IMG/VR virus record: IMGVR_UViG_3300012971_000022 | Coordinates: 1 to 62,796 of that record | Reading direction: 5' to 3' (one strand) | Length of the DNA stretch: 62,796 nt | From: a virus | Taxonomy: Duplodnaviria; Caudoviricetes | In this document: positions 1 through 62,796 of the stretch, one piece after another | Numbering within the stretch: the stretch's first letter is position 1 | Layout: the number at the start of each line of letters is the position of its first letter | The notes under the pieces: generated by a model | What the model was told of the DNA's origin: nothing | Databases searched by the model: none | What the model saw: the letters and a program-made list of their open reading frames with translations, nothing else | Translations under genes and position numbers: made by a program

Positions 1-134
1 CGCGTCTTGTAGCCCTTGATGGTGGGCATCGCGTTCTGGGCATCGAGGATGATCCCCGGGGTCGTCAGGTTGGAATCCGGCGCGAAGTCGTAAAAGGGGA
101 CCTCCTGCCCGCTGCCGAGCTTTCGTATCGGCAT
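1..134 (-). CDS. 5' part of tail nozzle/DNA-stabilization protein (continues at 62796)
   Basis: ATG at 134 overlaps the TAA of the upstream gene; MPIRKLGSGQEVPFYDFAPDSNLTTPGIILDAQNAMPTIKGYKT runs off the edge in the frame that joins the 61473-62796 ORF. Confidence 0.8.
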   Translation of the reverse strand, partial: MPIRKLGSGQEVPFYDFAPDSNLTTPGIILDAQNAMPTIKGYKT

Positions 135-1102
135 TACCAGTCACTCGGCGGGATTCCGGCCCGCACGTCCCTCTGGGTGCCCTGCTGTTGGAGGTCCAAG
201 AATTCCTGATTCGCAAGATCGAAACAGAGTTGCGCCATCTGCTGGTCGCCGATGACCGCCTCGTTGATGCGACCTTCCGCGTAGTGCCGCACCATGGCTT
301 CCGCCTGCGTCGTCCAGACGTTCGTGTCGCTGGAGTTCTGCGCGATGGGCGGTGCAGAGCGGTAGCTGAAAGTGATCGGGTACTGACCCACCGGGTACGG
401 CCAGACGTAAAGCTTGCCGTGGTAGTACGCGTACATCGACGGGTAGGTCGTGGGCGGGGTCGGCCGGATGACGTCGAGATTGCGCAGTCTGGCGTACGAC
501 TCCGGGGCCAGTTCGACCCGCAGGTTCCGCGCCCATGTGATTTCCACCCGCGTGAAGGCGATGAGGTCGATGGGCAAGTCGAACTCGTTGGTATTGTAGA
601 CGGTGCTCAGCTGCGGGTTGGATCTGAACCCGCCGATGATCAGGCCATTGTTGATCCACATGACCCCCGTCGGTGGCCCGCCATTGTCGATGATGGTCCC
701 CGGCGTCCCGACCGGTGGCGGTGGAATAGGGGGCACCCCACCAGCCGGGGCCGGGGGTACAACGAACGGTATATTTACGACCGACTGGAAGTTGGGTACG
801 TTCGCCGGGTCGGTCAGACCCGCGTTGGCGGCAACAAAGTTCCACACCGCGCCGGTCGGATCGGTGTACTGGATGGTGGTCCCGCGCGTGGTCTGAACAG
901 CGGCCTGCCAGACCAGCGGATCGGCATTATCGGCGGAGGTGAAAAAGAACGGCTTGCGCTGCCAGAACCTCATGCTGTCTTGGAGGTAGTTGGCAACCAC
1001 GCCCTGCAAGTTGGGGCGATTTATGTCATCCAGAGTGCGCTGCTGGAGCGCTCCGTAGGTTCTCTGGTCGACTTGGGTGTTAGGCCACTGTTGCGGAGGC
1101 AT
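134..1102 (-). CDS. Head-tail adaptor (tail tubular A-like) with internal insertion
   Basis: Lies just before the nozzle gene; TYGALQQR N-terminus, LYVWPYP and TNVWTTQAE motifs resemble podovirus adaptors. Confidence 0.65.
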   Translation of the reverse strand: MPPQQWPNTQVDQRTYGALQQRTLDDINRPNLQGVVANYLQDSMRFWQRKPFFFTSADNADPLVWQAAVQTTRGTTIQYTDPTGAVWNFVAANAGLTDPANVPNFQSVVNIPFVVPPAPAGGVPPIPPPPVGTPGTIIDNGGPPTGVMWINNGLIIGGFRSNPQLSTVYNTNEFDLPIDLIAFTRVEITWARNLRVELAPESYARLRNLDVIRPTPPTTYPSMYAYYHGKLYVWPYPVGQYPITFSYRSAPPIAQNSSDTNVWTTQAEAMVRHYAEGRINEAVIGDQQMAQLCFDLANQEFLDLQQQGTQRDVRAGIPPSDW

Positions 1103-1484
1103 TTAATCGATACCTCCGCTGATGCTCGTTGTGACAATGCTTGCAGCGCCGCCTGTGCGGGCTAGAGGGAGGAGGCGGATAAATATTATCGCCTTCAAGC
1201 AGGTGCCCCCGCGTGCAGCGTGTCTGGCGCGCTCGCTGCGCGCACAGGCTGTTGCCGCGCAGGGTGTTTTCGCGGTGCGTAACCACCTGCATGTGGTTGG
1301 GGTTCACGCAGAGAGTTTGCTTGCAGAGATGATCGATGAAGAACCCCACAGGAATCGGACCAAATACCAGTTCGTAGAAGGCGCGATGTGCGTAGACCTT
1401 CCGTCCGTTCTGCCACATACGACCATAAGGAGCCGCGACAGAGGGTTGGTTGGTCGGCCCGGTCCATATCCAGCAGGTGCGCAC
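1080..1484 (-). CDS. HNH homing endonuclease
   Basis: CWIWTG...YG...AHRAFYEL...IDHLCKQTLCVNPNH...EN plus C-terminal CxRGH...CxxC zinc module. Confidence 0.9.
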   Translation of the reverse strand: MRTCWIWTGPTNQPSVAAPYGRMWQNGRKVYAHRAFYELVFGPIPVGFFIDHLCKQTLCVNPNHMQVVTHRENTLRGNSLCAQRARQTRCTRGHLLEGDNIYPPPPSSPHRRRCKHCHNEHQRRYRLNASATVA

Positions 1485-1498
1485 ACATCGGTCATATC

Positions 1499-1555
1499 AA
1501 AAAATCGGGCGGATGCCGCCTGAAAGGAGTTAACAGGCTTGCCACACCCGCCCGC
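1499..1555 (-). terminator. Probable intrinsic terminator
   Basis: Minus strand CGGGCGG...CCGCCCG stem with inner GCCTG/CAGGC, followed by ATTTTTT, just after the stop at 1562. Confidence 0.6.
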
Positions 1556-1561
1556 GCCGCA

Positions 1562-1831
1562 CTACTTTTTGCCGCCGCCCTCGCAGGTTGGGCTGAACCC
1601 ATAAGGATTCGGCTCGCCAGCGGCTGGCCCTCCGAAAATTCCGTAACCATCGCGGACGTTCGGCGACTCCACTAGGGATGCGTCACTCTGCGAGAGATGC
1701 AGGGAATGCACTTCCTCGAACGAACCGTAGAGTCCGCCGCCCGAGATATCGGGGTCTTCGGGTCCGGGACCACCGTTGGTCCCGTTATAGGAGTTGGGGT
1801 ACAACACTCCGCCGTTTTTCTTGTCGGCCAT
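1562..1831 (-). CDS. Hypothetical virion-region protein
   Basis: Coupled by TAATG overlap to the upstream ORF. Confidence 0.7.
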   Translation of the reverse strand: MADKKNGGVLYPNSYNGTNGGPGPEDPDISGGGLYGSFEEVHSLHLSQSDASLVESPNVRDGYGIFGGPAAGEPNPYGFSPTCEGGGKK

Positions 1832-2133
1832 TACTTCTTCCTCACGTTGATGGTTTCGAAATGATGGCGCTGTTCCTGCGCCAGCGTTCGCGCCTGCTCG
1901 TTCCAGCCCTGCACCGCATAGTCGATGTCGTCGTCGGCGCTCTGCAGGTGACCGCTTCCCGGCTGGCCAAAACCCGGATAGAAGGCGTCAACCACGCCCT
2001 CGATCTGCGGAACCTCGGGGTCTCCGTCGGCCCAGTCGGTCGATGGCAGCGTCTCGTCGTTGACCCGCTTGCGCACGCCGTCATCGGCGGGCTTCGGCTT
2101 GGCCATCGCGCGGCCGGTGTTCGGGACCTTCAT
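1831..2133 (-). CDS. Hypothetical virion-region protein
   Basis: Tightly packed in the operon downstream of the capsid gene. Confidence 0.7.
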   Translation of the reverse strand: MKVPNTGRAMAKPKPADDGVRKRVNDETLPSTDWADGDPEVPQIEGVVDAFYPGFGQPGSGHLQSADDDIDYAVQGWNEQARTLAQEQRHHFETINVRKK

Positions 2134-2136
2134 CGG

Positions 2137-2598
2137 CTAATCCCTGTTGATCTCGAAGCCGAAATAGACGACCACTGCGGTACCGCCCACGTTTGCGCCT
2201 GCCCCGGCGGCGGCTCTCAGGAAGAGCAGGTTGGGTGCGACGTAGTTCACCGCGCTGCCCATCGAAGCGCGGGCTGCGGTCACGCTCGTGATGACTGCAC
2301 CCGCCCGGAAGCCGGTGACCGCAGAGAAGAAGGTCGTCGGTGTCGGCGTGGTCGAGTCGAGGAACGACATGGTAAGTGTCGCGCCGGAGTCGAGTGCGGG
2401 TGAGTCGAACCAGTACGAGAAAATGTGCGCCGCACTTCCCGCCCCTATGTAAAAGAGCGGGAAGGTGTCGTTGAGCGCGATCTGCGCGCTGGCCGGGATG
2501 ACGATGGAGCCCTGCACGGGTCTGGCGGTTCCCGGCATTACGCTGGGGTTCGCCTGCCCGCCACCGGCAATGATTAGATTCGAGTTCCAAGTTGCCAC
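2137..2598 (-). CDS. Putative capsid decoration/cement protein
   Basis: 153 aa, beta-rich, directly after the capsid gene with GGAGGG RBS. Confidence 0.6.
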   Translation of the reverse strand: MATWNSNLIIAGGGQANPSVMPGTARPVQGSIVIPASAQIALNDTFPLFYIGAGSAAHIFSYWFDSPALDSGATLTMSFLDSTTPTPTTFFSAVTGFRAGAVITSVTAARASMGSAVNYVAPNLLFLRAAAGAGANVGGTAVVVYFGFEINRD

Positions 2599-2607
2599 GT
2601 CACCCTC

Positions 2608-3696
2608 CTACTGCGCGTTGGTCGCTGCCGACCCGAGCGGGTCAATGTCGAGGCCGTAGGTGTCAACCGCCATCACGGCGAAGTCCTGCGCGTTGAACTG
2701 GACCTTGACCATGCCCCAGATGCACGAGACGCCGATCCCGATTTGTCTTCCGAAATCGCGCAACTCCTCGAGCCAGCGGAATTTCTGCGCCTCGCCCTGT
2801 CCTCTGCCGAATGCCAGTACTGCCGCCTGTGCGCCAAGAAACAGCGCGCGCTTGGTATTAGCTACTGCGGCACCGGCATTACTCACTGCGTTAGTTACGC
2901 GTGAGTTTTCATGCATGAGAACCCCGTGGTACATTCCCAAACTGTTCCACCACACAGGGTTATCGCCGATATCACCACCAGTCATCGCAGCTTTCTCTAG
3001 ATCGAGCCACTGCCCCGTGCTGGTGTTTTGCCGCATGTCGGTGGTCTGCGATGGATGCATGACCCCGACGTACAAATCTCTGCCGTTTACTTTGATGGGA
3101 CGAATGCCATTGGTGAGGCTCTTGGCGGTCCTCACCGCAGTGTCCCAGAAGGTCAATTGGAATGTGTTGGCAGTGCCCAGAGTCGCCGCATCGGTTATGC
3201 CCGTGGGGAAGATCTGCTTGGTGGTGGTCAGCGGTGCCTGCAGCCCGGTGTATCTTGGATCAGTTTGCGGCGTGTACGATCCAAGTTGATTGGCCCCGGC
3301 GTGATCACAGCGGGCGGCGTACCAATCGGCCAACCGCGATCGCCCGGTCTTTCTGCGATCGAACAAGACACGCTGGTTCGAGATTGGCCCCATCAACAGA
3401 ATCGCGTGACACAACTCGTTGATGATGAGTGCGTCCGCGTAAGTGTTGGGGGCTTCCTCGCTGCCGGTCAGCGCGCTCAGCCCCATGACGCCTGCCCCGG
3501 TCAGCAGCGTGCTTTCACCGAAAGTCACGCTGTCGCCAGCATGCTTCTCCAACTCGTCGCGGACCATGACCGCTGACGTGTCTTCTTTACTGGAGATTCT
3601 GAGGAAAAAACTCCATTGCGCGAACTGGACCATCATCTGCTTGGCCCAGATTTTCACGGTCAATGGATCTGTGGTCTGGTACGTCCATTCCGCCAC
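2608..3696 (-). CDS. Major capsid protein, N4-gp56/DUF4043-like
   Basis: PLTVKIWAK, L.KHAGDSVTF, L.GSEE, YVGVMHPSQ..D, G.YHGVL.HE, RALFLGAQA, EEL.DFG motifs; GTG start with GGAG RBS. Confidence 0.92.
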   Translation of the reverse strand: MAEWTYQTTDPLTVKIWAKQMMVQFAQWSFFLRISSKEDTSAVMVRDELEKHAGDSVTFGESTLLTGAGVMGLSALTGSEEAPNTYADALIINELCHAILLMGPISNQRVLFDRRKTGRSRLADWYAARCDHAGANQLGSYTPQTDPRYTGLQAPLTTTKQIFPTGITDAATLGTANTFQLTFWDTAVRTAKSLTNGIRPIKVNGRDLYVGVMHPSQTTDMRQNTSTGQWLDLEKAAMTGGDIGDNPVWWNSLGMYHGVLMHENSRVTNAVSNAGAAVANTKRALFLGAQAAVLAFGRGQGEAQKFRWLEELRDFGRQIGIGVSCIWGMVKVQFNAQDFAVMAVDTYGLDIDPLGSAATNAQ

Positions 3697-3949
3697 GGGC
3701 GTAACTCCATGTGAGCAAGTGGTAACCGGAGGAGTTGCGGCGGAATCCTCCGGGGTTAAACCCTAACGAGGCGGCGAAGCCTCGCACATAGACCTGTGTA
3801 TGTCCCTGTTGGTTTAACGCCCGTAGGGTAATGTCCCGCGCCCTGAACGGCGGCTGGAGGGCGCGGTCAAGCTGCTTTAACGTCTGCTGCAGCCCACGGA
3901 GACGACGAGCCTCCGATGCGGAGGGAGATACGCCTTTTTGTAGACGTCG
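3697..3949 (-). promoter_or_regulatory. Structured leader upstream of the capsid gene
   Basis: About five stem-loops; one loop is complementary to the start-codon region. Confidence 0.55.
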
Positions 3950-4240
3950 TCAATACGCGTTGGGGTCGTCCGGGTCGGGGATGATCTTCGACATCTTCTG
4001 TCGCCGGATTTCAGCCGCTGCCCGGTCTCTCCGGGCGAGATTCGGTCCCGGTGCCGACAGCACATCCCACATGTACTGGAGCTTGCCCTTGGGGCGCGGT
4101 GGTCCCGCCTTCGGGCCTCCCTGTCCTTCCTTCGAGGGTGGTCGCAGCTTGCCGGTTCTTGGGTCTGCGATTAACTCGCTGAAGTTCTCAGGGATGTCGT
4201 CACCCCCGCCACGCGGGTTGGCCCGCCTTCCGTTAGCCAT
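3950..4240 (-). CDS. Hypothetical protein
   Basis: TAATG-coupled ORF between scaffold and capsid. Confidence 0.7.
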   Translation of the reverse strand: MANGRRANPRGGGDDIPENFSELIADPRTGKLRPPSKEGQGGPKAGPPRPKGKLQYMWDVLSAPGPNLARRDRAAAEIRRQKMSKIIPDPDDPNAY

Positions 4241-4467
4241 TAGAAAGGCATCCCCCCGCGCGGCTTTGCGCTACGCCCGCCGTGCTTGGGCGGGAAGTGG
4301 TGCTTCTTGTGCTTGGGCTTCGCGTGCGGCGGCAAGCCCTTGGCCGGAGTAGCCGCGAACTCGCGCAGCTTGTCCGGGGGAAGCCCGGTGTCGGTCGCTT
4401 CACCTGCCCGCGCTCGTGCTAGTTCTGCCCCAAAAAATCCCTGTTGAGCCTTCGATTTTGCTGGCAC
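4240..4467 (-). CDS. DUF3008-like small basic protein
   Basis: MPAKSKAQQ...LREFAAT..KGLP pattern; GGAGG RBS. Confidence 0.7.
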   Translation of the reverse strand: MPAKSKAQQGFFGAELARARAGEATDTGLPPDKLREFAATPAKGLPPHAKPKHKKHHFPPKHGGRSAKPRGGMPF

Positions 4468-4476
4468 TGTCGCCTC

Positions 4477-5574
4477 CTACGCACTCAAATCCGTGAGATC
4501 GATTTGCCCCACCCGGCGCTCGAAGAGCTTGCCGCTGCGGGGGTCCTGAATCATGTCGATGTACTGGTCCTCGGGCATGTTCGCGACGAACGCCTTGAAT
4601 TCGGCGTTGTTCATGGTCTGCCACGAGAGGTTGCCGTTCATTTCGCCGGACTGCACCCGGCCCAGTCCCTGAACCGCCTGCCCGCGCTCCAGTTGCTCAA
4701 GCCGTTGGTTGCCGGACGGCAAGAGTTGCGGTGCCGCTGCGCGGCGCACCTGCCCGTTGGCCTGTCCCTGCTGTGCGGCCCACTGCCGGTAACCCCAACT
4801 GTCGGAGAGCCGGACTACTCCTTCGGCGACGGGAATTCCCAGTTCACGCAGCCGGTTGAGAAGAACGAGTTCTTCGCGGGCTGTAATGTCTTGGGCCACT
4901 TCAGGGGAGAACAACTGGACCTGACGCCCGTCAGGGAGTTGAAAAACCGATGACCACCAAGCAGTGCGTGCCGCGCGAGCATAATCGACTCGCGTGTCAT
5001 AGTCAGCGAATCGGGCTCGCGCCTGTGGCACCTGAAAAGCGAGCCAACTCTGCATCTCATTGTTTGCGTTAACCGCCTGTTGCTGCTGGCCCCACTGGCC
5101 CAGCTGCTGCTGCATTTGCTGGACGGCGTACTCCGCGCGGATGGCGCGTTGCTCGGCGTCCCACGCCCGCGCGCCGCCGGGGTCGAGTTCCGGGTCCGGG
5201 CGCTGCTTGGCCAATTCCTGCTGCGCGCGGATCGCCTGCTGGCGCTCGACCGCTTCCTGCGCCTGTCTCTGGCGCGCCTCCAGCTGTTCCCAGCGATCGC
5301 GGTAGATTTGTGCTTCCTGCGCGCGCTGTTCGGCCAGACGGAGCCGCTCGTTAAGCTGCTCCATCCGCTCGATGGGAACGGTCTCTTCTTTGTGCTTTGC
5401 GGCCTTGGGCTGGGAGGACGGAAGTTCGGGTAATTGCGCTTCGGGTTCTTCCGCCTCTACCGGTTCGGGTGCGGGTTCGCCGGTTTCTTCGGCTTTTAAC
5501 TCCGCATCCTCTTCCGGCGTCATCTCGACGTCTTCAGCCATCGACTCAGCGACTGCTGCTTGTTTCTTCGCCAT
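4477..5574 (-). CDS. Capsid scaffolding protein
   Basis: Acidic disordered N-terminus, TVP..R motif, coiled coil, upstream of the capsid gene. Confidence 0.75.
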   Translation of the reverse strand: MAKKQAAVAESMAEDVEMTPEEDAELKAEETGEPAPEPVEAEEPEAQLPELPSSQPKAAKHKEETVPIERMEQLNERLRLAEQRAQEAQIYRDRWEQLEARQRQAQEAVERQQAIRAQQELAKQRPDPELDPGGARAWDAEQRAIRAEYAVQQMQQQLGQWGQQQQAVNANNEMQSWLAFQVPQARARFADYDTRVDYARAARTAWWSSVFQLPDGRQVQLFSPEVAQDITAREELVLLNRLRELGIPVAEGVVRLSDSWGYRQWAAQQGQANGQVRRAAAPQLLPSGNQRLEQLERGQAVQGLGRVQSGEMNGNLSWQTMNNAEFKAFVANMPEDQYIDMIQDPRSGKLFERRVGQIDLTDLSA

Positions 5575-6841
5575 GATTGGCTCCCCTTAGACTTCCCCAC
5601 TCTAAGTTTAATTTGCGGCCATCCTGAATTGTGTCCATCAAGCGGCGCAAAGACGCCGCGTCGAATTCGATCTCATCGCCTTTGACGGACTCGGCTGCTT
5701 CAAGAGCTTGCTGGACGGCGTCGGCGAGGTCGTCGCTGAATCCGCAGGCTGCGCCGACTTCGCGGATCTCGCTGGGCGAAACCGCGTAGTCGACCCCGTT
5801 AAGCTTGCAATGACCGTGGAGGCGGACCCGCTCAGGCACCCCCACAGTCACGGCGAGCGGATGTTCCGCCCCTGCCTCCGACCTCAGCACGAGTTCGACA
5901 GCGTAGTTGGCGACGTAATCCGCCTCGACCGGGGTTCCGTGCGCGCAGCCATCCATCATCTCGCCCCAATTATGGGTGAGATAACTGTGAACTGACGATG
6001 GTGGTTCCGGAAACCGGCACGAGAGGTCAATTACATAGCTGCTGCCGTCATCGCACTCGCGAGTCTCGGTTGAAAGTGGACCGCGATATTCGTATTTGCT
6101 GAGGACGCCGGATAACCGTCCCAGCACACTTCGCATACGCTCAGGGACATTTAGCGTGGTGCCGAGATACCCGGCGTCCTTGTCTTCATATCCCCACAGC
6201 ATCCGCCGGGGGAAGCGCCCATCGCACACCCACGCGGGGTCCGCGCCCACTTCGGCGCAGAGGCCGCTCTCGATGGGCGGCTCTACGATGAACTCTGCAA
6301 TGTCAGCGTAGGGGCCTAGCCCGAGTTCCCACTCGGCTAATTTTCTCTTCGATTGCGGATAGGTGCGGTGATGGTAGGTCTCGACGTTGCCCCGGAAAAA
6401 AGAGAACTTGATCCACAGGTCTTCCTGCCGCTGGAGCAGCTTGCGCAGCGTGTCGAGGCCGCGAATCAGGAACCCGTCAGCGTAATCCAGATTCGCATCC
6501 CGAAGCTCCCGCTTCAGGAGCCATCGGTCTCGTTCCAAGACGGAAGCACGGGCAGACCCAAAGACCGGCATGCCGCGTTCCCGAAGGTATGACTGCAGAC
6601 CAGACTGGCCAACGTCAGAAAAAACGCACAGATCAGCCCGATCGAGAGCATCAAAGAAATCATCAACACGCTCGATGCCATCCAGACCGGTCCCGGGGAT
6701 ATAGTCTTTGGCAACGCTGAAACCGCGTTCCCACGGCGAGAAATAAAGGACATTGGCGAACTCCTCCACCACGCTCTCGGCCACATGCGTGTAGCTGGCG
6801 CTGGCGTCCCAGAAGAGCACAGTCTTGCGGCTTACATCCAT
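5546..6841 (-). CDS. ATP-grasp ligase, PurD (GAR synthetase)-like
   Basis: ADLCVFSD, L...G.PVFG....LE.DR, LWIK, FIVE..I, YRGPLS.E, IDLSCRF..P pattern of the PurD-like ATP-grasp fold. Confidence 0.75.
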   Translation of the reverse strand: MDVSRKTVLFWDASASYTHVAESVVEEFANVLYFSPWERGFSVAKDYIPGTGLDGIERVDDFFDALDRADLCVFSDVGQSGLQSYLRERGMPVFGSARASVLERDRWLLKRELRDANLDYADGFLIRGLDTLRKLLQRQEDLWIKFSFFRGNVETYHHRTYPQSKRKLAEWELGLGPYADIAEFIVEPPIESGLCAEVGADPAWVCDGRFPRRMLWGYEDKDAGYLGTTLNVPERMRSVLGRLSGVLSKYEYRGPLSTETRECDDGSSYVIDLSCRFPEPPSSVHSYLTHNWGEMMDGCAHGTPVEADYVANYAVELVLRSEAGAEHPLAVTVGVPERVRLHGHCKLNGVDYAVSPSEIREVGAACGFSDDLADAVQQALEAAESVKGDEIEFDAASLRRLMDTIQDGRKLNLEWGSLRGANHGEETSSSR

Positions 6842-6844
6842 CGA

Positions 6845-7243
6845 CTAAAGCGCCGGGTGCGGGTCCGCGTTCCCGGGTGCCCAGCCGCACTTGGGACAGG
6901 TGGTCGAGAGATTGATCGGCGCACATGCCTTGGGGTCCGGCTCCGGTAGTGGGGGAGGCGCTGGCGGGGCCGGTGTGCCTTCGACGGGCACCGCGATATT
7001 CTCGGGCATGATGTTGACGGGGTGGGGCTCCGGCATGCCCCATTCCCAGTTGCAATTACTACAGCTGCTATCGGCGGGTACCGTGATGCAGTCCGTCACA
7101 TCGTAAGTCCCCGCCTTCTTGAGCTTGGTGGGCGGAGCGCTCTCCTCCTCGGCAGGGGGCTCCTCTGCGGGCGGCTCCTCGACCGGGGGCGGCTCTTCGG
7201 GGGTCGGTTCGCTCACCGGGGGTTGCCGTTCTTCATTCTCCAT
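6845..7243 (-). CDS. Acidic Pro-rich protein with Cys pairs
   Basis: Likely start MENEERQ with GAGG RBS; CSNC and CPKC. Confidence 0.6.
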   Translation of the reverse strand: MENEERQPPVSEPTPEEPPPVEEPPAEEPPAEEESAPPTKLKKAGTYDVTDCITVPADSSCSNCNWEWGMPEPHPVNIMPENIAVPVEGTPAPPAPPPLPEPDPKACAPINLSTTCPKCGWAPGNADPHPAL

Positions 7244-7514
7244 CGTCGTCATCCTCTTCTTGGTCGGAGTCTTTTTCTGGGGTACCGCTTTGTGAGTCGG
7301 ATGTTTGATAACCTTGGCCATCTTCGTAAGCCTGCCTAAGTATGCTCGCGGCAACGATCAGGGACTCATCGTATGAGCGCCCGAGCAATTTGCCGTGGTT
7401 CAGTTCCAGCCCCACCCTCCACATGACGTCCTCGCTCTTGAGTTTCATCAACCATGGAGCGTTACGCTCCAGCCATTCGAACAGTTTGATGTCGAGTTCA
7501 GTTTGTTTTTGCAA
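7233..7514 (-). CDS. Hypothetical protein
   Basis: Operon packing; acidic tail. Confidence 0.6.
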   Translation of the reverse strand: MQKQTELDIKLFEWLERNAPWLMKLKSEDVMWRVGLELNHGKLLGRSYDESLIVAASILRQAYEDGQGYQTSDSQSGTPEKDSDQEEDDDDGE

Positions 7515-7971
7515 CGCGCTTTACCACGTCCTCTAATTTGATGATCCAGTGCATGGCGAAGACTTTCTGGTCTTCGGTCACCGGGATGTCTTGGCTGACT
7601 AACAGCGGTCCCATCAGGTCGCCCAGCAATGAGCGGGCGGTGTCGATCTCTTCGTGGTCCCAGTCCTTGACCAGCAGCAGCGCGCGCTTCGCGGTCTCGA
7701 ACATCGGCAGACCGGTGACCTTGTCGTAGACCGTCTCGTCGCCGATTGTCTTGAAGTGCGAGATGCTCGCGTGCCAGATGGCGGGCGTGCAGAAGGTCTC
7801 CAGCACCAGCCTGAGATTCCAGTCAGGCTCGGATGGCGGCAGGTGAATCTCGAAGTCCTCGCAAGTGACCATCCCCTCGTCGTAACAGGGATTCTTGGCC
7901 GCGATGAACCGCTGCTTGATGCAGCGCTTCTTCCACAGGTCGTAGTCCTGTTTATCGAGAAAGTTTTGCAC
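7498..7971 (-). CDS. Hypothetical protein
   Basis: Globular-looking 157 aa ORF abutting both neighbours. Confidence 0.7.
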   Translation of the reverse strand: MQNFLDKQDYDLWKKRCIKQRFIAAKNPCYDEGMVTCEDFEIHLPPSEPDWNLRLVLETFCTPAIWHASISHFKTIGDETVYDKVTGLPMFETAKRALLLVKDWDHEEIDTARSLLGDLMGPLLVSQDIPVTEDQKVFAMHWIIKLEDVVKRVAKTN

Positions 7972-8793
7972 CTATCTCTCCCCGGGCCGCTTCCTTCTCG
8001 GTGGTGGCGCTGCCTTTCGGGCCGGAGCCGCAGCACGCTGCGCCGGTCTCTGTGGTGCGGCTCTCTGCTGAGGTGGCGGCACGTTGCTCGCCAGACCGCC
8101 GAGGAAAGGATTACCGCTCGGGGCAGTTTGTGCTGGTGGTGCGGGCGCGGGCGGAGGAGCCTGCTGCGGCGGAGGTGGTGCCGGACTGGGTCCCGGAGGA
8201 GCGCCTTGGCCTCCGCCAGTCGGGGGCATGTTCATGTTGGGCAGTTGCGGCATCATGCCCATGCCTCCACCCAGCGGCATGAACGGCATTCCCATCCCGC
8301 CACCCATTCCCGGCATTTGCAGGTTGCTAAACATGCTTCCGCCACCCGGCATCGGAGGCGGTGCCATCCCCGGTCCCATCACCGGCATCTGCGCGCCTTG
8401 CCATCCGCCCGCAGGCATTGGTCCACCTTGCGGCATTGGACCTCCCTGTCCTCCCGGTCCGAATTGCGGAGCGGGACCGGTTGTCGAACCACCGCTCATC
8501 AATCGCGCGATGGCTGAGGGGTCCATGCTGGTGCTGGGAGGCACACCCGGCTGTCCGCCGCCTTGTGGCTGCTGGGCCATCCACGCGTTCATGTCCTGCC
8601 CCGGTCCCCCCGGCCCATAGGACGGAGGTGGCATTCCCTGTCCGCCCGTCCCCTGTGGCATTGGCTGCGGAGCCATCCCCGCTGGCTGTCCCATCCACCT
8701 CGGCGGCATTTGCGCTCCCGTGGTCATCCCGCCGCCTCCAAAGCCGCCCTGCCCGCCGCCCATCTGTTGCTGTTGCCCCTGCTGTCCGCCCAT
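7972..8793 (-). CDS. Low-complexity G/P/M/Q-rich protein
   Basis: TGATG-coupled start MGGQQG; disordered composition with basic C-terminus. Confidence 0.7.
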   Translation of the reverse strand: MGGQQGQQQQMGGGQGGFGGGGMTTGAQMPPRWMGQPAGMAPQPMPQGTGGQGMPPPSYGPGGPGQDMNAWMAQQPQGGGQPGVPPSTSMDPSAIARLMSGGSTTGPAPQFGPGGQGGPMPQGGPMPAGGWQGAQMPVMGPGMAPPPMPGGGSMFSNLQMPGMGGGMGMPFMPLGGGMGMMPQLPNMNMPPTGGGQGAPPGPSPAPPPPQQAPPPAPAPPAQTAPSGNPFLGGLASNVPPPQQRAAPQRPAQRAAAPARKAAPPPRRKRPGER

Positions 8794-9305
8794 CAGAATT
8801 CATCCTTCGGCCAGAAAGCCCGCGTGATCTCCCTCGGCTCGTCCGAGAAAGGGTTGTAGGTCCGCCGTGCGTTCTTCTTGTTGCGTGCGCCGATGAGTTC
8901 CCAGTTGCGAGACCGCAGGAAGTAGTCGCACTCCTCGCAAAGGTCTTCGAGTTTCGGGTTGCAGGTCCAGATAGCTCGCTTGCAGTTCACGCACTCGATG
9001 CGCGCCGTGATGACATTCGACCCGCCGTTACGCGCTGACTTCACCACCTGAAAGGGAAGGTTGTTCCACTCCCAGCCGGTGAAGTCGTGGGTCCGGAGCG
9101 TCTCGTCGGTCCACACCTCAGGCGGCGTCTCCGGTTGCGCCGGGACCGGTTCAGGCGGCGCTGCCACTTCCGGGGCCGGAGGAGGGTCCTCGGGAAGGCT
9201 TTCCAATTCGACCAAGTCGGACGAGATTTCCTCCGGAGGCGGGTTTTTCGGCCTCGGCGGGCTGCACGCCTCCCTTTCCTGTGGACTGAGCTTCGCTATC
9301 TTCAT
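8793..9305 (-). CDS. Hypothetical zinc-binding protein
   Basis: CVNC...CEEC; GGGAG RBS. Confidence 0.7.
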   Translation of the reverse strand: MKIAKLSPQEREACSPPRPKNPPPEEISSDLVELESLPEDPPPAPEVAAPPEPVPAQPETPPEVWTDETLRTHDFTGWEWNNLPFQVVKSARNGGSNVITARIECVNCKRAIWTCNPKLEDLCEECDYFLRSRNWELIGARNKKNARRTYNPFSDEPREITRAFWPKDEF

Positions 9306-9552
9306 GGTAACTCCCCATGAACACTTCCATTTCTGTAGGTGTAATGACGCCTTTGACTAACAATTGACGGGCGTAGCTGGTCTCGAAACTGGTTTCGTCG
9401 AGATCGAATTTCTCGACGATGGTGCCGACTACGATGACCGCTTTGCGGCGGGCGAGAGGATTGAGCCAGCCCCGTAACAGCGCGTGCAACAGCAGGGCTT
9501 CCTCCTGCGTTATCCCGAGCTTGATAGCGATGCTGGCCCAGAGCCTGATCAT
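9151..9552 (-). CDS. Hypothetical protein
   Basis: ATGA-coupled to the upstream gene; 3' end overlaps the next gene. Confidence 0.5.
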   Translation of the reverse strand: MIRLWASIAIKLGITQEEALLLHALLRGWLNPLARRKAVIVVGTIVEKFDLDETSFETSYARQLLVKGVITPTEMEVFMGSYHEDSEAQSTGKGGVQPAEAEKPASGGNLVRLGRIGKPSRGPSSGPGSGSAA

Positions 9553-10163
9553 TCGTCGAGCACCGGGTTATGCGGCGGTTCGCCGTTGTTAAAAGGACCC
9601 TTGAGCAGGTCGGCGGCTGATTGTCCGGGTGGCGGAGGGGGCGGCGCGGGTGGAGCTTGGATGATGGTCTTCTGTGCTTTGGCCGCGTTCGGGTTCTGCG
9701 GCCGCTGGAAGTTGGTTCCGGTGTTGCCGTGGAACAGGTCGTTGGCGACGGCTTCTTCCTGCTTCTCACGCATGCGCGCCTGCCCGTGCGCACGGCAGTA
9801 GAGCTTGAGCGTGCCGTTGCCCATCGGCTCGCTGAAGGCCGCTTCCTGTCCACACACTGCGCAGGGGCGTTGAACCGCTGTCAGAGGCGGCGCAGGAGCG
9901 GCGCGGTCCTGCACAACCACCGTATTGGGGGGAATCTGCGATGATTGTGCCGCCACCGGCTGCGCCGCCACGGTCGGCGATTGCGTGGTGACCTTGACGA
10001 CCTTGAAGCCCGCCGCATTGAGCAGGTCGAGAATCGTCTCCAGCCTCTCCAGCACCATCTCTCCGACCGCCAGCTTCTTGGTTTCGATCTCGATAAGCCT
10101 GCTGGTATCGCGCGTGCGCTTTTCGATTTCGGCCTTGAGTTTCTTGCCGTTGGTTTCCATCAC
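9549..10163 (-). CDS. Coiled-coil/zinc-finger Pro-rich protein
   Basis: CAVC...YCRAH; operon packing. Confidence 0.7.
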   Translation of the reverse strand: MMETNGKKLKAEIEKRTRDTSRLIEIETKKLAVGEMVLERLETILDLLNAAGFKVVKVTTQSPTVAAQPVAAQSSQIPPNTVVVQDRAAPAPPLTAVQRPCAVCGQEAAFSEPMGNGTLKLYCRAHGQARMREKQEEAVANDLFHGNTGTNFQRPQNPNAAKAQKTIIQAPPAPPPPPPGQSAADLLKGPFNNGEPPHNPVLDE

Positions 10164-10426
10164 ACCTTAGGCACCACCAGACCAGAGAGTTGTTGGGTGG
10201 CGAGTTTCTCAGCCAGATCCGCAGCCATTCGCGAGGTATTGCGGAGTAGCTCCAGTCCACCCTCGTAGACCCGGATGGTCATCTCGGCCACTTCGCGTGG
10301 TCCCTGCGCGAATTGCGCAATGCACACCAGCTTCGCTTCGCAAATCTGGCCATCCCCGGTCAGGTTGAATACCCGCCCGAGCCAGTTGAGAGGAACGCCT
10401 ACTTGTGGTTGGTTGCCGTCGTTCAT
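10160..10426 (-). CDS. Hypothetical protein
   Basis: ATGA overlap with the portal stop. Confidence 0.7.
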   Translation of the reverse strand: MNDGNQPQVGVPLNWLGRVFNLTGDGQICEAKLVCIAQFAQGPREVAEMTIRVYEGGLELLRNTSRMAADLAEKLATQQLSGLVVPKV

Positions 10427-12585
10427 TGTACCGGTCCTTGTTCAGGTGGCCGCTGCGGCGGCGGCTGCATCATCTGCTGCATCGACATCTGTTGCTCGTG
10501 CTGCTGCGCCTGCGCTTCGCGGGCCGCGTTCACCCGGTCCATCAAAGCTTGGTGTGCGTGCTCGGTACGCCGATGAGCATGCTCGGCGCGTTTGGAGATC
10601 ACGTCAGCTGCGTGTTCCGCCACGCCCATCCGCATGTCGTGCTGCATCTTCTGCGCTTCCATGATGGTGCGCTGGGTCTCTGCGCCCATCTTCTGAATCT
10701 TGGCCTGCGTGAACGCCGGGTCTTCCTTCGGCCCGGGCGGCTTGCCCTGACCCTTGGGCGGAGGCGGCGGCGTGTTCGCAACCGCCTGCTGAATTTCCTG
10801 CACCAGCTGGGTCGGGAAGTGCGAGAACTTCATCCCCTTCAGCAGGATCTGCTGGCCCGCCGGGAGCTTGAGCAGCGGCTGAGCAATTTGTAGCAAATCC
10901 TGCCAGACCTGTTCCTTTAGGTTGGGGTTATAGCGGACGGACTGGTCGACGACCATCTCGTAGTGCATCGGGAGGTCGGATTTGAGGAGCGGAATGGACT
11001 GGGAGTTGAAATTCCCGCCGATATTTATGAACTGCCCGTGCGACCAGTACTCGCGGATGAACTCCAACTCGGTGGCAGCAACATCCTTCTTGTACGCGCT
11101 GATGTTGTCCCAGAGCCAACCAAGGATCGCCAGCCCTCCCTGCAATCGGCGATCGATGGCTGGTCCGGTTTGCTGCTGGGTTGCGGTGCCGACCATCTCA
11201 TCCGAGACTCCGCTGATGCGAGTCATGGAGTTCTTGCTCTCCTGAAAGAGCATGGTCGGGAACTGGCTGACCTGCTTCGCCTCGCGCGGCATGATGTCGC
11301 GCTGCAAGTCCGCATCGCGGTTCGCTTCGACCCACGCGTCAGGTTGCGCCCACTGGTTCTTCGCCATCTGGCTGTCGGCGAACGTGCCAGTCTTGAAAAT
11401 GATCCCGCCTTTCGCGTTGGTTATATATTCAACGACCAGCGCGCTGATCGACTTGTTCATGGTCGACTGCGGGTCCTTGAGACCACGAACCACGCCGTAG
11501 AGGACTTTCTGATCGCTGTCCCACTGGCCGGTGATGACTTTGTGGGTGAAATCTCCGGGCAGCACGACCGGGTCTTCGAGCACCACTCCGATGGCGACGT
11601 AGACCTGCTTGTACACGCCGCGCAGCTGGCGCACCGCCTTGGGTGGCGGCGTCCCGCCGATCTTCGACTTGGTCTTCATCGCGTCCCACTGCTCTTGGGT
11701 GAGCGAGATGAGACCGTCGGGATTGTTGGGGTCCGCGATGCGCCACACCGGCACTTTATCCAGCCACTGGTACTGGATGACCGGGATGTTGGCGACCGCT
11801 GCGGTCGGTTGCAGTTCCAGCGCCGGGTTCGCCTTCTCGTTCTGCAGGCTGTAGTACGGAGTGACCATCTCGTACTTCTCGACGCTGTCCTCCGAGTAGT
11901 AAATTGCCGCCTGATCGATGATGTTGAGCTTCCCCGGCCAGCGCTTCTCGAAGTCCTTGCGCGAGTAGTTCTTGATGCGCGCGTCCCACTTGCGATCGGA
12001 GAGGTTCTTGGCGCGGGCTTTCTGGTCCCAGACGTACTCCATGTTGTCGAAGTGGTACTTGAAGACGATGCCGTCTTCCTCGGTGTCGTAGTTCATGCAG
12101 ATGTCCACGACCCCAAGCCCGGTGACCAGCGCATCCTTGATGGCGAGCGAATCCTCAATCTCGCCGTCGTTCATGTCCTCCACAGTGGCGACTGATTCGG
12201 TGGCGAGATCCCCGGCCGCGTCGTGCATGACGTCGGAGTCCAGCGGGCGCGAGACAAACCGGACCTCGCCCCGGTTCATGCGCTCGATGCCGCTGATCGC
12301 GTCGACCTTGTTGCCGATTTCATTGAAGGTAAGCGCGGGGCGGCGCAATTGCTCCATCCGCATCTTGTCGATGTCCGGCCACTGGTGGCCCAAGTAGTAG
12401 CGGGTGTCTTCGCGCGCGGCCGCGCGCCATTTGTTCACCCCGCCCATCGCACCGTTGACGTCGCGCATGACCTTGTCGGCAAGGTCCTGCATCTCCTCGG
12501 TGTCGTTGACCGCGAACGCGAGCTTGGAGGACGGGGTGTCGCGCCCCGCGTCGGTCAACTCTTGCAGGAAATTATCAGCCGCCAT
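10423..12585 (-). CDS. Portal protein, P22-like
   Basis: ED..YY.G.QW, RPALTFN.I, G.ER.NR, YGVVR.LKDPQ...NK..S motifs; 720 aa with C-terminal coiled coil. Confidence 0.92.
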   Translation of the reverse strand: MAADNFLQELTDAGRDTPSSKLAFAVNDTEEMQDLADKVMRDVNGAMGGVNKWRAAAREDTRYYLGHQWPDIDKMRMEQLRRPALTFNEIGNKVDAISGIERMNRGEVRFVSRPLDSDVMHDAAGDLATESVATVEDMNDGEIEDSLAIKDALVTGLGVVDICMNYDTEEDGIVFKYHFDNMEYVWDQKARAKNLSDRKWDARIKNYSRKDFEKRWPGKLNIIDQAAIYYSEDSVEKYEMVTPYYSLQNEKANPALELQPTAAVANIPVIQYQWLDKVPVWRIADPNNPDGLISLTQEQWDAMKTKSKIGGTPPPKAVRQLRGVYKQVYVAIGVVLEDPVVLPGDFTHKVITGQWDSDQKVLYGVVRGLKDPQSTMNKSISALVVEYITNAKGGIIFKTGTFADSQMAKNQWAQPDAWVEANRDADLQRDIMPREAKQVSQFPTMLFQESKNSMTRISGVSDEMVGTATQQQTGPAIDRRLQGGLAILGWLWDNISAYKKDVAATELEFIREYWSHGQFINIGGNFNSQSIPLLKSDLPMHYEMVVDQSVRYNPNLKEQVWQDLLQIAQPLLKLPAGQQILLKGMKFSHFPTQLVQEIQQAVANTPPPPPKGQGKPPGPKEDPAFTQAKIQKMGAETQRTIMEAQKMQHDMRMGVAEHAADVISKRAEHAHRRTEHAHQALMDRVNAAREAQAQQHEQQMSMQQMMQPPPQRPPEQGPVQ

Positions 12586-13177
12586 TGCGCGGTGTCCTCA
12601 TGTACATCTGGATGTCGTCGATGATCTTTTGCTGCTCCGGGTTCATGTTGTAGCGATCGACCGCACCCTTCCCCTCCATCTGCTGGAACAGCGGAGCGAA
12701 CATGCGCCCGCGTATGAATTCCGGGACGTAGACCCGGCTCATGTACGCATCGAAGTCGCCCTGCGGACCGAACCGCTTGCTGTCGAGGTCATAGACCATG
12801 CGGGCGCGCTGCAACTGGTCGGAGTTGGACATGATCGAATTCTTCAGCTGCGCAGTCATGTGCTGGTACTGGGGGTCGTCGACCTGCAAGCCGTGGAGCG
12901 ATTCAAGGGCGACCAGTTCCGGCCACGATGACGGCGTGTCGTAGTACTTGGACTGGCCCATCTCCACGTTGTACTGGCCCGGGGTCGGATGCGCGGCCGA
13001 GAGCATGTCTTCGCCGCTCTTCGGGAAGGTCTCGCTGTAGCCAAGGCGCAGCGGGTTGTAGGTCAACGCGATTGGCACCTTGGCCCCGGGATAGCGGCGT
13101 TGGAACTCGTTCACCGCTTCCTGATACGGGTCGACCGCGCTGTATTGCGGCCCCACTGTGCGTTCCCCACCCATCAT
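12575..13177 (-). CDS. Hypothetical protein (possible zincin-like remnant)
   Basis: Coupled to both neighbours; MMGG start; VALESLHGL motif. Confidence 0.65.
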   Translation of the reverse strand: MMGGERTVGPQYSAVDPYQEAVNEFQRRYPGAKVPIALTYNPLRLGYSETFPKSGEDMLSAAHPTPGQYNVEMGQSKYYDTPSSWPELVALESLHGLQVDDPQYQHMTAQLKNSIMSNSDQLQRARMVYDLDSKRFGPQGDFDAYMSRVYVPEFIRGRMFAPLFQQMEGKGAVDRYNMNPEQQKIIDDIQMYMRTPRNGG

Positions 13178-15873
13178 CCGACTGCCTCTTCCGGTGCCCC
13201 GCCGAGCGAGGTTCGCAGCTTTGCCATCAGCACACGCCGCTGCTCCGGCGGCAGGTTCTGGCCCTCGTTCTGGAGCTTCTGCGCCAGAGCCGGGAGCGCT
13301 ACTGCTTTCTCGTCTTCCCCGCCCCTGCTGAAGGCTTCGAACGCGTCGTCGAGCGACATCGCCTCGAAGATGTCCCCCGCGTTAGTCGGGGTGCTGTCGA
13401 GCATCTTGCGGACCTCGCCGGTCGAGAGACGGCCAGCGCTCAGAGCGCGGTGGATGTTCGGAACCTTTCCCGACGCGATCTGCATGTTCAGGTCTTGGAT
13501 GTTCTCGACGTGGGCCACGTCCTGCTTGCCACGATCGGTGGCAATGGCCTCGGCGGTCTTGCGCTCGATGGCCTGCGACATCGGCCCCGGACCCTCCTTC
13601 TTGGGCTTTTCCTCCCCGCGCATCTCTTCCGGGGACTTGATGATGTCCATGTGGATTTTGGGTTCGCTGGGACTTTGAAACGCACTGGGTCCCGTGATTG
13701 CGGCGCGCATTATTTCGGCTCTAATCACCGCGTCGGCAATGCGATCGAGACTTCCGGGTTTGCCGGGATTGATGAGTGCGTTGTAGAGCTTCAGCGCTTC
13801 CTCCGGGTCCTTGTAGGCGTTCTTCCACGCGTTGGCGAGTTGCTCCCGGACGACGATGGCCCCGTAGGCGGCTGCGCCGATTTCAGCAAACCTCGGGGAT
13901 GCGCCCATCGGGATGCTGATGCCGGTAATCATCAGGTAGCGCTGCCCCCACCGATTCCAGCGCCTATAGAACGCCGTGGGCTTGTCGTAGCCCTGAATGG
14001 CCGCAACTCCTGCCATCTGCTGGTTCTCAGCGGACGCCGCCTTCTCCATCAACTCCAGCGCTTTCTTGGCACGTTGCTCCGGTGGCGTGGCGGCGATCTG
14101 CCTGCGAATATCCGCACCGACCACGCCCATATGCTGGGAGTCGCGGTCTGCTTCTTTCAGGACCTGACTGTCAAAGTTGTCCTGCATACGCTGCTTGGCA
14201 GCAGCAATTGCGGCATCGTAGCGCACCTTCGAGTTGGGTGAGTTTCGGAACAGGCGCGCGAGATTCTTCTCCGCCTCCGCCTCGTAAACCAGCGATTCCG
14301 GCTTGGACAGCACGGTGTTGCCGAACAGCTTGCGTAGCGACTGGGCATCCTCGGGTTTGAGGTTCTTGAACTGCTCGGAGCGGCTGTAGTCGGAGAAATA
14401 CTGTGCAATGCGCCCCTTGGTCTCCTTGTCGGGGGCCATGTTGATGATGTCGAGCATGCGCTCGGGGTCGTCGAACGCGTGAGCGTAGGCATCGGCCGGA
14501 CGCGCGGCCTGCCGGACCTTGCGCTCAAACTCGAACGGGAAGTGCTTGCGATGATCCCAGTACTGCCGGTTCAACGCCTTGAGTTCCGGCGAGTCGAGAT
14601 TCGCCAGCGAGGCGTCAATTCCGTCGGACACGATGTCGAGCGCAGTCTTGTCGATGGGCGAGGTTGCCGCGCGGGACATCGCCTTGGCTTCCTGCTGGAG
14701 CTTGAGCAGTTCGCCTACCGTGCGCGTTTCAACATCGGCGTGCTCTGACGCCCACTTCTCCTTGGCCTGCTTGAGTACCTGTTCGCGCAGTCTCGGGTTG
14801 GTCCTCGCCGCTTCCGCGATCCCCTTCGGTTCAGTAATCGTCTTGAGCAGCTGGTCATCGTCGGGCATCACGTTCTGCGTGCCCTTGGCCTGCGCGATGA
14901 ACGACCTCACCTTGGGTGAAGGATTCCGGTTGGCGGGATTCCAAGTACTCTCTTCTTGGAAGATCTGTTCTTGCAGCGCGCTGTCGTCTGCCGGGTCACC
15001 CACATGCTTGCGCAGCAGGCGATCCCGCTTTACGCCCCACTTGGTCCGGAAGTCCTTGGCTCCGCCCAAGATGTCGGTCTCGAATTGCTGGCCGCGCTCT
15101 TCGCGGGCGGGACCCGCTGGTAGCACTTCCTGCCCGCCCGGGGGCTTGAGCTTCCCCGAGATGGTTTCCTCGCGGGCCTCCTGCTGCGCGGTCTTAAGTG
15201 CTTTTTCCCGTTCCTTCTCGTAGGTGGCCTCAACGTCGGCCTTGGCCTGCGCCTTGACTTGGGCCATGCGCTCGGCAGCTTTGGTGCCTTCAGCGACCTG
15301 CTTCTCGCGTGCCTCCATCGCCGCGCGCTCCAGCGCGGGCATGTCGGTCAGCATCCGTAGTCCGCCACGCGCCAGCCCCGGGGCTGCACCACCAACCAGT
15401 CCGGCTCCCTGCCGCAGGAGCCACGCGCCCTGCTTGCCGAACGCGCCGTACGGCTCCATCTTCTTGGCGAGTGGTTCGACCGCCTTGGTTGCCGCCCCGA
15501 GACCAAGCCAACTCGCGCCTTCTTCAAGTGCTCTGGTTACGCCAGCTTTTACGCCTCCCTCCAGTCCGCCTATCACGCCTCCCGTGCCCATCATGGCCGC
15601 TGTCATGACCGGGTCGACGGTCGGTTCTTGCAGCGCTTCTTCCTGTGCGCGCTCGGGATCGTAGGGTTGGGTGAAGGGTCCGACCACCTGCGGCTTGCCG
15701 CCGGGGCCAGCCGTGATCCCCATCTTCGGCTTGTCGAAGGGCTGTGTAGCAGGCGTAGCGGCTGTGGGCTTATCTACCCACTTTCCACGCTTCGGTGGCT
15801 GTGGCGCGCCCGGTGTCTGGACCACCTTGGTTTTCAGTTCCGGGCTGTCGTCGTCACGGTCTACCCACGGCAC
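13174..15873 (-). CDS. Large putative ejection (internal virion) protein
   Basis: 899 aa, helical, Ala/Gly-rich hydrophobic segments, last large gene of an ejection-like cluster. Confidence 0.65.
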   Translation of the reverse strand: MPWVDRDDDSPELKTKVVQTPGAPQPPKRGKWVDKPTAATPATQPFDKPKMGITAGPGGKPQVVGPFTQPYDPERAQEEALQEPTVDPVMTAAMMGTGGVIGGLEGGVKAGVTRALEEGASWLGLGAATKAVEPLAKKMEPYGAFGKQGAWLLRQGAGLVGGAAPGLARGGLRMLTDMPALERAAMEAREKQVAEGTKAAERMAQVKAQAKADVEATYEKEREKALKTAQQEAREETISGKLKPPGGQEVLPAGPAREERGQQFETDILGGAKDFRTKWGVKRDRLLRKHVGDPADDSALQEQIFQEESTWNPANRNPSPKVRSFIAQAKGTQNVMPDDDQLLKTITEPKGIAEAARTNPRLREQVLKQAKEKWASEHADVETRTVGELLKLQQEAKAMSRAATSPIDKTALDIVSDGIDASLANLDSPELKALNRQYWDHRKHFPFEFERKVRQAARPADAYAHAFDDPERMLDIINMAPDKETKGRIAQYFSDYSRSEQFKNLKPEDAQSLRKLFGNTVLSKPESLVYEAEAEKNLARLFRNSPNSKVRYDAAIAAAKQRMQDNFDSQVLKEADRDSQHMGVVGADIRRQIAATPPEQRAKKALELMEKAASAENQQMAGVAAIQGYDKPTAFYRRWNRWGQRYLMITGISIPMGASPRFAEIGAAAYGAIVVREQLANAWKNAYKDPEEALKLYNALINPGKPGSLDRIADAVIRAEIMRAAITGPSAFQSPSEPKIHMDIIKSPEEMRGEEKPKKEGPGPMSQAIERKTAEAIATDRGKQDVAHVENIQDLNMQIASGKVPNIHRALSAGRLSTGEVRKMLDSTPTNAGDIFEAMSLDDAFEAFSRGGEDEKAVALPALAQKLQNEGQNLPPEQRRVLMAKLRTSLGGAPEEAVG

Positions 15874-15876
15874 GAC

Positions 15877-17241
15877 TTACTCCTCCCTGTACTCCTGATA
15901 TTTCCCGGTCTTGGGGTTGTAGACCGAACCATCCGGCTCAATGGTGAGACCTTGTTTCTTGGCGTCCTCAATCTTTTTGCGCGACCACGGCCCCTCGGGG
16001 AGGTTTCGACCGGTCATCGCATTCTTTCCTGACCTGACCGCGAATTCCCCGAGACTTGGCCGGGTCCAATATGTCCACGGTGCTCCGATAGTTACTGGAT
16101 ATTGCAAGTAGTAATCGGCGATGAGCTTGTTCTGGGCTTCGATGTCCTCCTTGGCAGTCGGCGTCTCCAGCATCTTGTCGGAGAGCTTGACCCAGTTCGG
16201 ATGCTCCGGTCCCGGCTTTTCACCTTGGCGGATCGGTCCACGATCGCTCGGATTGCTCGGATCGCCCCAAGTCTCGAATGGCTTGGATTCGGCAGCGGCA
16301 AGCTCCGGAAAGTCGGCGAGCTTGCGCTCCTCCGGCGGCAGCGACATGTAGTCCTTCTGCTTCTGGACTTTGCGTTGCGCCTCCGCGATGTCGCCCCCCA
16401 TCGTCCCCTTCTCCAGCTTGATGTCGAGGCCCCTCTTCTCGCTTTCGAGACCCTTGTTCTTGTTGTCCAGAATCGCGGCTTCCAAGGCGACCGGGTCCAT
16501 CTTCACGGTCTGGTACTGCTTTTCCAGATCGTCGGCCCCGATAACGGCGCTCACGTTGTTCTCGATCGACTTGGCCAGCAGCGCCGCCGTGTGATCGCCC
16601 GGGTGCAGCTGCATGAAGATGTCGCCTTGGTTCTTGTTCTGCAGCACGTTCTGCTGCATGGTCAGGCTCTTGACCGCGAAATCCGTCATCCCGTACGCGG
16701 CGAAATCTGCAATATCTCCCTTCCCGGAGTGAATCCGCGCGAGCGACTGCTGCTTGCTCAGTTCGGCCTGATTCGCAAGTTGCGCTTTCTGGATTTCGAG
16801 CGCGCTCTTCTCGGCTTCGCCCTGAGCCTTTTCTGCTTCTCCAAAGCCGGTAAGCGCTCCCAGTCCGGCGTTGGCGATTAGTGCGCCGCGCCCCTGATAG
16901 CGCGGGGTGCGAATTGCATTGAGGTAGCCGGTGAGCAGGCCCATCACGAGCGGGTTATTGAGAAACCCCATTACCCCGCCCTGTGTCGCACCGGGCTGGT
17001 TGGGTGCCGCAGGCATCTGTGGAACCTGCGCTTGGGCCGAGCCGGGAGCGGTCATTTGGATGGGGTAAATGCCCTGCGCGTTGGTCGGAACTCCCGGGGT
17101 CGGCGGCGTTTGCGGCGCGGGCGAGGGAGGGAGTTGCGCAGGGGTTTGCCCACCCAGACTGAACTTGCCCGGATTCTGCCCCGACTGCTTGATCTTGTCG
17201 ACGTACTGGCCGAGCAGGAAATCAGTGTCGCCGTCAGCCAT
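15877..17241 (-). CDS. Putative ejection protein
   Basis: FL.NP...GLL.G amphipathic segment followed by coiled coil. Confidence 0.65.
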   Translation of the reverse strand: MADGDTDFLLGQYVDKIKQSGQNPGKFSLGGQTPAQLPPSPAPQTPPTPGVPTNAQGIYPIQMTAPGSAQAQVPQMPAAPNQPGATQGGVMGFLNNPLVMGLLTGYLNAIRTPRYQGRGALIANAGLGALTGFGEAEKAQGEAEKSALEIQKAQLANQAELSKQQSLARIHSGKGDIADFAAYGMTDFAVKSLTMQQNVLQNKNQGDIFMQLHPGDHTAALLAKSIENNVSAVIGADDLEKQYQTVKMDPVALEAAILDNKNKGLESEKRGLDIKLEKGTMGGDIAEAQRKVQKQKDYMSLPPEERKLADFPELAAAESKPFETWGDPSNPSDRGPIRQGEKPGPEHPNWVKLSDKMLETPTAKEDIEAQNKLIADYYLQYPVTIGAPWTYWTRPSLGEFAVRSGKNAMTGRNLPEGPWSRKKIEDAKKQGLTIEPDGSVYNPKTGKYQEYREE

Positions 17242-17956
17242 TTCTTCCTCCCAGCAACCGGAGCAGGGCGAGTTGCTGCATCATGTCGCCGCCTCCCGGC
17301 ATGGTGGTCTTGCCACCCGGCTGCGGAACCGTCGACACGGCCGGACTGAATTTCGAGACCTCCGGACCCGGAGGAGCGGGGGACTTGGGCGGCATCCCCG
17401 GTGGCGGGGGTGGAGGTGGCGCATTGGCTGCGCCGCCAAGAGCCCCCATCGCGCCCTGCGCCAGCGCTCCGCCTCCGGGACTCTTGAGAAAATCCATGAT
17501 CCCGCCACCCCCGGCCCCGGCCCCGAATTGGCCTCCGGGAGCTTCAGCTGCGGAGAGACCCTGAGCACCCTGCTGGATGAGTTTGAGATCCTCTGGCCCG
17601 AGCGCCTGCCCTGCCGGAAACCCCGGCATTCCGCCGCCGGGAGCAATCGAACCCTTGTAGGGAATATTGGACCCCAGCCCCCCTAATGTTGCGGCCGATG
17701 TATCGGCAGGGCCGAGCATTCCACCCAACGGCCCCAGCCCGCCGAATCCCTCGCCGAGACCGCCGACGGCTCCGCCGATGGCTTCACCCATCGCGCCACC
17801 CTTCGTACCGCCTGCGCCGGTCCCGGCCAACTGGCCGACACCCGCCGTCATCATCGGGATGGCAATCCCCTGCGCGCCGGGGACGAACATCAGGCCCGCA
17901 CCGAGCGCCGTTTGCAGACCACCGCTCACATAGTTGGTTGTCTTGCTTCCGCCCAT
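17234..17956 (-). CDS. Gly-rich putative ejection protein
   Basis: TGATG-coupled start MGGSKTT; glycine-zipper hydrophobic segments. Confidence 0.65.
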   Translation of the reverse strand: MGGSKTTNYVSGGLQTALGAGLMFVPGAQGIAIPMMTAGVGQLAGTGAGGTKGGAMGEAIGGAVGGLGEGFGGLGPLGGMLGPADTSAATLGGLGSNIPYKGSIAPGGGMPGFPAGQALGPEDLKLIQQGAQGLSAAEAPGGQFGAGAGGGGIMDFLKSPGGGALAQGAMGALGGAANAPPPPPPPGMPPKSPAPPGPEVSKFSPAVSTVPQPGGKTTMPGGGDMMQQLALLRLLGGRNG

Positions 17957-19587
17957 CAGAAGTCTCCCTGCTGGCGCTTGCGGGCCATTTGCTTGACCGC
18001 CGCCTTGGCTTCCGGCGTGCTGCTCTGCATCATCGGAGCCTCCCCAACCGACCATGGATCGGTAGCCCGGATACGAATCTGGTTTTCAGGGTCCCAGTAA
18101 ATTTTCACGTTGTGCGGGGCACCGCCCGAGCGCATCCCACCCGTGTGCTCAACCCCGTCGTAGCCCAAGCTCTGCGCCATTCCGACTGCTTCCTGCATCC
18201 GGCTTTCGGCTTCCTGATCCCCGAACACGCTCTCCATGTTGCCCATGCTGTAGAGGCTCTCGACGTAGGTCTCCTCGGGCTTCGTGTACGGATCGTGGAA
18301 GAATTTCCACCAGTTGGAGTCGTGGCGAATGAGCGCGGATTCCAGTTCCCGGGGAACCTCGTCCTCGATGTGCAGGAACCGCATGTTGGGCTTGGTCTCG
18401 TAGACCCGGTAGACCGGGCCGGTGGCGTACCCGCCCTCAAATCGGCGAGCCACGGGATTCCATACACCACCGCGCTGTTGGGCGTACCCGCTCGCCACGT
18501 CAAAATCGTCGGTCGTATAGAAGCCGGGACCATGCATGCTGTAGAGATTCGACTGGCCCTCCATCGCATGGCTCATCTCCATGATCGGATTCGCCGTCCC
18601 GTGGTAGCGCGGGACCTGCGATTCCATCGTGCCCAGTGAGCTAGTGCCGTACATCAGCTTGCCCGTCTCCGGGGTACCCGGTCGCGGGTCGTAGAGCGTC
18701 ATCGGTTGGGTTTCCGACGACTGCAGTTTTTGGAGCAATCGTTGGTATGCAGCGGGCTGTCGCGCTTCAAGGGGCTGTGTCTGCCCCGGGATCACCGGTC
18801 GCTCAAGCTCGGTGGTCTCCGCGCCCGTGTAGAACTCGCCGTTGGATTTGACGAACCCGCGTTGCCCCTGCACCAGTTCCTGCTGCATCGATGCCGCGAT
18901 ATCCGGGCTACCCGGGAAAGCCTTGTGGTGGGCTTTTTCCATGCGGGCCAGCAGGTCATCGTAGGATTCAGTTTCGTAAGCCTTGATGACATCTCCGCGC
19001 GTGGTCCGGATGGCGAACCGGTCGTCGCCGGGAGGGAATATTCCGCGTGGTTGGCGTCCGTAAAGCTCGGACACGGTCTGATATTGCGAATAACCGCCCC
19101 CCGGCATCGGCATGGTCATCGCCGGGTCGCCTTGGGGATTAAACTGGAGAGGCGGGCGCTTCGGGAACGCCTCGGTTGCTGCACCGGAGACCAACTCGCC
19201 GGTCTGGGCCGCACTCTCGACGCCGGTCATCGCTTCTTCCGCCGTACCCAGTCCCTTGATCGCCGACATCCCGCCTCCCAGTCCTGCGGTTGCCATGAGT
19301 GGTGCTATGGTCGCTACCGCTTGGGTGGCCTTTGGCCCCCACTTGGGTCCGAAACTGCGGGCATACCCGGGACCCAAATCACGTTGCGCGAGTTCCCCCG
19401 CGATGCTCGGGGTTTGCAGGCTCTCCTGCTCGGCCGCGAGATTCGCCGCCGCCTTTCTTGGATCGAGCGGCTTCAAACCACCACTCAATTGAGTGGCGTA
19501 GCTCCTCGGCAGGAACCGGCGTAACGGATCTTCCGGGATCGCGTTCGGGTCGACCTGCGGTGGCGATGTCTGTTGTCCGCCCATCAT
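17956..19587 (-). CDS. Protein with C-terminal ADP-ribosyltransferase-like (ART-PolyVal-like) domain
   Basis: RYHGT...HGPGFYTTDD..VASGYA...GPVYRVY...GYDGVEH...VKIYWDP..QI pattern. Confidence 0.72.
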   Translation of the reverse strand: MMGGQQTSPPQVDPNAIPEDPLRRFLPRSYATQLSGGLKPLDPRKAAANLAAEQESLQTPSIAGELAQRDLGPGYARSFGPKWGPKATQAVATIAPLMATAGLGGGMSAIKGLGTAEEAMTGVESAAQTGELVSGAATEAFPKRPPLQFNPQGDPAMTMPMPGGGYSQYQTVSELYGRQPRGIFPPGDDRFAIRTTRGDVIKAYETESYDDLLARMEKAHHKAFPGSPDIAASMQQELVQGQRGFVKSNGEFYTGAETTELERPVIPGQTQPLEARQPAAYQRLLQKLQSSETQPMTLYDPRPGTPETGKLMYGTSSLGTMESQVPRYHGTANPIMEMSHAMEGQSNLYSMHGPGFYTTDDFDVASGYAQQRGGVWNPVARRFEGGYATGPVYRVYETKPNMRFLHIEDEVPRELESALIRHDSNWWKFFHDPYTKPEETYVESLYSMGNMESVFGDQEAESRMQEAVGMAQSLGYDGVEHTGGMRSGGAPHNVKIYWDPENQIRIRATDPWSVGEAPMMQSSTPEAKAAVKQMARKRQQGDF

Positions 19588-20402
19588 TTCATCGAGTTCT
19601 TATAACCAGTGGTTCCACCCATCATCATGTTGAAGTTGGGTTGCGACTGGAGCGGAGTGAAACCGGCCTGCTGAGTCTGTGGAATTGAACCCGGCGTAAT
19701 CCCCGACATGGTCGGCGGCACTTGCGGCTGCGCTACCTGCTGGGTCATTCCGGTTGGTACCCCGTACCCGCTTGGCGGCGGAGTGAATCCTCCGGGCGTA
19801 TTGAATGATGGAGTCGACGCGTACATCGGGTACGCGGTGGACGAGAAGCCGCCCAGTGGCGGGTATCCCCCCGATGTCCCCGGTCCGTAACCTCCGCCCC
19901 CTCCGCCTCCTCCTGACGACTGGGGCGTCGAAGACAGGGTTGGCGTCCCGGAAGTTCCCCCCACCATCGTGCCACCACCCGGTTGCTGGGCGAGGTTCCA
20001 ACTCCCGGGCAGGTTTACCGCGTCGGGAGCTACCGCTTGCGCGGGCGGAGGAGGTGGTGGCGGGGGTGGGGGTGGAGGAGGCGGTGGTGGAGGGGGAGGT
20101 GGCGCGGGTGGTGGCGGCGCAGGAGGGGGTGCTGGTGGAGGCGGTGGGGGAGGCGGCGGAGGAGGTGGGGCTCCATCCGTGCTCAATTGCCCGCCACCCG
20201 ACAAAAGCGCGTACGCCTGCGCGGGGCTCAGCGCGGCCTGCTGGGCCGGGGTCAGAGCGTTGACCGGTGCATAGTACTGCTGGACCTGCTGCTGTAGCTG
20301 CGGCGACCAGTTTTGGGGCAAACCCGACAGGTCAACAGTTGGCAACCCGCCGTAGATGCCGGAAGCGACACTGGTTGCGGTTGATTTCTTCTTGACGGCC
20401 AT
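19584..20402 (-). CDS. Polyproline-rich protein
   Basis: Abuts both neighbours; tract of about 40 residues that is almost all Pro. Confidence 0.7.
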   Translation of the reverse strand: MAVKKKSTATSVASGIYGGLPTVDLSGLPQNWSPQLQQQVQQYYAPVNALTPAQQAALSPAQAYALLSGGGQLSTDGAPPPPPPPPPPPPAPPPAPPPPAPPPPPPPPPPPPPPPPPPPPAQAVAPDAVNLPGSWNLAQQPGGGTMVGGTSGTPTLSSTPQSSGGGGGGGGYGPGTSGGYPPLGGFSSTAYPMYASTPSFNTPGGFTPPPSGYGVPTGMTQQVAQPQVPPTMSGITPGSIPQTQQAGFTPLQSQPNFNMMMGGTTGYKNSMK

Positions 20403-21524
20403 CTATTTGGCCGAGCCGCCGGGTTGGGTTGAGACCTGAAAGCCCTGCGATCCGCCCCCCGAGATGGGGCTGACCAACCCCGCTCCCATCTGCAGCATCT
20501 GGTAGGGCGACATCTGGTTCTGGAAGATCGTGTTGAGCACGTTCTGGGCTTGCTGCTGTTGCTGCCCGCCGACGTCGAGCAGTTGGCCTGAGGGTCCGTA
20601 CGCGGCCTGCGAGAGACCCGGCGCTCCGTAGATGGCCTGCTGCTGCGGCGAGAGCAGGCTCGGAATCTGGCCTTGCGCCTGAAGCTGCGGACCGTACATG
20701 CCGGGAATGAGTCCTGCGGCTCCCTGCTGCACGCCCGCGATACCCTGCTGGGCTTGGATGGCCTGCTCCTCGGGCGCGAGCAGTCCCGCCGCCTGTCCGA
20801 TCGCGCCTTGCTGGAGTTGGCGCTCCTGCTGGTAGGCGGGCTCGATGACGTTGGCGGTGTACTGCCCCATGTTGCGGGCCAAGGTGTCCATCGCGGTCTT
20901 GGTACCGGACTCCAGCGTTCCGCCGCCCAAGCCGCCGCCCGAGACCGCAGAGCCGATGAGTGATGGCATGACTGCGTTCTGGAAGTTCTGCACCATCGGG
21001 TCCAAGCCCGCTTGCAGGTAACTTTGCAGCGCGGTGTTCTTGGACGGATCGAGGTATTGGCCCGAGATGGTCGCTTGGTTGGCGGCTTGCGCCGCGCGCA
21101 TGGTCGGGTCGTTGAGCAAGCCGAGATTGGCCTGCGTGATTTGCTGCATGGCCGGGTCTTGCCCGGTGGCCATGCCGGAGAGCGCGCCGATGGCGGAGTT
21201 AATCGCGGGGGTTCCGCCAATCAGGCTCTGCGCGCCGCCGAGCGCCGCGTTGACGTAGGGATTCTGCCCGGTGGCGAATTGCTGGTTGGCCTGCTGCGCG
21301 GCGCTGAGATAGCCCTGCTGCTGCCCGGTGAGCGCCTCGACATTCTGCATCGCGGCCAGCTGGTCGGGAGTGAGCGCGGCAGTCTGCTGCTGCGGATACG
21401 GACCACCACCGAACAGGCCCTGCGCCTGCGATTCGAACTGCTTGGCCAGCGGGAGTTCCCACTTGGGCAAGCCTTGCTTTGTCGATGTCGTGGAAGTGCC
21501 GCCGGACCCCGAGCCACCGCCCAT
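20403..21524 (-). CDS. DNA transfer/ejection protein
   Basis: MGGGSGSGGTSTT...LP.W...YP....A.LTPDQ...NPY pattern of podovirus ejection proteins; GAGGTG RBS. Confidence 0.75.
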   Translation of the reverse strand: MGGGSGSGGTSTTSTKQGLPKWELPLAKQFESQAQGLFGGGPYPQQQTAALTPDQLAAMQNVEALTGQQQGYLSAAQQANQQFATGQNPYVNAALGGAQSLIGGTPAINSAIGALSGMATGQDPAMQQITQANLGLLNDPTMRAAQAANQATISGQYLDPSKNTALQSYLQAGLDPMVQNFQNAVMPSLIGSAVSGGGLGGGTLESGTKTAMDTLARNMGQYTANVIEPAYQQERQLQQGAIGQAAGLLAPEEQAIQAQQGIAGVQQGAAGLIPGMYGPQLQAQGQIPSLLSPQQQAIYGAPGLSQAAYGPSGQLLDVGGQQQQQAQNVLNTIFQNQMSPYQMLQMGAGLVSPISGGGSQGFQVSTQPGGSAK

Positions 21525-21586
21525 GGGTACACCTCGGCGGGGCGGCGACCCGCACGAATGCAAGGAACACTAAATGGCTTGCAGTG

Positions 21587-22258
21587 TCAAACGACCTGAT
21601 AGTAAGTCGTGTGACTTTTGGTCCAACCGAGGTGTTCGAGCTTGCGATAGGAGTAGGTAACTACCCGCCAGCCGCCGTTGGCCTTGGTCCACATGCGGAC
21701 GTACTCCATCAGCTGATCGCGCGCGCCGTCGACGTCATCGCGTTCATCTCGTTCATTTAACGGGATATCCCACGCGTCCCACACCACGAACTCAAGCTGG
21801 CCGTACTGATCCTTGTTGAGCGACCCTATTAGCCAGCCCAGCGCTTTCTCGTTGCGCGAGACTATCCAGCAGACGTGGTGGCTGGAGTCCGGGTAGCGCA
21901 GCGCCGCGTACACGTCTTCGGGAATCCACGAGGTCGATTCGCGCGGCCTGATCCTTTTCAGGATGTCGTCGCACCCGCGCTTCATGAACTGCCAGTTGCC
22001 GTGCAGGTTATCCGGGGTGACCTGCTGGATGAGCAGGTTGCGGATGGTGGGCGACTTCTGCGGCGGTGGGACGACGCGCTGGTTGAACGATTCTATGTCC
22101 AGCCCGTGCTGGTGGAGATCGAGAAAGCGGTTGGCGTAGACCGGGTCTTCTAGGAATGCTTGAGGACCCGCTTCCTGAACGCCTTGCTCTGCGTTTCGTA
22201 TTCCTCCGACGCGGTCGGAAGTTTCACCGGTCCCTTCGCGGGGTTCTTCGGGTCCCAT
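21587..22258 (-). CDS. GNAT-fold-like virion assembly protein (start uncertain)
   Basis: GWLI...FVVW.AW...AN.G..V.TYS.R..GW pattern; position before the ejection gene. Confidence 0.55.
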   Translation of the reverse strand: MGPEEPREGTGETSDRVGGIRNAEQGVQEAGPQAFLEDPVYANRFLDLHQHGLDIESFNQRVVPPPQKSPTIRNLLIQQVTPDNLHGNWQFMKRGCDDILKRIRPRESTSWIPEDVYAALRYPDSSHHVCWIVSRNEKALGWLIGSLNKDQYGQLEFVVWDAWDIPLNERDERDDVDGARDQLMEYVRMWTKANGGWRVVTYSYRKLEHLGWTKSHTTYYQVV

Positions 22259-22779
22259 GCCGATCCCACCTGCCCGTCGTATTCTTCGTGAGTCTCTTCC
22301 GCCTGCTTGCTTATCGTCTCGACAGCGGTCTCCGCAAGGTAAGCCGCCTCCTCGTCGCCGCCGGTAAGTACCTCGTGTTTGATAGTCACCTTGCCGCCTT
22401 CTGCCATCGCCTGCATGACCGTGTCGAGCTTGGCCTCAGTGCGATCTAGTTGCTCACTGAGCGACCCGATCAATGCTTCTTGCCTCTCCAGATGGCGCAT
22501 CAAGGGATTCACATTCTGTAATGTCTTAACTATGGTCTCCGTCCCGGCGACGAGGTGGGCAAACTTCGATTCGTCCTTGGTCATGGCCGCGCGCAGGTCG
22601 AGCAGCACGGTCATCTCGAACAGTTCGCGCGGGGTGAAGGTGATGCCCGCATCGATCATCTTGACCACCATCATGCGGGTCTCCAGCGGGGTCTGCGCGG
22701 ACATGAACTCGGTGAGGCCCCAGATGCGCTCGACCTCTTTCTGCGGGAGCTTCGGCTCAGTCTTTTTCAGGTCGTTCAT
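22150..22779 (-). CDS. Coiled-coil hypothetical protein
   Basis: 209 aa helical ORF on the late strand. Confidence 0.7.
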   Translation of the reverse strand: MNDLKKTEPKLPQKEVERIWGLTEFMSAQTPLETRMMVVKMIDAGITFTPRELFEMTVLLDLRAAMTKDESKFAHLVAGTETIVKTLQNVNPLMRHLERQEALIGSLSEQLDRTEAKLDTVMQAMAEGGKVTIKHEVLTGGDEEAAYLAETAVETISKQAEETHEEYDGQVGSAWDPKNPAKGPVKLPTASEEYETQSKAFRKRVLKHS

Positions 22780-22877
22780 CGGAACACTCGCCCGCGAATT
22801 ATCAGGCTTGCGATTACGATGCCCACGGTTACGCCGCTAACAAATCCTGCCGCCCACATCAGTCTTTCTCAGGTCGC

Positions 22878-23093
22878 TCATTCCAGATTCGGGAGAAATA
22901 CCCGCTCCTCGATGGTGAGGTGGATTTCTTTCAATTCGATCCGCTTGAACTCAGCGTCATCGACCAAGAATGGAAACGCCTTCTTCAGCGCTACGGCACG
23001 ATTGGATTCGTTTATCAAAAGTGCTTTTCGCCAATCACCGCAGCGCATGGTTACCCCGTAGAACTTGAGCGCGCTGGCGGGCAGGTCGCTCAT
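22878..23093 (-). CDS. Hypothetical protein
   Basis: ATGA-coupled to the oxygenase stop (MSDLPASALKFY...). Confidence 0.6.
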   Translation of the reverse strand: MSDLPASALKFYGVTMRCGDWRKALLINESNRAVALKKAFPFLVDDAEFKRIELKEIHLTIEERVFLPNLE

Positions 23094-23644
23094 CGAAACC
23101 ACGCCGTCACGATGTACTTGCTGCCGCGCAGGACCGGCGCACCCCCGTGCAGCGCCAGCGGGTGCGGTCGCTGCTCGTTGCCGAGATTGTGCCACATGAC
23201 CGCCAGTCCCGCACGCGGGACAATCCCCACACTTATCTCGGGGAAGGTGGTCTCGCCGCCGTCCTCGACCTCGTTTAGGTAAATCATCCCGGTCCACGTC
23301 CGCTGCCCGCGCCCGGTGACGTGGCGGCGGTGCTCCAGCGTGCCGAGATGAAACGCGTCCCAGTGCGGAACGTAGTACTCGCCCTTCTCGTAGCGCTGGC
23401 CCTGCAGTCCCTCGCAGCGCTCCTGCGGGATCATGAGCAGGAAGGCGATGCGCCGCTCGACGTCCAGCACCAGCGGGTGGTTGAGTTGGTTTAGGTCCGC
23501 GCTCGAAGCCTTGCGATATTCCTCACCCCCGGTGTCGAGCTTGGCCGGGTGCGAGTGCGCGTCGATAAGCTCGCGCAGGACCCGGCATTCGTCCGGGGTG
23601 AGGAACTCGGGGCAGAAGCTTAAGTGAAACAGGCGTTCACTCAA
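23090..23644 (-). CDS. 2OG-Fe(II) oxygenase, prolyl 4-hydroxylase type
   Basis: FLTPDEC, E.LQ.QRY..G.YY.PHWD, GQRTWT.MIYLN.V..GGET.FP, LH.G.PV..G.KY..T.W.R. Confidence 0.92.
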   Translation of the reverse strand: MSERLFHLSFCPEFLTPDECRVLRELIDAHSHPAKLDTGGEEYRKASSADLNQLNHPLVLDVERRIAFLLMIPQERCEGLQGQRYEKGEYYVPHWDAFHLGTLEHRRHVTGRGQRTWTGMIYLNEVEDGGETTFPEISVGIVPRAGLAVMWHNLGNEQRPHPLALHGGAPVLRGSKYIVTAWFR

Positions 23645-23816
23645 TGGACTTGGGGTCGGGCGCTTGGGCCGGGTTCTGCAACCTTACCCCGGTGGTCGGC
23701 GTCGCGGTCGGAGTGGGCTTCTTCTTGTGGCGGCGCGCCTGCGCGAAACCGGTCGACCACAGCATCACGAACACGGTGACCGCCACCACCCACAGCACGA
23801 TTACTGACTTAGCCAT
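23637..23816 (-). CDS. Small secreted/membrane PT-rich peptide
   Basis: Hydrophobic N-terminus ending AQA, then RRHKKKPTPTATPTT. Confidence 0.6.
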   Translation of the reverse strand: MAKSVIVLWVVAVTVFVMLWSTGFAQARRHKKKPTPTATPTTGVRLQNPAQAPDPKSIE

Positions 23817-25465
23817 GACCCGCCCCCGTCCCATGTTCCGTTCCTCCAGTGATCTTCCTGTGTCGGTCCGCCGTACGCGCGCGGGTAAACGTAGTTGATT
23901 TCCATTTCGTCGCACAAGCGCGAGAGCGCATCCAGCTGGTCGCGACAGCGCGGGTTGAACGGCCACTTGTCGTATTCAACTTCCCTGAACCTCTTGGTGA
24001 GGTCCACCTCCTGCCCATCGCGCCTGCGGCGCAGCAGGGTCTCCGGGAACAGAATGTCGCCGTTGCGGAATTTTGGAATCAGTCTTTCGATGCGCGCGTC
24101 CTTGGCCTGCATGCCGCCGATTTCTTGGATGGTGAAGAGGTAGTTTTCCCGGTTCTGCCGTTCGCGGAGATGTTCGATGTCGGACTGGAATGCGTATTGC
24201 TCGTAGACGACTTTGAGAGGTTCGTACTTCCGGACCAGATCAAAGAGCGTGTCTGCCCGTTCCGCAAGCGAAAGGTTATCCAGCACTCCGTCAATGACGC
24301 GCCACTTGCGATCGGCTCCAGCTGCGACCACCCAGAGTGCGAACTGTGAATTTGAATCAGCACGCCTGCCAGCGGGGTCCACGAGTATGTAACGGTTGAG
24401 ACTCTTGACGTTGAGGTCGCCCCGGTAGGTTTTGAACCACGCTGATTCGAACCCAATCTCGTGCGCCTCCTGAGCTTTCTTCGGGTCGAGCAGAAACTGC
24501 AGGGCGAAAATCTTGGGCGACATCTTCTGCTTGAAGTCGGCGAGCTTGGTCTCCGAGAAAAAGACCGGCGCGCCGTTCAAGTTGACCGCCGGGTGCAGCC
24601 GCAGCTTGAACACCCCGTTGCTCATGTAGTCGCACACCGTGTCGCCGATTTCCTGCGGGGTCCCAATGAGGCGCATGACCGGCGGATCACTGGCGGTGAG
24701 CGCGAAGCTGTTCTGCAGTTCCCGGGTGGTCTTCTGGATCATCTCCTCCGATATCTGATCCCGGGCCACGACGTCATCGTAGAGAAGGATCGAAAACCGT
24801 TTCGAAGTCGGTTGCCCGTCGATGAGACCCCACGCTTCGATTGTCGATTCCTTGATGTTACTCTTGCGCTTGACGATGATGCCGTCGTCGACCGACCACT
24901 TGATGCTTTCGCGCCGGGGTTGCTCATAGAGCACTTCGGGAAACAGGGACTTGAGATCATCGTTGGTTTCGAACTCCACCATGATCAGCCGCAGGAACTG
25001 TTTCGCCATGGGGCGATTGTGCGAAAAGATCCCTATTGTCTCATTCGCATCCCGCAGGATGTCCTGAATCGGCTGTGCGAAGGTGAGTATCTCACTCTTG
25101 GCGTGCTCACGCGCCCAGACATCGATGCACCCGTTGGGGCATGCCTGCACCTCGGTGCACCGCGCATGATACCATTCCGCGATTCGCTGCTTATGCTCTG
25201 GGGACAGGCCAGCCTGTTTGGGATTCTCTCCCGTCCAGTGCGTGCGGTGCAGGATGTAGCGGCCCAAGAAAAAAAGATCGTGTAGCGCCATCCAGCGCAG
25301 GTGCTCGTAGCGCATGCCCTCGCTGCAGTGCTGGAAGGAGTCCCAGAACAGCGCCGCTTCCTCGTAGGAGCGGGACAGGTGCGGCTCCGGGTGGGTGGTA
25401 CAGGGCCGGTGCTGCAAGAGCGCCGTGCGCAGGTCGCGCAGCATCGGGTTCTGGTTAACCGCCAT
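23801..25465 (-). CDS. terL: Terminase large subunit
   Basis: WAREHAKS Walker A variant, LLYDDVV Walker B, IGTP, YILVDPAG nuclease Asp, DQLDALS. Confidence 0.92.
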   Translation of the reverse strand: MAVNQNPMLRDLRTALLQHRPCTTHPEPHLSRSYEEAALFWDSFQHCSEGMRYEHLRWMALHDLFFLGRYILHRTHWTGENPKQAGLSPEHKQRIAEWYHARCTEVQACPNGCIDVWAREHAKSEILTFAQPIQDILRDANETIGIFSHNRPMAKQFLRLIMVEFETNDDLKSLFPEVLYEQPRRESIKWSVDDGIIVKRKSNIKESTIEAWGLIDGQPTSKRFSILLYDDVVARDQISEEMIQKTTRELQNSFALTASDPPVMRLIGTPQEIGDTVCDYMSNGVFKLRLHPAVNLNGAPVFFSETKLADFKQKMSPKIFALQFLLDPKKAQEAHEIGFESAWFKTYRGDLNVKSLNRYILVDPAGRRADSNSQFALWVVAAGADRKWRVIDGVLDNLSLAERADTLFDLVRKYEPLKVVYEQYAFQSDIEHLRERQNRENYLFTIQEIGGMQAKDARIERLIPKFRNGDILFPETLLRRRRDGQEVDLTKRFREVEYDKWPFNPRCRDQLDALSRLCDEMEINYVYPRAYGGPTQEDHWRNGTWDGGGSWLSQ

Positions 25466-25976
25466 CTTTCTCGATCTCGTTGATTGCTTCCAAGACCCGG
25501 TTCTTGGCCTCCGGGTACTTCTCCAGCGCGCGCGACACCACCTGTATCACCCGCCCCGCAAAGGTCCGCTGCAACCTCGGGTCCAGCCGGTCGTAGAGGC
25601 CGAGCATGCGGTTTTTCTGGTCCAGACACCCGCGCCACTCGCGGGTCCCCAGCGCCCAGCCCTTGATGTCCGGGGCGCGGGTCCAGACTCCCTCGGCGTC
25701 GCGTTCGCCCTGCGAATACTCAATCAGCCGCTTGCACTCCATGATGCACTCGTCGTGCTCCATGAAGACCACCGAGGGGTCCATCTTGGTCTGGATGACT
25801 TCTATCGATGGAATCACCGCCGGGACCATCGACATGTGGTAGTCGCGGTGCCACGCCAGCTGGTCGTCCTGCAGGGTGTAGCGCGAGCCGATGAACTTGA
25901 GCCGCCCCCCGAGCCTGAGCGCCTTCTCAATCGCATCGCGCTGCGGGTGCCCGCAGACCTCGCACTTCGCTGCCAT
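25455..25976 (-). CDS. Putative terminase small subunit
   Basis: Directly upstream of terL; CEVCGH..R.AIE.AL..G...H...H zinc/HTH N-terminus. Confidence 0.55.
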   Translation of the reverse strand: MAAKCEVCGHPQRDAIEKALRLGGRLKFIGSRYTLQDDQLAWHRDYHMSMVPAVIPSIEVIQTKMDPSVVFMEHDECIMECKRLIEYSQGERDAEGVWTRAPDIKGWALGTREWRGCLDQKNRMLGLYDRLDPRLQRTFAGRVIQVVSRALEKYPEAKNRVLEAINEIEKDGG

Positions 25977-26185
25977 CAGCGGAGCCTCGGAATCTGTAGC
26001 GGTAGCGCCAGCACGCCCAATGCCTGCAACAGGATCAGGATCAGGATGAGGCCCAAGATGGCCCGCACCACCGTCCGGATGGGCGCGGCCAGCGGAAACA
26101 GCCCCACCACCCAGTCGATGACGTAGAAAATCAGCCCCAGAATGAGGAGGTATATGAGCAGAGAGATCAGTCCGCCGACTGCCAT
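25976..26185 (-). CDS. Small two-TM membrane protein (Thivi_2564-like)
   Basis: LISLLIYLLILGLIFYVI...P..APIRTVV hairpin pattern. Confidence 0.65.
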   Translation of the reverse strand: MAVGGLISLLIYLLILGLIFYVIDWVVGLFPLAAPIRTVVRAILGLILILILLQALGVLALPLQIPRLR

Positions 26186-26192
26186 CGCTGCC

Positions 26193-26519
26193 TCAGGTCA
26201 ACTGGTTCCTCGCCCACACAACCGCCTCGGCGTGGCGCTCCAGCGCCATCTCCCACGTCGGGGAGCGCTCAAACGGCGCATCCTCCACCACCTCCCGGTT
26301 CTTGCCCTCGGTGCGGAACACCAAGGTCTCGAACAGCCGGGGCGGGCCGACCTCAAGCCAGTTGTGGTCCAAGCCCAGAAACACCGTGCTTACCCAGTAC
26401 GGCCCCACGTCCTCCTGCCTGACGATGCGCGCCTGATCGTTCGCATCCACCCACCGCGCCCATGTGAGGAGGTCTTCACACGGGACCGGGATCTTTCCGT
26501 CCAGTATGTAGCGTCTCAG
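26193..26519 (-). CDS. Conserved phage hypothetical protein (start unclear)
   Basis: RYILDGK.PVPC.DL..WA.W...VSTVFLGLDH...P.LFET.VF...R..TW..A...H. Confidence 0.7.
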   Translation of the reverse strand: MRRYILDGKIPVPCEDLLTWARWVDANDQARIVRQEDVGPYWVSTVFLGLDHNWLEVGPPRLFETLVFRTEGKNREVVEDAPFERSPTWEMALERHAEAVVWARNQLT

Positions 26520-26624
26520 TGTGTACGCGGGACGTCGTCGTGGTCGTGGTCTTCGCGATGATGCCCCGCTCTTAGTCCAGTCTTTACTTTCATTGGTTTT
26601 CCCTCTTTAGCAGCTTTAGCTGGT

Positions 26625-27041
26625 TTAACAGGTACAGGTCTTCCCGCCCAAGCGCAGCGCGCAGGAGCGGTGGTGAAGCTCCGCGCCAATCTGACAGCCA
26701 CCGAGCCTGTAACCGACTTGGTGCGGCCGGGTCATCCCGCATCCGTCGCAGTGGTAGTAGCGCCCGAAATCCTGCTCCTCCCAGACGTGGGTGTGCCCTT
26801 CCGGCGGGGTCTGGCACTCGCGCATCGAGCGCTCCATCCACTCTCCCTGCCCGTCATCAAGGTTGCTCTGTGGGTGAACGTAATGGTGGATGCCGGGTTC
26901 CCCTGCCATGTCGCTCCTCTCCTTTATCTCCCCGGTCTCCAAGAAATGCCGGGTTATCCGGTCCGCTTCCTGAATCTCCCGCAGGAGCCTCCGGTAACGC
27001 TCCGCCTCATCCTTACCAAAGAGATAGGTCCAGCGCCCCAT
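26625..27041 (-). CDS. Cys/His-rich hypothetical protein
   Basis: 138 aa ORF with several Cys/His clusters. Confidence 0.6.
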   Translation of the reverse strand: MGRWTYLFGKDEAERYRRLLREIQEADRITRHFLETGEIKERSDMAGEPGIHHYVHPQSNLDDGQGEWMERSMRECQTPPEGHTHVWEEQDFGRYYHCDGCGMTRPHQVGYRLGGCQIGAELHHRSCALRLGGKTCTC

Positions 27042-27056
27042 CAGAACTTCCGCCCC

Positions 27057-27341
27057 CTAACGTCTCTCCGGCCCAATCCCTTGGTGGTCGGTACCTTGAA
27101 ACTTTTCCTGCCAACGCCCCGAAGCCCGGACTTCCTTCCGCGCGGGGGATTTCCAGAGATTTGCCGTGCCATATGGCCACCCCAACGTCACTTGCTCTCC
27201 CAACCGGTACTTCCGCACCCGCTCCCGCACTACCTCCGGCGCAAACCACTCATCCTTGCGCCGGTCCACCAGCCACGCCACTCTCGGCGGTGCCTTAACA
27301 CCCATACAACTCCACCGAGTCAAAATCATCGTCCTCGGCAA
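27057..27341 (-). CDS. Hypothetical protein
   Basis: Fills the gap in the late-strand gene run. Confidence 0.4.
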   Translation of the reverse strand: MPRTMILTRWSCMGVKAPPRVAWLVDRRKDEWFAPEVVRERVRKYRLGEQVTLGWPYGTANLWKSPARKEVRASGRWQEKFQGTDHQGIGPERR

Positions 27342-27566
27342 ATATCAACAGGTACGCTACTGCCATTGCTTCTCACCACTCCCAGAACTTCATGACCAAT
27401 ATGCCCAGAATTCCCAGCGCCAACCAAAACGAGATGGCGTCAGGCCCCATCCGCCAAAACCTCCGCCTCCCCGGTACCCCTCCCCACTCCTCCACACTCA
27501 GCGCCTCCCTTACCTGCACCAACGCCCCCCACCCATGATCCCCCAACTTGCGCGTCTTGCGCCCCC

Positions 27567-27711
27567 CTACTTGAGCACCCATACCTTCATCCTCCTCTCC
27601 AACTCTCTCTCCAACTGCTTCAACCTCCTACTCACAAGCAACAACCATAGCGCAAATACCACCACCAATACCCACGGTACCACCAACAACGCCAATACCA
27701 CCCAATCCTCT
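27567..27711 (-). CDS. Small membrane protein (start approximate)
   Basis: One TM helix followed by a charged helix. Confidence 0.5.
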
Positions 27712-28535
27712 ACCCCGCTCAAAGGGACCCCAAGATGTTTTCGGAAAACGGTGCATAAGGGCGAGGAGGGTATGCATGAGGCAAAAAGGGGACCCCAAGT
27801 GCCAAAGCGGGTGTGGGGGTAAGGCATCCCCGGGCAGGGGGACCCTTGCTACCAAATCTGCAGGCACGCTGATTATACAATTTGATAATCTCACAAATAT
27901 CAAATCAGCTAGCAAGATAGCAGGTTGCTATCGATTCTGCTAACACGCGAGCAAGGCACTATGCGTCTTGCTATCATTTCTGCATATCCGCTGATTATCA
28001 TATTCCATAATATCGAGATATCAGAATGACTACATTTTCCCTGCCAGAACGCGTGAGAGCGTCGGCCGAGATGCTACGATACCACTACTCCAAAATCAAC
28101 CCATCCGCTTCGCGCAATTGGCATCGGCACGGACCACGGGTGCCTAACTATACTCGCAATAATGTGTATTGTCAGGAGCAAGTCAGGAGAAACGCACGGA
28201 AACGGGCTTCTCAGGCATTTGTAGGATTTTGCTACAGGCAATGAAATCAAGGGTTTTCGCTGTTTGTTCGGGGGGTTTAGGGTGTTGTGGCACCCTTTTG
28301 TAAGTAGCTGATATTGTTGGATAATTTTTTGGGATTAAAACGCGTCCTAGAGGCTCTATGCGGCCGTTGTCTATCTGAGATATACAAGACGATTATCCGC
28401 CCCAACATCTATATAGCTGCCCGTTTGAGTACTCGGGATTCCTGACTTTCTCACCACGATCATTATATGCGGCCGCGATAGCTGCCCGGGTGACTGTAGG
28501 CAGGCTGCTATCCTATTTGACTCTCATCTTGGGTA

Positions 28536-28564
28536 TTGACTCGATATCAGTCACATGGGATAAT
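28536..28564 (+). promoter_or_regulatory. Sigma70-like early promoter with palindromic spacer
   Basis: TTGACT-17bp-GATAAT with TGn extension; TGACT-CGATATC-AGTCA inverted repeat. Confidence 0.7.
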
Positions 28565-28596
28565 GCGCTTGAGTCTCTTATGACTCGGGAGAACAT

Positions 28597-28854
28597 ATGA
28601 CCGCTCAAAAGCCTTTCAATGGGATGGCGGACGCACACTTGCTGTCTGCCCGCGTGACTTACGACGCATGCGCGCGATCCTTTAAACGCGCGCAACGTCG
28701 GCACGATCGCGAGCAGGAGCGCGGAGCGTCCGATATCAGCGTCCGTCAAACCCGCAAGATGTATTTCGCGGCCGAAGCCTTGAGACGAGCAGGCTTTGCG
28801 CTGGCCACGGCCGAGCAATCGGTCAAATTCTGGACTCGCAAGGCAGGGGAGTAA
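28597..28854 (+). CDS. Early hypothetical protein
   Basis: GGGAG RBS, first ORF after the promoter. Confidence 0.7.
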   Translation: MTAQKPFNGMADAHLLSARVTYDACARSFKRAQRRHDREQERGASDISVRQTRKMYFAAEALRRAGFALATAEQSVKFWTRKAGE

Positions 28855-28860
28855 CCAACA

Positions 28861-29664
28861 ATGCGAAAAGCTATCAATCTGATTACCGCGCTGGTCGCGC
28901 TCAAGTTTGGACGCGTCAACGCCAAGCTCAAAGGCAATCCACTTGCGGCCGACAAGACGATCGTCACGTTCAGTTTGCCCGCTGCTTGGACGTGCCCGGG
29001 TGCCAACCTTTGCAAGGCACGCGTTGCCCGGGATGGCGGACTCGTTGACGGTCCGAATGTCGAATTCCGTTGTTGGGCAGCATCCTTAGAGGCAATCCGC
29101 ACTAACGTCCGAAACGCACACTGGCACAACTTCGATATGCTCAAGCCCTACCTGAACGATGCGCGCAAGATGGCGGATATCATCGGGCAATCCTTGCCAC
29201 GGCGTGCCGATATCGTACGGGTGCATGAGTCCGGAGACTTTTTTAACGACGCGTACTTTCGCGCGTGGTGCCTAGTCGCGGCCGCGCACCCGAACGTCCT
29301 TTTCTACGCTTACACAAAATCGCTCAAGACGTGGATTGCCAATCGCGCGGCCGTGCCTGCCAATTTGGTTTTGACCGCATCGCGTGGCGGACTATGGGAT
29401 GAGCTTATCGATAAGCACGGGCTCAAGACTGCCCGCGTGGTCTTCTCAATTGAGCAGGCTTCGAAGCTTGGCTTGACGATCGATCATGATGACTCGGCCG
29501 CAATGGACGCCAACATCCGCGAATTCGCGCTCCTATTGCACGGCGTGCAGCCTGCCAAGTCCGAAGCTTCCCGGGCTCTAGTCGCCTTGAAAGGTATCGG
29601 CAGCTATTCCGAAAACACGGCCGAGAATCACGCGCGCGCGGCACGCGTCAACGCTCAACTTTAG
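28861..29664 (+). CDS. GP88-family protein
   Basis: GN.KL-like start, FSLPA..TCPGA..C...C.A, VRVHESGDF...Y..AW..A...P...FYAYTK. Confidence 0.85.
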   Translation: MRKAINLITALVALKFGRVNAKLKGNPLAADKTIVTFSLPAAWTCPGANLCKARVARDGGLVDGPNVEFRCWAASLEAIRTNVRNAHWHNFDMLKPYLNDARKMADIIGQSLPRRADIVRVHESGDFFNDAYFRAWCLVAAAHPNVLFYAYTKSLKTWIANRAAVPANLVLTASRGGLWDELIDKHGLKTARVVFSIEQASKLGLTIDHDDSAAMDANIREFALLLHGVQPAKSEASRALVALKGIGSYSENTAENHARAARVNAQL

Positions 29665-29742
29665 GTCGCTAGGAACTGCACCCGGGTGCAATGCCCGGGT
29701 GCCTCTAGCTAGCTGGCCTTTTGCGAGCAGGAGCAAGTGACA
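29663..29742 (+). repeat. Intergenic structured repeat, copy 1
   Basis: GCTAGGAACTG-hairpin(GCAA)-CCTCTAGCTAGCTGG...CGAGCAGGAGCAAGTGAC. Confidence 0.9.
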
Positions 29743-30600
29743 ATGGCAACTTTTCTCAATTCCGAAACGCGCTATCCGACGATGACCGATGACGATCACG
29801 CGGCCGATACCACGGCCGATATCGCGATAGCGTCGGTCGACTACTTCAATCGTGATGGCGGACGCGTGCAGGCTTTCGAACGTGACGGCGTGATGGTCTA
29901 CCGTCGCGCGTGCACCCGTTGTGGCGGCACGGGCACCACGCCTTGGGGAACCTGCTTTAGGTGCCGTGGCGGACGATGGGAGTCCAAGCCCGGGCGCGCC
30001 TATACGGCCGAAGAAGTCACGCGACTACGCGCGTCGGCCGAGCGTGCCGAAGCCCGTCAAGCCGAGCGTGCGGCCGAGCAGGCTCGGGTCAAAGCCGAGC
30101 AAGCGCGTGTGCGTGCCGCATCCTTCGAAGCTGACCACGGGGACGCAATCGCCGCCATCCGGGAAGCGGCACCCAACAGCGCGTTTTGTAACGACCTGCT
30201 CGCGAAGCTGACTCAATACGGATCGCTATCCGAGCGTCAGCTAGAAGCGGGTCACGCGGCCGCACGGCGCATCGCGGACGATCGCGCGCGTTGCGCGGGT
30301 TCGGTGCACGTCGGCACCGTCGGCGAGCGGCGCGTCTTTGACCTGACCATCGCAAAGGTTGTGACCCTGCCCGATCGCGGGTTCGGCGAGTCCTACCTGT
30401 TCATGATGGATGACCCTGACGGTAACCGGGTGCTGTACTTCGGCACGGCGCGCTTTCTGTCGACCGATACCGGCGCGCGCGTCCGCGTCAAGGCCACGGT
30501 CAAGCGCCATGACGAGCGCAACGGGGTCAAGCAGACCATCATCAATCGTCCGGCCGAGATGCCCGCACCCCTGACCGAAGTTGTGGAAGTCAAACTCTAA
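29743..30600 (+). CDS. Zinc-finger plus OB-fold-like protein
   Basis: CTRCGGTG...CFRCRG; HVGTVGER...D.DGN...YFG...KATVKRH.E.NGVKQT..NRP. Confidence 0.75.
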   Translation: MATFLNSETRYPTMTDDDHAADTTADIAIASVDYFNRDGGRVQAFERDGVMVYRRACTRCGGTGTTPWGTCFRCRGGRWESKPGRAYTAEEVTRLRASAERAEARQAERAAEQARVKAEQARVRAASFEADHGDAIAAIREAAPNSAFCNDLLAKLTQYGSLSERQLEAGHAAARRIADDRARCAGSVHVGTVGERRVFDLTIAKVVTLPDRGFGESYLFMMDDPDGNRVLYFGTARFLSTDTGARVRVKATVKRHDERNGVKQTIINRPAEMPAPLTEVVEVKL

Positions 30601-30677
30601 CACGCTGCTTGGAACTGCCCGGGCCGCAAGGCCCGGGCCTCTAGCAAGCTGGCGTCATGCGAGCAGGAGCAAGTGAA
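30601..30677 (+). repeat. Intergenic structured repeat, copy 2
   Basis: GCTTGGAACTG-CCCGGGCC GCAA GGCCCGGG-CCTCTAGCAAGCTGG...CGAGCAGGAGCAAGTGA. Confidence 0.9.
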
Positions 30678-31139
30678 ATGCAATTCGACCAAAACACCCG
30701 CCATCTGATCGTCAAGGCGCTTGACCAGCTGGCCACAACGTCAACCGTCCGGCGCAACGGCGCTATCGAAGCGCGCGACCCGGCCGTGCAAGCGGCCGTC
30801 GTGGCGCTAACGCAGCTGCTCAACAATATGGAACCGGTCGACCGTGACGCGCGTGGCTTGCGCCACGTCCTAGACCGCATCGAACCCGAACGCGACGCGT
30901 ACCGCTCGGTGCTGGGCGCGTTGCACGCGGAGCTACAAAACGTCGTCGACTACTCGGACGATCAGTTCTACGTCCGCGAGATGATCGCGCATTTCCTGAC
31001 CGCGATCGAAGGTGCGACCAACCGGCCTGCCTTTGGCGGACTGCCGGTCGTCGAAGTCTTGAACACTCTGGAGACCCGCAAGAATAACGCCGTGCGCGCC
31101 ATGTTCGACCGTGGCCTGAGCGTGCACGCCAAGCGCTAG
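30678..31139 (+). CDS. Early hypothetical protein
   Basis: Start follows the RBS carried by the repeat. Confidence 0.75.
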   Translation: MQFDQNTRHLIVKALDQLATTSTVRRNGAIEARDPAVQAAVVALTQLLNNMEPVDRDARGLRHVLDRIEPERDAYRSVLGALHAELQNVVDYSDDQFYVREMIAHFLTAIEGATNRPAFGGLPVVEVLNTLETRKNNAVRAMFDRGLSVHAKR

Positions 31140-31217
31140 ACGCTGCCTGAAACTGCCGGGGGAGCAATCCCCCGGCCTCTATCAAGCTGGCAACTGGCGA
31201 GCAGGAGCGAAGTGACA
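31140..31217 (+). repeat. Intergenic structured repeat, copy 3
   Basis: GCCTGAAACTG-CCGGGGGA GCAA TCCCCCGG-CCTCTATCAAGCTGG...CGAGCAGGAGCGAAGTGAC. Confidence 0.9.
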
Positions 31218-31448
31218 ATGAGTAACGCGAAACGAAAGCAGGACCTGATCGCGCGTGTGAATGAGCAGCGCGCTTGGGTCGACGAACACGGCGGAACCCT
31301 CGCGGGTTACGTCGCCAACTACCACGGCGTGCACGGCCGCACCGTCGAAAACGCCATGGCGATTTACAAGGCCGACAAGGCGGAACTCGAAAAGCTTGAG
31401 TGGATGCTCGGCCTGACGATCCACTCCATCAAGGGAGTACGCCGATGA
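31218..31448 (+). CDS. Early hypothetical protein
   Basis: Start follows the RBS carried by the repeat. Confidence 0.75.
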   Translation: MSNAKRKQDLIARVNEQRAWVDEHGGTLAGYVANYHGVHGRTVENAMAIYKADKAELEKLEWMLGLTIHSIKGVRR

Positions 31449-31597
31449 TTGACCTAGGCATCGAAGCGCTTATCGAGTACCCGGCCATCGCCTATTACGG
31501 GCGCATTTGGCACGTCGAGTTTCACGACTGGACAACCGCGCTCGTCATCGAAGACGAGACCGAAAACTTTGTGCTCGAACCCGAGGTGAAGTCATGA
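31445..31597 (+). CDS. Small acidic early protein
   Basis: ATGA coupling, GGGAG RBS. Confidence 0.6.
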   Translation: MIDLGIEALIEYPAIAYYGRIWHVEFHDWTTALVIEDETENFVLEPEVKS

Positions 31598-31845
31598 ACC
31601 GTCAACGATTCGAGCGCGGCCGTAACCGGCTTGCGCGCTGCCGCTGTTGCGGCAACCTGACCCACTCCACGATGGACGGGCAACTCGATATCCGCATGTG
31701 CCGCGTCTGTCTGGAAAGCTCGGGACAGGAAAACGCCCACTCCGACGGGGGCGGACATGACCCGTTCAATCCCGCGTGTCCGACCTGCCGAGGCGTCGGC
31801 TGTCTGCATGAACTGGCGGACAAGGGACAGGTGCGACCGGCCTAG
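31594..31845 (+). CDS. Small zinc-binding early protein
   Basis: CRCC...CRVC...H...CPTC; ATGA coupling. Confidence 0.7.
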   Translation: MNRQRFERGRNRLARCRCCGNLTHSTMDGQLDIRMCRVCLESSGQENAHSDGGGHDPFNPACPTCRGVGCLHELADKGQVRPA

Positions 31846-31926
31846 GTGAGCCAGCCCGGGCGCAAGCCCGGGCCGTAACCCGCACCCCGGCGGAAAGCCC
31901 GGGGAGCCGGTGAGGAGTTAGTGACT

Positions 31927-32424
31927 ATGGGAGCATACGTTTACACGGCGCGCTCGCCGAAGCTGGCGCGCCACATACTGATCGAGTGGACCAACCCCAA
32001 CGGGCTCACCCAGTGGGAGCAAGAGTGGGGGGACGCGCTTTGTATGTCGTACCTGTACAAGCCGTCTTGGTCCATGCGCGACGACGATGCGAAGCGCTGG
32101 GGTCCGGTCATCGAGCGCCAAGAGCGTGCTTGGGATCATCTGCGCGTGCCGCGCTACGCGGTCATCGGTGACAAGGGCATCCGCAAGGGTGACTCGGTCA
32201 TCGACTGGGGCGAGGACAAGCGCGCGCGGCTTTCCTGCTACGACGATCCTGATTGGGGTCACTGCGTGCGAACCGGCCGGGTCCGCATCGTCTCGCCGAC
32301 GCTGCCGGACTTGCGCCTGACCTGCGAGTCTTGCGGCGCGTTCGTCCACTACCACGGCAACACGGTTTGCCTGCACTACAAGCGCGCGACCCGCGAGGTC
32401 TGCGAGCGTGGCAGCTGCTACTAA
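31927..32424 (+). CDS. Early hypothetical protein
   Basis: GAGGAG RBS; Cys-rich C-terminus. Confidence 0.7.
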   Translation: MGAYVYTARSPKLARHILIEWTNPNGLTQWEQEWGDALCMSYLYKPSWSMRDDDAKRWGPVIERQERAWDHLRVPRYAVIGDKGIRKGDSVIDWGEDKRARLSCYDDPDWGHCVRTGRVRIVSPTLPDLRLTCESCGAFVHYHGNTVCLHYKRATREVCERGSCY

Positions 32425-32627
32425 GCGTCGCGGCGACGCCGTGCAGCCAGTGTCGGCACCCCCGGCACTGGTCGCGCGGCCGTGCCGCGCATGCGGCGTC
32501 GAGCACCCGCGCAAGAAGCTCTCGACCTTCTCCGAGCTTTGCCTGCCCTGCCTCAAGCGCATCCTCGGAAAGCAATATGACAAGCGTCTCAATTTCTTTG
32601 AGGGGTAAAAGAATTTCAATCCAGTAC

Positions 32628-32656
32628 TTGACATGAAATTCAATTTGAGTCATTAT
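32628..32656 (+). promoter_or_regulatory. Sigma70-like promoter
   Basis: TTGACA-17bp-CATTAT in an AT-rich gap. Confidence 0.6.
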
Positions 32657-32709
32657 TCGAATATCACGGTGAGCCACTACCGAAAACGTGGCGGAGCAAG
32701 TGAGGTGTT

Positions 32710-33873
32710 ATGAAAAGCGGATTGACACTCCAACAGTTGGCGGAACAACTCGAAGCGGCCAAGAAAGCCCAGCGAGACTTTGTTGCGCCCGCACCGTTGC
32801 TGCGTGCAGCGGTTAACCCGGCTCAGACTGTCCAGTTGGCCATGAAGACCAACGGGCACGACGAGACCTTCAACGTCCGGCCGTACGCACACGGCCAGCT
32901 GGCCCAGCTGACGGGCATCCCCAAGGCGTACTACGACCGCATGGCGACCGAAGCGCCCAACCTGTTGGCGGACTCGCTCAACACTTGGCTGCGCATGCGG
33001 ACCGACGACCGCCAGCTGGTGCGCGTCGCTGGCCGCGACGTGCGCGCGATCCTCTCCGATCGCTACCGTCCGCTCGACAACGTGAACCTCGCCGAGGTCG
33101 CGCTGCCCGAACTGCTCAACCGTGGCGCGACCATCGAGTCCTGCCAGATCACCGAGACCAAGCTGTACATCAAGGCCGTACTGCCGACGCTGTCCCGGAC
33201 CATCAACGGTTCCGAGATGCGCGACCTCGCGACCTACGAGCAGGTCCCGGACCACGCGGCGCGCGTGGCTGAGAACCAGCGGCGCGGCTTCAAGGTCGGC
33301 GACGTGGTGCAGGCCATGGTCTGCCTCTCCAACAGCGAGGTCGGCGCGGGCACGTTGCGCGTCGAGGGCGGAGTCTACCGGCTGGTCTGCCTGAACGCCG
33401 CCATCAGCCCGGATGGCAGCTACCGCAAGTACCACATTGGCCGTGGCTTGGGCGGAGACGCGGAGGACGCAGTGCGGGCGCTCCTGACGGACGAGACCCG
33501 GCGCGCGGACGACAAAGCCCTCTGGCTGAAGGTGCGCGACGTCGTACGGGCCGCTTTTGATGAGCAGCGCTTCAACACGCAGTGCGACAAGCTCGAAGCG
33601 GCCACGCAGGACAAGATTGCGCTCGATAAGGGCGTGAGCTTGGAGCGGGTTGTCGAGCGCGTGGTCGAGAAGTTCTCGATTGGCGAGGCGACCGGCGGGT
33701 CCATCTTAAAGCACCTGATCGCGGGCGGCGACCTGTCCCGCTACGGCGTGGTGCAGGCGGTGACCCGGGCCTCGGCCGAGGTCGAGGACTACGACAACGC
33801 GACCGAACTGGAGCGCGTTGGCGGAAACATCGTGGAACTGTCCCGCGAGGACTGGAGGCAACTCGCGGCGTAG
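32710..33873 (+). CDS. DUF932 domain protein
   Basis: AH.QLA...GIP..YYDRM, RAILSDRYRPLDN, GD.VQA...SNSEVG.G, YRLVCLN. Confidence 0.85.
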   Translation: MKSGLTLQQLAEQLEAAKKAQRDFVAPAPLLRAAVNPAQTVQLAMKTNGHDETFNVRPYAHGQLAQLTGIPKAYYDRMATEAPNLLADSLNTWLRMRTDDRQLVRVAGRDVRAILSDRYRPLDNVNLAEVALPELLNRGATIESCQITETKLYIKAVLPTLSRTINGSEMRDLATYEQVPDHAARVAENQRRGFKVGDVVQAMVCLSNSEVGAGTLRVEGGVYRLVCLNAAISPDGSYRKYHIGRGLGGDAEDAVRALLTDETRRADDKALWLKVRDVVRAAFDEQRFNTQCDKLEAATQDKIALDKGVSLERVVERVVEKFSIGEATGGSILKHLIAGGDLSRYGVVQAVTRASAEVEDYDNATELERVGGNIVELSREDWRQLAA

Positions 33874-33955
33874 AGACTGCTTGGAACTGCCGGGGGCTTC
33901 GGCCCCCGGCCTCTAGCAAGCTGGGTCTCTACCGAGCAGGGAGCAAGTGACAACC
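33872..33955 (+). repeat. Intergenic structured repeat, copy 4
   Basis: AGAGACTGCTTGGAACTG-CCGGGGGC TTCG GCCCCCGG-CCTCTAGCAAGCTGGGTCTCT..CGAGCAGGGAGCAAGTGAC. Confidence 0.9.
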
Positions 33956-34126
33956 GTGCCCGAGATTTTCCTAGAAGACTACCAAGTCGACGCGCTCAGG
34001 AACCTGAGCAAGCGCCTGTACACCGAGAACCGGATGCACGGCGACGAGATGCGCGACTGGGCGCAAACCCTCCGGCTCATTGTCGAGGATATCGACAAGC
34101 AGAACACGCAGTACCCCAAAGAATGA
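33956..34126 (+). CDS. 56-aa early protein (not in ORF track)
   Basis: GTG start after the repeat RBS: MPEIFLEDYQVDALRNLSKRLYTENRMHGDEMRDWAQTL... Confidence 0.7.
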   Translation: MPEIFLEDYQVDALRNLSKRLYTENRMHGDEMRDWAQTLRLIVEDIDKQNTQYPKE

Positions 34127-34136
34127 CGGGCGAGTA

Positions 34137-34165
34137 TTGACAAGATATCCAGGTTGATATACAAG
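34137..34165 (+). promoter_or_regulatory. Possible sigma70-like promoter
   Basis: TTGACA-17bp-TACAAG. Confidence 0.45.
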
Positions 34166-34202
34166 TCTCCCAAGACGTAAATCCCAAAGGAGTGAGTGAC
34201 AA

Positions 34203-34412
34203 ATGAACAAGACTGAAGGTCGGTACAAGGTCGAGGTCATCGCCGACAACTCGGGCCAGTGGTGCAGCAACGCGCTGCGCTTCGACAGCTACGCGGATGC
34301 GGCGGTCTACGGCCAGCACCTCGCGTGGCGCTGGACTCTGGTCCGCAAGTTCCGGGTCTTCGATACCGAGACCAACGAGGTCGTCGAGGGCGAAGTCGAG
34401 GTGCGGTCATGA
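34203..34412 (+). CDS. Conserved small phage protein
   Basis: EVIADNSG.W.SNALRF....A...G..L..RW.LV; AAGGAG RBS. Confidence 0.8.
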   Translation: MNKTEGRYKVEVIADNSGQWCSNALRFDSYADAAVYGQHLAWRWTLVRKFRVFDTETNEVVEGEVEVRS

Positions 34413-34747
34413 GAATCACGATTAGGTCCACCACAAAGGTCGAGCGCGGATTCGAGCGTTGCAACGCACGCACCCTGCTGGCCGGGGTCGCCGGTCACCC
34501 GGACAACGAGACTTGCGGCAACACGGCCGATTACCGGCTGCTCATCTACCGGCGCGACCCCGCGCACATGCACCGCGCCGAGCGCTTCCACTATGTGTGC
34601 GGCGACTGTCTGGGCGCGGTCATCGAGGGGCTGCGCGACGATCGCTGCGTCCACATCACCCGCGAGGGCTACACATGTGGCTACGGGCGCGAGGAGCACG
34701 GCGAGGGCGCTGAGGGACGCAACCACGCGTTCAGGAGCGAGCCATGA
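34409..34747 (+). CDS. Cys/His-rich early protein
   Basis: ATGA coupling. Confidence 0.65.
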   Translation: MRITIRSTTKVERGFERCNARTLLAGVAGHPDNETCGNTADYRLLIYRRDPAHMHRAERFHYVCGDCLGAVIEGLRDDRCVHITREGYTCGYGREEHGEGAEGRNHAFRSEP

Positions 34748-35034
34748 TCGGCCTGTTCGTTTCCAAGACCGAAGCCGACGAGTTCCACCCGGACACCTGC
34801 CAGTTCCCGGTTCACCGGACCCGGCGCGTGGACGGACGCGAAGTTGACGACGGGTTCCGCGTATGCGGCGCGCCCGGGTACTTCGACGTGGCAACCCAGC
34901 TGATGGAGAAGGACCGCGAGGGCCGCTACATGCTGAGCCATACCAGCCACTACTGCGAGGAGCACGGGCGCAAGGTGATTGACTCCCTGTTGAACCTGCT
35001 CCACGCCGACGAAGACGAACAGGAGGAGTCATGA
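34744..35034 (+). CDS. Early zinc-binding protein
   Basis: AGGAG RBS; C...CG...YCEEH. Confidence 0.7.
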   Translation: MIGLFVSKTEADEFHPDTCQFPVHRTRRVDGREVDDGFRVCGAPGYFDVATQLMEKDREGRYMLSHTSHYCEEHGRKVIDSLLNLLHADEDEQEES

Positions 35035-35243
35035 GTATCGCCAAACCGGACCCGTCCGCGCTCGATGCCTGCTTGGACCAGATCGAGTCTGCCGAAACTC
35101 ACCTCGAACATGCTCGCCTGCTGCTCGGCCGGGGCAAGGCCATCATGGAATTCCGCGACCAACTCGACCGCGCGCTGAACGCCTGCGAGAAGGTGGCCAA
35201 GAACGTCGGCCGCACCCTGCAGGCGCTCAAGGAGGCATCGTGA
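35031..35243 (+). CDS. Small helical protein
   Basis: AGGAGG RBS, ATGA coupling. Confidence 0.7.
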   Translation: MSIAKPDPSALDACLDQIESAETHLEHARLLLGRGKAIMEFRDQLDRALNACEKVAKNVGRTLQALKEAS

Positions 35244-35722
35244 AGCTCGAAGCGTTTCGCCGCTTCAAGGTCGGCCAGTGGGTCGAGCTTCGCACCAGCC
35301 TGCACCACGTTCAGGGCTACGTCCTCAAGGTTGTCGACCAGCTGCACTCGCCCTCGAAAGAAGCGCTCGCCGAATACGCCGACACCATGCGGCGTGGCGG
35401 CTTCCGGGCCATGAACACGCGCAGGCCGGTCGCGATACAGCAGCGGCGGGTCTACGTCGGCCGCAACCCGCAAGACGATCCGCGCCTCGCGCCTTGGATA
35501 CTGGACATTCACAACATCCACGAGATCCGGCGCATCGTCGAAGGCGACGAGGCCATCCTCGAACGGCGCGCGGAACTGGCGCGCATCCGGGTCGAAGCCT
35601 GTCAGGTCAAGTACAAGGAAGCGGGCGACGCACTGGCAGCAGCCGAGCGTGCGTTGGTGTTCGCCAACCAGCAGCTGGAGAAACTCCGCACCCGGCCGAG
35701 TATCGAGGATGAGCAAGCGTAA
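35240..35722 (+). CDS. Hypothetical protein
   Basis: AAGGAGG RBS, GTGA coupling. Confidence 0.7.
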   Translation: MKLEAFRRFKVGQWVELRTSLHHVQGYVLKVVDQLHSPSKEALAEYADTMRRGGFRAMNTRRPVAIQQRRVYVGRNPQDDPRLAPWILDIHNIHEIRRIVEGDEAILERRAELARIRVEACQVKYKEAGDALAAAERALVFANQQLEKLRTRPSIEDEQA

Positions 35723-37817
35723 CAAGCGCCGCCGCTCGCTAAAGCATGCCGCCGAGGTAGCGGCCGGGATGCACCGCGCCGGTAAGCCGGTGCCGCGTAT
35801 CTGGCCGAGCGAAGCCAAGCCGCGCGGTCTGCTGGGGACTCTCAAGGCGGACCTCCCCGGTACCAACTTCAAAGCGGGTGAGCGGATCACCGAAGACAAC
35901 GTCCGGGAAATCGGGACCGCGATTGGGCGGTTGCCCGAGATGCGCGAGGTCATCGACCGAGCCAGCGACGCAGACAAGGTCGCCGCGCTCGAAGCGCTCG
36001 CCAGCAAGTACAGCGGGTCTCTCGGTCTGGGCAAACGTCTGGTCGAGGGCTTCACCAACGACTGGTGGTCCGACCCGGTAACAAAGGAGGAAGCCCAAAA
36101 GCTCGCCGCTGTCACCGAGTCTAGTGCCGAGGAGTGGGAAGGCGCGACCGCGCTCGGCGTTATTCCCCCCGGGGGAGGCCCGCCGCCGCCCAAGATCCTC
36201 CTCGATGTCCCCGTTAGGGACGCGAGCAAAAAGCAGGTGCAGGACGCTGAGCGGCTCGGCGCAACCATTAGGCGGGTGCCCCCGGACGAGGTCGAACGTC
36301 TGAAGAGTGCGGGCGTCCAAATGAACCGCATGATGACCGAGGAGGAGCTTTGGAAAAAATCCCCGGCTCTGGCCATCGCACGGGACTTGGGCGCGTTCGA
36401 CGTAAAGCATGCGCCGACGCCCGAGAAGATCCGGCAGGTCGCCGTGCAGTTCTACCTGCGCCTGCTCGCCGCCTCGCTGGGCGGACACATGAAGATGCAG
36501 GTTGCCGCGAACACCCCGGGCGCGGAGTGGCCCGCCAACATCGTGATGCGCGACGTGGTGGAATCTGCTGTCAAGGTTGTAAGCGCCAACATGAAGGCGT
36601 CCGGCCCATTGACCGATAAGGAGACGCGCGGGGTTCGCACCATGCTCGGCCAGTACCTGAGCACCAAGTTCTTCGGCTACCTGCGCGAGGCGCGCATCTT
36701 CCAGTTCCGTGAGCGCGACTACGGGCGGCTCTACCATCTCGCCGATCTCCACGTCACCACGGCGTGCGGCTACCGCTGGCAACCGGCTGAGTCCGAGCGA
36801 AAGATTCCCGAGGTCGAGCTTAAGCGCACCAGCGAATACACCGTGAACGAGGGCGTCAAGGTTCCGTTCCCGGCCAAGATTCCGTTTAAGAGTTGCTACT
36901 TCGCTTGGGGCGCGGGCGTCGAGGTGCCGGTGGCCAACCGGCTCCTGTATGGACTGCTGGACGTAGGCAGCGACGGGCACCTCATCGATACCGGGGCACC
37001 GCACCGGATAATGGCGACCTTGGTCACCGACAACGGCTGGGTCTTTTCCATCTGCCTGCGCGTCACGCACGAGAAGTATCAGGCCGAGTTCATAGTCGAA
37101 CCCGAACTGGAGCAGGGCTATCGGTTCGCTGACCCGGTGGTAGTGCTGGAGCGCATCGGCGAGGACCAGCCCCGGGAGGTCGACCATAGCGAGCATATGC
37201 ACGAGAGTGGCGACCCGCGCACCGACGCGATTGGCAAGGCACTGCTGCCGCACGAGCATAGCCACTTCTTCGACGCCGGGTGGACGCTGCCCTACGCGCT
37301 CACTCCGTGGCTGGTGAACAGCGCGGTGGAGGTCATCGACTCCAACGACTCGCTGCTCAAGGCGCTGCCGCACACGCTCAAGGAGCGGCTGGATACCAAG
37401 TCCCTGAGCAAGCGCACCAACCAGAAGTTCCTGCCCGCGCCCTACTACGTCGTCATGATTCAGCCGACGACCTACGAGGAAAAGGAGCACGAGATCATCT
37501 CCCGGCCGAAGGAGTGGTCGCACCAGTGGGACGTGCGCGGGCACTACGGTCACAAGATTATGCGGGGGACGCTGCCACTTGACCCGAAGTTAATCTGGCA
37601 ACTGCACAAGCGCGGCTACGAACTTTTCCACGCCATGCACCGGCCTACCGGCGAGGTGCTCGCGTTCCTCGTACGCCGTCGGGTCATCCCGCCGCAAGAA
37701 GGCGAGTGGCTGGCGTACCTCAAGTTCCGCCGCGAAGCCTACGTCAAAGGACCCAAAGACAAGCCGTATGTCCCGAGCGTTCACCGCTTGCGCCACGGCG
37801 TGCCGGAGGTTGTGTGA
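35709..37817 (+). CDS. Large early protein with C-terminal VRGH...KGP motif
   Basis: Likely start MSKRNKRRR; HQWDVRGHY...YVKGPKDKP. Confidence 0.8.
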   Translation: MSKRNKRRRSLKHAAEVAAGMHRAGKPVPRIWPSEAKPRGLLGTLKADLPGTNFKAGERITEDNVREIGTAIGRLPEMREVIDRASDADKVAALEALASKYSGSLGLGKRLVEGFTNDWWSDPVTKEEAQKLAAVTESSAEEWEGATALGVIPPGGGPPPPKILLDVPVRDASKKQVQDAERLGATIRRVPPDEVERLKSAGVQMNRMMTEEELWKKSPALAIARDLGAFDVKHAPTPEKIRQVAVQFYLRLLAASLGGHMKMQVAANTPGAEWPANIVMRDVVESAVKVVSANMKASGPLTDKETRGVRTMLGQYLSTKFFGYLREARIFQFRERDYGRLYHLADLHVTTACGYRWQPAESERKIPEVELKRTSEYTVNEGVKVPFPAKIPFKSCYFAWGAGVEVPVANRLLYGLLDVGSDGHLIDTGAPHRIMATLVTDNGWVFSICLRVTHEKYQAEFIVEPELEQGYRFADPVVVLERIGEDQPREVDHSEHMHESGDPRTDAIGKALLPHEHSHFFDAGWTLPYALTPWLVNSAVEVIDSNDSLLKALPHTLKERLDTKSLSKRTNQKFLPAPYYVVMIQPTTYEEKEHEIISRPKEWSHQWDVRGHYGHKIMRGTLPLDPKLIWQLHKRGYELFHAMHRPTGEVLAFLVRRRVIPPQEGEWLAYLKFRREAYVKGPKDKPYVPSVHRLRHGVPEVV

Positions 37818-37941
37818 TAAACAGTTACCGGGCTAGCCAGCGAAGCAATGCTCCCGCTGGTGATGGAGCGGGGAGGGCTGTCACTCCCAACCCGCTCCGC
37901 CCAATCCCCAAACATTTTGTTCCGCATAGGAGGTGGAAGGA

Positions 37942-38157
37942 ATGAATATTCCCCAGACCAGAAACAATTTGCCCAAGTTCGACCCCAAGACCGGCCGCTA
38001 CAACCCGGACATCAAGTTCCGGCTCCCGCCCGAGGCCTACAACGCAATCGTTGCCATGGCCAAGGACGAGGACCGCTCGCTACCAAATTTGGTAGCGCGC
38101 ATCGTGCGCCTGTACCTGCGCGACTGCGGCGTGTACCGCGAGGAGGTGATGCCGTGA
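37942..38157 (+). CDS. Arc-like ribbon-helix-helix regulator
   Basis: IKFRLP.E.Y..I...A..E.RSL.NLV..IV..YL. Confidence 0.8.
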   Translation: MNIPQTRNNLPKFDPKTGRYNPDIKFRLPPEAYNAIVAMAKDEDRSLPNLVARIVRLYLRDCGVYREEVMP

Positions 38158-38435
38158 AGCGCTTTAACCAGATCATGATCGCACTCGGCATTGTCATGGT
38201 CGCGTCTTCTCTGGGCGCGTTCTACGCATCCAACTACCATCCGGGTCCCTCGATCGTGGCGGCTGAGTTTCCGGACGCCAGTCACTGGTGCTCGCCAGAA
38301 GAGGTGAAGGGTATCGACGCGTACTGGCAAGGCAGACAGCAATCTGATAACCCGTATTCCCCCCGTTATGATATCGTCGCACACATGGAGTGGTATCGGG
38401 GCTGGATCGATGCAAAGGAGCATGGAATACGTTGA
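38154..38435 (+). CDS. Membrane-anchored small protein
   Basis: N-terminal TM; G..AY..G.....NPY........W.RGW motif. Confidence 0.65.
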   Translation: MKRFNQIMIALGIVMVASSLGAFYASNYHPGPSIVAAEFPDASHWCSPEEVKGIDAYWQGRQQSDNPYSPRYDIVAHMEWYRGWIDAKEHGIR

Positions 38436-38528
38436 TGTTGCGCAAGAAATATCGCCGCAACTGGAGGATGGTGACGTTTCGTAGGGACATTGTGTATTGT
38501 GACGCGGCAACCAAGCGGGGTGCCCTTT

Positions 38529-38672
38529 ATGGTCGAAAACAGGGTCGAACTCATCATGGACTACCTGTCGAAGCAACAGAACCGCTTGGTCTCAATCATG
38601 GTGACGGGATTCGTCATCGGCTTCGTAGTTGGCGTCGTCTCCGCTTGGTTCTTCATGGTGATGGGACGCTGA
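38529..38672 (+). CDS. Small TM protein
   Basis: C-terminal hydrophobic helix. Confidence 0.5.
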   Translation: MVENRVELIMDYLSKQQNRLVSIMVTGFVIGFVVGVVSAWFFMVMGR

Positions 38673-38681
38673 TACCCACAG

Positions 38682-38720
38682 TTGACTCAGTCGCTATCGC
38701 TACGCTATTGTAGCAATAGC
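38682..38720 (+). promoter_or_regulatory. Possible promoter with operator
   Basis: TTGACT-18bp-TATTGT; GCTATTG/CAATAGC inverted repeat over the -10. Confidence 0.5.
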
Positions 38721-38734
38721 AAGGAGCTTACCTA

Positions 38735-39004
38735 GTGGCAATCAAGAACGATTTTGAGAAGACCTCGCTGCGGTCCCGGCTGCGCGAGGCGCACGACGAG
38801 AGCGCCAAAATATTGGCGCGGACCGGCAGTCCGGACGATCCGACCCGGGCGAACTGGTGCCTGTACTGCAAGCACGAGCAGCACGCCGACTGTGTCGGCT
38901 TGGCGTTCCGGCGGACAACCTCCTACATTCCGTGGAGCAGCGACGACTACACGATGTGCCGGTGCCTGTGCCCGGTGTGCCGCCAGCCCAAGGAGGCGCG
39001 CTGA
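38735..39004 (+). CDS. Cys-rich small protein
   Basis: AAGGAG RBS; CLYC..H..C...CRCLCPVC. Confidence 0.7.
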   Translation: MAIKNDFEKTSLRSRLREAHDESAKILARTGSPDDPTRANWCLYCKHEQHADCVGLAFRRTTSYIPWSSDDYTMCRCLCPVCRQPKEAR

Positions 39005-39180
39005 TGGACGAGCTTGACCTGAGGACACTGCACCTCGATCTCGTCGAGACCATGGAAGCGCTGGACCGGGCCAAGGACCGCCTGCTTACCGACTTGCCCG
39101 GGTCCGCTACGGCTCACCTGAATCATGCTCTCAACGTCCTCCACCGCATCAAGGACAGACTCGCCAAGGAGAAGTTCTGA
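39004..39180 (+). CDS. Small helical protein
   Basis: AAGGAGG RBS, TGATG coupling. Confidence 0.65.
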   Translation: MDELDLRTLHLDLVETMEALDRAKDRLLTDLPGSATAHLNHALNVLHRIKDRLAKEKF

Positions 39181-39362
39181 TGGCGCACCTGTTCGACGAG
39201 GCCGACGGCGTCAAGACCGTGATGTTCGGTCCGCATCGCTGGATCACCTGCCCCCGGCCGAAGTGCTGGTGGAGAACTCAACTACCACGCCGTAACGCTT
39301 TAGCGACCGCTGCGGCCCTCAAAGCGTTACTGCGCGAGCATCTGAAGACGCACCATGAGTGA
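39180..39362 (+). CDS. Small C2H2-like protein
   Basis: C....C...H...H; AAGGAG RBS. Confidence 0.6.
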   Translation: MAHLFDEADGVKTVMFGPHRWITCPRPKCWWRTQLPRRNALATAAALKALLREHLKTHHE

Positions 39363-39744
39363 CGATCATGGTGCTGAGTGTGTGGTGGTGCGGCGGAAAG
39401 GACGGCGGGGTACGTTATGCACCCGAACCGGAAACAGGCTGGACCCTTGCTCGCCGGTTCGCTAGCACGTTTAAACCCCCGCCGTCCGGTTGTCAACAAT
39501 GAAGGGTCATTGTGTAGATGAATCGATCGGAATGAAGCTGCTGGCGTTCGCGCTGATGCCGGTGGTCATACCGCTTTGGTTGGGATCGCGGCTCTTCTTC
39601 TGGGTCAGGTACCGCTGCGCCGCCCATGCCGCGCTGCGTGCGCGCTGGGAAGAAGGCCCGGGGCGGTTCTGATCGGAACCGGCGGTCAGCAATCGCTTTA
39701 CGTCCCGATACGCTGTCTTAATAAGCGCCCTACCCCGGACCAGA

Positions 39745-40017
39745 CTAATCTATCCTGCGGCCGCTGGCGTCGCGTACTTCGTCGCACGGCAGGATGAGCT
39801 TTATCAGGCGCGCGAGCGCCTGCGTGCGAGTGTTGCCCGTGGCCAGCTTGTCCTTGAACATCGCCCAGAAGTTTCCCCCTTTGTGCGAGCGAATCTCCAC
39901 GCGGCGGTCATCGAGATTGATGACGCTGGTGAAGACCTTCGAGTTCTTGTCCCGGACCTCCGGGGGCCACATGGCCCTCCGTTTGAGCTTCGCTTCCTTG
40001 GCCTTGGCGAAGTCCAT
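39745..40017 (-). CDS. Hypothetical protein
   Basis: Directly downstream of the RHH gene. Confidence 0.65.
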   Translation of the reverse strand: MDFAKAKEAKLKRRAMWPPEVRDKNSKVFTSVINLDDRRVEIRSHKGGNFWAMFKDKLATGNTRTQALARLIKLILPCDEVRDASGRRID

Positions 40018-40020
40018 CTA

Positions 40021-40251
40021 CTAGCCCGGGGCTTGGGGTTGTTCTTGCGGAGGTAGCGGCTCGTCGGGTTCGTCGCCGCCGACAATCTCAACTCCTTCCC
40101 GTTTCGCACTTTCGAGAATCGATCGGATAGTCGTCGCGACTCCGCCGCCCGCCTTTGCTGATAGCTCCGTCAGCCAGTCGTAAGTATCAGTCGTCAACCG
40201 CACCAAGACCGGCTTGTTACGAATCGCCGTGTTTGCCCTGTCGATTTCCAT
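40021..40251 (-). CDS. Ribbon-helix-helix regulator
   Basis: PVLVRL....YD.L..L.......AT.IR.ILE; divergent from the promoter at 40294. Confidence 0.7.
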   Translation of the reverse strand: MEIDRANTAIRNKPVLVRLTTDTYDWLTELSAKAGGGVATTIRSILESAKREGVEIVGGDEPDEPLPPQEQPQAPG

Positions 40252-40293
40252 ACAACCGACTTTAGTCAGATTTCCGCTTGCAAATCAAGAGGC

Positions 40294-40322
40294 TTGACTC
40301 CCGATTTCATCTGTTATACAAT
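40294..40322 (+). promoter_or_regulatory. Sigma70-like promoter
   Basis: TTGACT-17bp-TACAAT. Confidence 0.75.
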
Positions 40323-40356
40323 ACGAATATCAGACGATAGTCTGAGGAGGTATCAA

Positions 40357-40560
40357 GTGACCCAAAACGAACAACCGGCCGAGAAGCGGCCGACCTTCTG
40401 GATGTGGGGAGATCCGATCACCTGCCACAACCCCATCCGAGAAGCGTGGGAGGCGGCGCAACATCCGCCTGAGCCAATGTCCGAGGAGGCCAAGGCCCGG
40501 TGCGCTGAAGTCCGGGCCGAGAAGAAGGAGCGGCGCAAGCTGCGAAGGAGGGGGCGATGA
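40357..40560 (+). CDS. Small basic protein
   Basis: GAGGAGG RBS and GTG start. Confidence 0.7.
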   Translation: MTQNEQPAEKRPTFWMWGDPITCHNPIREAWEAAQHPPEPMSEEAKARCAEVRAEKKERRKLRRRGR

Positions 40561-41201
40561 AAATCAAGAACTCCACCCCCGTCGAGACCAGCGTCCTGCG
40601 TGCGCTGGCTAACATAGTGGCCAAGGGCGAACTCGAACCCCAGCAGCGGCCGCACGTCACCGTCCACTTCGCGGTCTGGAAAGGACGCTCGCCCGAGGCT
40701 CGTAAAGCCCGCCGCATGGGCTACCGCATCCGGGCCAGCGGGCATGTGCCGCTAGGACTCAAGTTCAATCAGGCGCTGGTCACCATCGCGATAAGCCGCA
40801 TCGGACAGGACCCGAAGCTCGCCGCACAGATCGTCGCCCATGACCTCGCGCACGAGTTCGCCGAGATGCAGGGCTACACCCACAAGCAGATGCGCGGGCC
40901 GCTCTACTTCTACAAGGGCAACTGGACCGAGCACTACGAGTGGGCCAAGGACTACCCGCTCACCTTCAAGCCTGCGAAACCCGCACCCAGCACGGCCGAC
41001 AAGCGCGCGGTGAAGCTGGCGCACGCCCAAGCCCGTCTGGCCAACGCGCTGCGCAAGGAAAGGCTCGCAATGACCATCCGCAAGAAGTGGCAGGCCAAGG
41101 TCAAGTACTACGAGAAGGAGGTTTCACATGAAACGTCTGTGCCGCCTATGCGGGAAGCGGCAGGCGAAGTTCATCTACCGCATGAAGCGCAGACTGGGTA
41201 A
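40557..41201 (+). CDS. Zincin-like protein with coiled-coil C-terminus
   Basis: LAHEFAE.QG..H (HExxH variant). Confidence 0.65.
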   Translation: MKIKNSTPVETSVLRALANIVAKGELEPQQRPHVTVHFAVWKGRSPEARKARRMGYRIRASGHVPLGLKFNQALVTIAISRIGQDPKLAAQIVAHDLAHEFAEMQGYTHKQMRGPLYFYKGNWTEHYEWAKDYPLTFKPAKPAPSTADKRAVKLAHAQARLANALRKERLAMTIRKKWQAKVKYYEKEVSHETSVPPMREAAGEVHLPHEAQTG

Positions 41202-41307
41202 ACCGCTGGTGATCGTCGGAGCCGACAAGCACCACGACCTGTGCCTACAATGCTACCGCAGCGTCCGCACCAAGATCCGTCACTTCAACTTGGAGGTCCG
41301 CGACTGA
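41128..41307 (+). CDS. 59-aa zinc-finger protein (not in ORF track)
   Basis: AAGGAGG RBS; MKRLCRLCG...HDLCLQCY. Confidence 0.7.
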   Translation: MKRLCRLCGKRQAKFIYRMKRRLGKPLVIVGADKHHDLCLQCYRSVRTKIRHFNLEVRD

Positions 41308-41591
41308 ACCCACTTCAGGAACTCGTCGCGCAGAACGCGATAGTCACTGCCAACCCGAAACACGCCGGGTAACTCGCCTCTGTTGATGAGCCGATACAAG
41401 GTGCTCCGATGGACGCGCAAGTACCCGGCGACTTCATCCAGTGTCATCACGCTGCCTTGGTTCTGGCCCACATGGGTAGCGGGATCTGCTGGCACCTTTC
41501 GCACAACAGCCTTCTCCCTGCGGCGCTCTTGACCCACACTAGTACCACGCCTCGTTTCCCACAGTGATGACAACTCTTCTTCCTCATTCAC
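41280..41591 (-). CDS. MerR/excisionase-type HTH_17 DNA-binding protein (start uncertain)
   Basis: MTLDEVAGYLRVHRSTLYRLINRGELP..RVG..YR. Confidence 0.85.
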   Translation of the reverse strand: MNEEEELSSLWETRRGTSVGQERRREKAVVRKVPADPATHVGQNQGSVMTLDEVAGYLRVHRSTLYRLINRGELPGVFRVGSDYRVLRDEFLKWVQSRTSKLK

Positions 41592-41595
41592 CCCT

Positions 41596-41826
41596 TCACT
41601 TGAACAGGTTGGTTTGCTTCGCGAACCCACGCGCCGCGTTGACCACGCAGTGGTGATGCGCCCACCGGTTCATGCGCTCGGGACATGAGATGCCGTGCCC
41701 GCCGCCGCCCTCACGGTTCATGACCCAGCCCGCAGTCCACTGGTGAACCCCGTCCTCCCCGGTATCAAGCTCGCCCTTGCAGAACTCACACGTCGCGCGA
41801 AACGCTTCTCTGATCATGGTCAGCAA
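41596..41826 (-). CDS. Small zinc-binding protein
   Basis: CEFC...H..C. Confidence 0.65.
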   Translation of the reverse strand: MLTMIREAFRATCEFCKGELDTGEDGVHQWTAGWVMNREGGGGHGISCPERMNRWAHHHCVVNAARGFAKQTNLFK

Positions 41827-42617
41827 ACGTACCCGAAGCCGAAGACATCCATCACGGTCAGCGGGACGGTACCCAAGTTATTCACCATCGGCGAAACCGA
41901 TGGATACATCTGCTTGCCGTCGGTGCTCAGCACCAGCTGCCAGTTGGGCCAGCCGGGGATCGGTTGATCGCCTTGGAAGGCGTTGTCCATCAGGTCCATC
42001 CGCAGCGGGCAGTGAACCACGGTCACGCTGTTGGCCGGGAAGGTCTGGGGATTGGTCGAATCGTCCAGCACCTCCAGCGCGTGACAGACGCCAAGATACG
42101 GATACATCGGCTTGTTGGGTCCGTTCACGAACGCGACGCCGAGTCCGTAGCTCATCTTGCCTGCTTGGCTGGAATTGTTGACCACGGTGAAGCTCAAGTT
42201 GGTCACAAACATGATGCGGCCCGTCCCCTTGGTCGGAGGGCAGAGGCGTACCGGCTCGTTACCGACCGGGACCGCGCCGCTGGCAGGGTAGCCGCCTCCG
42301 GGCTGGCCGTTGGGAATCTTGTATCCCGGCGGGAACTTGGTCTTGGCCAGACCGATCGCGCCACGCCAGCCCGCGTTGATGACCCGCTGGGTGTACTGCT
42401 TGGGGTCGTAATAGACCATGTCCCAAGACCACTGGTAACTTTCTGCCACGTTACTTCCTCCATTCGGCGGTATCGGTTCTGGTTGAGGCGGTACCGGTTG
42501 ACCGGGTAGTGAGATGACCCCAGTGATAGTCCCGCCTCCTTCCACCGTCCCTGAGAAAGTGTAGTCGGTCTGGTTAGTGGGAGGTGATGGCGGTGGCGGC
42601 GTCGGTGGTCTTCCCAT
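41820..42617 (-). CDS. Hypothetical protein, paralog of 50784-51383
   Basis: Shared MGRPP start, NGPN.PMYPY.G and PIP.WPNW. Confidence 0.75.
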   Translation of the reverse strand: MGRPPTPPPPSPPTNQTDYTFSGTVEGGGTITGVISLPGQPVPPQPEPIPPNGGSNVAESYQWSWDMVYYDPKQYTQRVINAGWRGAIGLAKTKFPPGYKIPNGQPGGGYPASGAVPVGNEPVRLCPPTKGTGRIMFVTNLSFTVVNNSSQAGKMSYGLGVAFVNGPNKPMYPYLGVCHALEVLDDSTNPQTFPANSVTVVHCPLRMDLMDNAFQGDQPIPGWPNWQLVLSTDGKQMYPSVSPMVNNLGTVPLTVMDVFGFGYVC

Positions 42618-42620
42618 GGT

Positions 42621-43076
42621 TCAACCGTCCTTTTCCGTCCTGCGCTTCAGGATGGCGGCGAACAACCAGAGCGGCAGGGTGCTGGATCGTTGTCCCGAGT
42701 TACACTCTGCGCACAATACCATCAGGTTCTCGTCCGAGTTCAACTGCGCGTCGGTTAAGAAATCAAAACCGTCCCGCACCGAGAGAACGTGGGCTATGCA
42801 CAGGTTGTCCACACTTGAGCATAACTCGCAGCGAAAGTGCGCCCGCTCCATGACCCGGTAGCGCTGGCCCGGAGACACCAACCTAACAGTTGTTAGGGAA
42901 CGCACCACCCTACCGGTCTCGATCTTGGGCGCGTTGTACGCGTGGTGCCCCCGCCGACAGTACACGATGTCCTGCCCGTTCTGGTCCCAGTGAATCTTCC
43001 CTTCCATCTCGCCGCAGATGCGGCACGGCGCGCGCAGCAGGTAGTCCTGCCACTCGACTTTGTCTTCGTGGCTCAT
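42621..43076 (-). CDS. HNH endonuclease
   Basis: R..V.ER....CELC...L.I.H...N..ENL..LC.ECN. Confidence 0.85.
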   Translation of the reverse strand: MSHEDKVEWQDYLLRAPCRICGEMEGKIHWDQNGQDIVYCRRGHHAYNAPKIETGRVVRSLTTVRLVSPGQRYRVMERAHFRCELCSSVDNLCIAHVLSVRDGFDFLTDAQLNSDENLMVLCAECNSGQRSSTLPLWLFAAILKRRTEKDG

Positions 43077-43083
43077 CTGCCGA

Positions 43084-43452
43084 TCAGTCCCTCCACAGTT
43101 CGTTGTCTTCCAGCGGCTCTGTGAGTTCCTCGTACCATATAAAGGTCTTGCCCTTGTGGAACTGGAACATGAGCGCGAAGTTATGCCCGCACTCGCCCTG
43201 CATCTGAATCTGGATGGCGGAGCCGCGCACCCGGTCGTCCGCTAGCTCGTGCGAAAGCGCAACCCCGCGCCAGCGCGGACCGGTCTTCATCCCCTCCCAG
43301 CCCTTATTAGCAATCGTAATTTTATCGGTGTGCTGAGTGACCGAGACCGGGCCGAGGTGCACGTCGTCCTGCGAGCACCGGGGACACTGAACGGTATCGT
43401 TCCAGCGGTCCGCCCAGCGAGCCTGCTCTTTGAGTTCCATTTTGATTATCAC
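43084..43452 (-). CDS. Hypothetical protein
   Basis: CP.C....H...ECGH...FHKG.TF; GGGAG RBS. Confidence 0.7.
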   Translation of the reverse strand: MIIKMELKEQARWADRWNDTVQCPRCSQDDVHLGPVSVTQHTDKITIANKGWEGMKTGPRWRGVALSHELADDRVRGSAIQIQMQGECGHNFALMFQFHKGKTFIWYEELTEPLEDNELWRD

Positions 43453-43476
43453 GACTCCCGATTTATTACGGCCATA

Positions 43477-43585
43477 ACGGACAACGGATTCCTTATGCGT
43501 AGGCAGTTTGACCGTTGTCCGTAATCAATACAGCCTAATAAAGATAAAGGCATAACTGCCTACGCGCGTAGGCGGTTTGACCGTT
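43477..43585. repeat. Direct and inverted repeat cluster, candidate replication origin
   Basis: GCGTAGGCRGTTTGACCGTT at 43497 and 43566; inverted AACTGCCTACGC at 43554; ACGGACAACGG/CCGTTGTCCGT; AT-rich core. Confidence 0.65.
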
Positions 43586-43586
43586 A

Positions 43587-45638
43587 TCAATCCGGCTCCC
43601 GTTTTTTGGGTTCGTCATCGTTCGGAAGCTCGAACAGGCCCTCTTGAGAGAGGAACTCGGCCAGCGTCCAGAGCTTGCCCTTCCGCTTCTTCCCATTAGT
43701 TTGGATGATACCTTGCGCGATCCCTTCCTTGAGTCCGGCGCGAATCCACTTCTCCGCCTTCTTGGTGTCGTCCTTGAGCTTGGTCATGGTGACCCACGGG
43801 TTCTCCTTGTCACCCAGCCCCCGGATCGCGTCGATCATCTCGGGCATGGCGGCTTTGCCGAGGTACTGGGAGAACGGACCGTCGAGCTTCACCGTCCGGC
43901 GCTCAGCGTCGTAGGAGAGCAGCTGTTCCTCAAGGATACCGTCGTCCCCGTAGCCGCCCTTGCCGGTAAGGATCGCGATGATGGTGGTCCCGATGTTCTG
44001 GCGGCTCTTGCGCCGCAGGGTCAGGCGCATCCGGTGCTGGGCCATCCAGCCACTGTGCCCGCCAAACGCCTCCTCTGCATCGCGCGGCGTCTCGGCCTGA
44101 GCTTCGCTCTTGGGCTGGTGCCCGCCGACAATGCCATAGAAACCCCGCTCCCGGACCCGCTGCAGGAGGGGGGCCTGCTCGTTCATGATGATGCGGTTCT
44201 GGTCGCCGGACTGGTTGGTCGGACTGCCGTAGAAGTCGAAGAGCGTGTCCAGAGCGAACGCCTGACAGCCGTACTCGTCCATCATCGCCTCGAACCACGC
44301 CGCCTGCTCGGTAGCGTCCCCGAAGTGGGTCTTGGGACTCTCGATGATGAAGACCTTGCCCGCGATCCCCCAGAAGCCGATGGTCTCGCACCAGTTGTCG
44401 TATTCCTTGGGGGAAGCGACGACCAAGACCTTGGATTCCATGCACTTGCGACCCAGCACCTCCGAGCCTTCGGCCAAGCCCTTGACCATGTTCAGCATCA
44501 GGGTGGTCTTGCCCGCACCCATGAGACCGGACATGCCGAGTGACGCGCCCTTTCGGAGTAACCCGGCAATCGGATACACCCGGGGTTCGGTGCTCATTAT
44601 CTGCCACGCCTCGAAAGCGTCGACCGGGCGGCGGTCCTTGTAGGGGTCATCGGCCAGTGCCGGGACTCCGCCGTTGCCGTTAACCACGGCCGGGACGAAC
44701 TCCCGGCGGTCCGGCTGCTGCATGACGTTGGCCGTCAGGAGCCTGAGTTCCCGGTCGCCCAGCGGCTGCTGGAGCCGCCGGTTGGTCGCTTCCATGGCGT
44801 CGCGGACGGCCTCCTCGGGAAGGCCCTTGGCTTTCATGCTCCTGCCCAGCCGATAGAGCGCATCGTTGCGCCCGGACCCCTCGACCATGGTGTCGAGCTT
44901 GGGCATCTGGTAGCCGTGGCCGTTGGTCCCCGCTGCCTTGATCTTCTCGACCAGCCACTCCGGCATCTTGGCGAGCGGGATAGTGCCCAACTCGTACCCT
45001 ACCTCCCAGACGTATGGTCCGACGGTCTTGGAGCCGACGCCCACGACGTACCCGCCGTCGTTTTTGATATCCAGCCCGGGAGCGAACCGCGTCGAATTGG
45101 CGATACCCGGCTCGTGGTCGAAAAGAATGTGCAAACCGTCCCTGCCGGTAATCGCTCTGGGGGTCTCGGGAAGCTCGCAGTTCTCAAGCTCCATCGTGCG
45201 GAGGGTCTCTTTGCCGACCTCCCCGTCAACGTCCAATACGGTGAAGGAACCCTTCCCAGTCGGCACGCCGAAGTTGATGTAGGGATACTGGGCAAACCAG
45301 CGCTGGACCTGCACCGGGTCCTTGCTCGCGTCCTTGGGCCAGCTGAAAACCCGGTAGGGATGCTTGCCCTTGCTTTTTTTGCATTCCGGGTCCCCGCACG
45401 AGCACGTCCCGTCCGGCCGGACCCAGTGAGTCGGGAAAACCGGGCAATTCCGATTCGCATAGTCCAAGGCACCGGCCAGCGCGGCCGATTTAGGTTGGGG
45501 CGGACGGCTATGGACTAGCCGGGGTCCCTCCTTGGGGGGCGGAGGGTCAGGAGGTTTGCTCCCGGTTCCACTGCTGAGTTGCTTCAGTCGCGCATAAAGT
45601 TCATCGGCACGCTTCTGCCGGTCATCATCATTAGCCAT
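43587..45638 (-). CDS. Bifunctional primase-polymerase fused to PriCT and AAA (RepA-like) helicase
   Basis: VFP...CSC...C...GKHP, NFGVPTG...VLDVD, TG.DG.H, D....GGYVV; EG.GRND.L; GLMGAGKTT Walker A. Confidence 0.92.
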   Translation of the reverse strand: MANDDDRQKRADELYARLKQLSSGTGSKPPDPPPPKEGPRLVHSRPPQPKSAALAGALDYANRNCPVFPTHWVRPDGTCSCGDPECKKSKGKHPYRVFSWPKDASKDPVQVQRWFAQYPYINFGVPTGKGSFTVLDVDGEVGKETLRTMELENCELPETPRAITGRDGLHILFDHEPGIANSTRFAPGLDIKNDGGYVVGVGSKTVGPYVWEVGYELGTIPLAKMPEWLVEKIKAAGTNGHGYQMPKLDTMVEGSGRNDALYRLGRSMKAKGLPEEAVRDAMEATNRRLQQPLGDRELRLLTANVMQQPDRREFVPAVVNGNGGVPALADDPYKDRRPVDAFEAWQIMSTEPRVYPIAGLLRKGASLGMSGLMGAGKTTLMLNMVKGLAEGSEVLGRKCMESKVLVVASPKEYDNWCETIGFWGIAGKVFIIESPKTHFGDATEQAAWFEAMMDEYGCQAFALDTLFDFYGSPTNQSGDQNRIIMNEQAPLLQRVRERGFYGIVGGHQPKSEAQAETPRDAEEAFGGHSGWMAQHRMRLTLRRKSRQNIGTTIIAILTGKGGYGDDGILEEQLLSYDAERRTVKLDGPFSQYLGKAAMPEMIDAIRGLGDKENPWVTMTKLKDDTKKAEKWIRAGLKEGIAQGIIQTNGKKRKGKLWTLAEFLSQEGLFELPNDDEPKKREPD

Positions 45639-45839
45639 GTGCAGCGCACACTCATGCCCCTCGCCAAAATGCGAAATTCATGGGAGAGCGGCAGGGGCAG
45701 TCCGGCTAAAGGGGGCAATGCCGTCCTGCACCCCGCACGCTCTCTGGACCCAAGCTCGTGCGGCGCGAAGTGGAATCCTAGACTTGCGCGTTGCATCCGT
45801 CAAGTGTAACTGTGGATAAAATACCCTCGCCAAGGGATG

Positions 45840-45868
45840 TTGACAGCTGTCACTGTTTGTATTACAAG
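45840..45868 (+). promoter_or_regulatory. Possible promoter with palindromic operator
   Basis: TTGACA-17bp-TACAAG; TGACAGCTGTCA palindrome on the -35. Confidence 0.5.
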
Positions 45869-45881
45869 GATTACTACGCTG

Positions 45882-46094
45882 ATGAAGAAAAGGATCGCAA
45901 AGCGGAAAGCAAAGCGAGTACGGCTCGAACGTCCGCACACGCAGGTGTTTTCATTGCGTCTACCCATCGAGGACCTTTACCGGCTGAAAGATATCGCCAA
46001 GGCGCAGCGTCGCACGCTGTCCAATCTGGTGATCGTCTATGTGGCCGAGGGTCTTGAGCGTGACTACCCCACACAGGAGAAAAAGAGTGCCTGA
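45882..46094 (+). CDS. Arc-like ribbon-helix-helix regulator
   Basis: VFSLRLP......L..IA..QRRTLSNLV. Confidence 0.8.
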   Translation: MKKRIAKRKAKRVRLERPHTQVFSLRLPIEDLYRLKDIAKAQRRTLSNLVIVYVAEGLERDYPTQEKKSA

Positions 46095-46989
46095 CGAAGA
46101 CAAGCAGACGCTGGTCCAGAAGATGGCCGCGCATTACCGGTTGGAGCCCGAAGAATTCAAGCGGGTGGTAAAGAAGACCTGCATGCCCGGAAACGCCACC
46201 GAAGAGCAGTTCCTCATGTTCTTGGCCGTGGCCAACGAATACGACCTGAACCCGCTGGTTAAACAGATCTACGCGTTTCCGGACAAGTCCGGCGGAATCA
46301 CCCCGATAATTTCGGTCGACGGTTGGACCAAGAAGATGCTGGAACACCCATCGTTCAACGGCGTCCGGTTCTCGGACCAGTTCACCGAGAGCGGACAGCT
46401 GGTCGCGGTCACCTGCCGGATTTACCGCAAGGGCATCGCGCACCCGGTGGAAATCACCGAGTTGCTGAAGGAAAACCGCCGCAACACTCCTACATGGACA
46501 GAACGGCCGTACCGGATGTTGCGTCACCGAGCGCTCTGTCAGGCGATCCGCACCGCGTTCAACTTGGCCGGGGTTATGGACATCGACGAGTACGAGCAGT
46601 GGATGGAAACCACTGCCAAGGAAGTTGAGGGGGCCAAGAGTCCCCTGACCGTCGCCAACAGCGACGACATCCCGGATGAGGAAGAGTTGCCCAAGCTGGA
46701 GCCGCCCAAGACCGAAGAGGCCAAGCCCGGGAACGGCAGGCCCCGCAGGGTCAAGGCCGTAGTGGAGCCGAAGCCTGAACCACCGCCTCCGGACCGTCCC
46801 ATCGACACCGACAAGCAGGACATGCTTTGCGACCTGATTCGGGCCAGTGGCTGGAGCTACGGACAAATTTCGTCGGTACTTCAGAAGCACGCCGGGGTGG
46901 AATCGGCCGAACAGGTCATGGAGTCGAAGCTTGACGCGGTGGTGGAGAGCATCCGGCAGGAAGCCGAGGCCCGGAGGAAGGGACAATGA
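46087..46989 (+). CDS. bet: Bet/RecT single-strand annealing recombinase
   Basis: AT.EQF..FL.VAN.Y.LNP..KQIYAFPDK.GGI.P..SVDGW; W...P.RMLRH.A..QA.R.AF. Confidence 0.92.
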   Translation: MPDEDKQTLVQKMAAHYRLEPEEFKRVVKKTCMPGNATEEQFLMFLAVANEYDLNPLVKQIYAFPDKSGGITPIISVDGWTKKMLEHPSFNGVRFSDQFTESGQLVAVTCRIYRKGIAHPVEITELLKENRRNTPTWTERPYRMLRHRALCQAIRTAFNLAGVMDIDEYEQWMETTAKEVEGAKSPLTVANSDDIPDEEELPKLEPPKTEEAKPGNGRPRRVKAVVEPKPEPPPPDRPIDTDKQDMLCDLIRASGWSYGQISSVLQKHAGVESAEQVMESKLDAVVESIRQEAEARRKGQ

Positions 46990-47177
46990 TGAACGCAGCC
47001 CAACTACGCAACGCCCTCATGCTTGCGCGGCGTGACCTGCGGTTCCTGCGCAGGGCTCTCGCCTCCGATGTCGAGGGACTGGACCGTCTCGACCAGACCC
47101 TCACTAGGTTCATCGTGGAGTCCGCGCCGCCGAATAAGTTCATCAAGAAGCCGAGGTTGACAGGTACCAACGCATGA
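46986..47177 (+). CDS. Hypothetical protein
   Basis: ATGA coupling. Confidence 0.55.
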   Translation: MMNAAQLRNALMLARRDLRFLRRALASDVEGLDRLDQTLTRFIVESAPPNKFIKKPRLTGTNA

Positions 47178-47602
47178 CCAAGGAAGACCAGACCGAATTG
47201 CGCCGGGAGCTACTGGCGCTCGACCAGCTGCTGACCAAGCTGGTGCCCGAGGACGATCTCAGCAGGCTCGCAATGGATGCCAAGCGGCAGAGCGCTGCGG
47301 CCCAGATGGTAGGAACCATCACGTTGGCGCGGGAGCTTCTGGGCAAGTCGATGAACCGGGTCATGGGTGCGCAGAACGGGAACCTCAAGGAAAGCCGCGC
47401 TCCAAGCGCCTACGGGGCGAAGCGGAACTGGATACGCGCGCATATGCCGAGTGATTGGACCCCCAAAAATGAGTTCGCGGCGCGGTGCCGCGCTTCCGGG
47501 GTTGGGTACTCCGCCATCGACAGCACCATCAGGTACATGGTTGCCAAGGGCGAGGCCAAGGCGCGGGGACCGAAGGGCAACAGGGAGATCATGAAGATAT
47601 GA
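47174..47602 (+). CDS. Hypothetical protein, possible C-terminal wHTH
   Basis: ATGA coupling on both sides. Confidence 0.65.
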   Translation: MTKEDQTELRRELLALDQLLTKLVPEDDLSRLAMDAKRQSAAAQMVGTITLARELLGKSMNRVMGAQNGNLKESRAPSAYGAKRNWIRAHMPSDWTPKNEFAARCRASGVGYSAIDSTIRYMVAKGEAKARGPKGNREIMKI

Positions 47603-48777
47603 ACATACCGAGGATCAGCAAGACCCAGTACAACATGTACGCGGAGCGCTGCCCGGTGCAGTACGAGTTTCGCTACGAACTGGGCATCAAGGAGAAGCCC
47701 GCCGGGGCGATGAAGCTGGGCGGCTCGGTCCACAAGGCCGTCGAGCACAACTACATTCAGAAGGCGGATAGCCATAAGGACATCCCGCTCGACGAGGCGA
47801 CCGACTACTTCTCGCAGAACCTGAAGCAGGAACTGGAGCGCGAGGAAGTCGACTACGACGAGGGCGAGACCCCGGGGACCCTGCAGGACCAAGGCGTCGG
47901 TCTGGTCAAGGCGCACCACACGGTCATCGCACCCGCAACCGCGCCCAAGTCCAAGGCGACGGTTGAGCAACCCATCTTCCAGCTGGTGATGGTGGAAAAG
48001 CTCAAGGACGGGACTCTTCAGCGTCTGCACACTACCCTGCCCGGGTTTCCCGGTGGGAACTACTTTCAGCGGATGGATGCTTCGAAGGCTTGGGCGGAGG
48101 CGGCGGTCCAGAAGATTCTCGACGAGAAGCGGGAACTGCTGCTGGCCTATCAGCTGGACTCGGTCCTCGACCTGACTGACGACCAAGACCGGGTGCGGGA
48201 ACTGAAGACGGCCGCGAGAACCCCATCAGAAGACTTCGCTCACAAGCTGGTCGACCTGACCCACTACGACCTCGCCTACCGTTGGATGACCAACGCGGCT
48301 CCCAAGGGGTTGGCCGTCGACATGCTGGTCAAGACCAAGGACCCCAAGGCACTCACCCTGCCCACCCGCCGCAGCAGGGCGCAGCTTGAGGCCCATCTGG
48401 ATCGCATCGGGATGATGGCGAAAGCGATTGAGCACCAGATTTTCATCCCGCGAACCGACTGGTTCGGATGTTCGAAACGGTTCTGTGGCTATTGGGATCG
48501 CTGTCCCTACGGTGGCAAAGGCGCGCCGGTCATCGTGGACCCCAATGGCGGACAACAACTGGCCGCGCAACTAAAGGAGTCGATCGACCGTGCCGAAGAA
48601 GCCAAAAGTAAAACCCAAGTCCAAGGCAAAGCCCAAGAAGAAGGCGGTGCCGGAGTCAGCAACCCACGACCTAGCGGCGGTGGCGGAGATACTCTCTTTG
48701 GAAATCAACCGCCATCCGGAGGGCAACGACGGCCTCCCCTTAGAATTGCGAAAAGAGTGGGTCCAAAAGCTCGCTGA
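47599..48777 (+). CDS. PD-(D/E)XK RecB/Cas4-like exonuclease
   Basis: S......CP..Y, G..VH, LD...ELKT, C...C.Y...C. Confidence 0.88.
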   Translation: MNIPRISKTQYNMYAERCPVQYEFRYELGIKEKPAGAMKLGGSVHKAVEHNYIQKADSHKDIPLDEATDYFSQNLKQELEREEVDYDEGETPGTLQDQGVGLVKAHHTVIAPATAPKSKATVEQPIFQLVMVEKLKDGTLQRLHTTLPGFPGGNYFQRMDASKAWAEAAVQKILDEKRELLLAYQLDSVLDLTDDQDRVRELKTAARTPSEDFAHKLVDLTHYDLAYRWMTNAAPKGLAVDMLVKTKDPKALTLPTRRSRAQLEAHLDRIGMMAKAIEHQIFIPRTDWFGCSKRFCGYWDRCPYGGKGAPVIVDPNGGQQLAAQLKESIDRAEEAKSKTQVQGKAQEEGGAGVSNPRPSGGGGDTLFGNQPPSGGQRRPPLRIAKRVGPKAR

Positions 48778-48811
48778 GATTCGCGACCGATGGGGCATGC
48801 ACCTCGACTGA
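48590..48811 (+). CDS. Small Lys-rich protein overlapping the exonuclease 3' end
   Basis: AAGGAG RBS; TGATG coupling to rusA. Confidence 0.6.
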   Translation: MPKKPKVKPKSKAKPKKKAVPESATHDLAAVAEILSLEINRHPEGNDGLPLELRKEWVQKLAEIRDRWGMHLD

Positions 48812-49308
48812 TGCTGAAGATCGTCATCGATGGGTTCGCGCAGGCGCAGCGTCCGCCGCAGGCTGCGATAGTTCCGCCGCTGCCGCCTTCCATGCGCAAG
48901 CGCCACCACGTCGCCATGTACACGCCCGCAGACGTGCGCAAGTGGCAGGTCGAGGCCAAGTTTCTGGCGACCGAGCAGATGCAGGGTAAGACCCCGCTGG
49001 CCGGGATGCTGGAGGTCGATCTCCGGGTCTACCTGCCACTGCCCAAGTCGATGCCGAATAAGAAGCGCTCGTGGGCACTCAGCGGTGCTGTTCGACCGAT
49101 CACCCGTCCCGATTGTGACAATTACGCAAAAAGTGTTTGCGACAGCATGAGCGGGGTGCTGTGGCTGGATGACGCGCAGATAGTCCAGCTGAATATCGGC
49201 AAGTGGTACTCGGAGAAGCCGCGCGTGGAGATCGAGGTGCGCGAGCGCGCCTATCCGAGCGGTGCGCCCGAAACCATCACAGGAGACCTGTTCGAAGATG
49301 GCAAGTGA
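48811..49308 (+). CDS. rusA: RusA-family Holliday junction resolvase
   Basis: RPDCDNYAK.V.D...G..W.DDAQIV...K.Y. Confidence 0.93.
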   Translation: MLKIVIDGFAQAQRPPQAAIVPPLPPSMRKRHHVAMYTPADVRKWQVEAKFLATEQMQGKTPLAGMLEVDLRVYLPLPKSMPNKKRSWALSGAVRPITRPDCDNYAKSVCDSMSGVLWLDDAQIVQLNIGKWYSEKPRVEIEVRERAYPSGAPETITGDLFEDGK

Positions 49309-49903
49309 AACCGCCTACCCCCTCGCGTGGCCGCAGGGCTGGAAACGCAACGGCTCACGCGCCAGCGCACAATTCCGTCACCAGCGGGGGAGCCTCCCCA
49401 TGGATGTAGCGTTACGGCGCTTAGGCGATGAGTTGGCTCGTCTGGGTGCGGAGCACGAGGTGCTCTCAACCAACTGCCAGCGTCGGGTCGACGGGAGCCT
49501 CAAGGTTTCACAGACTCCTGCCGATCCCGGCGTGGCAGTCTACTTCACGCTCAAGAAGCGGCGGGTGGTGCTGGCCTGCGATAAGTGGAACCGGGTACAG
49601 GACAATATCGCGGCCGTAGCAGCCCACATCGAGGCCCTGCGCGGGCAGGAACGCTGGGGTGTGGGCACTCTGGAGCAGGCGTTCAAGGGCTACGAAGCAT
49701 TGGAGGATTTCACTATGGGCATCCCGTGGCGTCGAATCTTGGGTTACAAGCCGGATGAGCATCCCACCCTGTCCGAGGTGGAGTTGAAGTGGAAGCAGCG
49801 CATGAAGGAGCTTCACCCGGATATCGTCGGGGGGATGGCCACCCAAGCCGCGCAGCTTAATGTCGCCATCACCGAGGCCCGAAAGGAGTTACGCGCAGCA
49901 TGA
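49298..49903 (+). CDS. Phage J-domain-containing protein
   Basis: AYPL.WP.GW.R, DPGVAVYF, ACD.W....N, C-terminal HPD J-like domain. Confidence 0.88.
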   Translation: MASETAYPLAWPQGWKRNGSRASAQFRHQRGSLPMDVALRRLGDELARLGAEHEVLSTNCQRRVDGSLKVSQTPADPGVAVYFTLKKRRVVLACDKWNRVQDNIAAVAAHIEALRGQERWGVGTLEQAFKGYEALEDFTMGIPWRRILGYKPDEHPTLSEVELKWKQRMKELHPDIVGGMATQAAQLNVAITEARKELRAA

Positions 49904-50091
49904 TCTTGGAATCGCTACTCGAAGGGTCCACTCGCAATGAATTGGCCAACACCTTGGCGGACCTGCTGGAGCCGATGATCGGCAAGAAGCGGGAAGATGA
50001 CATCCGGGTCCGCAGCTATATCGTGCGAAGCCACTGGAGAAAGCGATGGCATCCGAAGAAGCGCCACCTGCGAGTGGTCTCGTCGCGGTAA
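49900..50091 (+). CDS. Small basic protein
   Basis: AAGGAG RBS; VRSHWR motif. Confidence 0.65.
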   Translation: MILESLLEGSTRNELANTLADLLEPMIGKKREDDIRVRSYIVRSHWRKRWHPKKRHLRVVSSR

Positions 50092-50114
50092 AGGTCGAGG
50101 GCTATCGCGCCCGT

Positions 50115-50336
50115 CTAACCGCCGCCAATCTGGCGCGTCTTCGATTCTTCTATCCAACGCTCCAGATCGTTGCGATCGATGCGCCAGCTGGAGCCGACTT
50201 GAATTGCGCCGGGGATGCGGCCCCGCCGACACAGCTTGGAAATTGTGGGTGCCCCAACCCGTAGTCGCGCTGCCGCCTCGCGCACCGTGAACCAGCGTGT
50301 GTCGTCCGGGAACTGCTCTTCTATCCTCGGTTTCAC
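50115..50336 (-). CDS. HTH_17 excisionase-like DNA-binding protein (start approximate)
   Basis: FTVREAA.RL.V...TI..L...G.IP...VG.SWRI...DL..W. Confidence 0.85.
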   Translation of the reverse strand: MKPRIEEQFPDDTRWFTVREAAARLRVGAPTISKLCRRGRIPGAIQVGSSWRIDRNDLERWIEESKTRQIGGG

Positions 50337-50403
50337 TTCCCGCTGCTTGCGCTCCTTCGCTGGCTGCGGCCCCTTCCATTCACCCCAATGTGTACCACGT
50401 TCG

Positions 50404-50769
50404 CTAATGCCCATCGCTACTTTCCGGTGGTGGATCAGGAATCTGAACGCACTTGGCCCGCTGCTCAGGAGTCTTCGCATTGCTCAGACAGCCCTGCTGA
50501 GCCGCCCGAAGGGCAGCGCGCATGAATCCCTGAATCTGGCTGAAGTCGCCCTCCAGCTTCTTGTGCTCCTGTTGTAGCACGCTTAATTGATGCAGTTCTG
50601 ACAGGGTGTACTGGTCAAGGATGTTGATACGGTGGTTGATGTTGCCAGCAATGTACCATCCCGCAGAGATAGCTATTAGGCTCGGTACCCCTACGATCGA
50701 AACCGCAAGGTACGCGGGAGCTTTCGACCACCACGGTTCCTTGGCCGCAAGTTCTAACTCGCTTCCCAC
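50404..50769 (-). CDS. Lysis-cassette membrane protein (holin/antiholin-like)
   Basis: N-terminal TM, coiled coil, C-terminal Cys pair. Confidence 0.55.
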   Translation of the reverse strand: MGSELELAAKEPWWSKAPAYLAVSIVGVPSLIAISAGWYIAGNINHRINILDQYTLSELHQLSVLQQEHKKLEGDFSQIQGFMRAALRAAQQGCLSNAKTPEQRAKCVQIPDPPPESSDGH

Positions 50770-50783
50770 CCCTTTCGCGTCCC

Positions 50784-51383
50784 TTACGCTCCCTTAAGAC
50801 CTCTTATGTAGAACTGCGTGCACTTCGCCACCACCACCGCGCCGTCGGTATCGCAGCCTGCGACGACTACTAATGCGGGTGGCTTCCCGTTCGACGCTGG
50901 CTGAATCGTCCAGTTAGGCCAATTGGGAATGGGCGTTCCGTTAGCCGCCATCTTCTCGCCAGTGACGTAGTCAATACGCATACCGCTGACGTACACCGCC
51001 TGCCCCACCGGGACCGTACACCATGAATACGGGTAGTCGCCGCGCCCGTGCATGTAGCCCCAGTAGGGATACATCGGAAAATTAGGACCGTTGGAGTTGC
51101 TCACGCCAATGTCAACTCGACAGCGCGCTGCCACCGTACCCTGATTCTCCAGAATACTGATGAAGTGCGAGTACAGGACGAAGTCTCCTACTCCGCTCTG
51201 CAATGGAGTGAGGATGGCCACATAGCTGCCGTCCGGTTTCTTGAGTCCTTGCAACCACTGGCCAGAAGGCTTCGCCAGAGGAGCGGAGTAGAAATCTATC
51301 GGGTCTGAGTACTGGTCGAACCACTCCTGTACTGAGGATGATGAAGGTGGTGGAGTGCCACCACCCGATGGCGGACGTCCCAT
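50784..51383 (-). CDS. Hypothetical protein, paralog of 41820-42617
   Basis: AGGAG RBS; shared motifs. Confidence 0.75.
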   Translation of the reverse strand: MGRPPSGGGTPPPSSSSVQEWFDQYSDPIDFYSAPLAKPSGQWLQGLKKPDGSYVAILTPLQSGVGDFVLYSHFISILENQGTVAARCRVDIGVSNSNGPNFPMYPYWGYMHGRGDYPYSWCTVPVGQAVYVSGMRIDYVTGEKMAANGTPIPNWPNWTIQPASNGKPPALVVVAGCDTDGAVVVAKCTQFYIRGLKGA

Positions 51384-51394
51384 AAGTGTTTCTC

Positions 51395-51802
51395 CTATTT
51401 GCCCACCTTGTGAAACCTTAACCTGCCAATCTGCTGAATGAAGTTATCCGGCGTCGCCCAGTTGGGCGGCTTGATGCTGGTATCGTGGTAGCTATCGGCC
51501 CCGTCAATCGGATTGCCGATGCGGTGCTTCATCACGCCATCGGCGATGATGAGACATTCTTCCCAGACCGGATCGGTGTCCTTGGGCCAATTGGTTAACT
51601 GCGGGTCGCTGCTGTACGTCAGGCTGGAATATTGCAAGCGCTGAAACAGCACTGACATGGGCGTGTTGCCCCACGACGGCGAGGTCATCCGGTTCATGAT
51701 CGAATAGGCGACCGCGACCTTGCCCGCGTGCTTCTCGCCCCGGGCCTCCCGCCAGATGCACAGGGCCATGAAGACCATGTCGGCTTGCTTTTGCAGGGTC
51801 AT
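51395..51802 (-). CDS. Endolysin, SleB/Hydrolase_2 cell wall hydrolase
   Basis: A..IW.EARGE...G..AVA....NR...QYS...GA..YH...P.WA...IG...F. Confidence 0.93.
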   Translation of the reverse strand: MTLQKQADMVFMALCIWREARGEKHAGKVAVAYSIMNRMTSPSWGNTPMSVLFQRLQYSSLTYSSDPQLTNWPKDTDPVWEECLIIADGVMKHRIGNPIDGADSYHDTSIKPPNWATPDNFIQQIGRLRFHKVGK

Positions 51803-52104
51803 GGGCTGGAGGTGGTCTCGGTTTGAGTCGCCGGTCCCTTAGATGCCGACTTGGTGACAGAGCCGCTCGAAGATCCGAAAAAATACTGCAAGACCACGGA
51901 GACAAAACCGATCTCCGCACCAAGGATGAGTTGCGAATCGACAATCGCCGTACCTTTGTACACGACGTAGGCGACGAGCAGCACGAACTGCACGATGATG
52001 AAGATGCCGATCCAGAATCTTGCACTGGTGTCGAAGCGCAGCACCGCGCTGGCGTCGCTCTCGCCCTGTACCTTAGGCAGTGACGTGGTTGGGATGGGTT
52101 CCAT
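51799..52104 (-). CDS. Holin
   Basis: Two TM helices, QYFFGSS.GS..K motif, adjacent to the endolysin; GGAGGTG RBS. Confidence 0.8.
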   Translation of the reverse strand: MEPIPTTSLPKVQGESDASAVLRFDTSARFWIGIFIIVQFVLLVAYVVYKGTAIVDSQLILGAEIGFVSVVLQYFFGSSSGSVTKSASKGPATQTETTSSP

Positions 52105-52106
52105 AT

Positions 52107-52289
52107 TCACCTCCGGAGTGGCGCGGCGGACGGACTTGGGGACGGAGTAGACGAGCGCCAACCCTGTGGTGGTTCAGTCGGCCGGTTATACGGGGTAGGC
52201 ACAAAGGTCGGTCCCGGTCCCATTGGTCCCTGCGCCCACACGAGACCGGTGAACAGAATCGCCAGACACGCTAGAGCGAGCGCCTTCAT
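52107..52289 (-). CDS. Small secreted Pro-rich peptide
   Basis: 19-aa signal ending VWA|Q. Confidence 0.7.
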   Translation of the reverse strand: MKALALACLAILFTGLVWAQGPMGPGPTFVPTPYNRPTEPPQGWRSSTPSPSPSAAPLRR

Positions 52290-54208
52290 CAGCCAATCCC
52301 AAAACAGAAATACGAAAAATACCCGCCAGTCGCGCAGTTGACGCCTCCCGGCTGCTGGTAGCAGTTGACCTGTACTTGCACAGTGCTGTTCGCGCTATTC
52401 CACATCATGCCCGTGAACCCAAGTGGGGTCTCCACACACGCTGCGTTGTTCGCGAACGCCCGCGCAAAGTGAAGGGTGACCGGCCAAGCGTTCACAAAGA
52501 TATAGCCAAATGAATCGCGCGAATTTCCCCACACCGTACCGTTGGTGGCGGTGATGGCCGGGTAGTTCAGGTTGTTCTGCGCGTGGATGAGGTCGAGACC
52601 GTTAACGTCTACCTGCATCTCCAGCGTGAAGTTGATGTTCCCGCTTTGCTGCGGCCCGTTCAGATACCAGTAGAAGGCATTTGAGTTGATTGCGTAGAGA
52701 CTGTTCCCGCCGCCTCCACCACCATCCGCTATCCACTGTCCTGTCGTGTTATTCCAGTACGCGGCCCCGGAGAAGTTGATATTGGCCCAGTTGTTGGTGC
52801 CGATGTAGCCATTGCCAATCATCACGCCTTCGCCCGAGCCGTTTCCGGTCGGGCTGGCGTAACCGGCGAGTTCCAATCCCTGAAAGGAGTCGTTCGCAAG
52901 GCCGTAGCTGAAGCGACCCGTGATCGCGCCGCTGTTATAGAAGTTAATCGGCGGGGAACCGCCGCCAGCGTAGGCGACAAGGTTGATGCCTCCCGCCCCA
53001 CCACCATTCACATAAGTTTGATCAGGCAAATAGGGACCGCCAAAGCTGGAGCTATGCCCAGTGACGGCAAAGCCCGCTGCTGTGCCAACATCGTTGTACG
53101 CCCACAACCCCGCCTGCGCGCTGGCTCCGGTGCTAGGGTTATGAACCGATACTGCCGTCGCAGCGTTCTGGTTTTTGGTGACGGTGATCGGATCGGTTGC
53201 ATTGGTCGTCAGGGCGGCGTCACCAACATACAGCCCGTTCTGGCTGACGTTGGCCTGAATGTAGCTGTTGGAGCCAAACTTCACGGACGAGTTCGTGGCA
53301 CTGACAATCTCAATTCCGCCCGCGCCGCCAGACAGGAGATTGAGCGAATCCGGCAATTCGTTCGGTCCTGAAGCCGTATAGCCGCTGCTGAGAAATTCGA
53401 CAGCACCGTAACTGCCAGCAGGATTGGGCGCTGACTTGTCGTTGTTAAGATAGAAGGTTGTCGCTGCATTCGCACCGGGGTCCGTGTTCTTCAGCAACAT
53501 CGTGGTGTTGCCGTTGTAATCGTGTTCGGCCTGAAATATCCCGCCGCCCGTCGGTGCCGCCGCGCCGATGCCTATTGCCTTGACGGTGTTCGCCCCGGCG
53601 CTGGTCCAGAAGGTGCCGTCCGGAAAGGTGAACTGGCTGGTCGGACTCAGCGTGAGATTCTTGGTCATGGTCAGGCCACCCGTGTTCCACGTCGAGCCGT
53701 CAGGCGCGGTGAACAGACTGGTGGCGCTGATGGTGCTCATGGTCACGTTGCCGGTCCCGGTCAGCTGGGTGCCCTGCGCCAGATTGCCGAAGTCCGCCGC
53801 AACGCCGTAGGGGATGAATGCGGAAAAGGGCGCAGCGCACCCGGTGGTCTGTCCGCCCTGCGCGCCCGGGCACAGGGTAATCTGCATGGCAATGCCCTGC
53901 GGGAGCGCGACTGCGCGAATGTGGCCACCAGTGTCGGTGCCGGTGGTGACGTTGGTCGGGGGGACCGGGATGCTGTTGATGACCTGCAGCTTGATGCTGT
54001 TGAAGTTGATGGTCCCGTTAATGAAGGGTGATCCGTCGGCGTTCACCACGTTCCCGGTGATGGTGCACATCGGTAGCGCTCCCGGGGTGGGAGTCGCGGT
54101 GGGCGTGGCCACTTGCGCAACAGCGACCGGTGTGGTGACCCGCACCTGCACCTTCAGGCAGAACAGGATGGCGACGAGGATGAGCCAGATGATGACCAGC
54201 GTCCTCAT
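52289..54208 (-). CDS. Signal-peptide-bearing tail-fibre-like protein
   Basis: TGATG-coupled start MRTLVII; AVA|Q then PT linker; G/T/N-rich beta repeats; Cys-rich C-terminal tip. Confidence 0.8.
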   Translation of the reverse strand: MRTLVIIWLILVAILFCLKVQVRVTTPVAVAQVATPTATPTPGALPMCTITGNVVNADGSPFINGTINFNSIKLQVINSIPVPPTNVTTGTDTGGHIRAVALPQGIAMQITLCPGAQGGQTTGCAAPFSAFIPYGVAADFGNLAQGTQLTGTGNVTMSTISATSLFTAPDGSTWNTGGLTMTKNLTLSPTSQFTFPDGTFWTSAGANTVKAIGIGAAAPTGGGIFQAEHDYNGNTTMLLKNTDPGANAATTFYLNNDKSAPNPAGSYGAVEFLSSGYTASGPNELPDSLNLLSGGAGGIEIVSATNSSVKFGSNSYIQANVSQNGLYVGDAALTTNATDPITVTKNQNAATAVSVHNPSTGASAQAGLWAYNDVGTAAGFAVTGHSSSFGGPYLPDQTYVNGGGAGGINLVAYAGGGSPPINFYNSGAITGRFSYGLANDSFQGLELAGYASPTGNGSGEGVMIGNGYIGTNNWANINFSGAAYWNNTTGQWIADGGGGGGNSLYAINSNAFYWYLNGPQQSGNINFTLEMQVDVNGLDLIHAQNNLNYPAITATNGTVWGNSRDSFGYIFVNAWPVTLHFARAFANNAACVETPLGFTGMMWNSANSTVQVQVNCYQQPGGVNCATGGYFSYFCFGIG

Positions 54209-54447
54209 CAATGCTTGGTCGCTCCGCTCTTGGGCGGATCTTTGACGTTGAGTTGCTTCTGCAGGTCTTGGATTTGCTTTTGCTGCTGGGCGATGGTGTT
54301 CGCTGCCGCGCTCACCTCCGCGTTGCATCCCGTACGCTCCAGCAAGGTCTGGACTTGGGCCGGGTCCGTTGGCAAGCCCTGCGGGGTTTGCGCCCACGTT
54401 GCCGCCGCTAAGAGCATTGCCAAGATACTGAGCGAAAGGATTTTCAT
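54208..54447 (-). CDS. Small secreted coiled-coil protein
   Basis: 19-aa signal ending TWA|Q; heptad helix. Confidence 0.75.
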   Translation of the reverse strand: MKILSLSILAMLLAAATWAQTPQGLPTDPAQVQTLLERTGCNAEVSAAANTIAQQQKQIQDLQKQLNVKDPPKSGATKH

Positions 54448-54467
54448 CGTTGTTCACCAAGGGCAGT

Positions 54468-55865
54468 TTACGGAACCGCTGACTGGCAGATCCACTGGAC
54501 GTACTGCCCGCTAGGAATATTGGTGGTGAACGACATCCCAATTCCGCTGGCGCTTGAACTGATAGCGCACCCGGCAGGAGTCGACTGCGGCGAGCAGGTG
54601 CAGACCGGGGCTTGCGCCCACGCAAGTGCAAAGTTTACTGAGCAGGTAGCACCGGTGCCGTTGAACTGAACGTATCCGGCGTTGTCGCTTGAGTTCGTAA
54701 ATACCGTCCCCGTACCAGTGCCGCAGGTGCCTGCCGTGGGCGCGGCTGTCCCACTACGCTGGGTGCCGAAGTGGTTGTTGCCGAGCAGCAGCACTTGGTT
54801 GCCGTTGGCGAGCAGGAAGACATCGGCATTCGAACCCGAGCCGGTGGCTTCGATGAGGAGACCGTTGGCTCCATTCGCGGCGAGGTACGCCCGCCCGGGT
54901 GAGGCAAAACCCGAGGCTGTGTAGCCCGTACCCCAGATGCCCAAGTCGACGACGTTGGTCCCGTTGGAGGCGCGGGTGTACGCGAGCGCTCCGGTACCGG
55001 CGCTGTTGTTGGCGACCTGCAGAATCGAGCCGCCGTTATAATCGAATTCAGCGTTCAGGTAGGTGTTGGTTAGCGACAGCCTCGGGGTCGGCGTGAAGGT
55101 GGCACCCACGGTCAGACCGGTGTCGACGCCCCAGTACTGCATCGTGCTGCCGGGAATCTGTCCGAAGTAGAGCGGGGTGGCGTTATCCGCGATCCAGTTG
55201 GTCCCGTTGTAATGCGCGCCCGTAACGTACTGCACCCCGCCAACCGAGGTGATCGAACCGCTGGGAAAGGTGACCAGACTGCTGGTGTTGTTGGTCAGGG
55301 TCAGCGAGGGCATCGTGGTCGCGCCTGCGCTGAGAGTGCCGCTGACACTGGCGTTGCCGGTGACGGTGAGTGCACCGGTAGCGGTCGCCCCAGTGACCGT
55401 GAGCGTGCTGGACAGCGTGGTCGCTCCGGTTACACCGAGCGTGCCACCCATGGTGCTGTTCCCGGTGACGTTGAGGCTGGAGGCAACCACGTTGCCGCCG
55501 CTGCTCAATTGGATGCCGATGAGAATTGACGAGATGTCAGCCGTACTCGCTATCGGGATGAGGACCGGGGTCGGGTTGCCGCAGCCGCCTTGGGCCGGAG
55601 AGCAGAACACGAACTGACCCTGCAGGCCCTGCACGATGCCGATGGGAGCGATGGTGCCGTCCGCGCCAGTTCCGGTTGAAACCTGAGTCGGTGGAACCGT
55701 CGCGCCGCCCTGCAGGGTCTGCTGGACCATCGAGTTGAAGTGCACCTGACCATTCGCGACCGGCGTCCCGTCCGGGTTGTACACTTTGCCGGTGATGGTG
55801 CAGTTCGCGGCCCAGCCCAGTGCGGGCCAGAGCAGGAAGGCGAGCGTGGCGAGGAACTTCCTCAT
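54468..55865 (-). CDS. Signal-peptide-bearing tail-fibre-like protein
   Basis: ATGA-coupled start MRKFL; GWA|A; LxVTG repeats; P.C..S...W.C tip; N-domain paralogous to 52289-54208. Confidence 0.8.
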   Translation of the reverse strand: MRKFLATLAFLLWPALGWAANCTITGKVYNPDGTPVANGQVHFNSMVQQTLQGGATVPPTQVSTGTGADGTIAPIGIVQGLQGQFVFCSPAQGGCGNPTPVLIPIASTADISSILIGIQLSSGGNVVASSLNVTGNSTMGGTLGVTGATTLSSTLTVTGATATGALTVTGNASVSGTLSAGATTMPSLTLTNNTSSLVTFPSGSITSVGGVQYVTGAHYNGTNWIADNATPLYFGQIPGSTMQYWGVDTGLTVGATFTPTPRLSLTNTYLNAEFDYNGGSILQVANNSAGTGALAYTRASNGTNVVDLGIWGTGYTASGFASPGRAYLAANGANGLLIEATGSGSNADVFLLANGNQVLLLGNNHFGTQRSGTAAPTAGTCGTGTGTVFTNSSDNAGYVQFNGTGATCSVNFALAWAQAPVCTCSPQSTPAGCAISSSASGIGMSFTTNIPSGQYVQWICQSAVP

Positions 55866-56089
55866 GGAAGTGTAAATTTGGTTCCTCGATTGACCCCTAG
55901 GGGCGTGGCAGTCGGCGTCATGGTCGGCAGCGGTGTGAAGTTCCACGGCGAGGGTGGCGGCGGTTGACGCCACGGCGTTGGGAACACAGTCGGAACGGGC
56001 GTCGGTGGTGATCCTCGCGTGACCGGACCCTGCGCAAGAACGGTTCCGACGAATAGACACACAACCAATATGATCACTAGTCTGCTCAT
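55862..56089 (-). CDS. Small secreted Pro/Thr-rich peptide
   Basis: 19-aa signal ending VLA|Q. Confidence 0.7.
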   Translation of the reverse strand: MSRLVIILVVCLFVGTVLAQGPVTRGSPPTPVPTVFPTPWRQPPPPSPWNFTPLPTMTPTATPLGVNRGTKFTLP

Positions 56090-58251
56090 GGATACGCTAT
56101 GCCTTGAACGCAGACGCCTTGCGCTCCGTGGATCTGGAGGTAATCGACGTAGATAATCTCGTGGTAAGTCGCAGTGTTGTTGACGTGAATGGCTAACTGG
56201 GGAGAGCCTGCCCCACCGTCAACCGTGACGGTGTATGCTGGCTGTGGGCTGAACATACCGCAATGCAACTGCGTAAAGGTGGTCTGCCCAATCCACTCGT
56301 TACCGCCAGCATCAAAGTCCACCGCGTAGGTGCAGACCTTTTTGGCGTAGGAGTTCGCGTTGGTATCGTCCCACACCTCAATCGTCAGCAGCCCAGTCGA
56401 CGTAACGTTCCAATAGCCAGCGGGCGTCTGAAGAACTATCGCGCCAGTTCCCGCGTTCAAACCAAAAATCTGGTGACAGGTGGAGACAACGGGCATCTGC
56501 ACCTGACTCTGAAAGGGATTTGGGGTTACTAGTCCCGTTTTTAAGTAGTCATTTCCACCCGCTTGTCCACTGTTCAGATTAAATAAATTCCAGCCTCCCG
56601 CCCAAAAATGAATCGGTGCGGCAGCGCCGTTGCTGTCGATGTTCAAGCCGTTGGTTGCGTTGGTCAGAATGCGCACACTGTCTGGCTGATCTTCCGGTAT
56701 GTCAGGCACAAATGCGCTGTTGTACATAGTGAAAGCGGCATACTTAGCGGTGGCTTGGTCATCGTTGAGGTAGTAGGTCGAGGAGCCGGTGGTGGTTTTG
56801 TTCTGGATGCTCACGTTGGTGTAGGTCGAGGTTCCTGATGGAACCACCGCAACTAACGCCTGCCCCGCTGCACTCGGCGTGAATCCAACCCCGATGCCCT
56901 CAGTGGCGGGCATGGTCAGACCAGTATTGATGAACGTCGCTGTCTGCGTCGGGCTGTAAGTAGAGCCTGCCGTCAAGCCGGTATTGACGTAAATACTGAT
57001 ACCCGCATTAGCAGCGGTGTTCGGTGAGACGATTGATGCGCCAGTAGAATCTGCCATCCAGCCGGTCGCGGTGGCGTGAGCACCCGCCGCAAGTTGGACG
57101 TTGCCGCCCGCAGCGTTAAGTGAGCCAGAAGCCAGCTTGATCGCCGTACTTGCAGTGTTGTTCACCGTGACAGTCGAGGCCGCAACCACGTTGGGGCCGG
57201 TATTCGTCCACGTCGAACCGTCGGGGAAGGTCATGGTGCCAGTGAAGGTCGGTGACGCGGCGGGGTTCGCGCAAGTCGGAACTCCGCTGGTCGAAATCAC
57301 GTTCACATAGAGGCCCGCTCCGCACGTTCCGCCCGGAGTGATTCCTGCGATCTTGGTAACACTGATCGCGCCAGTCGCGGTGATGGTCGCATCTCCCGTC
57401 ATGGTGACAGGTCCGAACGCGGTGGCTGACTGAGCCACATCGATCTGTCCCGTCGTGGGTGCGGTGCTCGACCCACGTCCGCCGTTGGCGATGCTGAGCG
57501 GGATGCTGGCCGTGGCAAGCGTGAACGTCACGCCAGAACTCTTGGTCACCGTGATCACCCCGGCGTTGGTGATGGTCGCGTCTCCCGAGATGGTCTGCGG
57601 AGTGTAGGCCGTCGCCGACTGGGCAATGAGCATCTGCGCCGAAGTCGGAGCGGTGCCTGAGCCGTTCCCGCCCAGAGCGATGCTCAGCGGGACCGTTGCG
57701 GTCGCAATGGAGGTGAACGGCTGACCGGCGGTTTTGGTCACCGTGAGCACGCCCACGCTGGTCATCGTGGCATCGCCGCTCAAGGACTGCGGAGCGAATG
57801 CGGTCGGAGAGTTCGCAATCAGGATCTGCCCGCTGCTCGGAGCAACAGCGTTGGCGGTTCCTCCATTCGCCACCGAAAGCGGGATGCTGGCAGTCGCCAG
57901 CCCAGTGAAGGCAACTCCCGAAGTCTTGGTTACGGTGAGTGCGTAGTTACCCGCGCTGGGCCGCGTCAGCGTGGCGTCTCCTCCCAGCGTCTCAGCTTCT
58001 GAGTTGTTGGCCGATGCGTAGCCGGTCATCTGTGGCGTGGTGCCTGCCGGATAGCCGGTGCCGCTGGGAGGCACCGCGCAAGTGGGAACTCCGGTCGGAC
58101 TGCCGATGACGTTCACGAACTGGTTGGCGGGGCAGGAACCGCCGATGACGGTGCCTGCGGCGACCGAGCCGCCACCACCGGGAGTGACGATCTGCGCGGA
58201 GGCCCACGCGGGCCAGAGCAGGAGCAATACTATGAGACGCACGAGGCGCAT
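56086..58251 (-). CDS. Signal-peptide-bearing tail-fibre-like protein
   Basis: 19-aa signal ASA|Q; three ~60-aa repeats with GDAT.T..G...VTK and PLS.A.GG. Confidence 0.82.
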   Translation of the reverse strand: MRLVRLIVLLLLWPAWASAQIVTPGGGGSVAAGTVIGGSCPANQFVNVIGSPTGVPTCAVPPSGTGYPAGTTPQMTGYASANNSEAETLGGDATLTRPSAGNYALTVTKTSGVAFTGLATASIPLSVANGGTANAVAPSSGQILIANSPTAFAPQSLSGDATMTSVGVLTVTKTAGQPFTSIATATVPLSIALGGNGSGTAPTSAQMLIAQSATAYTPQTISGDATITNAGVITVTKSSGVTFTLATASIPLSIANGGRGSSTAPTTGQIDVAQSATAFGPVTMTGDATITATGAISVTKIAGITPGGTCGAGLYVNVISTSGVPTCANPAASPTFTGTMTFPDGSTWTNTGPNVVAASTVTVNNTASTAIKLASGSLNAAGGNVQLAAGAHATATGWMADSTGASIVSPNTAANAGISIYVNTGLTAGSTYSPTQTATFINTGLTMPATEGIGVGFTPSAAGQALVAVVPSGTSTYTNVSIQNKTTTGSSTYYLNDDQATAKYAAFTMYNSAFVPDIPEDQPDSVRILTNATNGLNIDSNGAAAPIHFWAGGWNLFNLNSGQAGGNDYLKTGLVTPNPFQSQVQMPVVSTCHQIFGLNAGTGAIVLQTPAGYWNVTSTGLLTIEVWDDTNANSYAKKVCTYAVDFDAGGNEWIGQTTFTQLHCGMFSPQPAYTVTVDGGAGSPQLAIHVNNTATYHEIIYVDYLQIHGAQGVCVQGIAYP

Positions 58252-60072
58252 CTAGTTCGTCACCCCCCAACCGCTACAAGACAATTCGCCCGCCGCCGCT
58301 ATGGCGGTGAGGGTGGAATTTCCCGGCGAATTGTTAGTACCGGAACCTGAGAGTTGAATGCCACCACTAGTCCCAATGGCCGGATTGACAAAACAATTTA
58401 GTATTGGCTGTAGTGAGGACAGAGTGATTCCATAAAAGCCCGACGGGTATCCCCGAGAAACCTGCGTCATCGTGACCGGAGGAGCGGAGATGTACACATC
58501 AGACACGCCGCCTGAACCAGCCGTGAAGGCAGTCCATTTGACATCCACAGTCCACCAGACGTTCGCGCCCACTCGCGTGTAGCGTCCGTATTGCGTGCTG
58601 TACGTCACCGTTGGGTCGGTCCCACTGATTCCCTTCAATGTGGGGGTAAACGCGGTAGGCGCGGTGTAATCGGAGAGATTGGCGTGCGCCAGCGACGTGG
58701 GCGCATAGGCGGTCGTACTCGTGGCGACCAGTGCCTGTCCCACCGTCGGCGCAGTCGCGGTGCCGGTCCCGCCAGAGGCGATCTCCAGCGGGCTGTTCAG
58801 ATGCAGACCGTTGGTCGCGAAGTAACCCTGAATCGCGTTGTTGATGAGAAATTGAATTTGCTGACTGGTATGTGCGGCTATGTGGATGCCCTGATCGCCC
58901 CACAGGACCGTACTGTTCGCCGTGTCGTCTGGTGCGTTGCCAGTCCATCCGGTGCCGTCAATCCAGAGCGCGCCCATGTTGCTCCCGTTATCCGCTCGAT
59001 ACCCGGCCTGTGCGCCAGTCCCAGAGCCGTGGTTCCAGACCAAAGGAGCCGTGATTCCGTTTCCGTCTCTGGTGATGGCAATTGGGTCAGTGGTTGCTGC
59101 CTGCCCGATTCCAATGGCTTTACTGTTGTTCAACCCTGCCGTGGTGTAGGTCGCGTTGTCAGGGAAGGTGAACTGGGTGGTAGCCTTGATGGTCCCATCG
59201 TTGATGCCGGTGTTTGACCAAGTCCCGCCATCCGGTCCGGTGAAGGTCGAACCAGCGTTCATGGTCAGACCTGTGCTCACCGTCCCGCTGGTCAGCGTGA
59301 GGATCGGAATAGTCACCGTGCCCGTAAAGGTCGGACTGGCGGTGGGCGCGTAGGTGGTGCAGACCATCTGGTAAGCGTTTGTGCCGGTCCTCGTGAACGA
59401 GCAACCGCCCGCACCGCCACTCACCGTCTCCGATTCAGCCGCACCCCCAGCCGTGTAACCGACCATTTGCGGCGCGGTACCGGCGGGAACGCCGCTAATG
59501 CTGGGTGTCGTACAAGTGGGAACACCCGAGGCCGAGATGGTCGAGACAAACTGCCCGCCGGAACAAACACCCCCGGGGGTAATCCCGTTTATTTTCGGGC
59601 AAGTGATGGCCCCTGCGCTGGTAATCGAACAATCGCCCGTCATCGTGGTCGCGCCGTAGGCACTGGTGGATTGGGCAATCATCACTTGCCCTGCCGTGGT
59701 CGGTGCCGTGGTGGTTCCGGTACCGCCCAGAGTGACGAGGACCGGAGAGGTGAGGCTCAAAGTGGTCGCAGTAGCGGTGAGGCCGGTCCCCGAGTTCAGA
59801 GTTGCGAGAGCGCCTACGGCAGTGCCGCCAATCTTGGTAATGGTCGCCGTGTAGGCGTTGGTCCCGGTGCGAGCGAAGGTGAAGTCACCTCCGACCGTTT
59901 CCGACTCGCCCGTGTTTGCCGCCGAATAACCGACCACTTGGGGCGGAGCGCCGGAAGGCAGGCTGGTCGTGCCCGTACCCGGGTTGGCCGGGGCAAGCAT
60001 CGGGCTCACGATCTGCGCGCGAGCGCTCCCGCAGAACAATAAGAAAAAAAGTACTAGCAGCGCTCCCGTCAT
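58252..60072 (-). CDS. Signal-peptide-bearing tail-fibre-like protein
   Basis: 19-aa signal ARA|Q; GGTG fibre motifs; FTPT...G.Y.RVG..V C-terminal fibre domain. Confidence 0.82.
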   Translation of the reverse strand: MTGALLVLFFLLFCGSARAQIVSPMLAPANPGTGTTSLPSGAPPQVVGYSAANTGESETVGGDFTFARTGTNAYTATITKIGGTAVGALATLNSGTGLTATATTLSLTSPVLVTLGGTGTTTAPTTAGQVMIAQSTSAYGATTMTGDCSITSAGAITCPKINGITPGGVCSGGQFVSTISASGVPTCTTPSISGVPAGTAPQMVGYTAGGAAESETVSGGAGGCSFTRTGTNAYQMVCTTYAPTASPTFTGTVTIPILTLTSGTVSTGLTMNAGSTFTGPDGGTWSNTGINDGTIKATTQFTFPDNATYTTAGLNNSKAIGIGQAATTDPIAITRDGNGITAPLVWNHGSGTGAQAGYRADNGSNMGALWIDGTGWTGNAPDDTANSTVLWGDQGIHIAAHTSQQIQFLINNAIQGYFATNGLHLNSPLEIASGGTGTATAPTVGQALVATSTTAYAPTSLAHANLSDYTAPTAFTPTLKGISGTDPTVTYSTQYGRYTRVGANVWWTVDVKWTAFTAGSGGVSDVYISAPPVTMTQVSRGYPSGFYGITLSSLQPILNCFVNPAIGTSGGIQLSGSGTNNSPGNSTLTAIAAAGELSCSGWGVTN

Positions 60073-60488
60073 TGCATCTGAGCGGAGAACCAGTTGTTGG
60101 CACCATCGGTGGTGAGCGCGGTGCAGGCTGCTGGGTTGGTGGAGATCTCGACCAGCAAGCCGCTATTCACGATTACGGGATGGCTGGTCCAATCGAACGA
60201 GGCAGTCCCATCCGCCTGATTACCCGCGCCTTGTATGAACTGGCACACGATGAGCGGGGTCGAGGCCGTGAACACTCCCTGTCCCGGCGCAGTCTGGGTA
60301 TCGAACACCATCAGCCATCGCGGGTTCTGCGTGTGCCACGTCACGCTGATGGCGGTGCATTTGTTGCCCGTGAACTGGTGCAACCCTTCGAGCGTGCCTG
60401 CGGTGGTGTGCTGGTTGCCGATGACATTCTGCGCCCGCGCACAAACCGGGATCAGGATGGCTATAAGGAGTATGAGAAGGGTCTTCAT
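60069..60488 (-). CDS. Secreted beta-sandwich-like protein
   Basis: 19-aa signal ARA|Q; WLMVFD...P...G...IST pattern. Confidence 0.75.
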   Translation of the reverse strand: MKTLLILLIAILIPVCARAQNVIGNQHTTAGTLEGLHQFTGNKCTAISVTWHTQNPRWLMVFDTQTAPGQGVFTASTPLIVCQFIQGAGNQADGTASFDWTSHPVIVNSGLLVEISTNPAACTALTTDGANNWFSAQMQ

Positions 60489-60985
60489 GGATGGACCGCG
60501 AGACAGGCGAGAGTGGCGAACGACGCCGCGACGGCGGTGGCTGCTACCGTGGTAACGGTGCAGGTATTCGCCGCTGACGCGGTTACGGTCCCCTCAACCG
60601 GGAATCCCACAGCCGTGCCCATGCCGTTGCAGATGCAATAAAAGCCGGTGTCGGCGAAGGCGGTCGGCAAAACTACCGCGCTGGTGCAGGTGGCTCCGAT
60701 CGAAGCAGCGGTAGTGCAGCCTGCCAGTGATGCAACCTGCATCTTGAGCGTGCCGGTTCCGACATTGGTGATGTTGTTCTCCGCGATGAAAGCCGTGCCA
60801 TTCCAGACGTACTGTGCGAAGCTGGTCAGGTCCGTGCACATCGCCCCTCTGACGGGGTTCGGGACCGGAGCGTAGGCCGCGCACCCGTACGCGAAGAACA
60901 GATAGTTCCCGATATTTACCGGAGCCTGCGCCCACGCGAGGCTCGGCGCGAGGCACAGGAGCAGCGCGATGAGTAGCTTTTTCAT
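60485..60985 (-). CDS. Secreted Cys-rich protein
   Basis: 19-aa signal AWA|Q; V.LP.AF.D..Y.C...C.AVH tip. Confidence 0.75.
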   Translation of the reverse strand: MKKLLIALLLCLAPSLAWAQAPVNIGNYLFFAYGCAAYAPVPNPVRGAMCTDLTSFAQYVWNGTAFIAENNITNVGTGTLKMQVASLAGCTTAASIGATCTSAVVLPTAFADTGFYCICNGMGTAVGFPVEGTVTASAANTCTVTTVAATAVAASFATLACLAVHP

Positions 60986-61473
60986 TCTTCAACCCTCCCG
61001 TGGGCCTTGAGAACGCCGGGAGCGGTGTGCAACCGGCAGGTGTCCGCCATCCAGAGCTTTATCGACGGGATGTAGGTCAGCATGATGTGCGCAGTTGGGT
61101 TAAGGTAATTGGGACTCTGGAAGAGCGAGATATTGCCCCCGCTCTGGAGGTAGAACCCGTCGTGGGAAACCAGCATCAATTGCCCCGCGAAATTGTAAGG
61201 CGGGGTGATATTGGTGATAGTCCCGGTGCCCGTGACCACATGCATAAACGAGGTGGGTACGAGCGGATCGACGGCGGGGAGATCATGTCCCTGCTGAGTG
61301 GCGCTGTGGTTAAGATTCTCCCGCAGCTGCATGAAGTACTGAACATCCATCTGCTGCTGGCGCTGCAGGTACTCGAAGATCCGGCCGATCGCCGAGCGCA
61401 CCTCCTCGAAGGTCCGGACCGGACCGAGCAGGGGCAGCATCGGCGGGGTATATTCCGGCGTCTGGTACGGCAT
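60982..61473 (-). CDS. Tail protein without signal peptide
   Basis: TAATG-coupled to the nozzle gene; helical N-terminus and beta C-terminus. Confidence 0.7.
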   Translation of the reverse strand: MPYQTPEYTPPMLPLLGPVRTFEEVRSAIGRIFEYLQRQQQMDVQYFMQLRENLNHSATQQGHDLPAVDPLVPTSFMHVVTGTGTITNITPPYNFAGQLMLVSHDGFYLQSGGNISLFQSPNYLNPTAHIMLTYIPSIKLWMADTCRLHTAPGVLKAHGRVEE

Positions 61474-62796
61474 TAACGCACTCCTGCGATGCGCCCTTCA
61501 TAGGCCATCGCTTGAATCTCACAGGGTCCGCTGGTCGAAATCTGGACTTGGTGGTAGCGGTCGGTCTGGCGGATGTTGTGCCAGCCGTCCGGCGCGAGAA
61601 TCCCGTTGGATTCGACCGTTGGGTAATCGCCCATCCGGTACGCATGCATGGGGGTGAGGGTCTGCGACGTGGGCATGTAACCCTGCGTGAAGGAGCACCG
61701 CACCTTCTGCAATTGCGTCAGGTTGTCCGCGTCTCCCTGATACCCGGTGAGCAGGTACATGGTGGTCGGTGCACCGGTCCACGACATCAGGTTGCCGTTG
61801 GTATCGAAGTAGAGTCCGGATTGCCTGCCCGGTTGGGTGTTCCACACCACCAATGGCGTGCTCAAGTAGCCCGGGACCCAGCGGCCGCTGCGTGAATTCC
61901 AAGCGACATAGCGATCCGGGGTGTTCGCGTACGGCGGGGTCTTGGAAACGTAATGCCAGTACACCGCGCCGGTCAGCGGGTCGTACCAGCTGGAGGTCAG
62001 GTTAAGCTGGTCCGGATTGCCGTTGGCATCGACGTGAACCTGCGTGAAGAACCACTCCTTGAGCGAGTTGGGAATCCGCTGCGGTGCCGACGCTTGGCAG
62101 ATGTAGAAATCATCCGTGCCCAAGAACGCCACCGCAGTCGGCATCTGGCACACGCAGCCCTGTCCCCACGTTCCGGTGTTGCCCGAGAGAATCTGGTTAT
62201 TCCAAGTGACCGTCGCGCTGCCGACGAAGTTCAGCATGAACATGGAGTTCTGCTTGAACAGGATCATGTTCCGGAACAACGCTGCGCTGGCGATGATATT
62301 GCCCGGAAAATCGTACAGGTAGCCGGTGCTCGCCTGCGTAGAAGGGATGCTGGCTCCTCCGACAGGTGCCCAGTTCAGGTCACTCCCGGCACCCGACGTC
62401 GTCCACGCGTTGTTTTGAAACCCGACCGCGAACCCGGCTACCGAGAGTACCGAAGGTGAGTTGGTCGGCGGTGTAGTAGCCCCGCTGACAGTGGCCGCAG
62501 GAAAATTCGCGAAGGTTCCGGTCGGACCGGTCGCCAACTGCATGTTGGAATTGCCCGCGCTGGTGGCTATGACATCTTCCGCAAATTGGGTCATGACCCA
62601 TGGCCATGTGGCCGTGTAGCCGCTGCCAATCTGGGTCCATGCACCGCTGACCAGCCGAAAGAGCCGCGTCGCAGTGCCGACGATGACCGAGGTGGTGCCG
62701 TCCTTGTAGAGCGGAACGTACGCGCCGAGCGGGACCTCTGTCTGGCCCGTCCCGGTGAGCGGCAGCGCGGGAGCTACCTGCACTGCAGAGTTGCGC
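61473..62796 (-). CDS. Tail nozzle/DNA-stabilization protein (3' part; begins at 134)
   Basis: Beta-propeller-like repeats W..TQF, D.PG.I, F..SD.FY-like, RYH at the C-terminus. Confidence 0.8.
   Translation of the reverse strand, partial: RNSAVQVAPALPLTGTGQTEVPLGAYVPLYKDGTTSVIVGTATRLFRLVSGAWTQIGSGYTATWPWVMTQFAEDVIATSAGNSNMQLATGPTGTFANFPAATVSGATTPPTNSPSVLSVAGFAVGFQNNAWTTSGAGSDLNWAPVGGASIPSTQASTGYLYDFPGNIIASAALFRNMILFKQNSMFMLNFVGSATVTWNNQILSGNTGTWGQGCVCQMPTAVAFLGTDDFYICQASAPQRIPNSLKEWFFTQVHVDANGNPDQLNLTSSWYDPLTGAVYWHYVSKTPPYANTPDRYVAWNSRSGRWVPGYLSTPLVVWNTQPGRQSGLYFDTNGNLMSWTGAPTTMYLLTGYQGDADNLTQLQKVRCSFTQGYMPTSQTLTPMHAYRMGDYPTVESNGILAPDGWHNIRQTDRYHQVQISTSGPCEIQAMAYEGRIAGVR

Follow-up and report, generated by a model that had tools for sequence, protein, structure and literature searches.

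A repeated, covarying RNA hairpin between the early genes of a phage, with a possible role in mRNA processing

Folded repeats between genes

The early precursor RNA of phage T7, ca. 7000 nt long, is processed at five RNase III signals; as the review by Nicholson describes it, loops at the target sites lead to single-strand cuts and the resulting 3′ hairpins stabilise the RNA. For the E. coli enzyme the same review gives UA or AU as the preferred pair at position 2 of the proximal box and states that GC at positions 2 or 4 inhibits binding or cleavage. Folded in the same way as the element described below, the T7 early intergenic regions form two-tier hairpins with upper stems of 9–13 bp, conserved flanks, varying apices and, in two cases, GCAA loops. 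The T7 signal R0.3 lies in the 5′ leader.

REP elements are, like Correia elements, bacterial intergenic hairpin repeats which are transcribed and processed. In integrons, a folded repeat termed attC follows each gene cassette and combines a conserved structure with a varying sequence; one base is extrahelical, the spacer is left unpaired and the terminal stem varies. Correia elements of Neisseria are portrayed in the account consulted (PMC2649163) as multi-copy intergenic inverted repeats that are co-transcribed and may be bound or cut by RNase III, or may block exonucleases. The PeSL cassettes of T4-type phages, as presented by Arbiol et al. 2010 and Comeau et al. 2014, are small repeated stem-loop regulatory cassettes between non-essential early genes, built from a sigma-70 promoter and a working terminator, with recombination from one copy to another giving rise to indels and replacements among related phages. 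In cluster K mycobacteriophages, according to Pope et al. 2011 (PMC3203893), the SD-containing SAS motif, in one orientation, precedes the starts of some of the non-structural genes; roughly half of the motifs have imperfect inverted repeats, set apart by a spacer that varies, in front of them (ESAS), and the associated genes differ between phages. The role proposed for SAS/ESAS, that of a protein operator, was never tested.

A two-tier hairpin joining stop codons to ribosome sites

In the window, by which we mean the whole analysed stretch of 62,796 nt of soil phage DNA, four copies of a module of ca. 80 nt were found in the early region. At 4/4 junctions the module fills the whole gap from stop to start, beginning at or just past the stop codon. 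The pattern AACTGC-N14–30-CCTCTA has exactly four matches, all on the + strand (29674, 30613, 31151 and 33885), compared with 0.06 expected from shuffles, and a repeat search places the same four copies in one family (D2). The pattern search, the repeat family and the stop and start coordinates thus bear out the initial annotation, which had described four copies linking a stop codon to the next ribosome-binding site. The copies and their surroundings are as follows.

28536..28564, + strand: sigma-70-like promoter with a TG, TTGACT-17-GATAAT, ahead of the gene that opens the operon holding copies 1–3
29662..29745, + strand: copy 1; stop TAG 29662–29664, hairpin 29663–29719 with 10-bp upper stem and GCAAU loop, GGAG-bearing tail, start ATG 29743; 86.8 bits with R2
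30598..30680, + strand: copy 2; stop TAA 30598–30600, hairpin 30602–30655 with 9-bp upper stem and GCAA loop, tail, start ATG 30678; 95.9 bits
31134..31220, + strand: copy 3; stop TAG 31137–31139, core hairpin 31142–31191 with GCAA loop, tail, start ATG 31218; 90.2 bits
31846..31926, + strand: variant junction lacking the element; a pair of plain GC hairpins, one of them capped by GCAA, is followed by GGAGUUAGUGACUAUG; R2 matches do not exceed 7.3 bits
32628..32656, + strand: another sigma-70-like promoter, TTGACA-17-CATTAT, in front of the 387-aa gene preceding copy 4
33868..33958, + strand: copy 4; stop TAG 33871–33873 within the 14-bp lower stem, hairpin 33870–33932 with UUCG loop, tail CGAGCAGGGAGCAAGUGA, likely start GTG 33956; 83.9 bits

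Copy 1 lies between a GP88-family gene and a 285-aa gene, and copy 3 has a C.A mismatch in its inner stem and an outer helix CGCUAG/CUGGCG (31134–31199). The early region is probably transcribed as one message; among the listed sequencing runs containing this DNA, none is catalogued as RNA. A terminator consensus scan of the + strand of the operon returned weak sites alone, in no greater number than shuffles give (16 found versus 13.6 expected), none of them overlapping any element, and no promoter-like site occurs inside any copy.

Each module consists of an outer stem, a bulged base (in the folds U in copies 1–3 and UG in copy 4), a 5-bp inner stem (GCUUG/CAAGC with the variants GCUAG/CUAGC and GCCUG/CAAGC), a conserved 5/6-nt internal loop, which in the window copies reads (G/A)AACU / CUCUA(G/U), a variable GC upper stem (9–10 bp in the window copies) and a tail with GCGAGCAGGAGCAAG. 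The four window copies fold at −39 to −48 kcal/mol (z-scores −2.3 to −3.3 relative to shuffles), and the predicted fold of every copy agrees with that drawn in the initial annotation. Four further copies, at different gene junctions, come from L058, a syntenic relative found in a soil metagenome, and all 4 + 4 copies are located on the coding strand. Across these eight copies the lower stems comprise 8–14 bp and the upper stems 8–11 bp (r4 is branched), pairing is kept in 89.5% of 152 pair cells, and 10/19 pairs have changed on both sides; the covariation score was reached by 0/500 shuffles, and slid controls were 23.5–56.1% paired. In the window copies the outer stems covary as GGUC/GGCC, ACGCU/GGCGU and AGAGACU/GGUCUCU, in line with the initial annotation. 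Eight cells are G.U pairs, for which the opposite strand would have A.C. In the run X4 both arms of the copy 4 upper stem are one base shorter, by a G in the run at 33892 and by a C in that at 33903, at equal depth and in one contig each. While both stems vary, all eight copies share unchanged internal-loop bases, AAC(U/C)G and CCUCUA. In every copy the lower stem has U-A or A-U as its second pair, and the upper-stem pairs adjoining the loop are G-C followed by C-G in six of the eight and U-A in the other two. The element is a real, covarying, sense-strand RNA structure.

The covariance models of Rfam 15 gave 0 matches at gathering score over the whole window and, with E up to 10, merely six sub-threshold chance matches between 27500 and 35500, no ribozyme among them; within these limits no described family matches the element. 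The initial annotation had further taken the stable tetraloops as a sign of a function as RNA. The loops are GCAA in copies 2 and 3, UUCG in copy 4 and GCAAU, a pentaloop in the fold, in copy 1. The argument is weakened by the L058 copies, whose apical loops are not conserved and include neither GNRA nor UUCG.

The tail of the window copies reads CGAGCAG(G)GAGC(G)AAGUGA, as the earlier reading had it, although part of its conservation is that of a ribosome-binding context common to these phages: GGAGCAAG is found generally at the ribosome sites of early genes in the phage group and is not specific to the hairpin. The motif GCGAGCA, by comparison, stands beside 6/8 hairpins and is absent from ribosome sites without a hairpin. 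Direct reading of the sequence also confirmed the alternative pairing CUGCUUG/CGAGCAG noted before, with 7 bp in copies 2 and 4; in the other copies it is weaker, with 1–2 mismatches. The predicted accessibility of the ribosome site is no more than moderate (0.19–0.79) and does not point to insulation.

Conservation in a relative and gene turnover at the copies

Between the two phages the elements are 75–95% identical; the rest of the alignment over 14 kb consists of only three coding segments (68–88%) and one 31-nt stretch. Seven of the eight copies are placed between a stop and the next start, and one, in L058, has no gene before it and occupies the 5′ leader that follows a TTGACA..TATATT promoter. 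The gene behind the element-free junction at 31846–31926 has a homologue in L058 that is preceded by a canonical copy. The apex varies freely and can even hold a 32-nt insertion. Both phages have the same element sub-types, marked by their outer stems (GGUC/GGCC and ACGCU/GGCG) and loop alleles (G..G and A..U), at junctions that are not homologous. No further match above 14.9 bits was obtained in 77.7 kb with the search filters off, no copy in any other fetched locus, and no bacterial genome with the element's pattern was found.

The copies coincide with sites of gene gain and loss. In a strain contig of X8 the gene 30678–31139 (153 aa), which occupies precisely the interval from copy 2 to copy 3, is missing: the sequence passes from copy 2 (up to 30653) into the tail of copy 3 and 31216, at a depth of 3.6 and with 85 letters on the shorter side. 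Contigs of X4/X9 and X5 place the element beside other sequences, and near-identical elements of L058 flank different genes. As DNA the copies are ca. 80% alike and thus constitute points where homologous recombination adds, removes and reshuffles early genes. The gene skip in X8 and the L058 elements at other junctions bear out the suggestion of cassette-like exchange made in the initial annotation, and support the view that the copies double as joints at which genes are swapped.

Comparison with known systems and possible functions

In kind, the layout corresponds to that of the T7 early RNase III signals, a likeness already proposed in the initial annotation. Both are families of repeated two-tier hairpins with conserved flanks and variable apices, GCAA loops among them; both comprise about two helical turns of double-stranded RNA with an internal loop dividing the upper from the lower stem; and both are sited in a 5′ leader and in the gaps separating cistrons of an early message transcribed by host polymerase, as the promoters suggest for the present phage. 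However, the T7 signals share no sequence similarity with the element, whose loop is larger (5/6 nt), whose stems are GC-rich with GC pairs beside the loop, whose helix often includes the stop codon and which is fused to a fixed ribosome-site tail; and cleavage, documented for T7, is here only a deduction.

The other systems resemble the element in single aspects. With SAS/ESAS it shares a conserved SD-containing motif just before starts, one orientation and inverted repeats. In contrast, the ESAS is described as a simple 17-bp inverted repeat (an imperfect pair with a 4–13 bp spacer), whereas the arms here are broken by a bulge and the 5/6-nt loop and enclose a second stem of 8–11 bp; covariation was not the argument published for those repeats. 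The 13-bp SAS consensus GGGATAGGAGCCC, allowing up to 2 mismatches, has 0 matches before starts in the window, and identity with SAS/ESAS was rejected on the absent consensus and the interrupted arms. Like the PeSLs, the copies lie between early genes and give rise to recombinants, as in the skip from 30653 to 31216 and the gene differences to L058. Unlike the PeSLs as described, the element has neither promoter nor terminator but joins a non-terminating hairpin to a ribosome site within an operon; PeSL identity was rejected, there being no promoter in the copies and no U tract after the stems. Correia and REP elements differ in being chromosomal repeats that number in the hundreds, face either way and have no ribosome site fused to them. 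The fold features of attC resemble those of the element; the strand and the order of features differ, and paired AAC/GTT boxes are missing, the AAC here lying in the unpaired loop without a GTT partner. Given the lack of paired R boxes and of any match to the integrase family PF00589 in the record (67% complete), attC identity was rejected as well, as was that of an intrinsic terminator, every upper stem being followed by CCUCUA.

We tentatively prefer to regard the element as a processing or stabilising site of the early mRNA, a role that appears quite possible though short of probable. As a structured segment of the polycistronic early message, acting as sense-strand RNA, it would form a long irregular helix (8–14 bp lower stem, 5/6-nt loop, 8–11 bp GC upper stem), often including the upstream stop codon. 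Host RNase III, a double-strand-specific endonuclease, would most likely cut at the internal loop or close to it, in the manner known from the five early signals of T7. The upstream cistron would then be left with a very stable 3′ hairpin blocking exonucleases, and the downstream cistron would start with a short standard leader, ...CAAGCUGGC-N5-GCGAGCAGGAGCAAG-N4–6-AUG, which may form a small 5′ stem-loop and would present the same ribosome site regardless of the upstream gene. Against processing stand the GC pairs beside the loop in 6/8 copies, which at proximal-box positions 2 or 4 would be antideterminants for the E. coli enzyme; the cut register and the host enzyme may differ. The lack of sequence similarity to the T7 signals and the moderate accessibility of the ribosome site likewise count against it. 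Against RNase III in particular, the loop is larger and more conserved than this enzyme needs, and a sequence-specific partner fits better.

Such a partner, in keeping with the protein-binding switch considered in the initial annotation, could be an RNA-binding protein of phage or host which recognises the internal loop and the bulge as an operator and sets downstream translation or message stability. The loop bases invariant in 8/8 copies between varying stems, the fusion to the ribosome site with the hairpin-associated GCGAGCA motif, and the parallel in kind to SAS/ESAS, described as confined to non-structural genes, argue for this rather unlikely reading. No candidate protein was found, however: a scan of the early proteins detected no RNA-binding family, and the two early regions share only 7 matching ORF pairs; the function of SAS/ESAS, whose consensus is absent here, was itself still unverified in 2025. 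A passive hairpin that undergoes no specific cut, acting as a barrier to 3′–5′ exonucleases and as a spacer isolating the ribosome site, as REP hairpins do, is unlikely. The energies of the hairpins alone (−26.5 to −45.1 kcal/mol), their confinement to intergenic gaps and the unconserved apices in L058 are consistent with it, but it leaves the invariant loop, the conserved bulge, the maintained outer stem and the preference for UAG unexplained, and plain GC hairpins already serve at other junctions, e.g. 31846–31926. A pause site or partial terminator is highly improbable. The upper stems are GC-rich, and the copy 4 apex GGGGGCUUCGGCCCCC recurs at the matching L058 position as the stem-loop of a true terminator, with T9 after it; yet CCUCUA instead of a U tract follows all eight copies, the terminator scan listed none of the copies, the phage group employs canonical U-tract terminators, as the L058 sequence reveals, and the lower stem and internal loop would be left without explanation. 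The new self-cleaving ribozyme considered in the initial annotation is scarcely credible: a conserved internal loop in a stable helix is its sole support, whereas the single loop lacks a second domain or junction, the apex tolerates even the 32-nt insertion, and no Rfam ribozyme matched at E up to 10.

It is quite unlikely that selection acts on the DNA, with the element as a selfish or domesticated repeat for recombination (a cassette junction or miniature mobile element) and the RNA fold as a by-product. The X8, X4/X9 and X5 contigs, the sub-types shared at non-homologous junctions and the reported behaviour of PeSLs point in this direction. But unique outer stems have changed in a compensatory manner, G.U pairs occur and 8/8 copies lie in sense orientation, all of which indicates selection on the folded strand rather than the duplex; moreover, target-site duplications are absent, the 62.8-kb record (67% complete) contains no tyrosine or serine recombinase, and ordinary homologous recombination between repeats accounts for the variants. 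A very unlikely further scenario would make the early operon a phage “integron”, in which a dedicated putative enzyme would recognise the fold by its loop, extrahelical base and variable terminal stem, and would insert or excise single early genes precisely between stop codon and ribosome site; the same fold, cut or bound in the mRNA, would keep the inserted gene expressed.

To the few cases of a phage early message punctuated by repeated hairpins, the present locus adds a structured RNA family with eight-copy covariation and no Rfam match, in which, unlike in T7 signals or PeSLs, a non-terminating two-tier hairpin is joined to a fixed ribosome-binding leader. If the preferred reading as a cleaved processing site holds, the element would correspond in nature to the processing sites with which engineers make the genes of an operon independent, and would offer a compact, structurally defined part for testing how gene shuffling is linked to processing and stability. 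It may also help to explain the SAS/ESAS repeats. Natural strains show such joints to be sites of gene gain and loss.

The hairpin element in the putative early region

The virus record, 62,796 bp long and estimated to be 67% complete, belongs to a tailed phage; its landmark structural genes and the two best-scoring sites of a promoter scan are as follows.

2611-3696, minus strand: major head protein
10426-12585, minus strand: portal
23804-25465, minus strand: large terminase
28536: sigma-70-like promoter, TTGACT-17-GATAAT, with TG
32628: sigma-70-like promoter, TTGACA-17-CATTAT

Further along the window, a Prim-Pol primase, a RusA resolvase and a PD-(D/E)XK nuclease are encoded. The 67%-complete record contains no tRNA, no integrase or resolvase of the tyrosine or serine recombinase type and no RNase III gene. 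DNA near-identical to the window is present in 11 soil-metagenome sequencing runs. Long GGN-rich plus-strand repeats (20026-20174, also 8126-8208, 9628-9653 and 17364-17419) fall within minus-strand ORFs of the structural-gene block and would read there as proline-rich runs.

From ca. 28.5 kb onwards, after an AT-rich divergent control region, the plus strand carries a block of small genes mostly without assigned function. The scan found 11 promoter-like sites compared to 3.2 expected, the best at 28536 and 32628, and it is therefore plausible to regard the block as an early operon. The control region also harbours two copies (27845-27892 and 27967-28014) of a 48-nt AT-rich repeat, 73% alike, each containing GCTGATTAT and, after it, a GATAAT- or CATAAT-like stretch; they resemble operator or promoter sites that have been duplicated.

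The initial annotation had described a hairpin in four copies filling stop-to-start gaps of this block, and pattern search, repeat search and common folds agree on it. The pattern AACTGC-N14-30-CCTCTA has four matches in the window (0.06 expected), all on the plus strand, and the repeat search groups the same four copies, which the initial annotation placed at 29663, 30601, 31140 and 33872. Each occupies all of the space from a stop codon to the following start. In their common fold, an outer stem that differs from copy to copy leads through a bulged U (UG in copy 4) into an inner stem of 5 bp; next come the internal loop (G/A)AACU / CUCUA(G/U) and a GC stem of 9-10 bp capped by GCAA, GCAAU or UUCG; the hairpin is followed by the tail GCGAGCAGGAGCAAGUGA and the start codon. 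A covariance model run with filters off detected no further or degenerate copy on either strand of the window.

Relatives of the hairpin and its covariation

The element belongs to no Rfam family, the search being empty at gathering and permissive thresholds. It was not found in GenBank phages by megablast and blastn, and tblastn with the 387-aa protein of the early region reached distant phages only, every one below 60% identity. IMG/VR pattern scans (1, 16 and 52 loci, with L005 in both the first and the second) and protein-led scans (29, 1, 2 and 0 loci) yielded loci from all of which the element is absent according to the covariance search. Bacterial and archaeal genomes, one per species for ca. 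185,000 prokaryote species, gave 21 pattern matches, all due to chance. A metagenome scan with the 3′ half and tail returned six loci, with a single true relative, L058, the final 14.9 kb of a 54.7-kb soil-metagenome contig. The four-copy covariance model recognizes four copies therein, scoring 31.6-56.8 bits.

L058 6196-6291: element copy
L058 7861-7956: element copy
L058 8490-8582: element copy
L058 9308-9435: element copy

Gene order in L058 partly matches that of the window (seven ORF pairs, 36-88% amino-acid identity). Outside the element copies, which align at 75-95%, DNA alignment over 14 kb is confined to three coding segments (68-88%) and a stretch of 31 nt. A cysteine-rich protein of ca. 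112 amino acids without family match (window 34388-34733, L058 12508-12851) shows 88% identity in DNA and protein, far above the other early genes. The element junctions differ between the two phages. A 285-aa gene is followed by copy 2 in the window and by no copy in L058; a 165-aa gene has canonical copies on both sides in L058 and two plain hairpins upstream in the window; and the 387-aa gene is followed by copy 4 in the window and by a true T9 terminator in L058, where it carries a copy in its 5′ leader, downstream of a TTGACA..TATATT promoter, the upper stem of this copy being enlarged by a branched insertion of 32 nt.

Unconstrained folding reproduces the architecture for the four window copies, and all eight copies reach it when the internal-loop bases alone are held unpaired; the L058 copies 6196-6291 and 8490-8582, which contain a C.A mismatch, adopt a different fold when folded unconstrained in a longer context. 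The eight-copy alignment bears out the proposed covariation. Of its 152 pair cells, 89.5% hold standard pairs, both sides have changed in 10 of the 19 pairs, none of 500 shuffles reaches the covariation score and slid registers are 23.5-56.1% paired; these figures lean towards structure, the alignment having been fitted to the model and the copies sharing descent. Within the internal loop, AAC(U/C)G and CCUCUA do not vary. In two copies the second inner pair is A-U instead of U-A, the C.A mismatch and an extra A-U pair occur together in three, and the two lower-stem “alleles”, with and without the mismatch, are each found in both phages. G.U cells (n=8) favour the sense strand, whereas C.A cells (n=3) would favour the opposite one; all eight copies lie in sense orientation. 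In sequencing run X4 the upper stem of copy 4 has lost one base from the G run and one from the C run (equal depth, one contig each), which looks like a compensatory one-pair shortening. From these comparisons we conclude that selection acts on a folded sense strand, in the simplest case the mRNA. A coding reading was rejected, as the upper-stem lengths vary by non-multiples of three and share no common frame.

Gene exchange and candidate functions

Contigs from other soil samples directly support the earlier idea of cassette-like exchange. A contig of run X8 follows copy 2 up to 30653, continues with 24 letters resembling the copy-3 tail with small changes and resumes at 31216, thus missing the 153-aa gene (30678-31139) and keeping one element, a hybrid between copies 2 and 3 (depth 3.6, shorter side 85 letters). 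In abundant contigs of runs X4 and X9 (depth 48 and 149) the element stands after a different gene, and the sequence preceding it matches the L058 copy 7861-7956. A contig of run X5 matches only within 30641-30673, with a different paired GC stem before and different sequence after. These variants and the non-syntenic copies of L058 show that the copies are joints at which genes are gained, lost and replaced. Ordinary homologous recombination between the repeats is enough to explain the variants, and a dedicated attC-like system is very unlikely; identity with integron attC sites was rejected.

Junctions lacking the element provide further comparisons.

Window 31846-31926: two plain GC hairpins, GCCCGGGC-GCAA-GCCCGGGC and CCCCGG..CCGGGG, then GGAGUUAGUGACUAUG
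L058 10618-10650, after the 387-aa gene: canonical terminator, GGGGGGCUUCGGCCCCCC then T9
Window 33891-33908, matching position: copy 4, with the identical GGGGGCUUCGGCCCCC apex and no U tract

Either capture of the hairpin or convergent evolution of G/C stems could account for the common GGGGGCUUCGGCCCCC apex.

Among known systems, the element appears most like the T7 early signals in its working, and its gene shuffling is like that of the PeSL cassettes of T4-type phages, at which genes are likewise gained, lost and exchanged and for which excised circles are reported. A PeSL itself was rejected, the element having neither promoter nor terminator, as was the SAS/ESAS of cluster K mycobacteriophages, whose consensus was not found in the window. 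The T7 early intergenic regions, folded here, form two-tier hairpins like the element, with upper stems of 9-13 bp and with flanks that are conserved while the apices vary; a GCAA loop caps two of these hairpins. One T7 signal also lies in a 5′ leader, like the L058 leader copy. A review on RNase III states that the T7 early precursor of ca. 7000 nt has five processing signals for the E. coli enzyme, that loops at its targets lead to single-strand cuts and that the resulting 3′ hairpins stabilise RNA.

On the basis of this hairpin family and the review we tentatively favour a putative mRNA processing and stabilising site, a reading that may well be right though we would not call it probable. 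A cut at the internal loop would end the upstream cistron in a 3′ hairpin of -26 to -45 kcal/mol and leave a short uniform leader on the downstream one. However, the loop-adjacent pairs are GC-rich, which the E. coli RNase III rules disfavour, and the internal loop is conserved beyond the needs of RNase III. The latter keeps recognition by a specific, putative RNA-binding protein in play; we rate it as unlikely. No candidate emerged among the early proteins scanned. A purely passive hairpin would leave the invariant loop unexplained and is less likely still, and a terminator is highly improbable given the absent U tract. The self-cleaving ribozyme suggested by the initial annotation is unsupported, with no Rfam match even at the permissive threshold, and its chance is close to negligible. 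Comparison by eye with the consensus sequences of K-turns, loop E and tetraloop receptors showed that none of these motifs fits the internal loop. We regard the element as real and neatly structured, and its mechanism as putative.

The tail, the ribosome site and the stop codons

The conserved tail ascribed to the element is seen on the copies, but its GGAGCAAG part is what early genes of either phage usually have around their ribosome site. The window contains it six times, five of them before likely gene starts including three of the four elements, and many hairpin-free L058 genes have it upstream as well.

Window 28175 and 32693: hairpin-free GGAGCAAG sites
L058 5043, 5709, 5933 and 7313: hairpin-free GGAGCAAG sites

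We therefore take only GCGAGCA, found just before GGAGCAAG in six of eight copies, as specific to the element, and GGAGCAAG itself as a translation-initiation signature common to this phage group. The alternative pairing noted between the 5′ strand (CUGCUUG) and the tail (CGAGCAG) does exist (copies 2 and 4 form 7 bp, the others have one or two mismatches), because the tail nearly repeats the inner stem's 3′ strand (CAAGCUGG versus CGAGCAGG). The 3′ strand and tail can also pair (GCUGGC..GCGAGC) into a small hairpin directly before the ribosome site, with two possible compensations in few sequences (copy 4 and L058 7861-7956). Both alternatives follow from the near-repeat. Partition-function calculations gave a moderate ribosome-site accessibility of no discriminating value, and an anti-SD mimic (CUCU with GGAG) was dismissed for offering four pairs only.

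UAG precedes the element in six of seven cases (window 29662, 31137 and 33871; L058 stops ending at 6208, 7873 and 8496), whereas it closes 3 of 24 other genes on the plus strand and 7 of 27 on the minus strand (10 of 51 together). Fisher's test puts this excess at a p of ca. 0.001, for copies that are not independent of one another. The UAG is often base-paired in the outer stem, and four of the seven copies have two or more of their stop-codon bases paired within the helix.

What the first reader, a model, noticed from the sequence alone, without database searches (positions are those of the whole stretch)
52107..60985. Nine consecutive tail-region genes all carry Sec-type signal peptides: a possible exported tail-appendage system
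Seen: between the nozzle-adjacent gene and the holin, nine mostly translationally coupled ORFs each begin with a hydrophobic core and an AxA-like cleavage site; eight of them also have a basic n-region. Four are 465-721 aa with phage fibre motifs (PLS.ANGG, GGTG, LxVTG, FTPT...G.Y.RVG). No fibre gene without a signal peptide is apparent. Established: tailed-phage virions normally assemble in the cytoplasm and their fibres lack signal peptides. Inference: the receptor-binding apparatus is secreted to the periplasm, folds there, and joins particles at or after inner-membrane lysis. Alternatively these proteins form a phage-encoded surface structure on the infected cell.
Basis: partly seen in the sequence, partly recalled or inferred. 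Interest (0 to 1): 0.95.

Follow-up and report, generated by a model that had tools for sequence, protein, structure and literature searches.

The report
Phage tail fibres carrying secretion leaders
In this complete short-tailed phage genome, every gene between the tail nozzle and the lysis genes, including all the long fibre genes, starts with a bacterial export signal, which suggests the fibres are made outside the cytoplasm, something not described for tailed phages.

Summary
The window is a complete, circularly closing 62.8-kb podovirus-like genome. Its gene order is SU10-type adaptor, nozzle, a leaderless 163-aa protein, then nine tightly packed genes, then holin-like and endolysin genes.

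- **Leaders.** All nine genes start with a Sec/SPase-I-type leader (AxA|Q). A home-made heuristic scores 9 of 9, against 3 of 82 other genes.
- **Conservation.** The leaders are kept in metagenomic homologues: g2 family 20/20, g7 family 8/8, g4 homologues 34/42. They are also kept in 8 of 12 informative related viral contigs.
- **Leaderless relatives.** Four related contigs carry the same fibre N-terminal domain with no leader. Two of them start within a few residues of the predicted mature N-terminus. The leader is therefore a removable add-on to a genuine tail fibre.
- **Other correlates.** Leader-bearing fibres have conserved Cys pairs and twice the Cys content of leaderless ones. Each is followed by a small leader-bearing protein.
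- **Precedent.** The nearest cultured phages have no such leaders, and six literature searches found no report.

Best reading (about 0.5): the fibres and small partner proteins are exported, fold in the periplasm, and join particles once the holin opens the membrane. Export, cleavage and virion incorporation are not shown. The host is unknown.

The parts
134..1102 (-). Tail adaptor (SU10-type), 322 aa, no leader
   Evidence: Pfam PF24175 SU10_adaptor, E = 9.7e-12.
1..134 (-). 5' end of the nozzle gene. It continues across the record's ends into 62796.
   Evidence: Joining the window's end to its start gives one open frame of 487 codons, starting MPIRKLGSG, directly after the adaptor. The record is a single 62,796-base contig.
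61473..62796 (-). Nozzle protein (main part), no leader
   Evidence: phrog_3287 'virion structural protein', E = 6.7e-20. Distant tblastn matches to Bruynoghevirus-type virion proteins. Syntenic in L001, L004, L006, L007 and L008.
60982..61473 (-). p163: conserved leaderless protein next to the nozzle; candidate fibre adaptor or short fibre
   Evidence: Always follows the nozzle in relatives. No Pfam or PHROG hit. The Atlas feature search gives viral clusters, with a T4_gp9_10_N cluster at rank 12, score 0.92; this is a lead only. The L001 homologue is 271 aa with an extra C-terminal domain.
60485..60985 (-). g1: 166 aa, leader MKKLLIALLLCLAPSLAWA|Q, 8 Cys in the mature part
   Evidence: The only homologue found (P0186, 212 aa) also has a leader, plus a tip-like C-terminus.
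60069..60488 (-). g2: 139 aa, leader ...PVCARA|Q; small beta-sandwich protein
   Evidence: 20 of 20 family members carry the leader; C82 and C122 are invariant. AF2 pLDDT 71: helix 2-16, linker, then beta strands. No Foldseek PDB match at E <= 0.001.
58252..60072 (-). g3: 606-aa fibre, leader MTGALLVLFFLLFCGSARA|Q with no basic residue
   Evidence: All 11 aligned family rows keep A17, A19 and Q20; C170, C187, C224 and C238 are invariant. Weak tblastn match of residues 461-563 to a cyanophage 'endosialidase' gene, E = 0.01.
56086..58251 (-). g4: 721-aa fibre, leader MRLVRLIVLLLLWPAWASA|Q
   Evidence: 42 homologues, 34 of them with a leader. C40 and C58 are at least 90% conserved. Repeats 59% identical to the leaderless Peptidase_S74 fibre of L008.
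55862..56089 (-). g5: 75 aa, leader plus a proline-rich mature part; small partner after g4
   Evidence: related to g9, E = 7e-11. 92% identical copy after the g4 homologue in L001.
54468..55865 (-). g6: 465-aa fibre, leader MRKFLATLAFLLWPALGWA|A; mature N-terminal domain starts ANCTITG
   Evidence: The same N-terminal domain is found without a leader in L008, L018, L021 and L025.
54208..54447 (-). g7: 79 aa, leader plus coiled-coil segment, one invariant Cys, conserved C-terminus DPPKSGATKH
   Evidence: 8 of 8 family members have the leader and always follow a fibre gene. Weak phrog_89 Rz-like spanin hit, E = 0.042.
52289..54208 (-). g8: 639-aa fibre; long hydrophobic leader, TPTATPTP linker, then the MCTITG domain
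   Evidence: There is an internal ATG at codon 47 with GGAG 8 nt upstream. That GGAG is not conserved in L001 or L004.
52107..52289 (-). g9: 60 aa, leader plus a proline-rich mature part; small partner after g8
   Evidence: A 62-aa leader protein sits at the same place, before the holin, in L004.
51799..52161 (-). Holin-like protein with two hydrophobic segments
   Evidence: Translation. Homologues in L004 and L007. Only a weak PHROG hit to a family of unknown function. The role is inferred.
51395..51802 (-). Endolysin (cell-wall hydrolase), no leader
   Evidence: PF07486 Hydrolase_2, E = 3e-13; phrog_938 endolysin, E = 4.4e-13.
50404..50769 (-). p121: N-terminal membrane segment plus coiled coil; i-spanin-like (inferred)
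   Evidence: Translation. Homologues next to the holin in L004, and also in L005. No family hit above cut-off.

Best explanation
**What the block is.** It is the phage's receptor-binding apparatus. It comprises four paralogous long fibres (g3, g4, g6, g8), two small beta-rich proteins (g1, g2), and three small partner proteins, one after each of g4, g6 and g8 (g5, g7, g9).

**How it probably works.**
1. Every one of the nine is made as a pre-protein with a Sec-type leader.
2. During late infection they are threaded unfolded through the host Sec translocon.
3. Signal peptidase I removes the leader at AxA|Q, and the proteins fold, and probably form disulfides, in the periplasm.
4. DNA-filled particles carrying portal, adaptor, nozzle and p163 are built in the cytoplasm as usual.
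5. When the holin opens the inner membrane, the two pools mix and fibres dock by their N-terminal domains. Last-step fibre or tailspike addition is known for podoviruses (recalled: P22 tailspike can be added in vitro).

**Shown here:** the leaders, their conservation, the fibre homology and gene position, and the existence of leaderless orthologues.

**Inferred:** translocation, cleavage, disulfides, the chaperone role of the small proteins, and the place and time of docking.
For: 1. **Enrichment.** 9 of 9 block genes score as Sec-like, against 3 of 82 others. No lipobox, twin-arginine or C-terminal sorting motif was seen in the translations (by eye).
2. **The leader-including starts are the coupled ones.** They overlap or abut the upstream stop. 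No promoter- or terminator-like site above chance lies in 50000-62796.
3. **Leaders evolve like signal peptides.** They are less conserved in sequence than the mature part (g2 family 41% vs 69% pairwise identity). They are always hydrophobic (mean Kyte-Doolittle 2.3-2.8), and 51 of 52 aligned members have a -3/-1 site.
4. **Conservation in homologues.** g2 20/20, g7 8/8, g3 11/11, g4 homologues 34/42; 106 of 164 proteins held after the profile search, against 5 of 82 control genes.
5. **Fibre identity.** The block sits right after adaptor-nozzle-p163. The repeats match leaderless fibres that carry Peptidase_S74 (L008 7757-11710; P0018). In L006 and L007 the single giant fibre following p163 has the leader.
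6. **Natural experiment.** In L008 (MATCLVTG...) and L025 (MPGPATC...) the same N-terminal domain starts within a few residues of where the predicted mature g6/g8 proteins start. L018 and L021 carry about 30 non-hydrophobic residues before it. On the nozzle tree, L008, L018 and L021 form one supported clade nested among leader-bearers, and L025 is sister to leader-bearing L024.
7. **Cysteines.** Cys pairs are conserved. Mature leader-bearing fibres have 1.20% Cys, against 0.58% in leaderless fibres of sister contigs, Fisher p = 1e-4. The rows are related, so this is indicative only.
8. **Module mobility.** The leader-fibre + g7-like + g2-like module also sits behind a GTA/phiJL001-type siphovirus tail in L002.
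Against: - No signal-peptide predictor, proteomics or fusion data; my heuristic is home-made.
- g8's leader is atypical, and g3 lacks a basic n-region.
- L024's three leader-bearing proteins have almost no Cys, so disulfides cannot be the general reason for export.
- Cys content of the nine versus the rest of this genome differs only modestly, 1.58% vs 1.13%.
- The fibre fold could not be confirmed (AF2 pLDDT 46).
- The leaderless p163 could be the true receptor-binding protein.
- Exported fibres would be separated from particles until lysis, and the efficiency of such late docking is unknown.
- The host is unknown.
Confidence: 0.5

Rival explanations
1. The nine proteins are exported but are not virion parts. 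They act in the envelope or outside the infected cell, for example by masking or destroying the receptor (superinfection exclusion, easier release), degrading exopolysaccharide, or forming a surface structure. The leaderless p163, or another protein, is the real receptor-binding protein.
For: - p163 is leaderless and conserved next to the nozzle. In L001 it carries an extra C-terminal domain.
- Phage-encoded exported exclusion proteins are known (recalled).
- No evidence here places the nine in virions.
Against: - They occupy the fibre slot of the tail operon and are homologous to leaderless fibres carrying Peptidase_S74.
- Their N-terminal domain is the one that opens the leaderless fibre right after p163 in L008, L018, L021 and L025.
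- In the complete genome no other long fibre-like gene was found. The large unknown proteins between terminase and portal have ordinary composition and no fibre hits.
- No outer-membrane export signal was seen.
Confidence: 0.2
2. The leader is not used for full export of the virion-bound form. One version is that it stays uncleaved as a membrane tether or assembly helix. The other is that internal starts give a leaderless cytoplasmic isoform that goes into virions, while the long form does something else.
For: - g8 has an in-frame ATG at codon 47, directly before the conserved domain, with GGAG 8 nt upstream. The Met is kept in L001 and L004.
- g3 has an ATG at codon 25.
- g8's c-region is atypical.
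Against: - The GGAG before the g8 internal ATG is not conserved in L001 or L004.
- g4 has no in-frame start between codons 10 and 45. g6 has none before codon 28, which lies inside the domain.
- Basic residues precede the h-region, which predicts N-in, C-out topology. The fibre body would then be periplasmic whether or not the leader is cleaved.
- AxA|Q is conserved across families.
- Leaderless orthologues show the helix is not needed for the fibre itself.
Confidence: 0.15
3. Artefact: wrong start codons or chance hydrophobic N-termini in Gly/Ala/Thr-rich ORFs of a 61% G+C genome.
For: Start choice for g6 and g8 needed an internal start of a longer ORF. High-GC genomes have many spurious ORFs.
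Against: - The chosen starts are the ones that overlap or abut the upstream stop.
- The leaders are conserved in independent metagenomic homologues at 40-90% identity.
- Enrichment is 9/9 vs 3/82.
Confidence: 0.03

Closest known systems
Ordinary podovirus tail fibres and tailspikes (P22 gp9, T7 gp17, SU10 long and short fibres; recalled). Also the fibres of the nearest cultured relatives, Rhizobium phage RHph_Y1_10 and Paracoccus phage KLEP18-1.
   Same: The gene position after adaptor and nozzle is the same. The proteins are long, Gly/Ala/Thr-rich and repetitive, with PLSxANGG-type repeats. They are homologous to leaderless fibres carrying the Peptidase_S74 chaperone domain.
   Different: All fibres here carry an N-terminal Sec-type leader. 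0 of 8 and 0 of 11 tail-region proteins of the two cultured phages do; only two small proteins near the end of the KLEP18-1 locus score. None of the 11 leader-bearing fibres tested has Peptidase_S74. Each is instead followed by a small leader-bearing ORF.
Leaderless sister lineage in viral contigs L008, L018, L021 and L025
   Same: Same nozzle (35-41% identity), same p163, and the same fibre N-terminal domain (C-x-[ILV]-[ST]-G...).
   Different: No leader. The protein starts within a few residues of the domain (L008, L025) or after about 30 non-hydrophobic residues (L018, L021). Cys content is lower.
Phage late proteins that use host Sec: secreted and SAR endolysins, and spanins Rz/Rz1 (recalled from the lysis literature; no call)
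   Same: Phage-encoded late proteins with signal sequences that are placed in the periplasm before holin triggering.
   Different: Those are lysis proteins, not virion components. Here the endolysin itself has no leader.
Filamentous phage (Ff) coat proteins pIII and pVIII (recalled)
   Same: Virion proteins made with cleavable signal peptides and assembled at or beyond the inner membrane.
   Different: Those phages are non-tailed, extruded without lysis, and have no cytoplasmic capsid. This phage has an HK97-type capsid, portal, terminase and a holin/endolysin pair.

Membership tests
Sec-dependent, signal-peptidase-I-cleaved signal peptide | Positively charged n-region | tested here: met
   8 of 9 have K/R before the h-region; g3 has none.
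Sec-dependent, signal-peptidase-I-cleaved signal peptide | Uncharged hydrophobic h-region of about 8-16 residues near the N-terminus | tested here: met
   9 of 9 by my heuristic. AF2 models g2 residues 2-16 and g3 residues 2-12 as a lone helix.
Sec-dependent, signal-peptidase-I-cleaved signal peptide | Small residues at -3 and -1 (AxA) after the h-region | tested here: met
   9 of 9 have a site; g8's site is uncertain. 51 of 52 aligned family members have one.
Sec-dependent, signal-peptidase-I-cleaved signal peptide | Acceptance by a trained predictor (SignalP, DeepTMHMM), and actual translocation and cleavage | not testable with these tools
   No such predictor or experiment was available.
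Lipoprotein (SPase II) or Tat signal | Lipobox L-[AS]-[GA]-C, or a twin-arginine motif | tested here: not met
   Neither is present in the nine leaders, read by eye.
Phage tail fibre / receptor-binding protein | Encoded in the tail module downstream of adaptor and nozzle | tested here: met
   Syntenic in L001, L004, L006 and L007.
Phage tail fibre / receptor-binding protein | Sequence homology to recognised fibres | tested here: met
   Repeats 59% identical over 54 residues to the L008 fibre carrying PF13884. P0018 (PF13884, Mtd_N) is among the g4 homologues. No Pfam, PHROG or PDB hit for the window proteins themselves.
Phage tail fibre / receptor-binding protein | Elongated trimeric beta-structure | tested here: inconclusive
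   The AF2 monomer of g3 has pLDDT 46.4. It is mostly strands and coil, but unreliable.
Phage tail fibre / receptor-binding protein | Presence in the virion and a role in adsorption | not testable with these tools
   Needs proteomics and genetics on a cultured phage.
Tail-fibre assembly chaperone (for g5, g7, g9) | Gene directly downstream of its fibre | tested here: met
   g5 follows g4, g7 follows g6, g9 follows g8. g7-like genes follow fibres in 7 loci.
Tail-fibre assembly chaperone (for g5, g7, g9) | Homology to known chaperone families | tested here: not met
   No Pfam or PHROG family. The role is inferred from position only.
Spanin (for g7) | Lipoprotein signal (o-spanin) or N-terminal membrane anchor next to lysis genes (i-spanin) | tested here: not met
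   g7 has an SPase-I-type leader and no lipobox. In L006 and L007 the g7 homologue lies between the fibre and the capsid gene, away from the lysis genes. The phrog_89 hit reaches only E = 0.042.
SU10-like podovirus tail | SU10-type adaptor and nozzle | tested here: met
   PF24175, E = 9.7e-12; phrog_3287, E = 6.7e-20.

The most novel reading that the evidence does not exclude
A widespread clade of uncultured tailed phages builds its virions in two compartments. Capsid and tail core are made in the cytoplasm. The whole receptor-binding apparatus, with its own small helper proteins, is exported by Sec and matures in the oxidising periplasm. The two halves meet only when the holin breaches the inner membrane. 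The trait is modular: it is found behind both podovirus and GTA-like siphovirus tails. It has been gained or lost at least twice.
Probability: 0.45. Interest if true: 0.9.

Novelty: new variant of a known kind. Interest (0 to 1): 0.8.

Why it matters
Textbook assembly of tailed phages takes place entirely in the cytoplasm. If these fibres are exported, several things follow.

- Virion completion would depend on host Sec, signal peptidase and probably periplasmic folding factors.
- Holin timing would be tied to infectivity.
- Fibre chemistry that the cytoplasm does not allow, such as disulfides, would become available.
- Signal peptides on fibre-like proteins would no longer be a reason to discard them as non-virion when annotating viral metagenomes.
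- Closely related phages with and without the leader offer a ready comparison for testing why export is used.

Tried and rejected
**Family and structure searches that found nothing**
- Pfam and PHROGs on the nine proteins and p163 gave nothing above cut-off.
- PDB sequence searches with g4 and g8 gave nothing.
- tblastn against cultured phages: g4 and g8 no match; g3 only two weak partial hits.
- The AF2 model of g3 was too poor to use (pLDDT 46.4), so no fold search was run on it.
- The AF2 model of g2 (pLDDT 71.1) gave no Foldseek PDB match at E <= 0.001, only generic Ig/FnIII-like sandwiches.

**Complex prediction**
- p163 (3 copies) with the g6 N-terminal domain (residues 20-140, 3 copies) returned 'no answer' with score 0.00. 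This says nothing either way.

**Host identification failed**
- No tRNA genes.
- The one genome-contig scan found a single contig (L012), in a metagenome-assembled genome. That genome has no match to this capsid protein.
- No integrase in the record holding L024.

**Other checks**
- Dual-start idea: only g8 has a plausible internal start, and its GGAG is not conserved.
- Spanin reading of g7: rejected on position and signal type.
- Lipoprotein, Tat, prepilin and C-terminal sorting signals were looked for by eye in the translations and not seen.
- The promoter/terminator scan showed nothing above chance.
- Supplementary files of papers were not consulted.


Full report
**What the window is.** The window is the whole record: one contig of 62,796 bases, about 61% G+C, with no tRNA genes. 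It has no terminal repeat. Joining its end to its start gives one uninterrupted frame of 487 codons that begins right after the adaptor gene, so the record closes into a circle.

The minus-strand gene order is as follows:
- large terminase (23801-25465);
- four large unknown proteins;
- portal (10423-12585);
- major capsid protein (2608-3696; PF13252, 1.9e-50);
- an HNH endonuclease;
- an SU10-type adaptor (134-1102; PF24175, 9.7e-12);
- the nozzle, which crosses the junction (phrog_3287, 6.7e-20);
- a leaderless 163-aa protein (p163);
- the nine genes of the finding;
- a holin-like protein with two membrane segments;
- a Hydrolase_2 endolysin.

The nearest cultured capsids are only 39% identical (Rhizobium phage RHph_Y1_10 and Paracoccus phage KLEP18-1).

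**The observation.** The nine ORFs lie at the stated coordinates. All begin with a short hydrophobic leader followed by a small-x-small site. Eight have a basic n-region. They overlap or abut one another, apart from a 20-nt gap before g7. My own crude leader score is a heuristic, not a trained predictor. It accepts 9 of 9 block genes against 3 of 82 other called genes, and those three look like small membrane proteins. Fisher p = 2.8e-10. No promoter- or terminator-like site above chance interrupts the run.

**What the proteins are.**
- g3, g4, g6 and g8 are paralogous (BLASTP E = 1e-10 to 5e-35). They are rich in Gly, Ala, Ser, Thr, Asn and Pro.
- None of the nine matches Pfam, PHROGs or PDB sequences, and cultured phages give at most two weak partial hits.
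- The link to fibres comes from metagenomic relatives. The g4 repeats are 59% identical to those of a 1317-aa leaderless protein in locus L008 that ends in a Peptidase_S74 chaperone domain. The leaderless homologue P0018 carries Peptidase_S74 and a weak Mtd_N match.
- g2 folds, at moderate confidence, as a lone N-terminal helix, a linker and a beta sandwich with no specific structural relative.
- g1's only homologue also has a leader.
- g5 and g9 are related proline-rich mini-proteins.
- g7 belongs to a family with a coiled-coil segment, one invariant Cys and a conserved C-terminus.

**Conservation of the leaders.**
- Of the 42 homologues of g4 in the 5.8-billion-protein collection, 34 have a leader by a relaxed test. 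The 8 without include obvious fragments and two with classical fibre N-termini.
- A profile search of 1.84 billion representatives found only 318 relatives at E <= 0.001.
- g2 family: 20 of 20. g7 family: 8 of 8. g3 family: all 11 rows keep A17, A19 and Q20.
- Leaders are less conserved in sequence than the mature parts (g2: 41% vs 69%) but stay hydrophobic and keep the cleavage-type site in 51 of 52 members. This is how signal peptides evolve.

**Survey of related viruses.** Scans with the fibre and with the nozzle returned 14 distinct viral contigs that encode a nozzle homologue. Loci L015, L016, L017 and L019 repeat L001, L006, L004 and L008. Two contigs (L014, L022) end right after p163 and say nothing.

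Of the 12 informative contigs:
- 8 have leaders on the proteins that follow p163: L001, L004, L006, L007, L013 (only a g2-like gene before the locus ends), L020, L023 and L024.
- 4 do not: L008, L018, L021 and L025.

In L006 and L007 a single giant fibre (1114 and 1209 aa) follows p163 and bears the leader, and small leader proteins follow it.

The leaderless four carry the same N-terminal domain as g6 and g8. L008 begins MATCLVTG and L025 begins MPGPATC. They therefore start within a few residues of the residue that the predicted cleavage would expose in g6 (A|ANCTITG).

On a nozzle tree of 13 rows, L008, L018 and L021 form a fully supported clade whose sister is leader-bearing L023. L025 is sister to leader-bearing L024. 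I left out L007 (partial nozzle), L022 (near-duplicate of L023) and the four repeated loci. The state has therefore changed at least twice.

The two nearest cultured phages have nozzle and a small protein followed by leaderless tail proteins: 0 of 8 and 0 of 11 tail-region proteins score.

The module is not tied to one tail type. In L002, which is the same sequence as L012, a 1339-aa leader-bearing fibre, a g7-like gene and a g2-like gene follow DUF2460, a phiJL001 Gp84-type hub and a Phage-tail_3/Rcc01698 protein. That is a GTA-like siphovirus tail.

**Hints of periplasmic folding.**
- Cys pairs are conserved: C40/C58 in g4 (at least 90%), C170/C187 and C224/C238 in g3 (invariant), C82/C122 in g2 (invariant), C88/C95 in the g6/g8 domain.
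- Mature leader-bearing fibres from the window and 17 locus genes contain 170 Cys in 14,141 residues. Eleven leaderless tail-region proteins of the sister contigs contain 30 in 5,161. The odds ratio is 2.1 and p = 1e-4, but the rows are related.
- Against this, the three L024 proteins have almost no Cys. Within this genome the contrast is small, 1.58% vs 1.13%.
- None of 11 leader-bearing fibres tested has the Peptidase_S74 self-chaperone, whereas two leaderless relatives do. The Rhizobium phage fibre is also annotated with it. Each leader-bearing fibre is instead followed by a small leader-bearing gene.

**Mechanism.** The most economical reading is that the fibres and their small partners are Sec substrates. 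The leader is cut at AxA|Q, the proteins mature in the periplasm, and fibreless particles acquire them when the holin breaches the inner membrane. The endolysin has no leader, so lysis here should depend on large holin lesions. That such lesions are large enough for particles is recalled knowledge, not tested here.

The rivals are:
- exported proteins that are not virion parts;
- uncleaved anchors or dual-start isoforms (only g8 has a plausible internal start, and its GGAG is not conserved);
- start-codon artefact.

These rivals are given lower odds for the reasons set out in their sections. Translocation, cleavage, virion incorporation and the host all remain unshown.

**Prior reports.** Six full-text searches returned no paper describing tailed-phage fibres with secretion leaders. 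I saw search listings and abstract starts. I also read single passages of PMC10791045, PMC6669507 and PMC12989515, which concern other proteins. Subscription journals and supplementary files were not covered.

**Verdict.** Within a known kind of system (tail fibres), this is a new variant with a potentially new assembly route.

Noticed in passing
window 1-134 and 61473-62796 (-): The nozzle gene runs across the ends of the record, so the contig is a closed circle or a circular permutation. There is no terminal direct repeat.
   Followed up: yes
window 12575-23644 (-): Between terminase and portal lie four large proteins of unknown family (386, 543, 454 and 899 aa). They are accompanied by a 2OG-Fe(II) oxygenase (23090-23644), a JAB-domain protein (21587-22258), and a weak ART-PolyVal match in the 543-aa protein. 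They may be ejected or internal virion proteins, in an unusual position.
   Followed up: partly
window 1080-1484 (-): An HNH endonuclease gene sits between the capsid and adaptor genes. The Rhizobium and Paracoccus relatives also have HNH genes around the capsid gene.
   Followed up: no
window 54068-54070 (g8 codon 47): An in-frame ATG lies directly before the conserved fibre domain, with GGAG 8 nt upstream. It could give a leaderless isoform. The Met is kept in L001 and L004, but the GGAG is not.
   Followed up: partly
L002 1740-14507 (identical stretch in L012): The leader-bearing fibre, g7-like and g2-like genes follow a GTA/phiJL001-type siphovirus tail (DUF2460, Gp84 hub, Rcc01698-like). 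L012 lies in a metagenome-assembled genome that has no match to this window's capsid protein.
   Followed up: partly
L001 6940-7755: The p163 homologue is 271 aa. Its extra C-terminal ~120 residues contain a G..F.RVGN motif like fibre tips, which suggests p163 can itself carry a binding domain.
   Followed up: partly
window 50404-50769 (-): An i-spanin-like protein (N-terminal membrane segment plus coiled coil) is present, but no lipoprotein o-spanin was seen nearby. The 199-aa gene between it and the endolysin has relatives in L003 and L006.
   Followed up: no
L003 9569-12427: A leader-bearing fibre that contains collagen triple-helix repeats (PF01391, 5.9e-11).
   Followed up: no
window 28861-29664 (+), 46039-46989 (+): A GP88-family protein and a RecT recombinase. 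Most other early or middle genes have no Pfam family.
   Followed up: no
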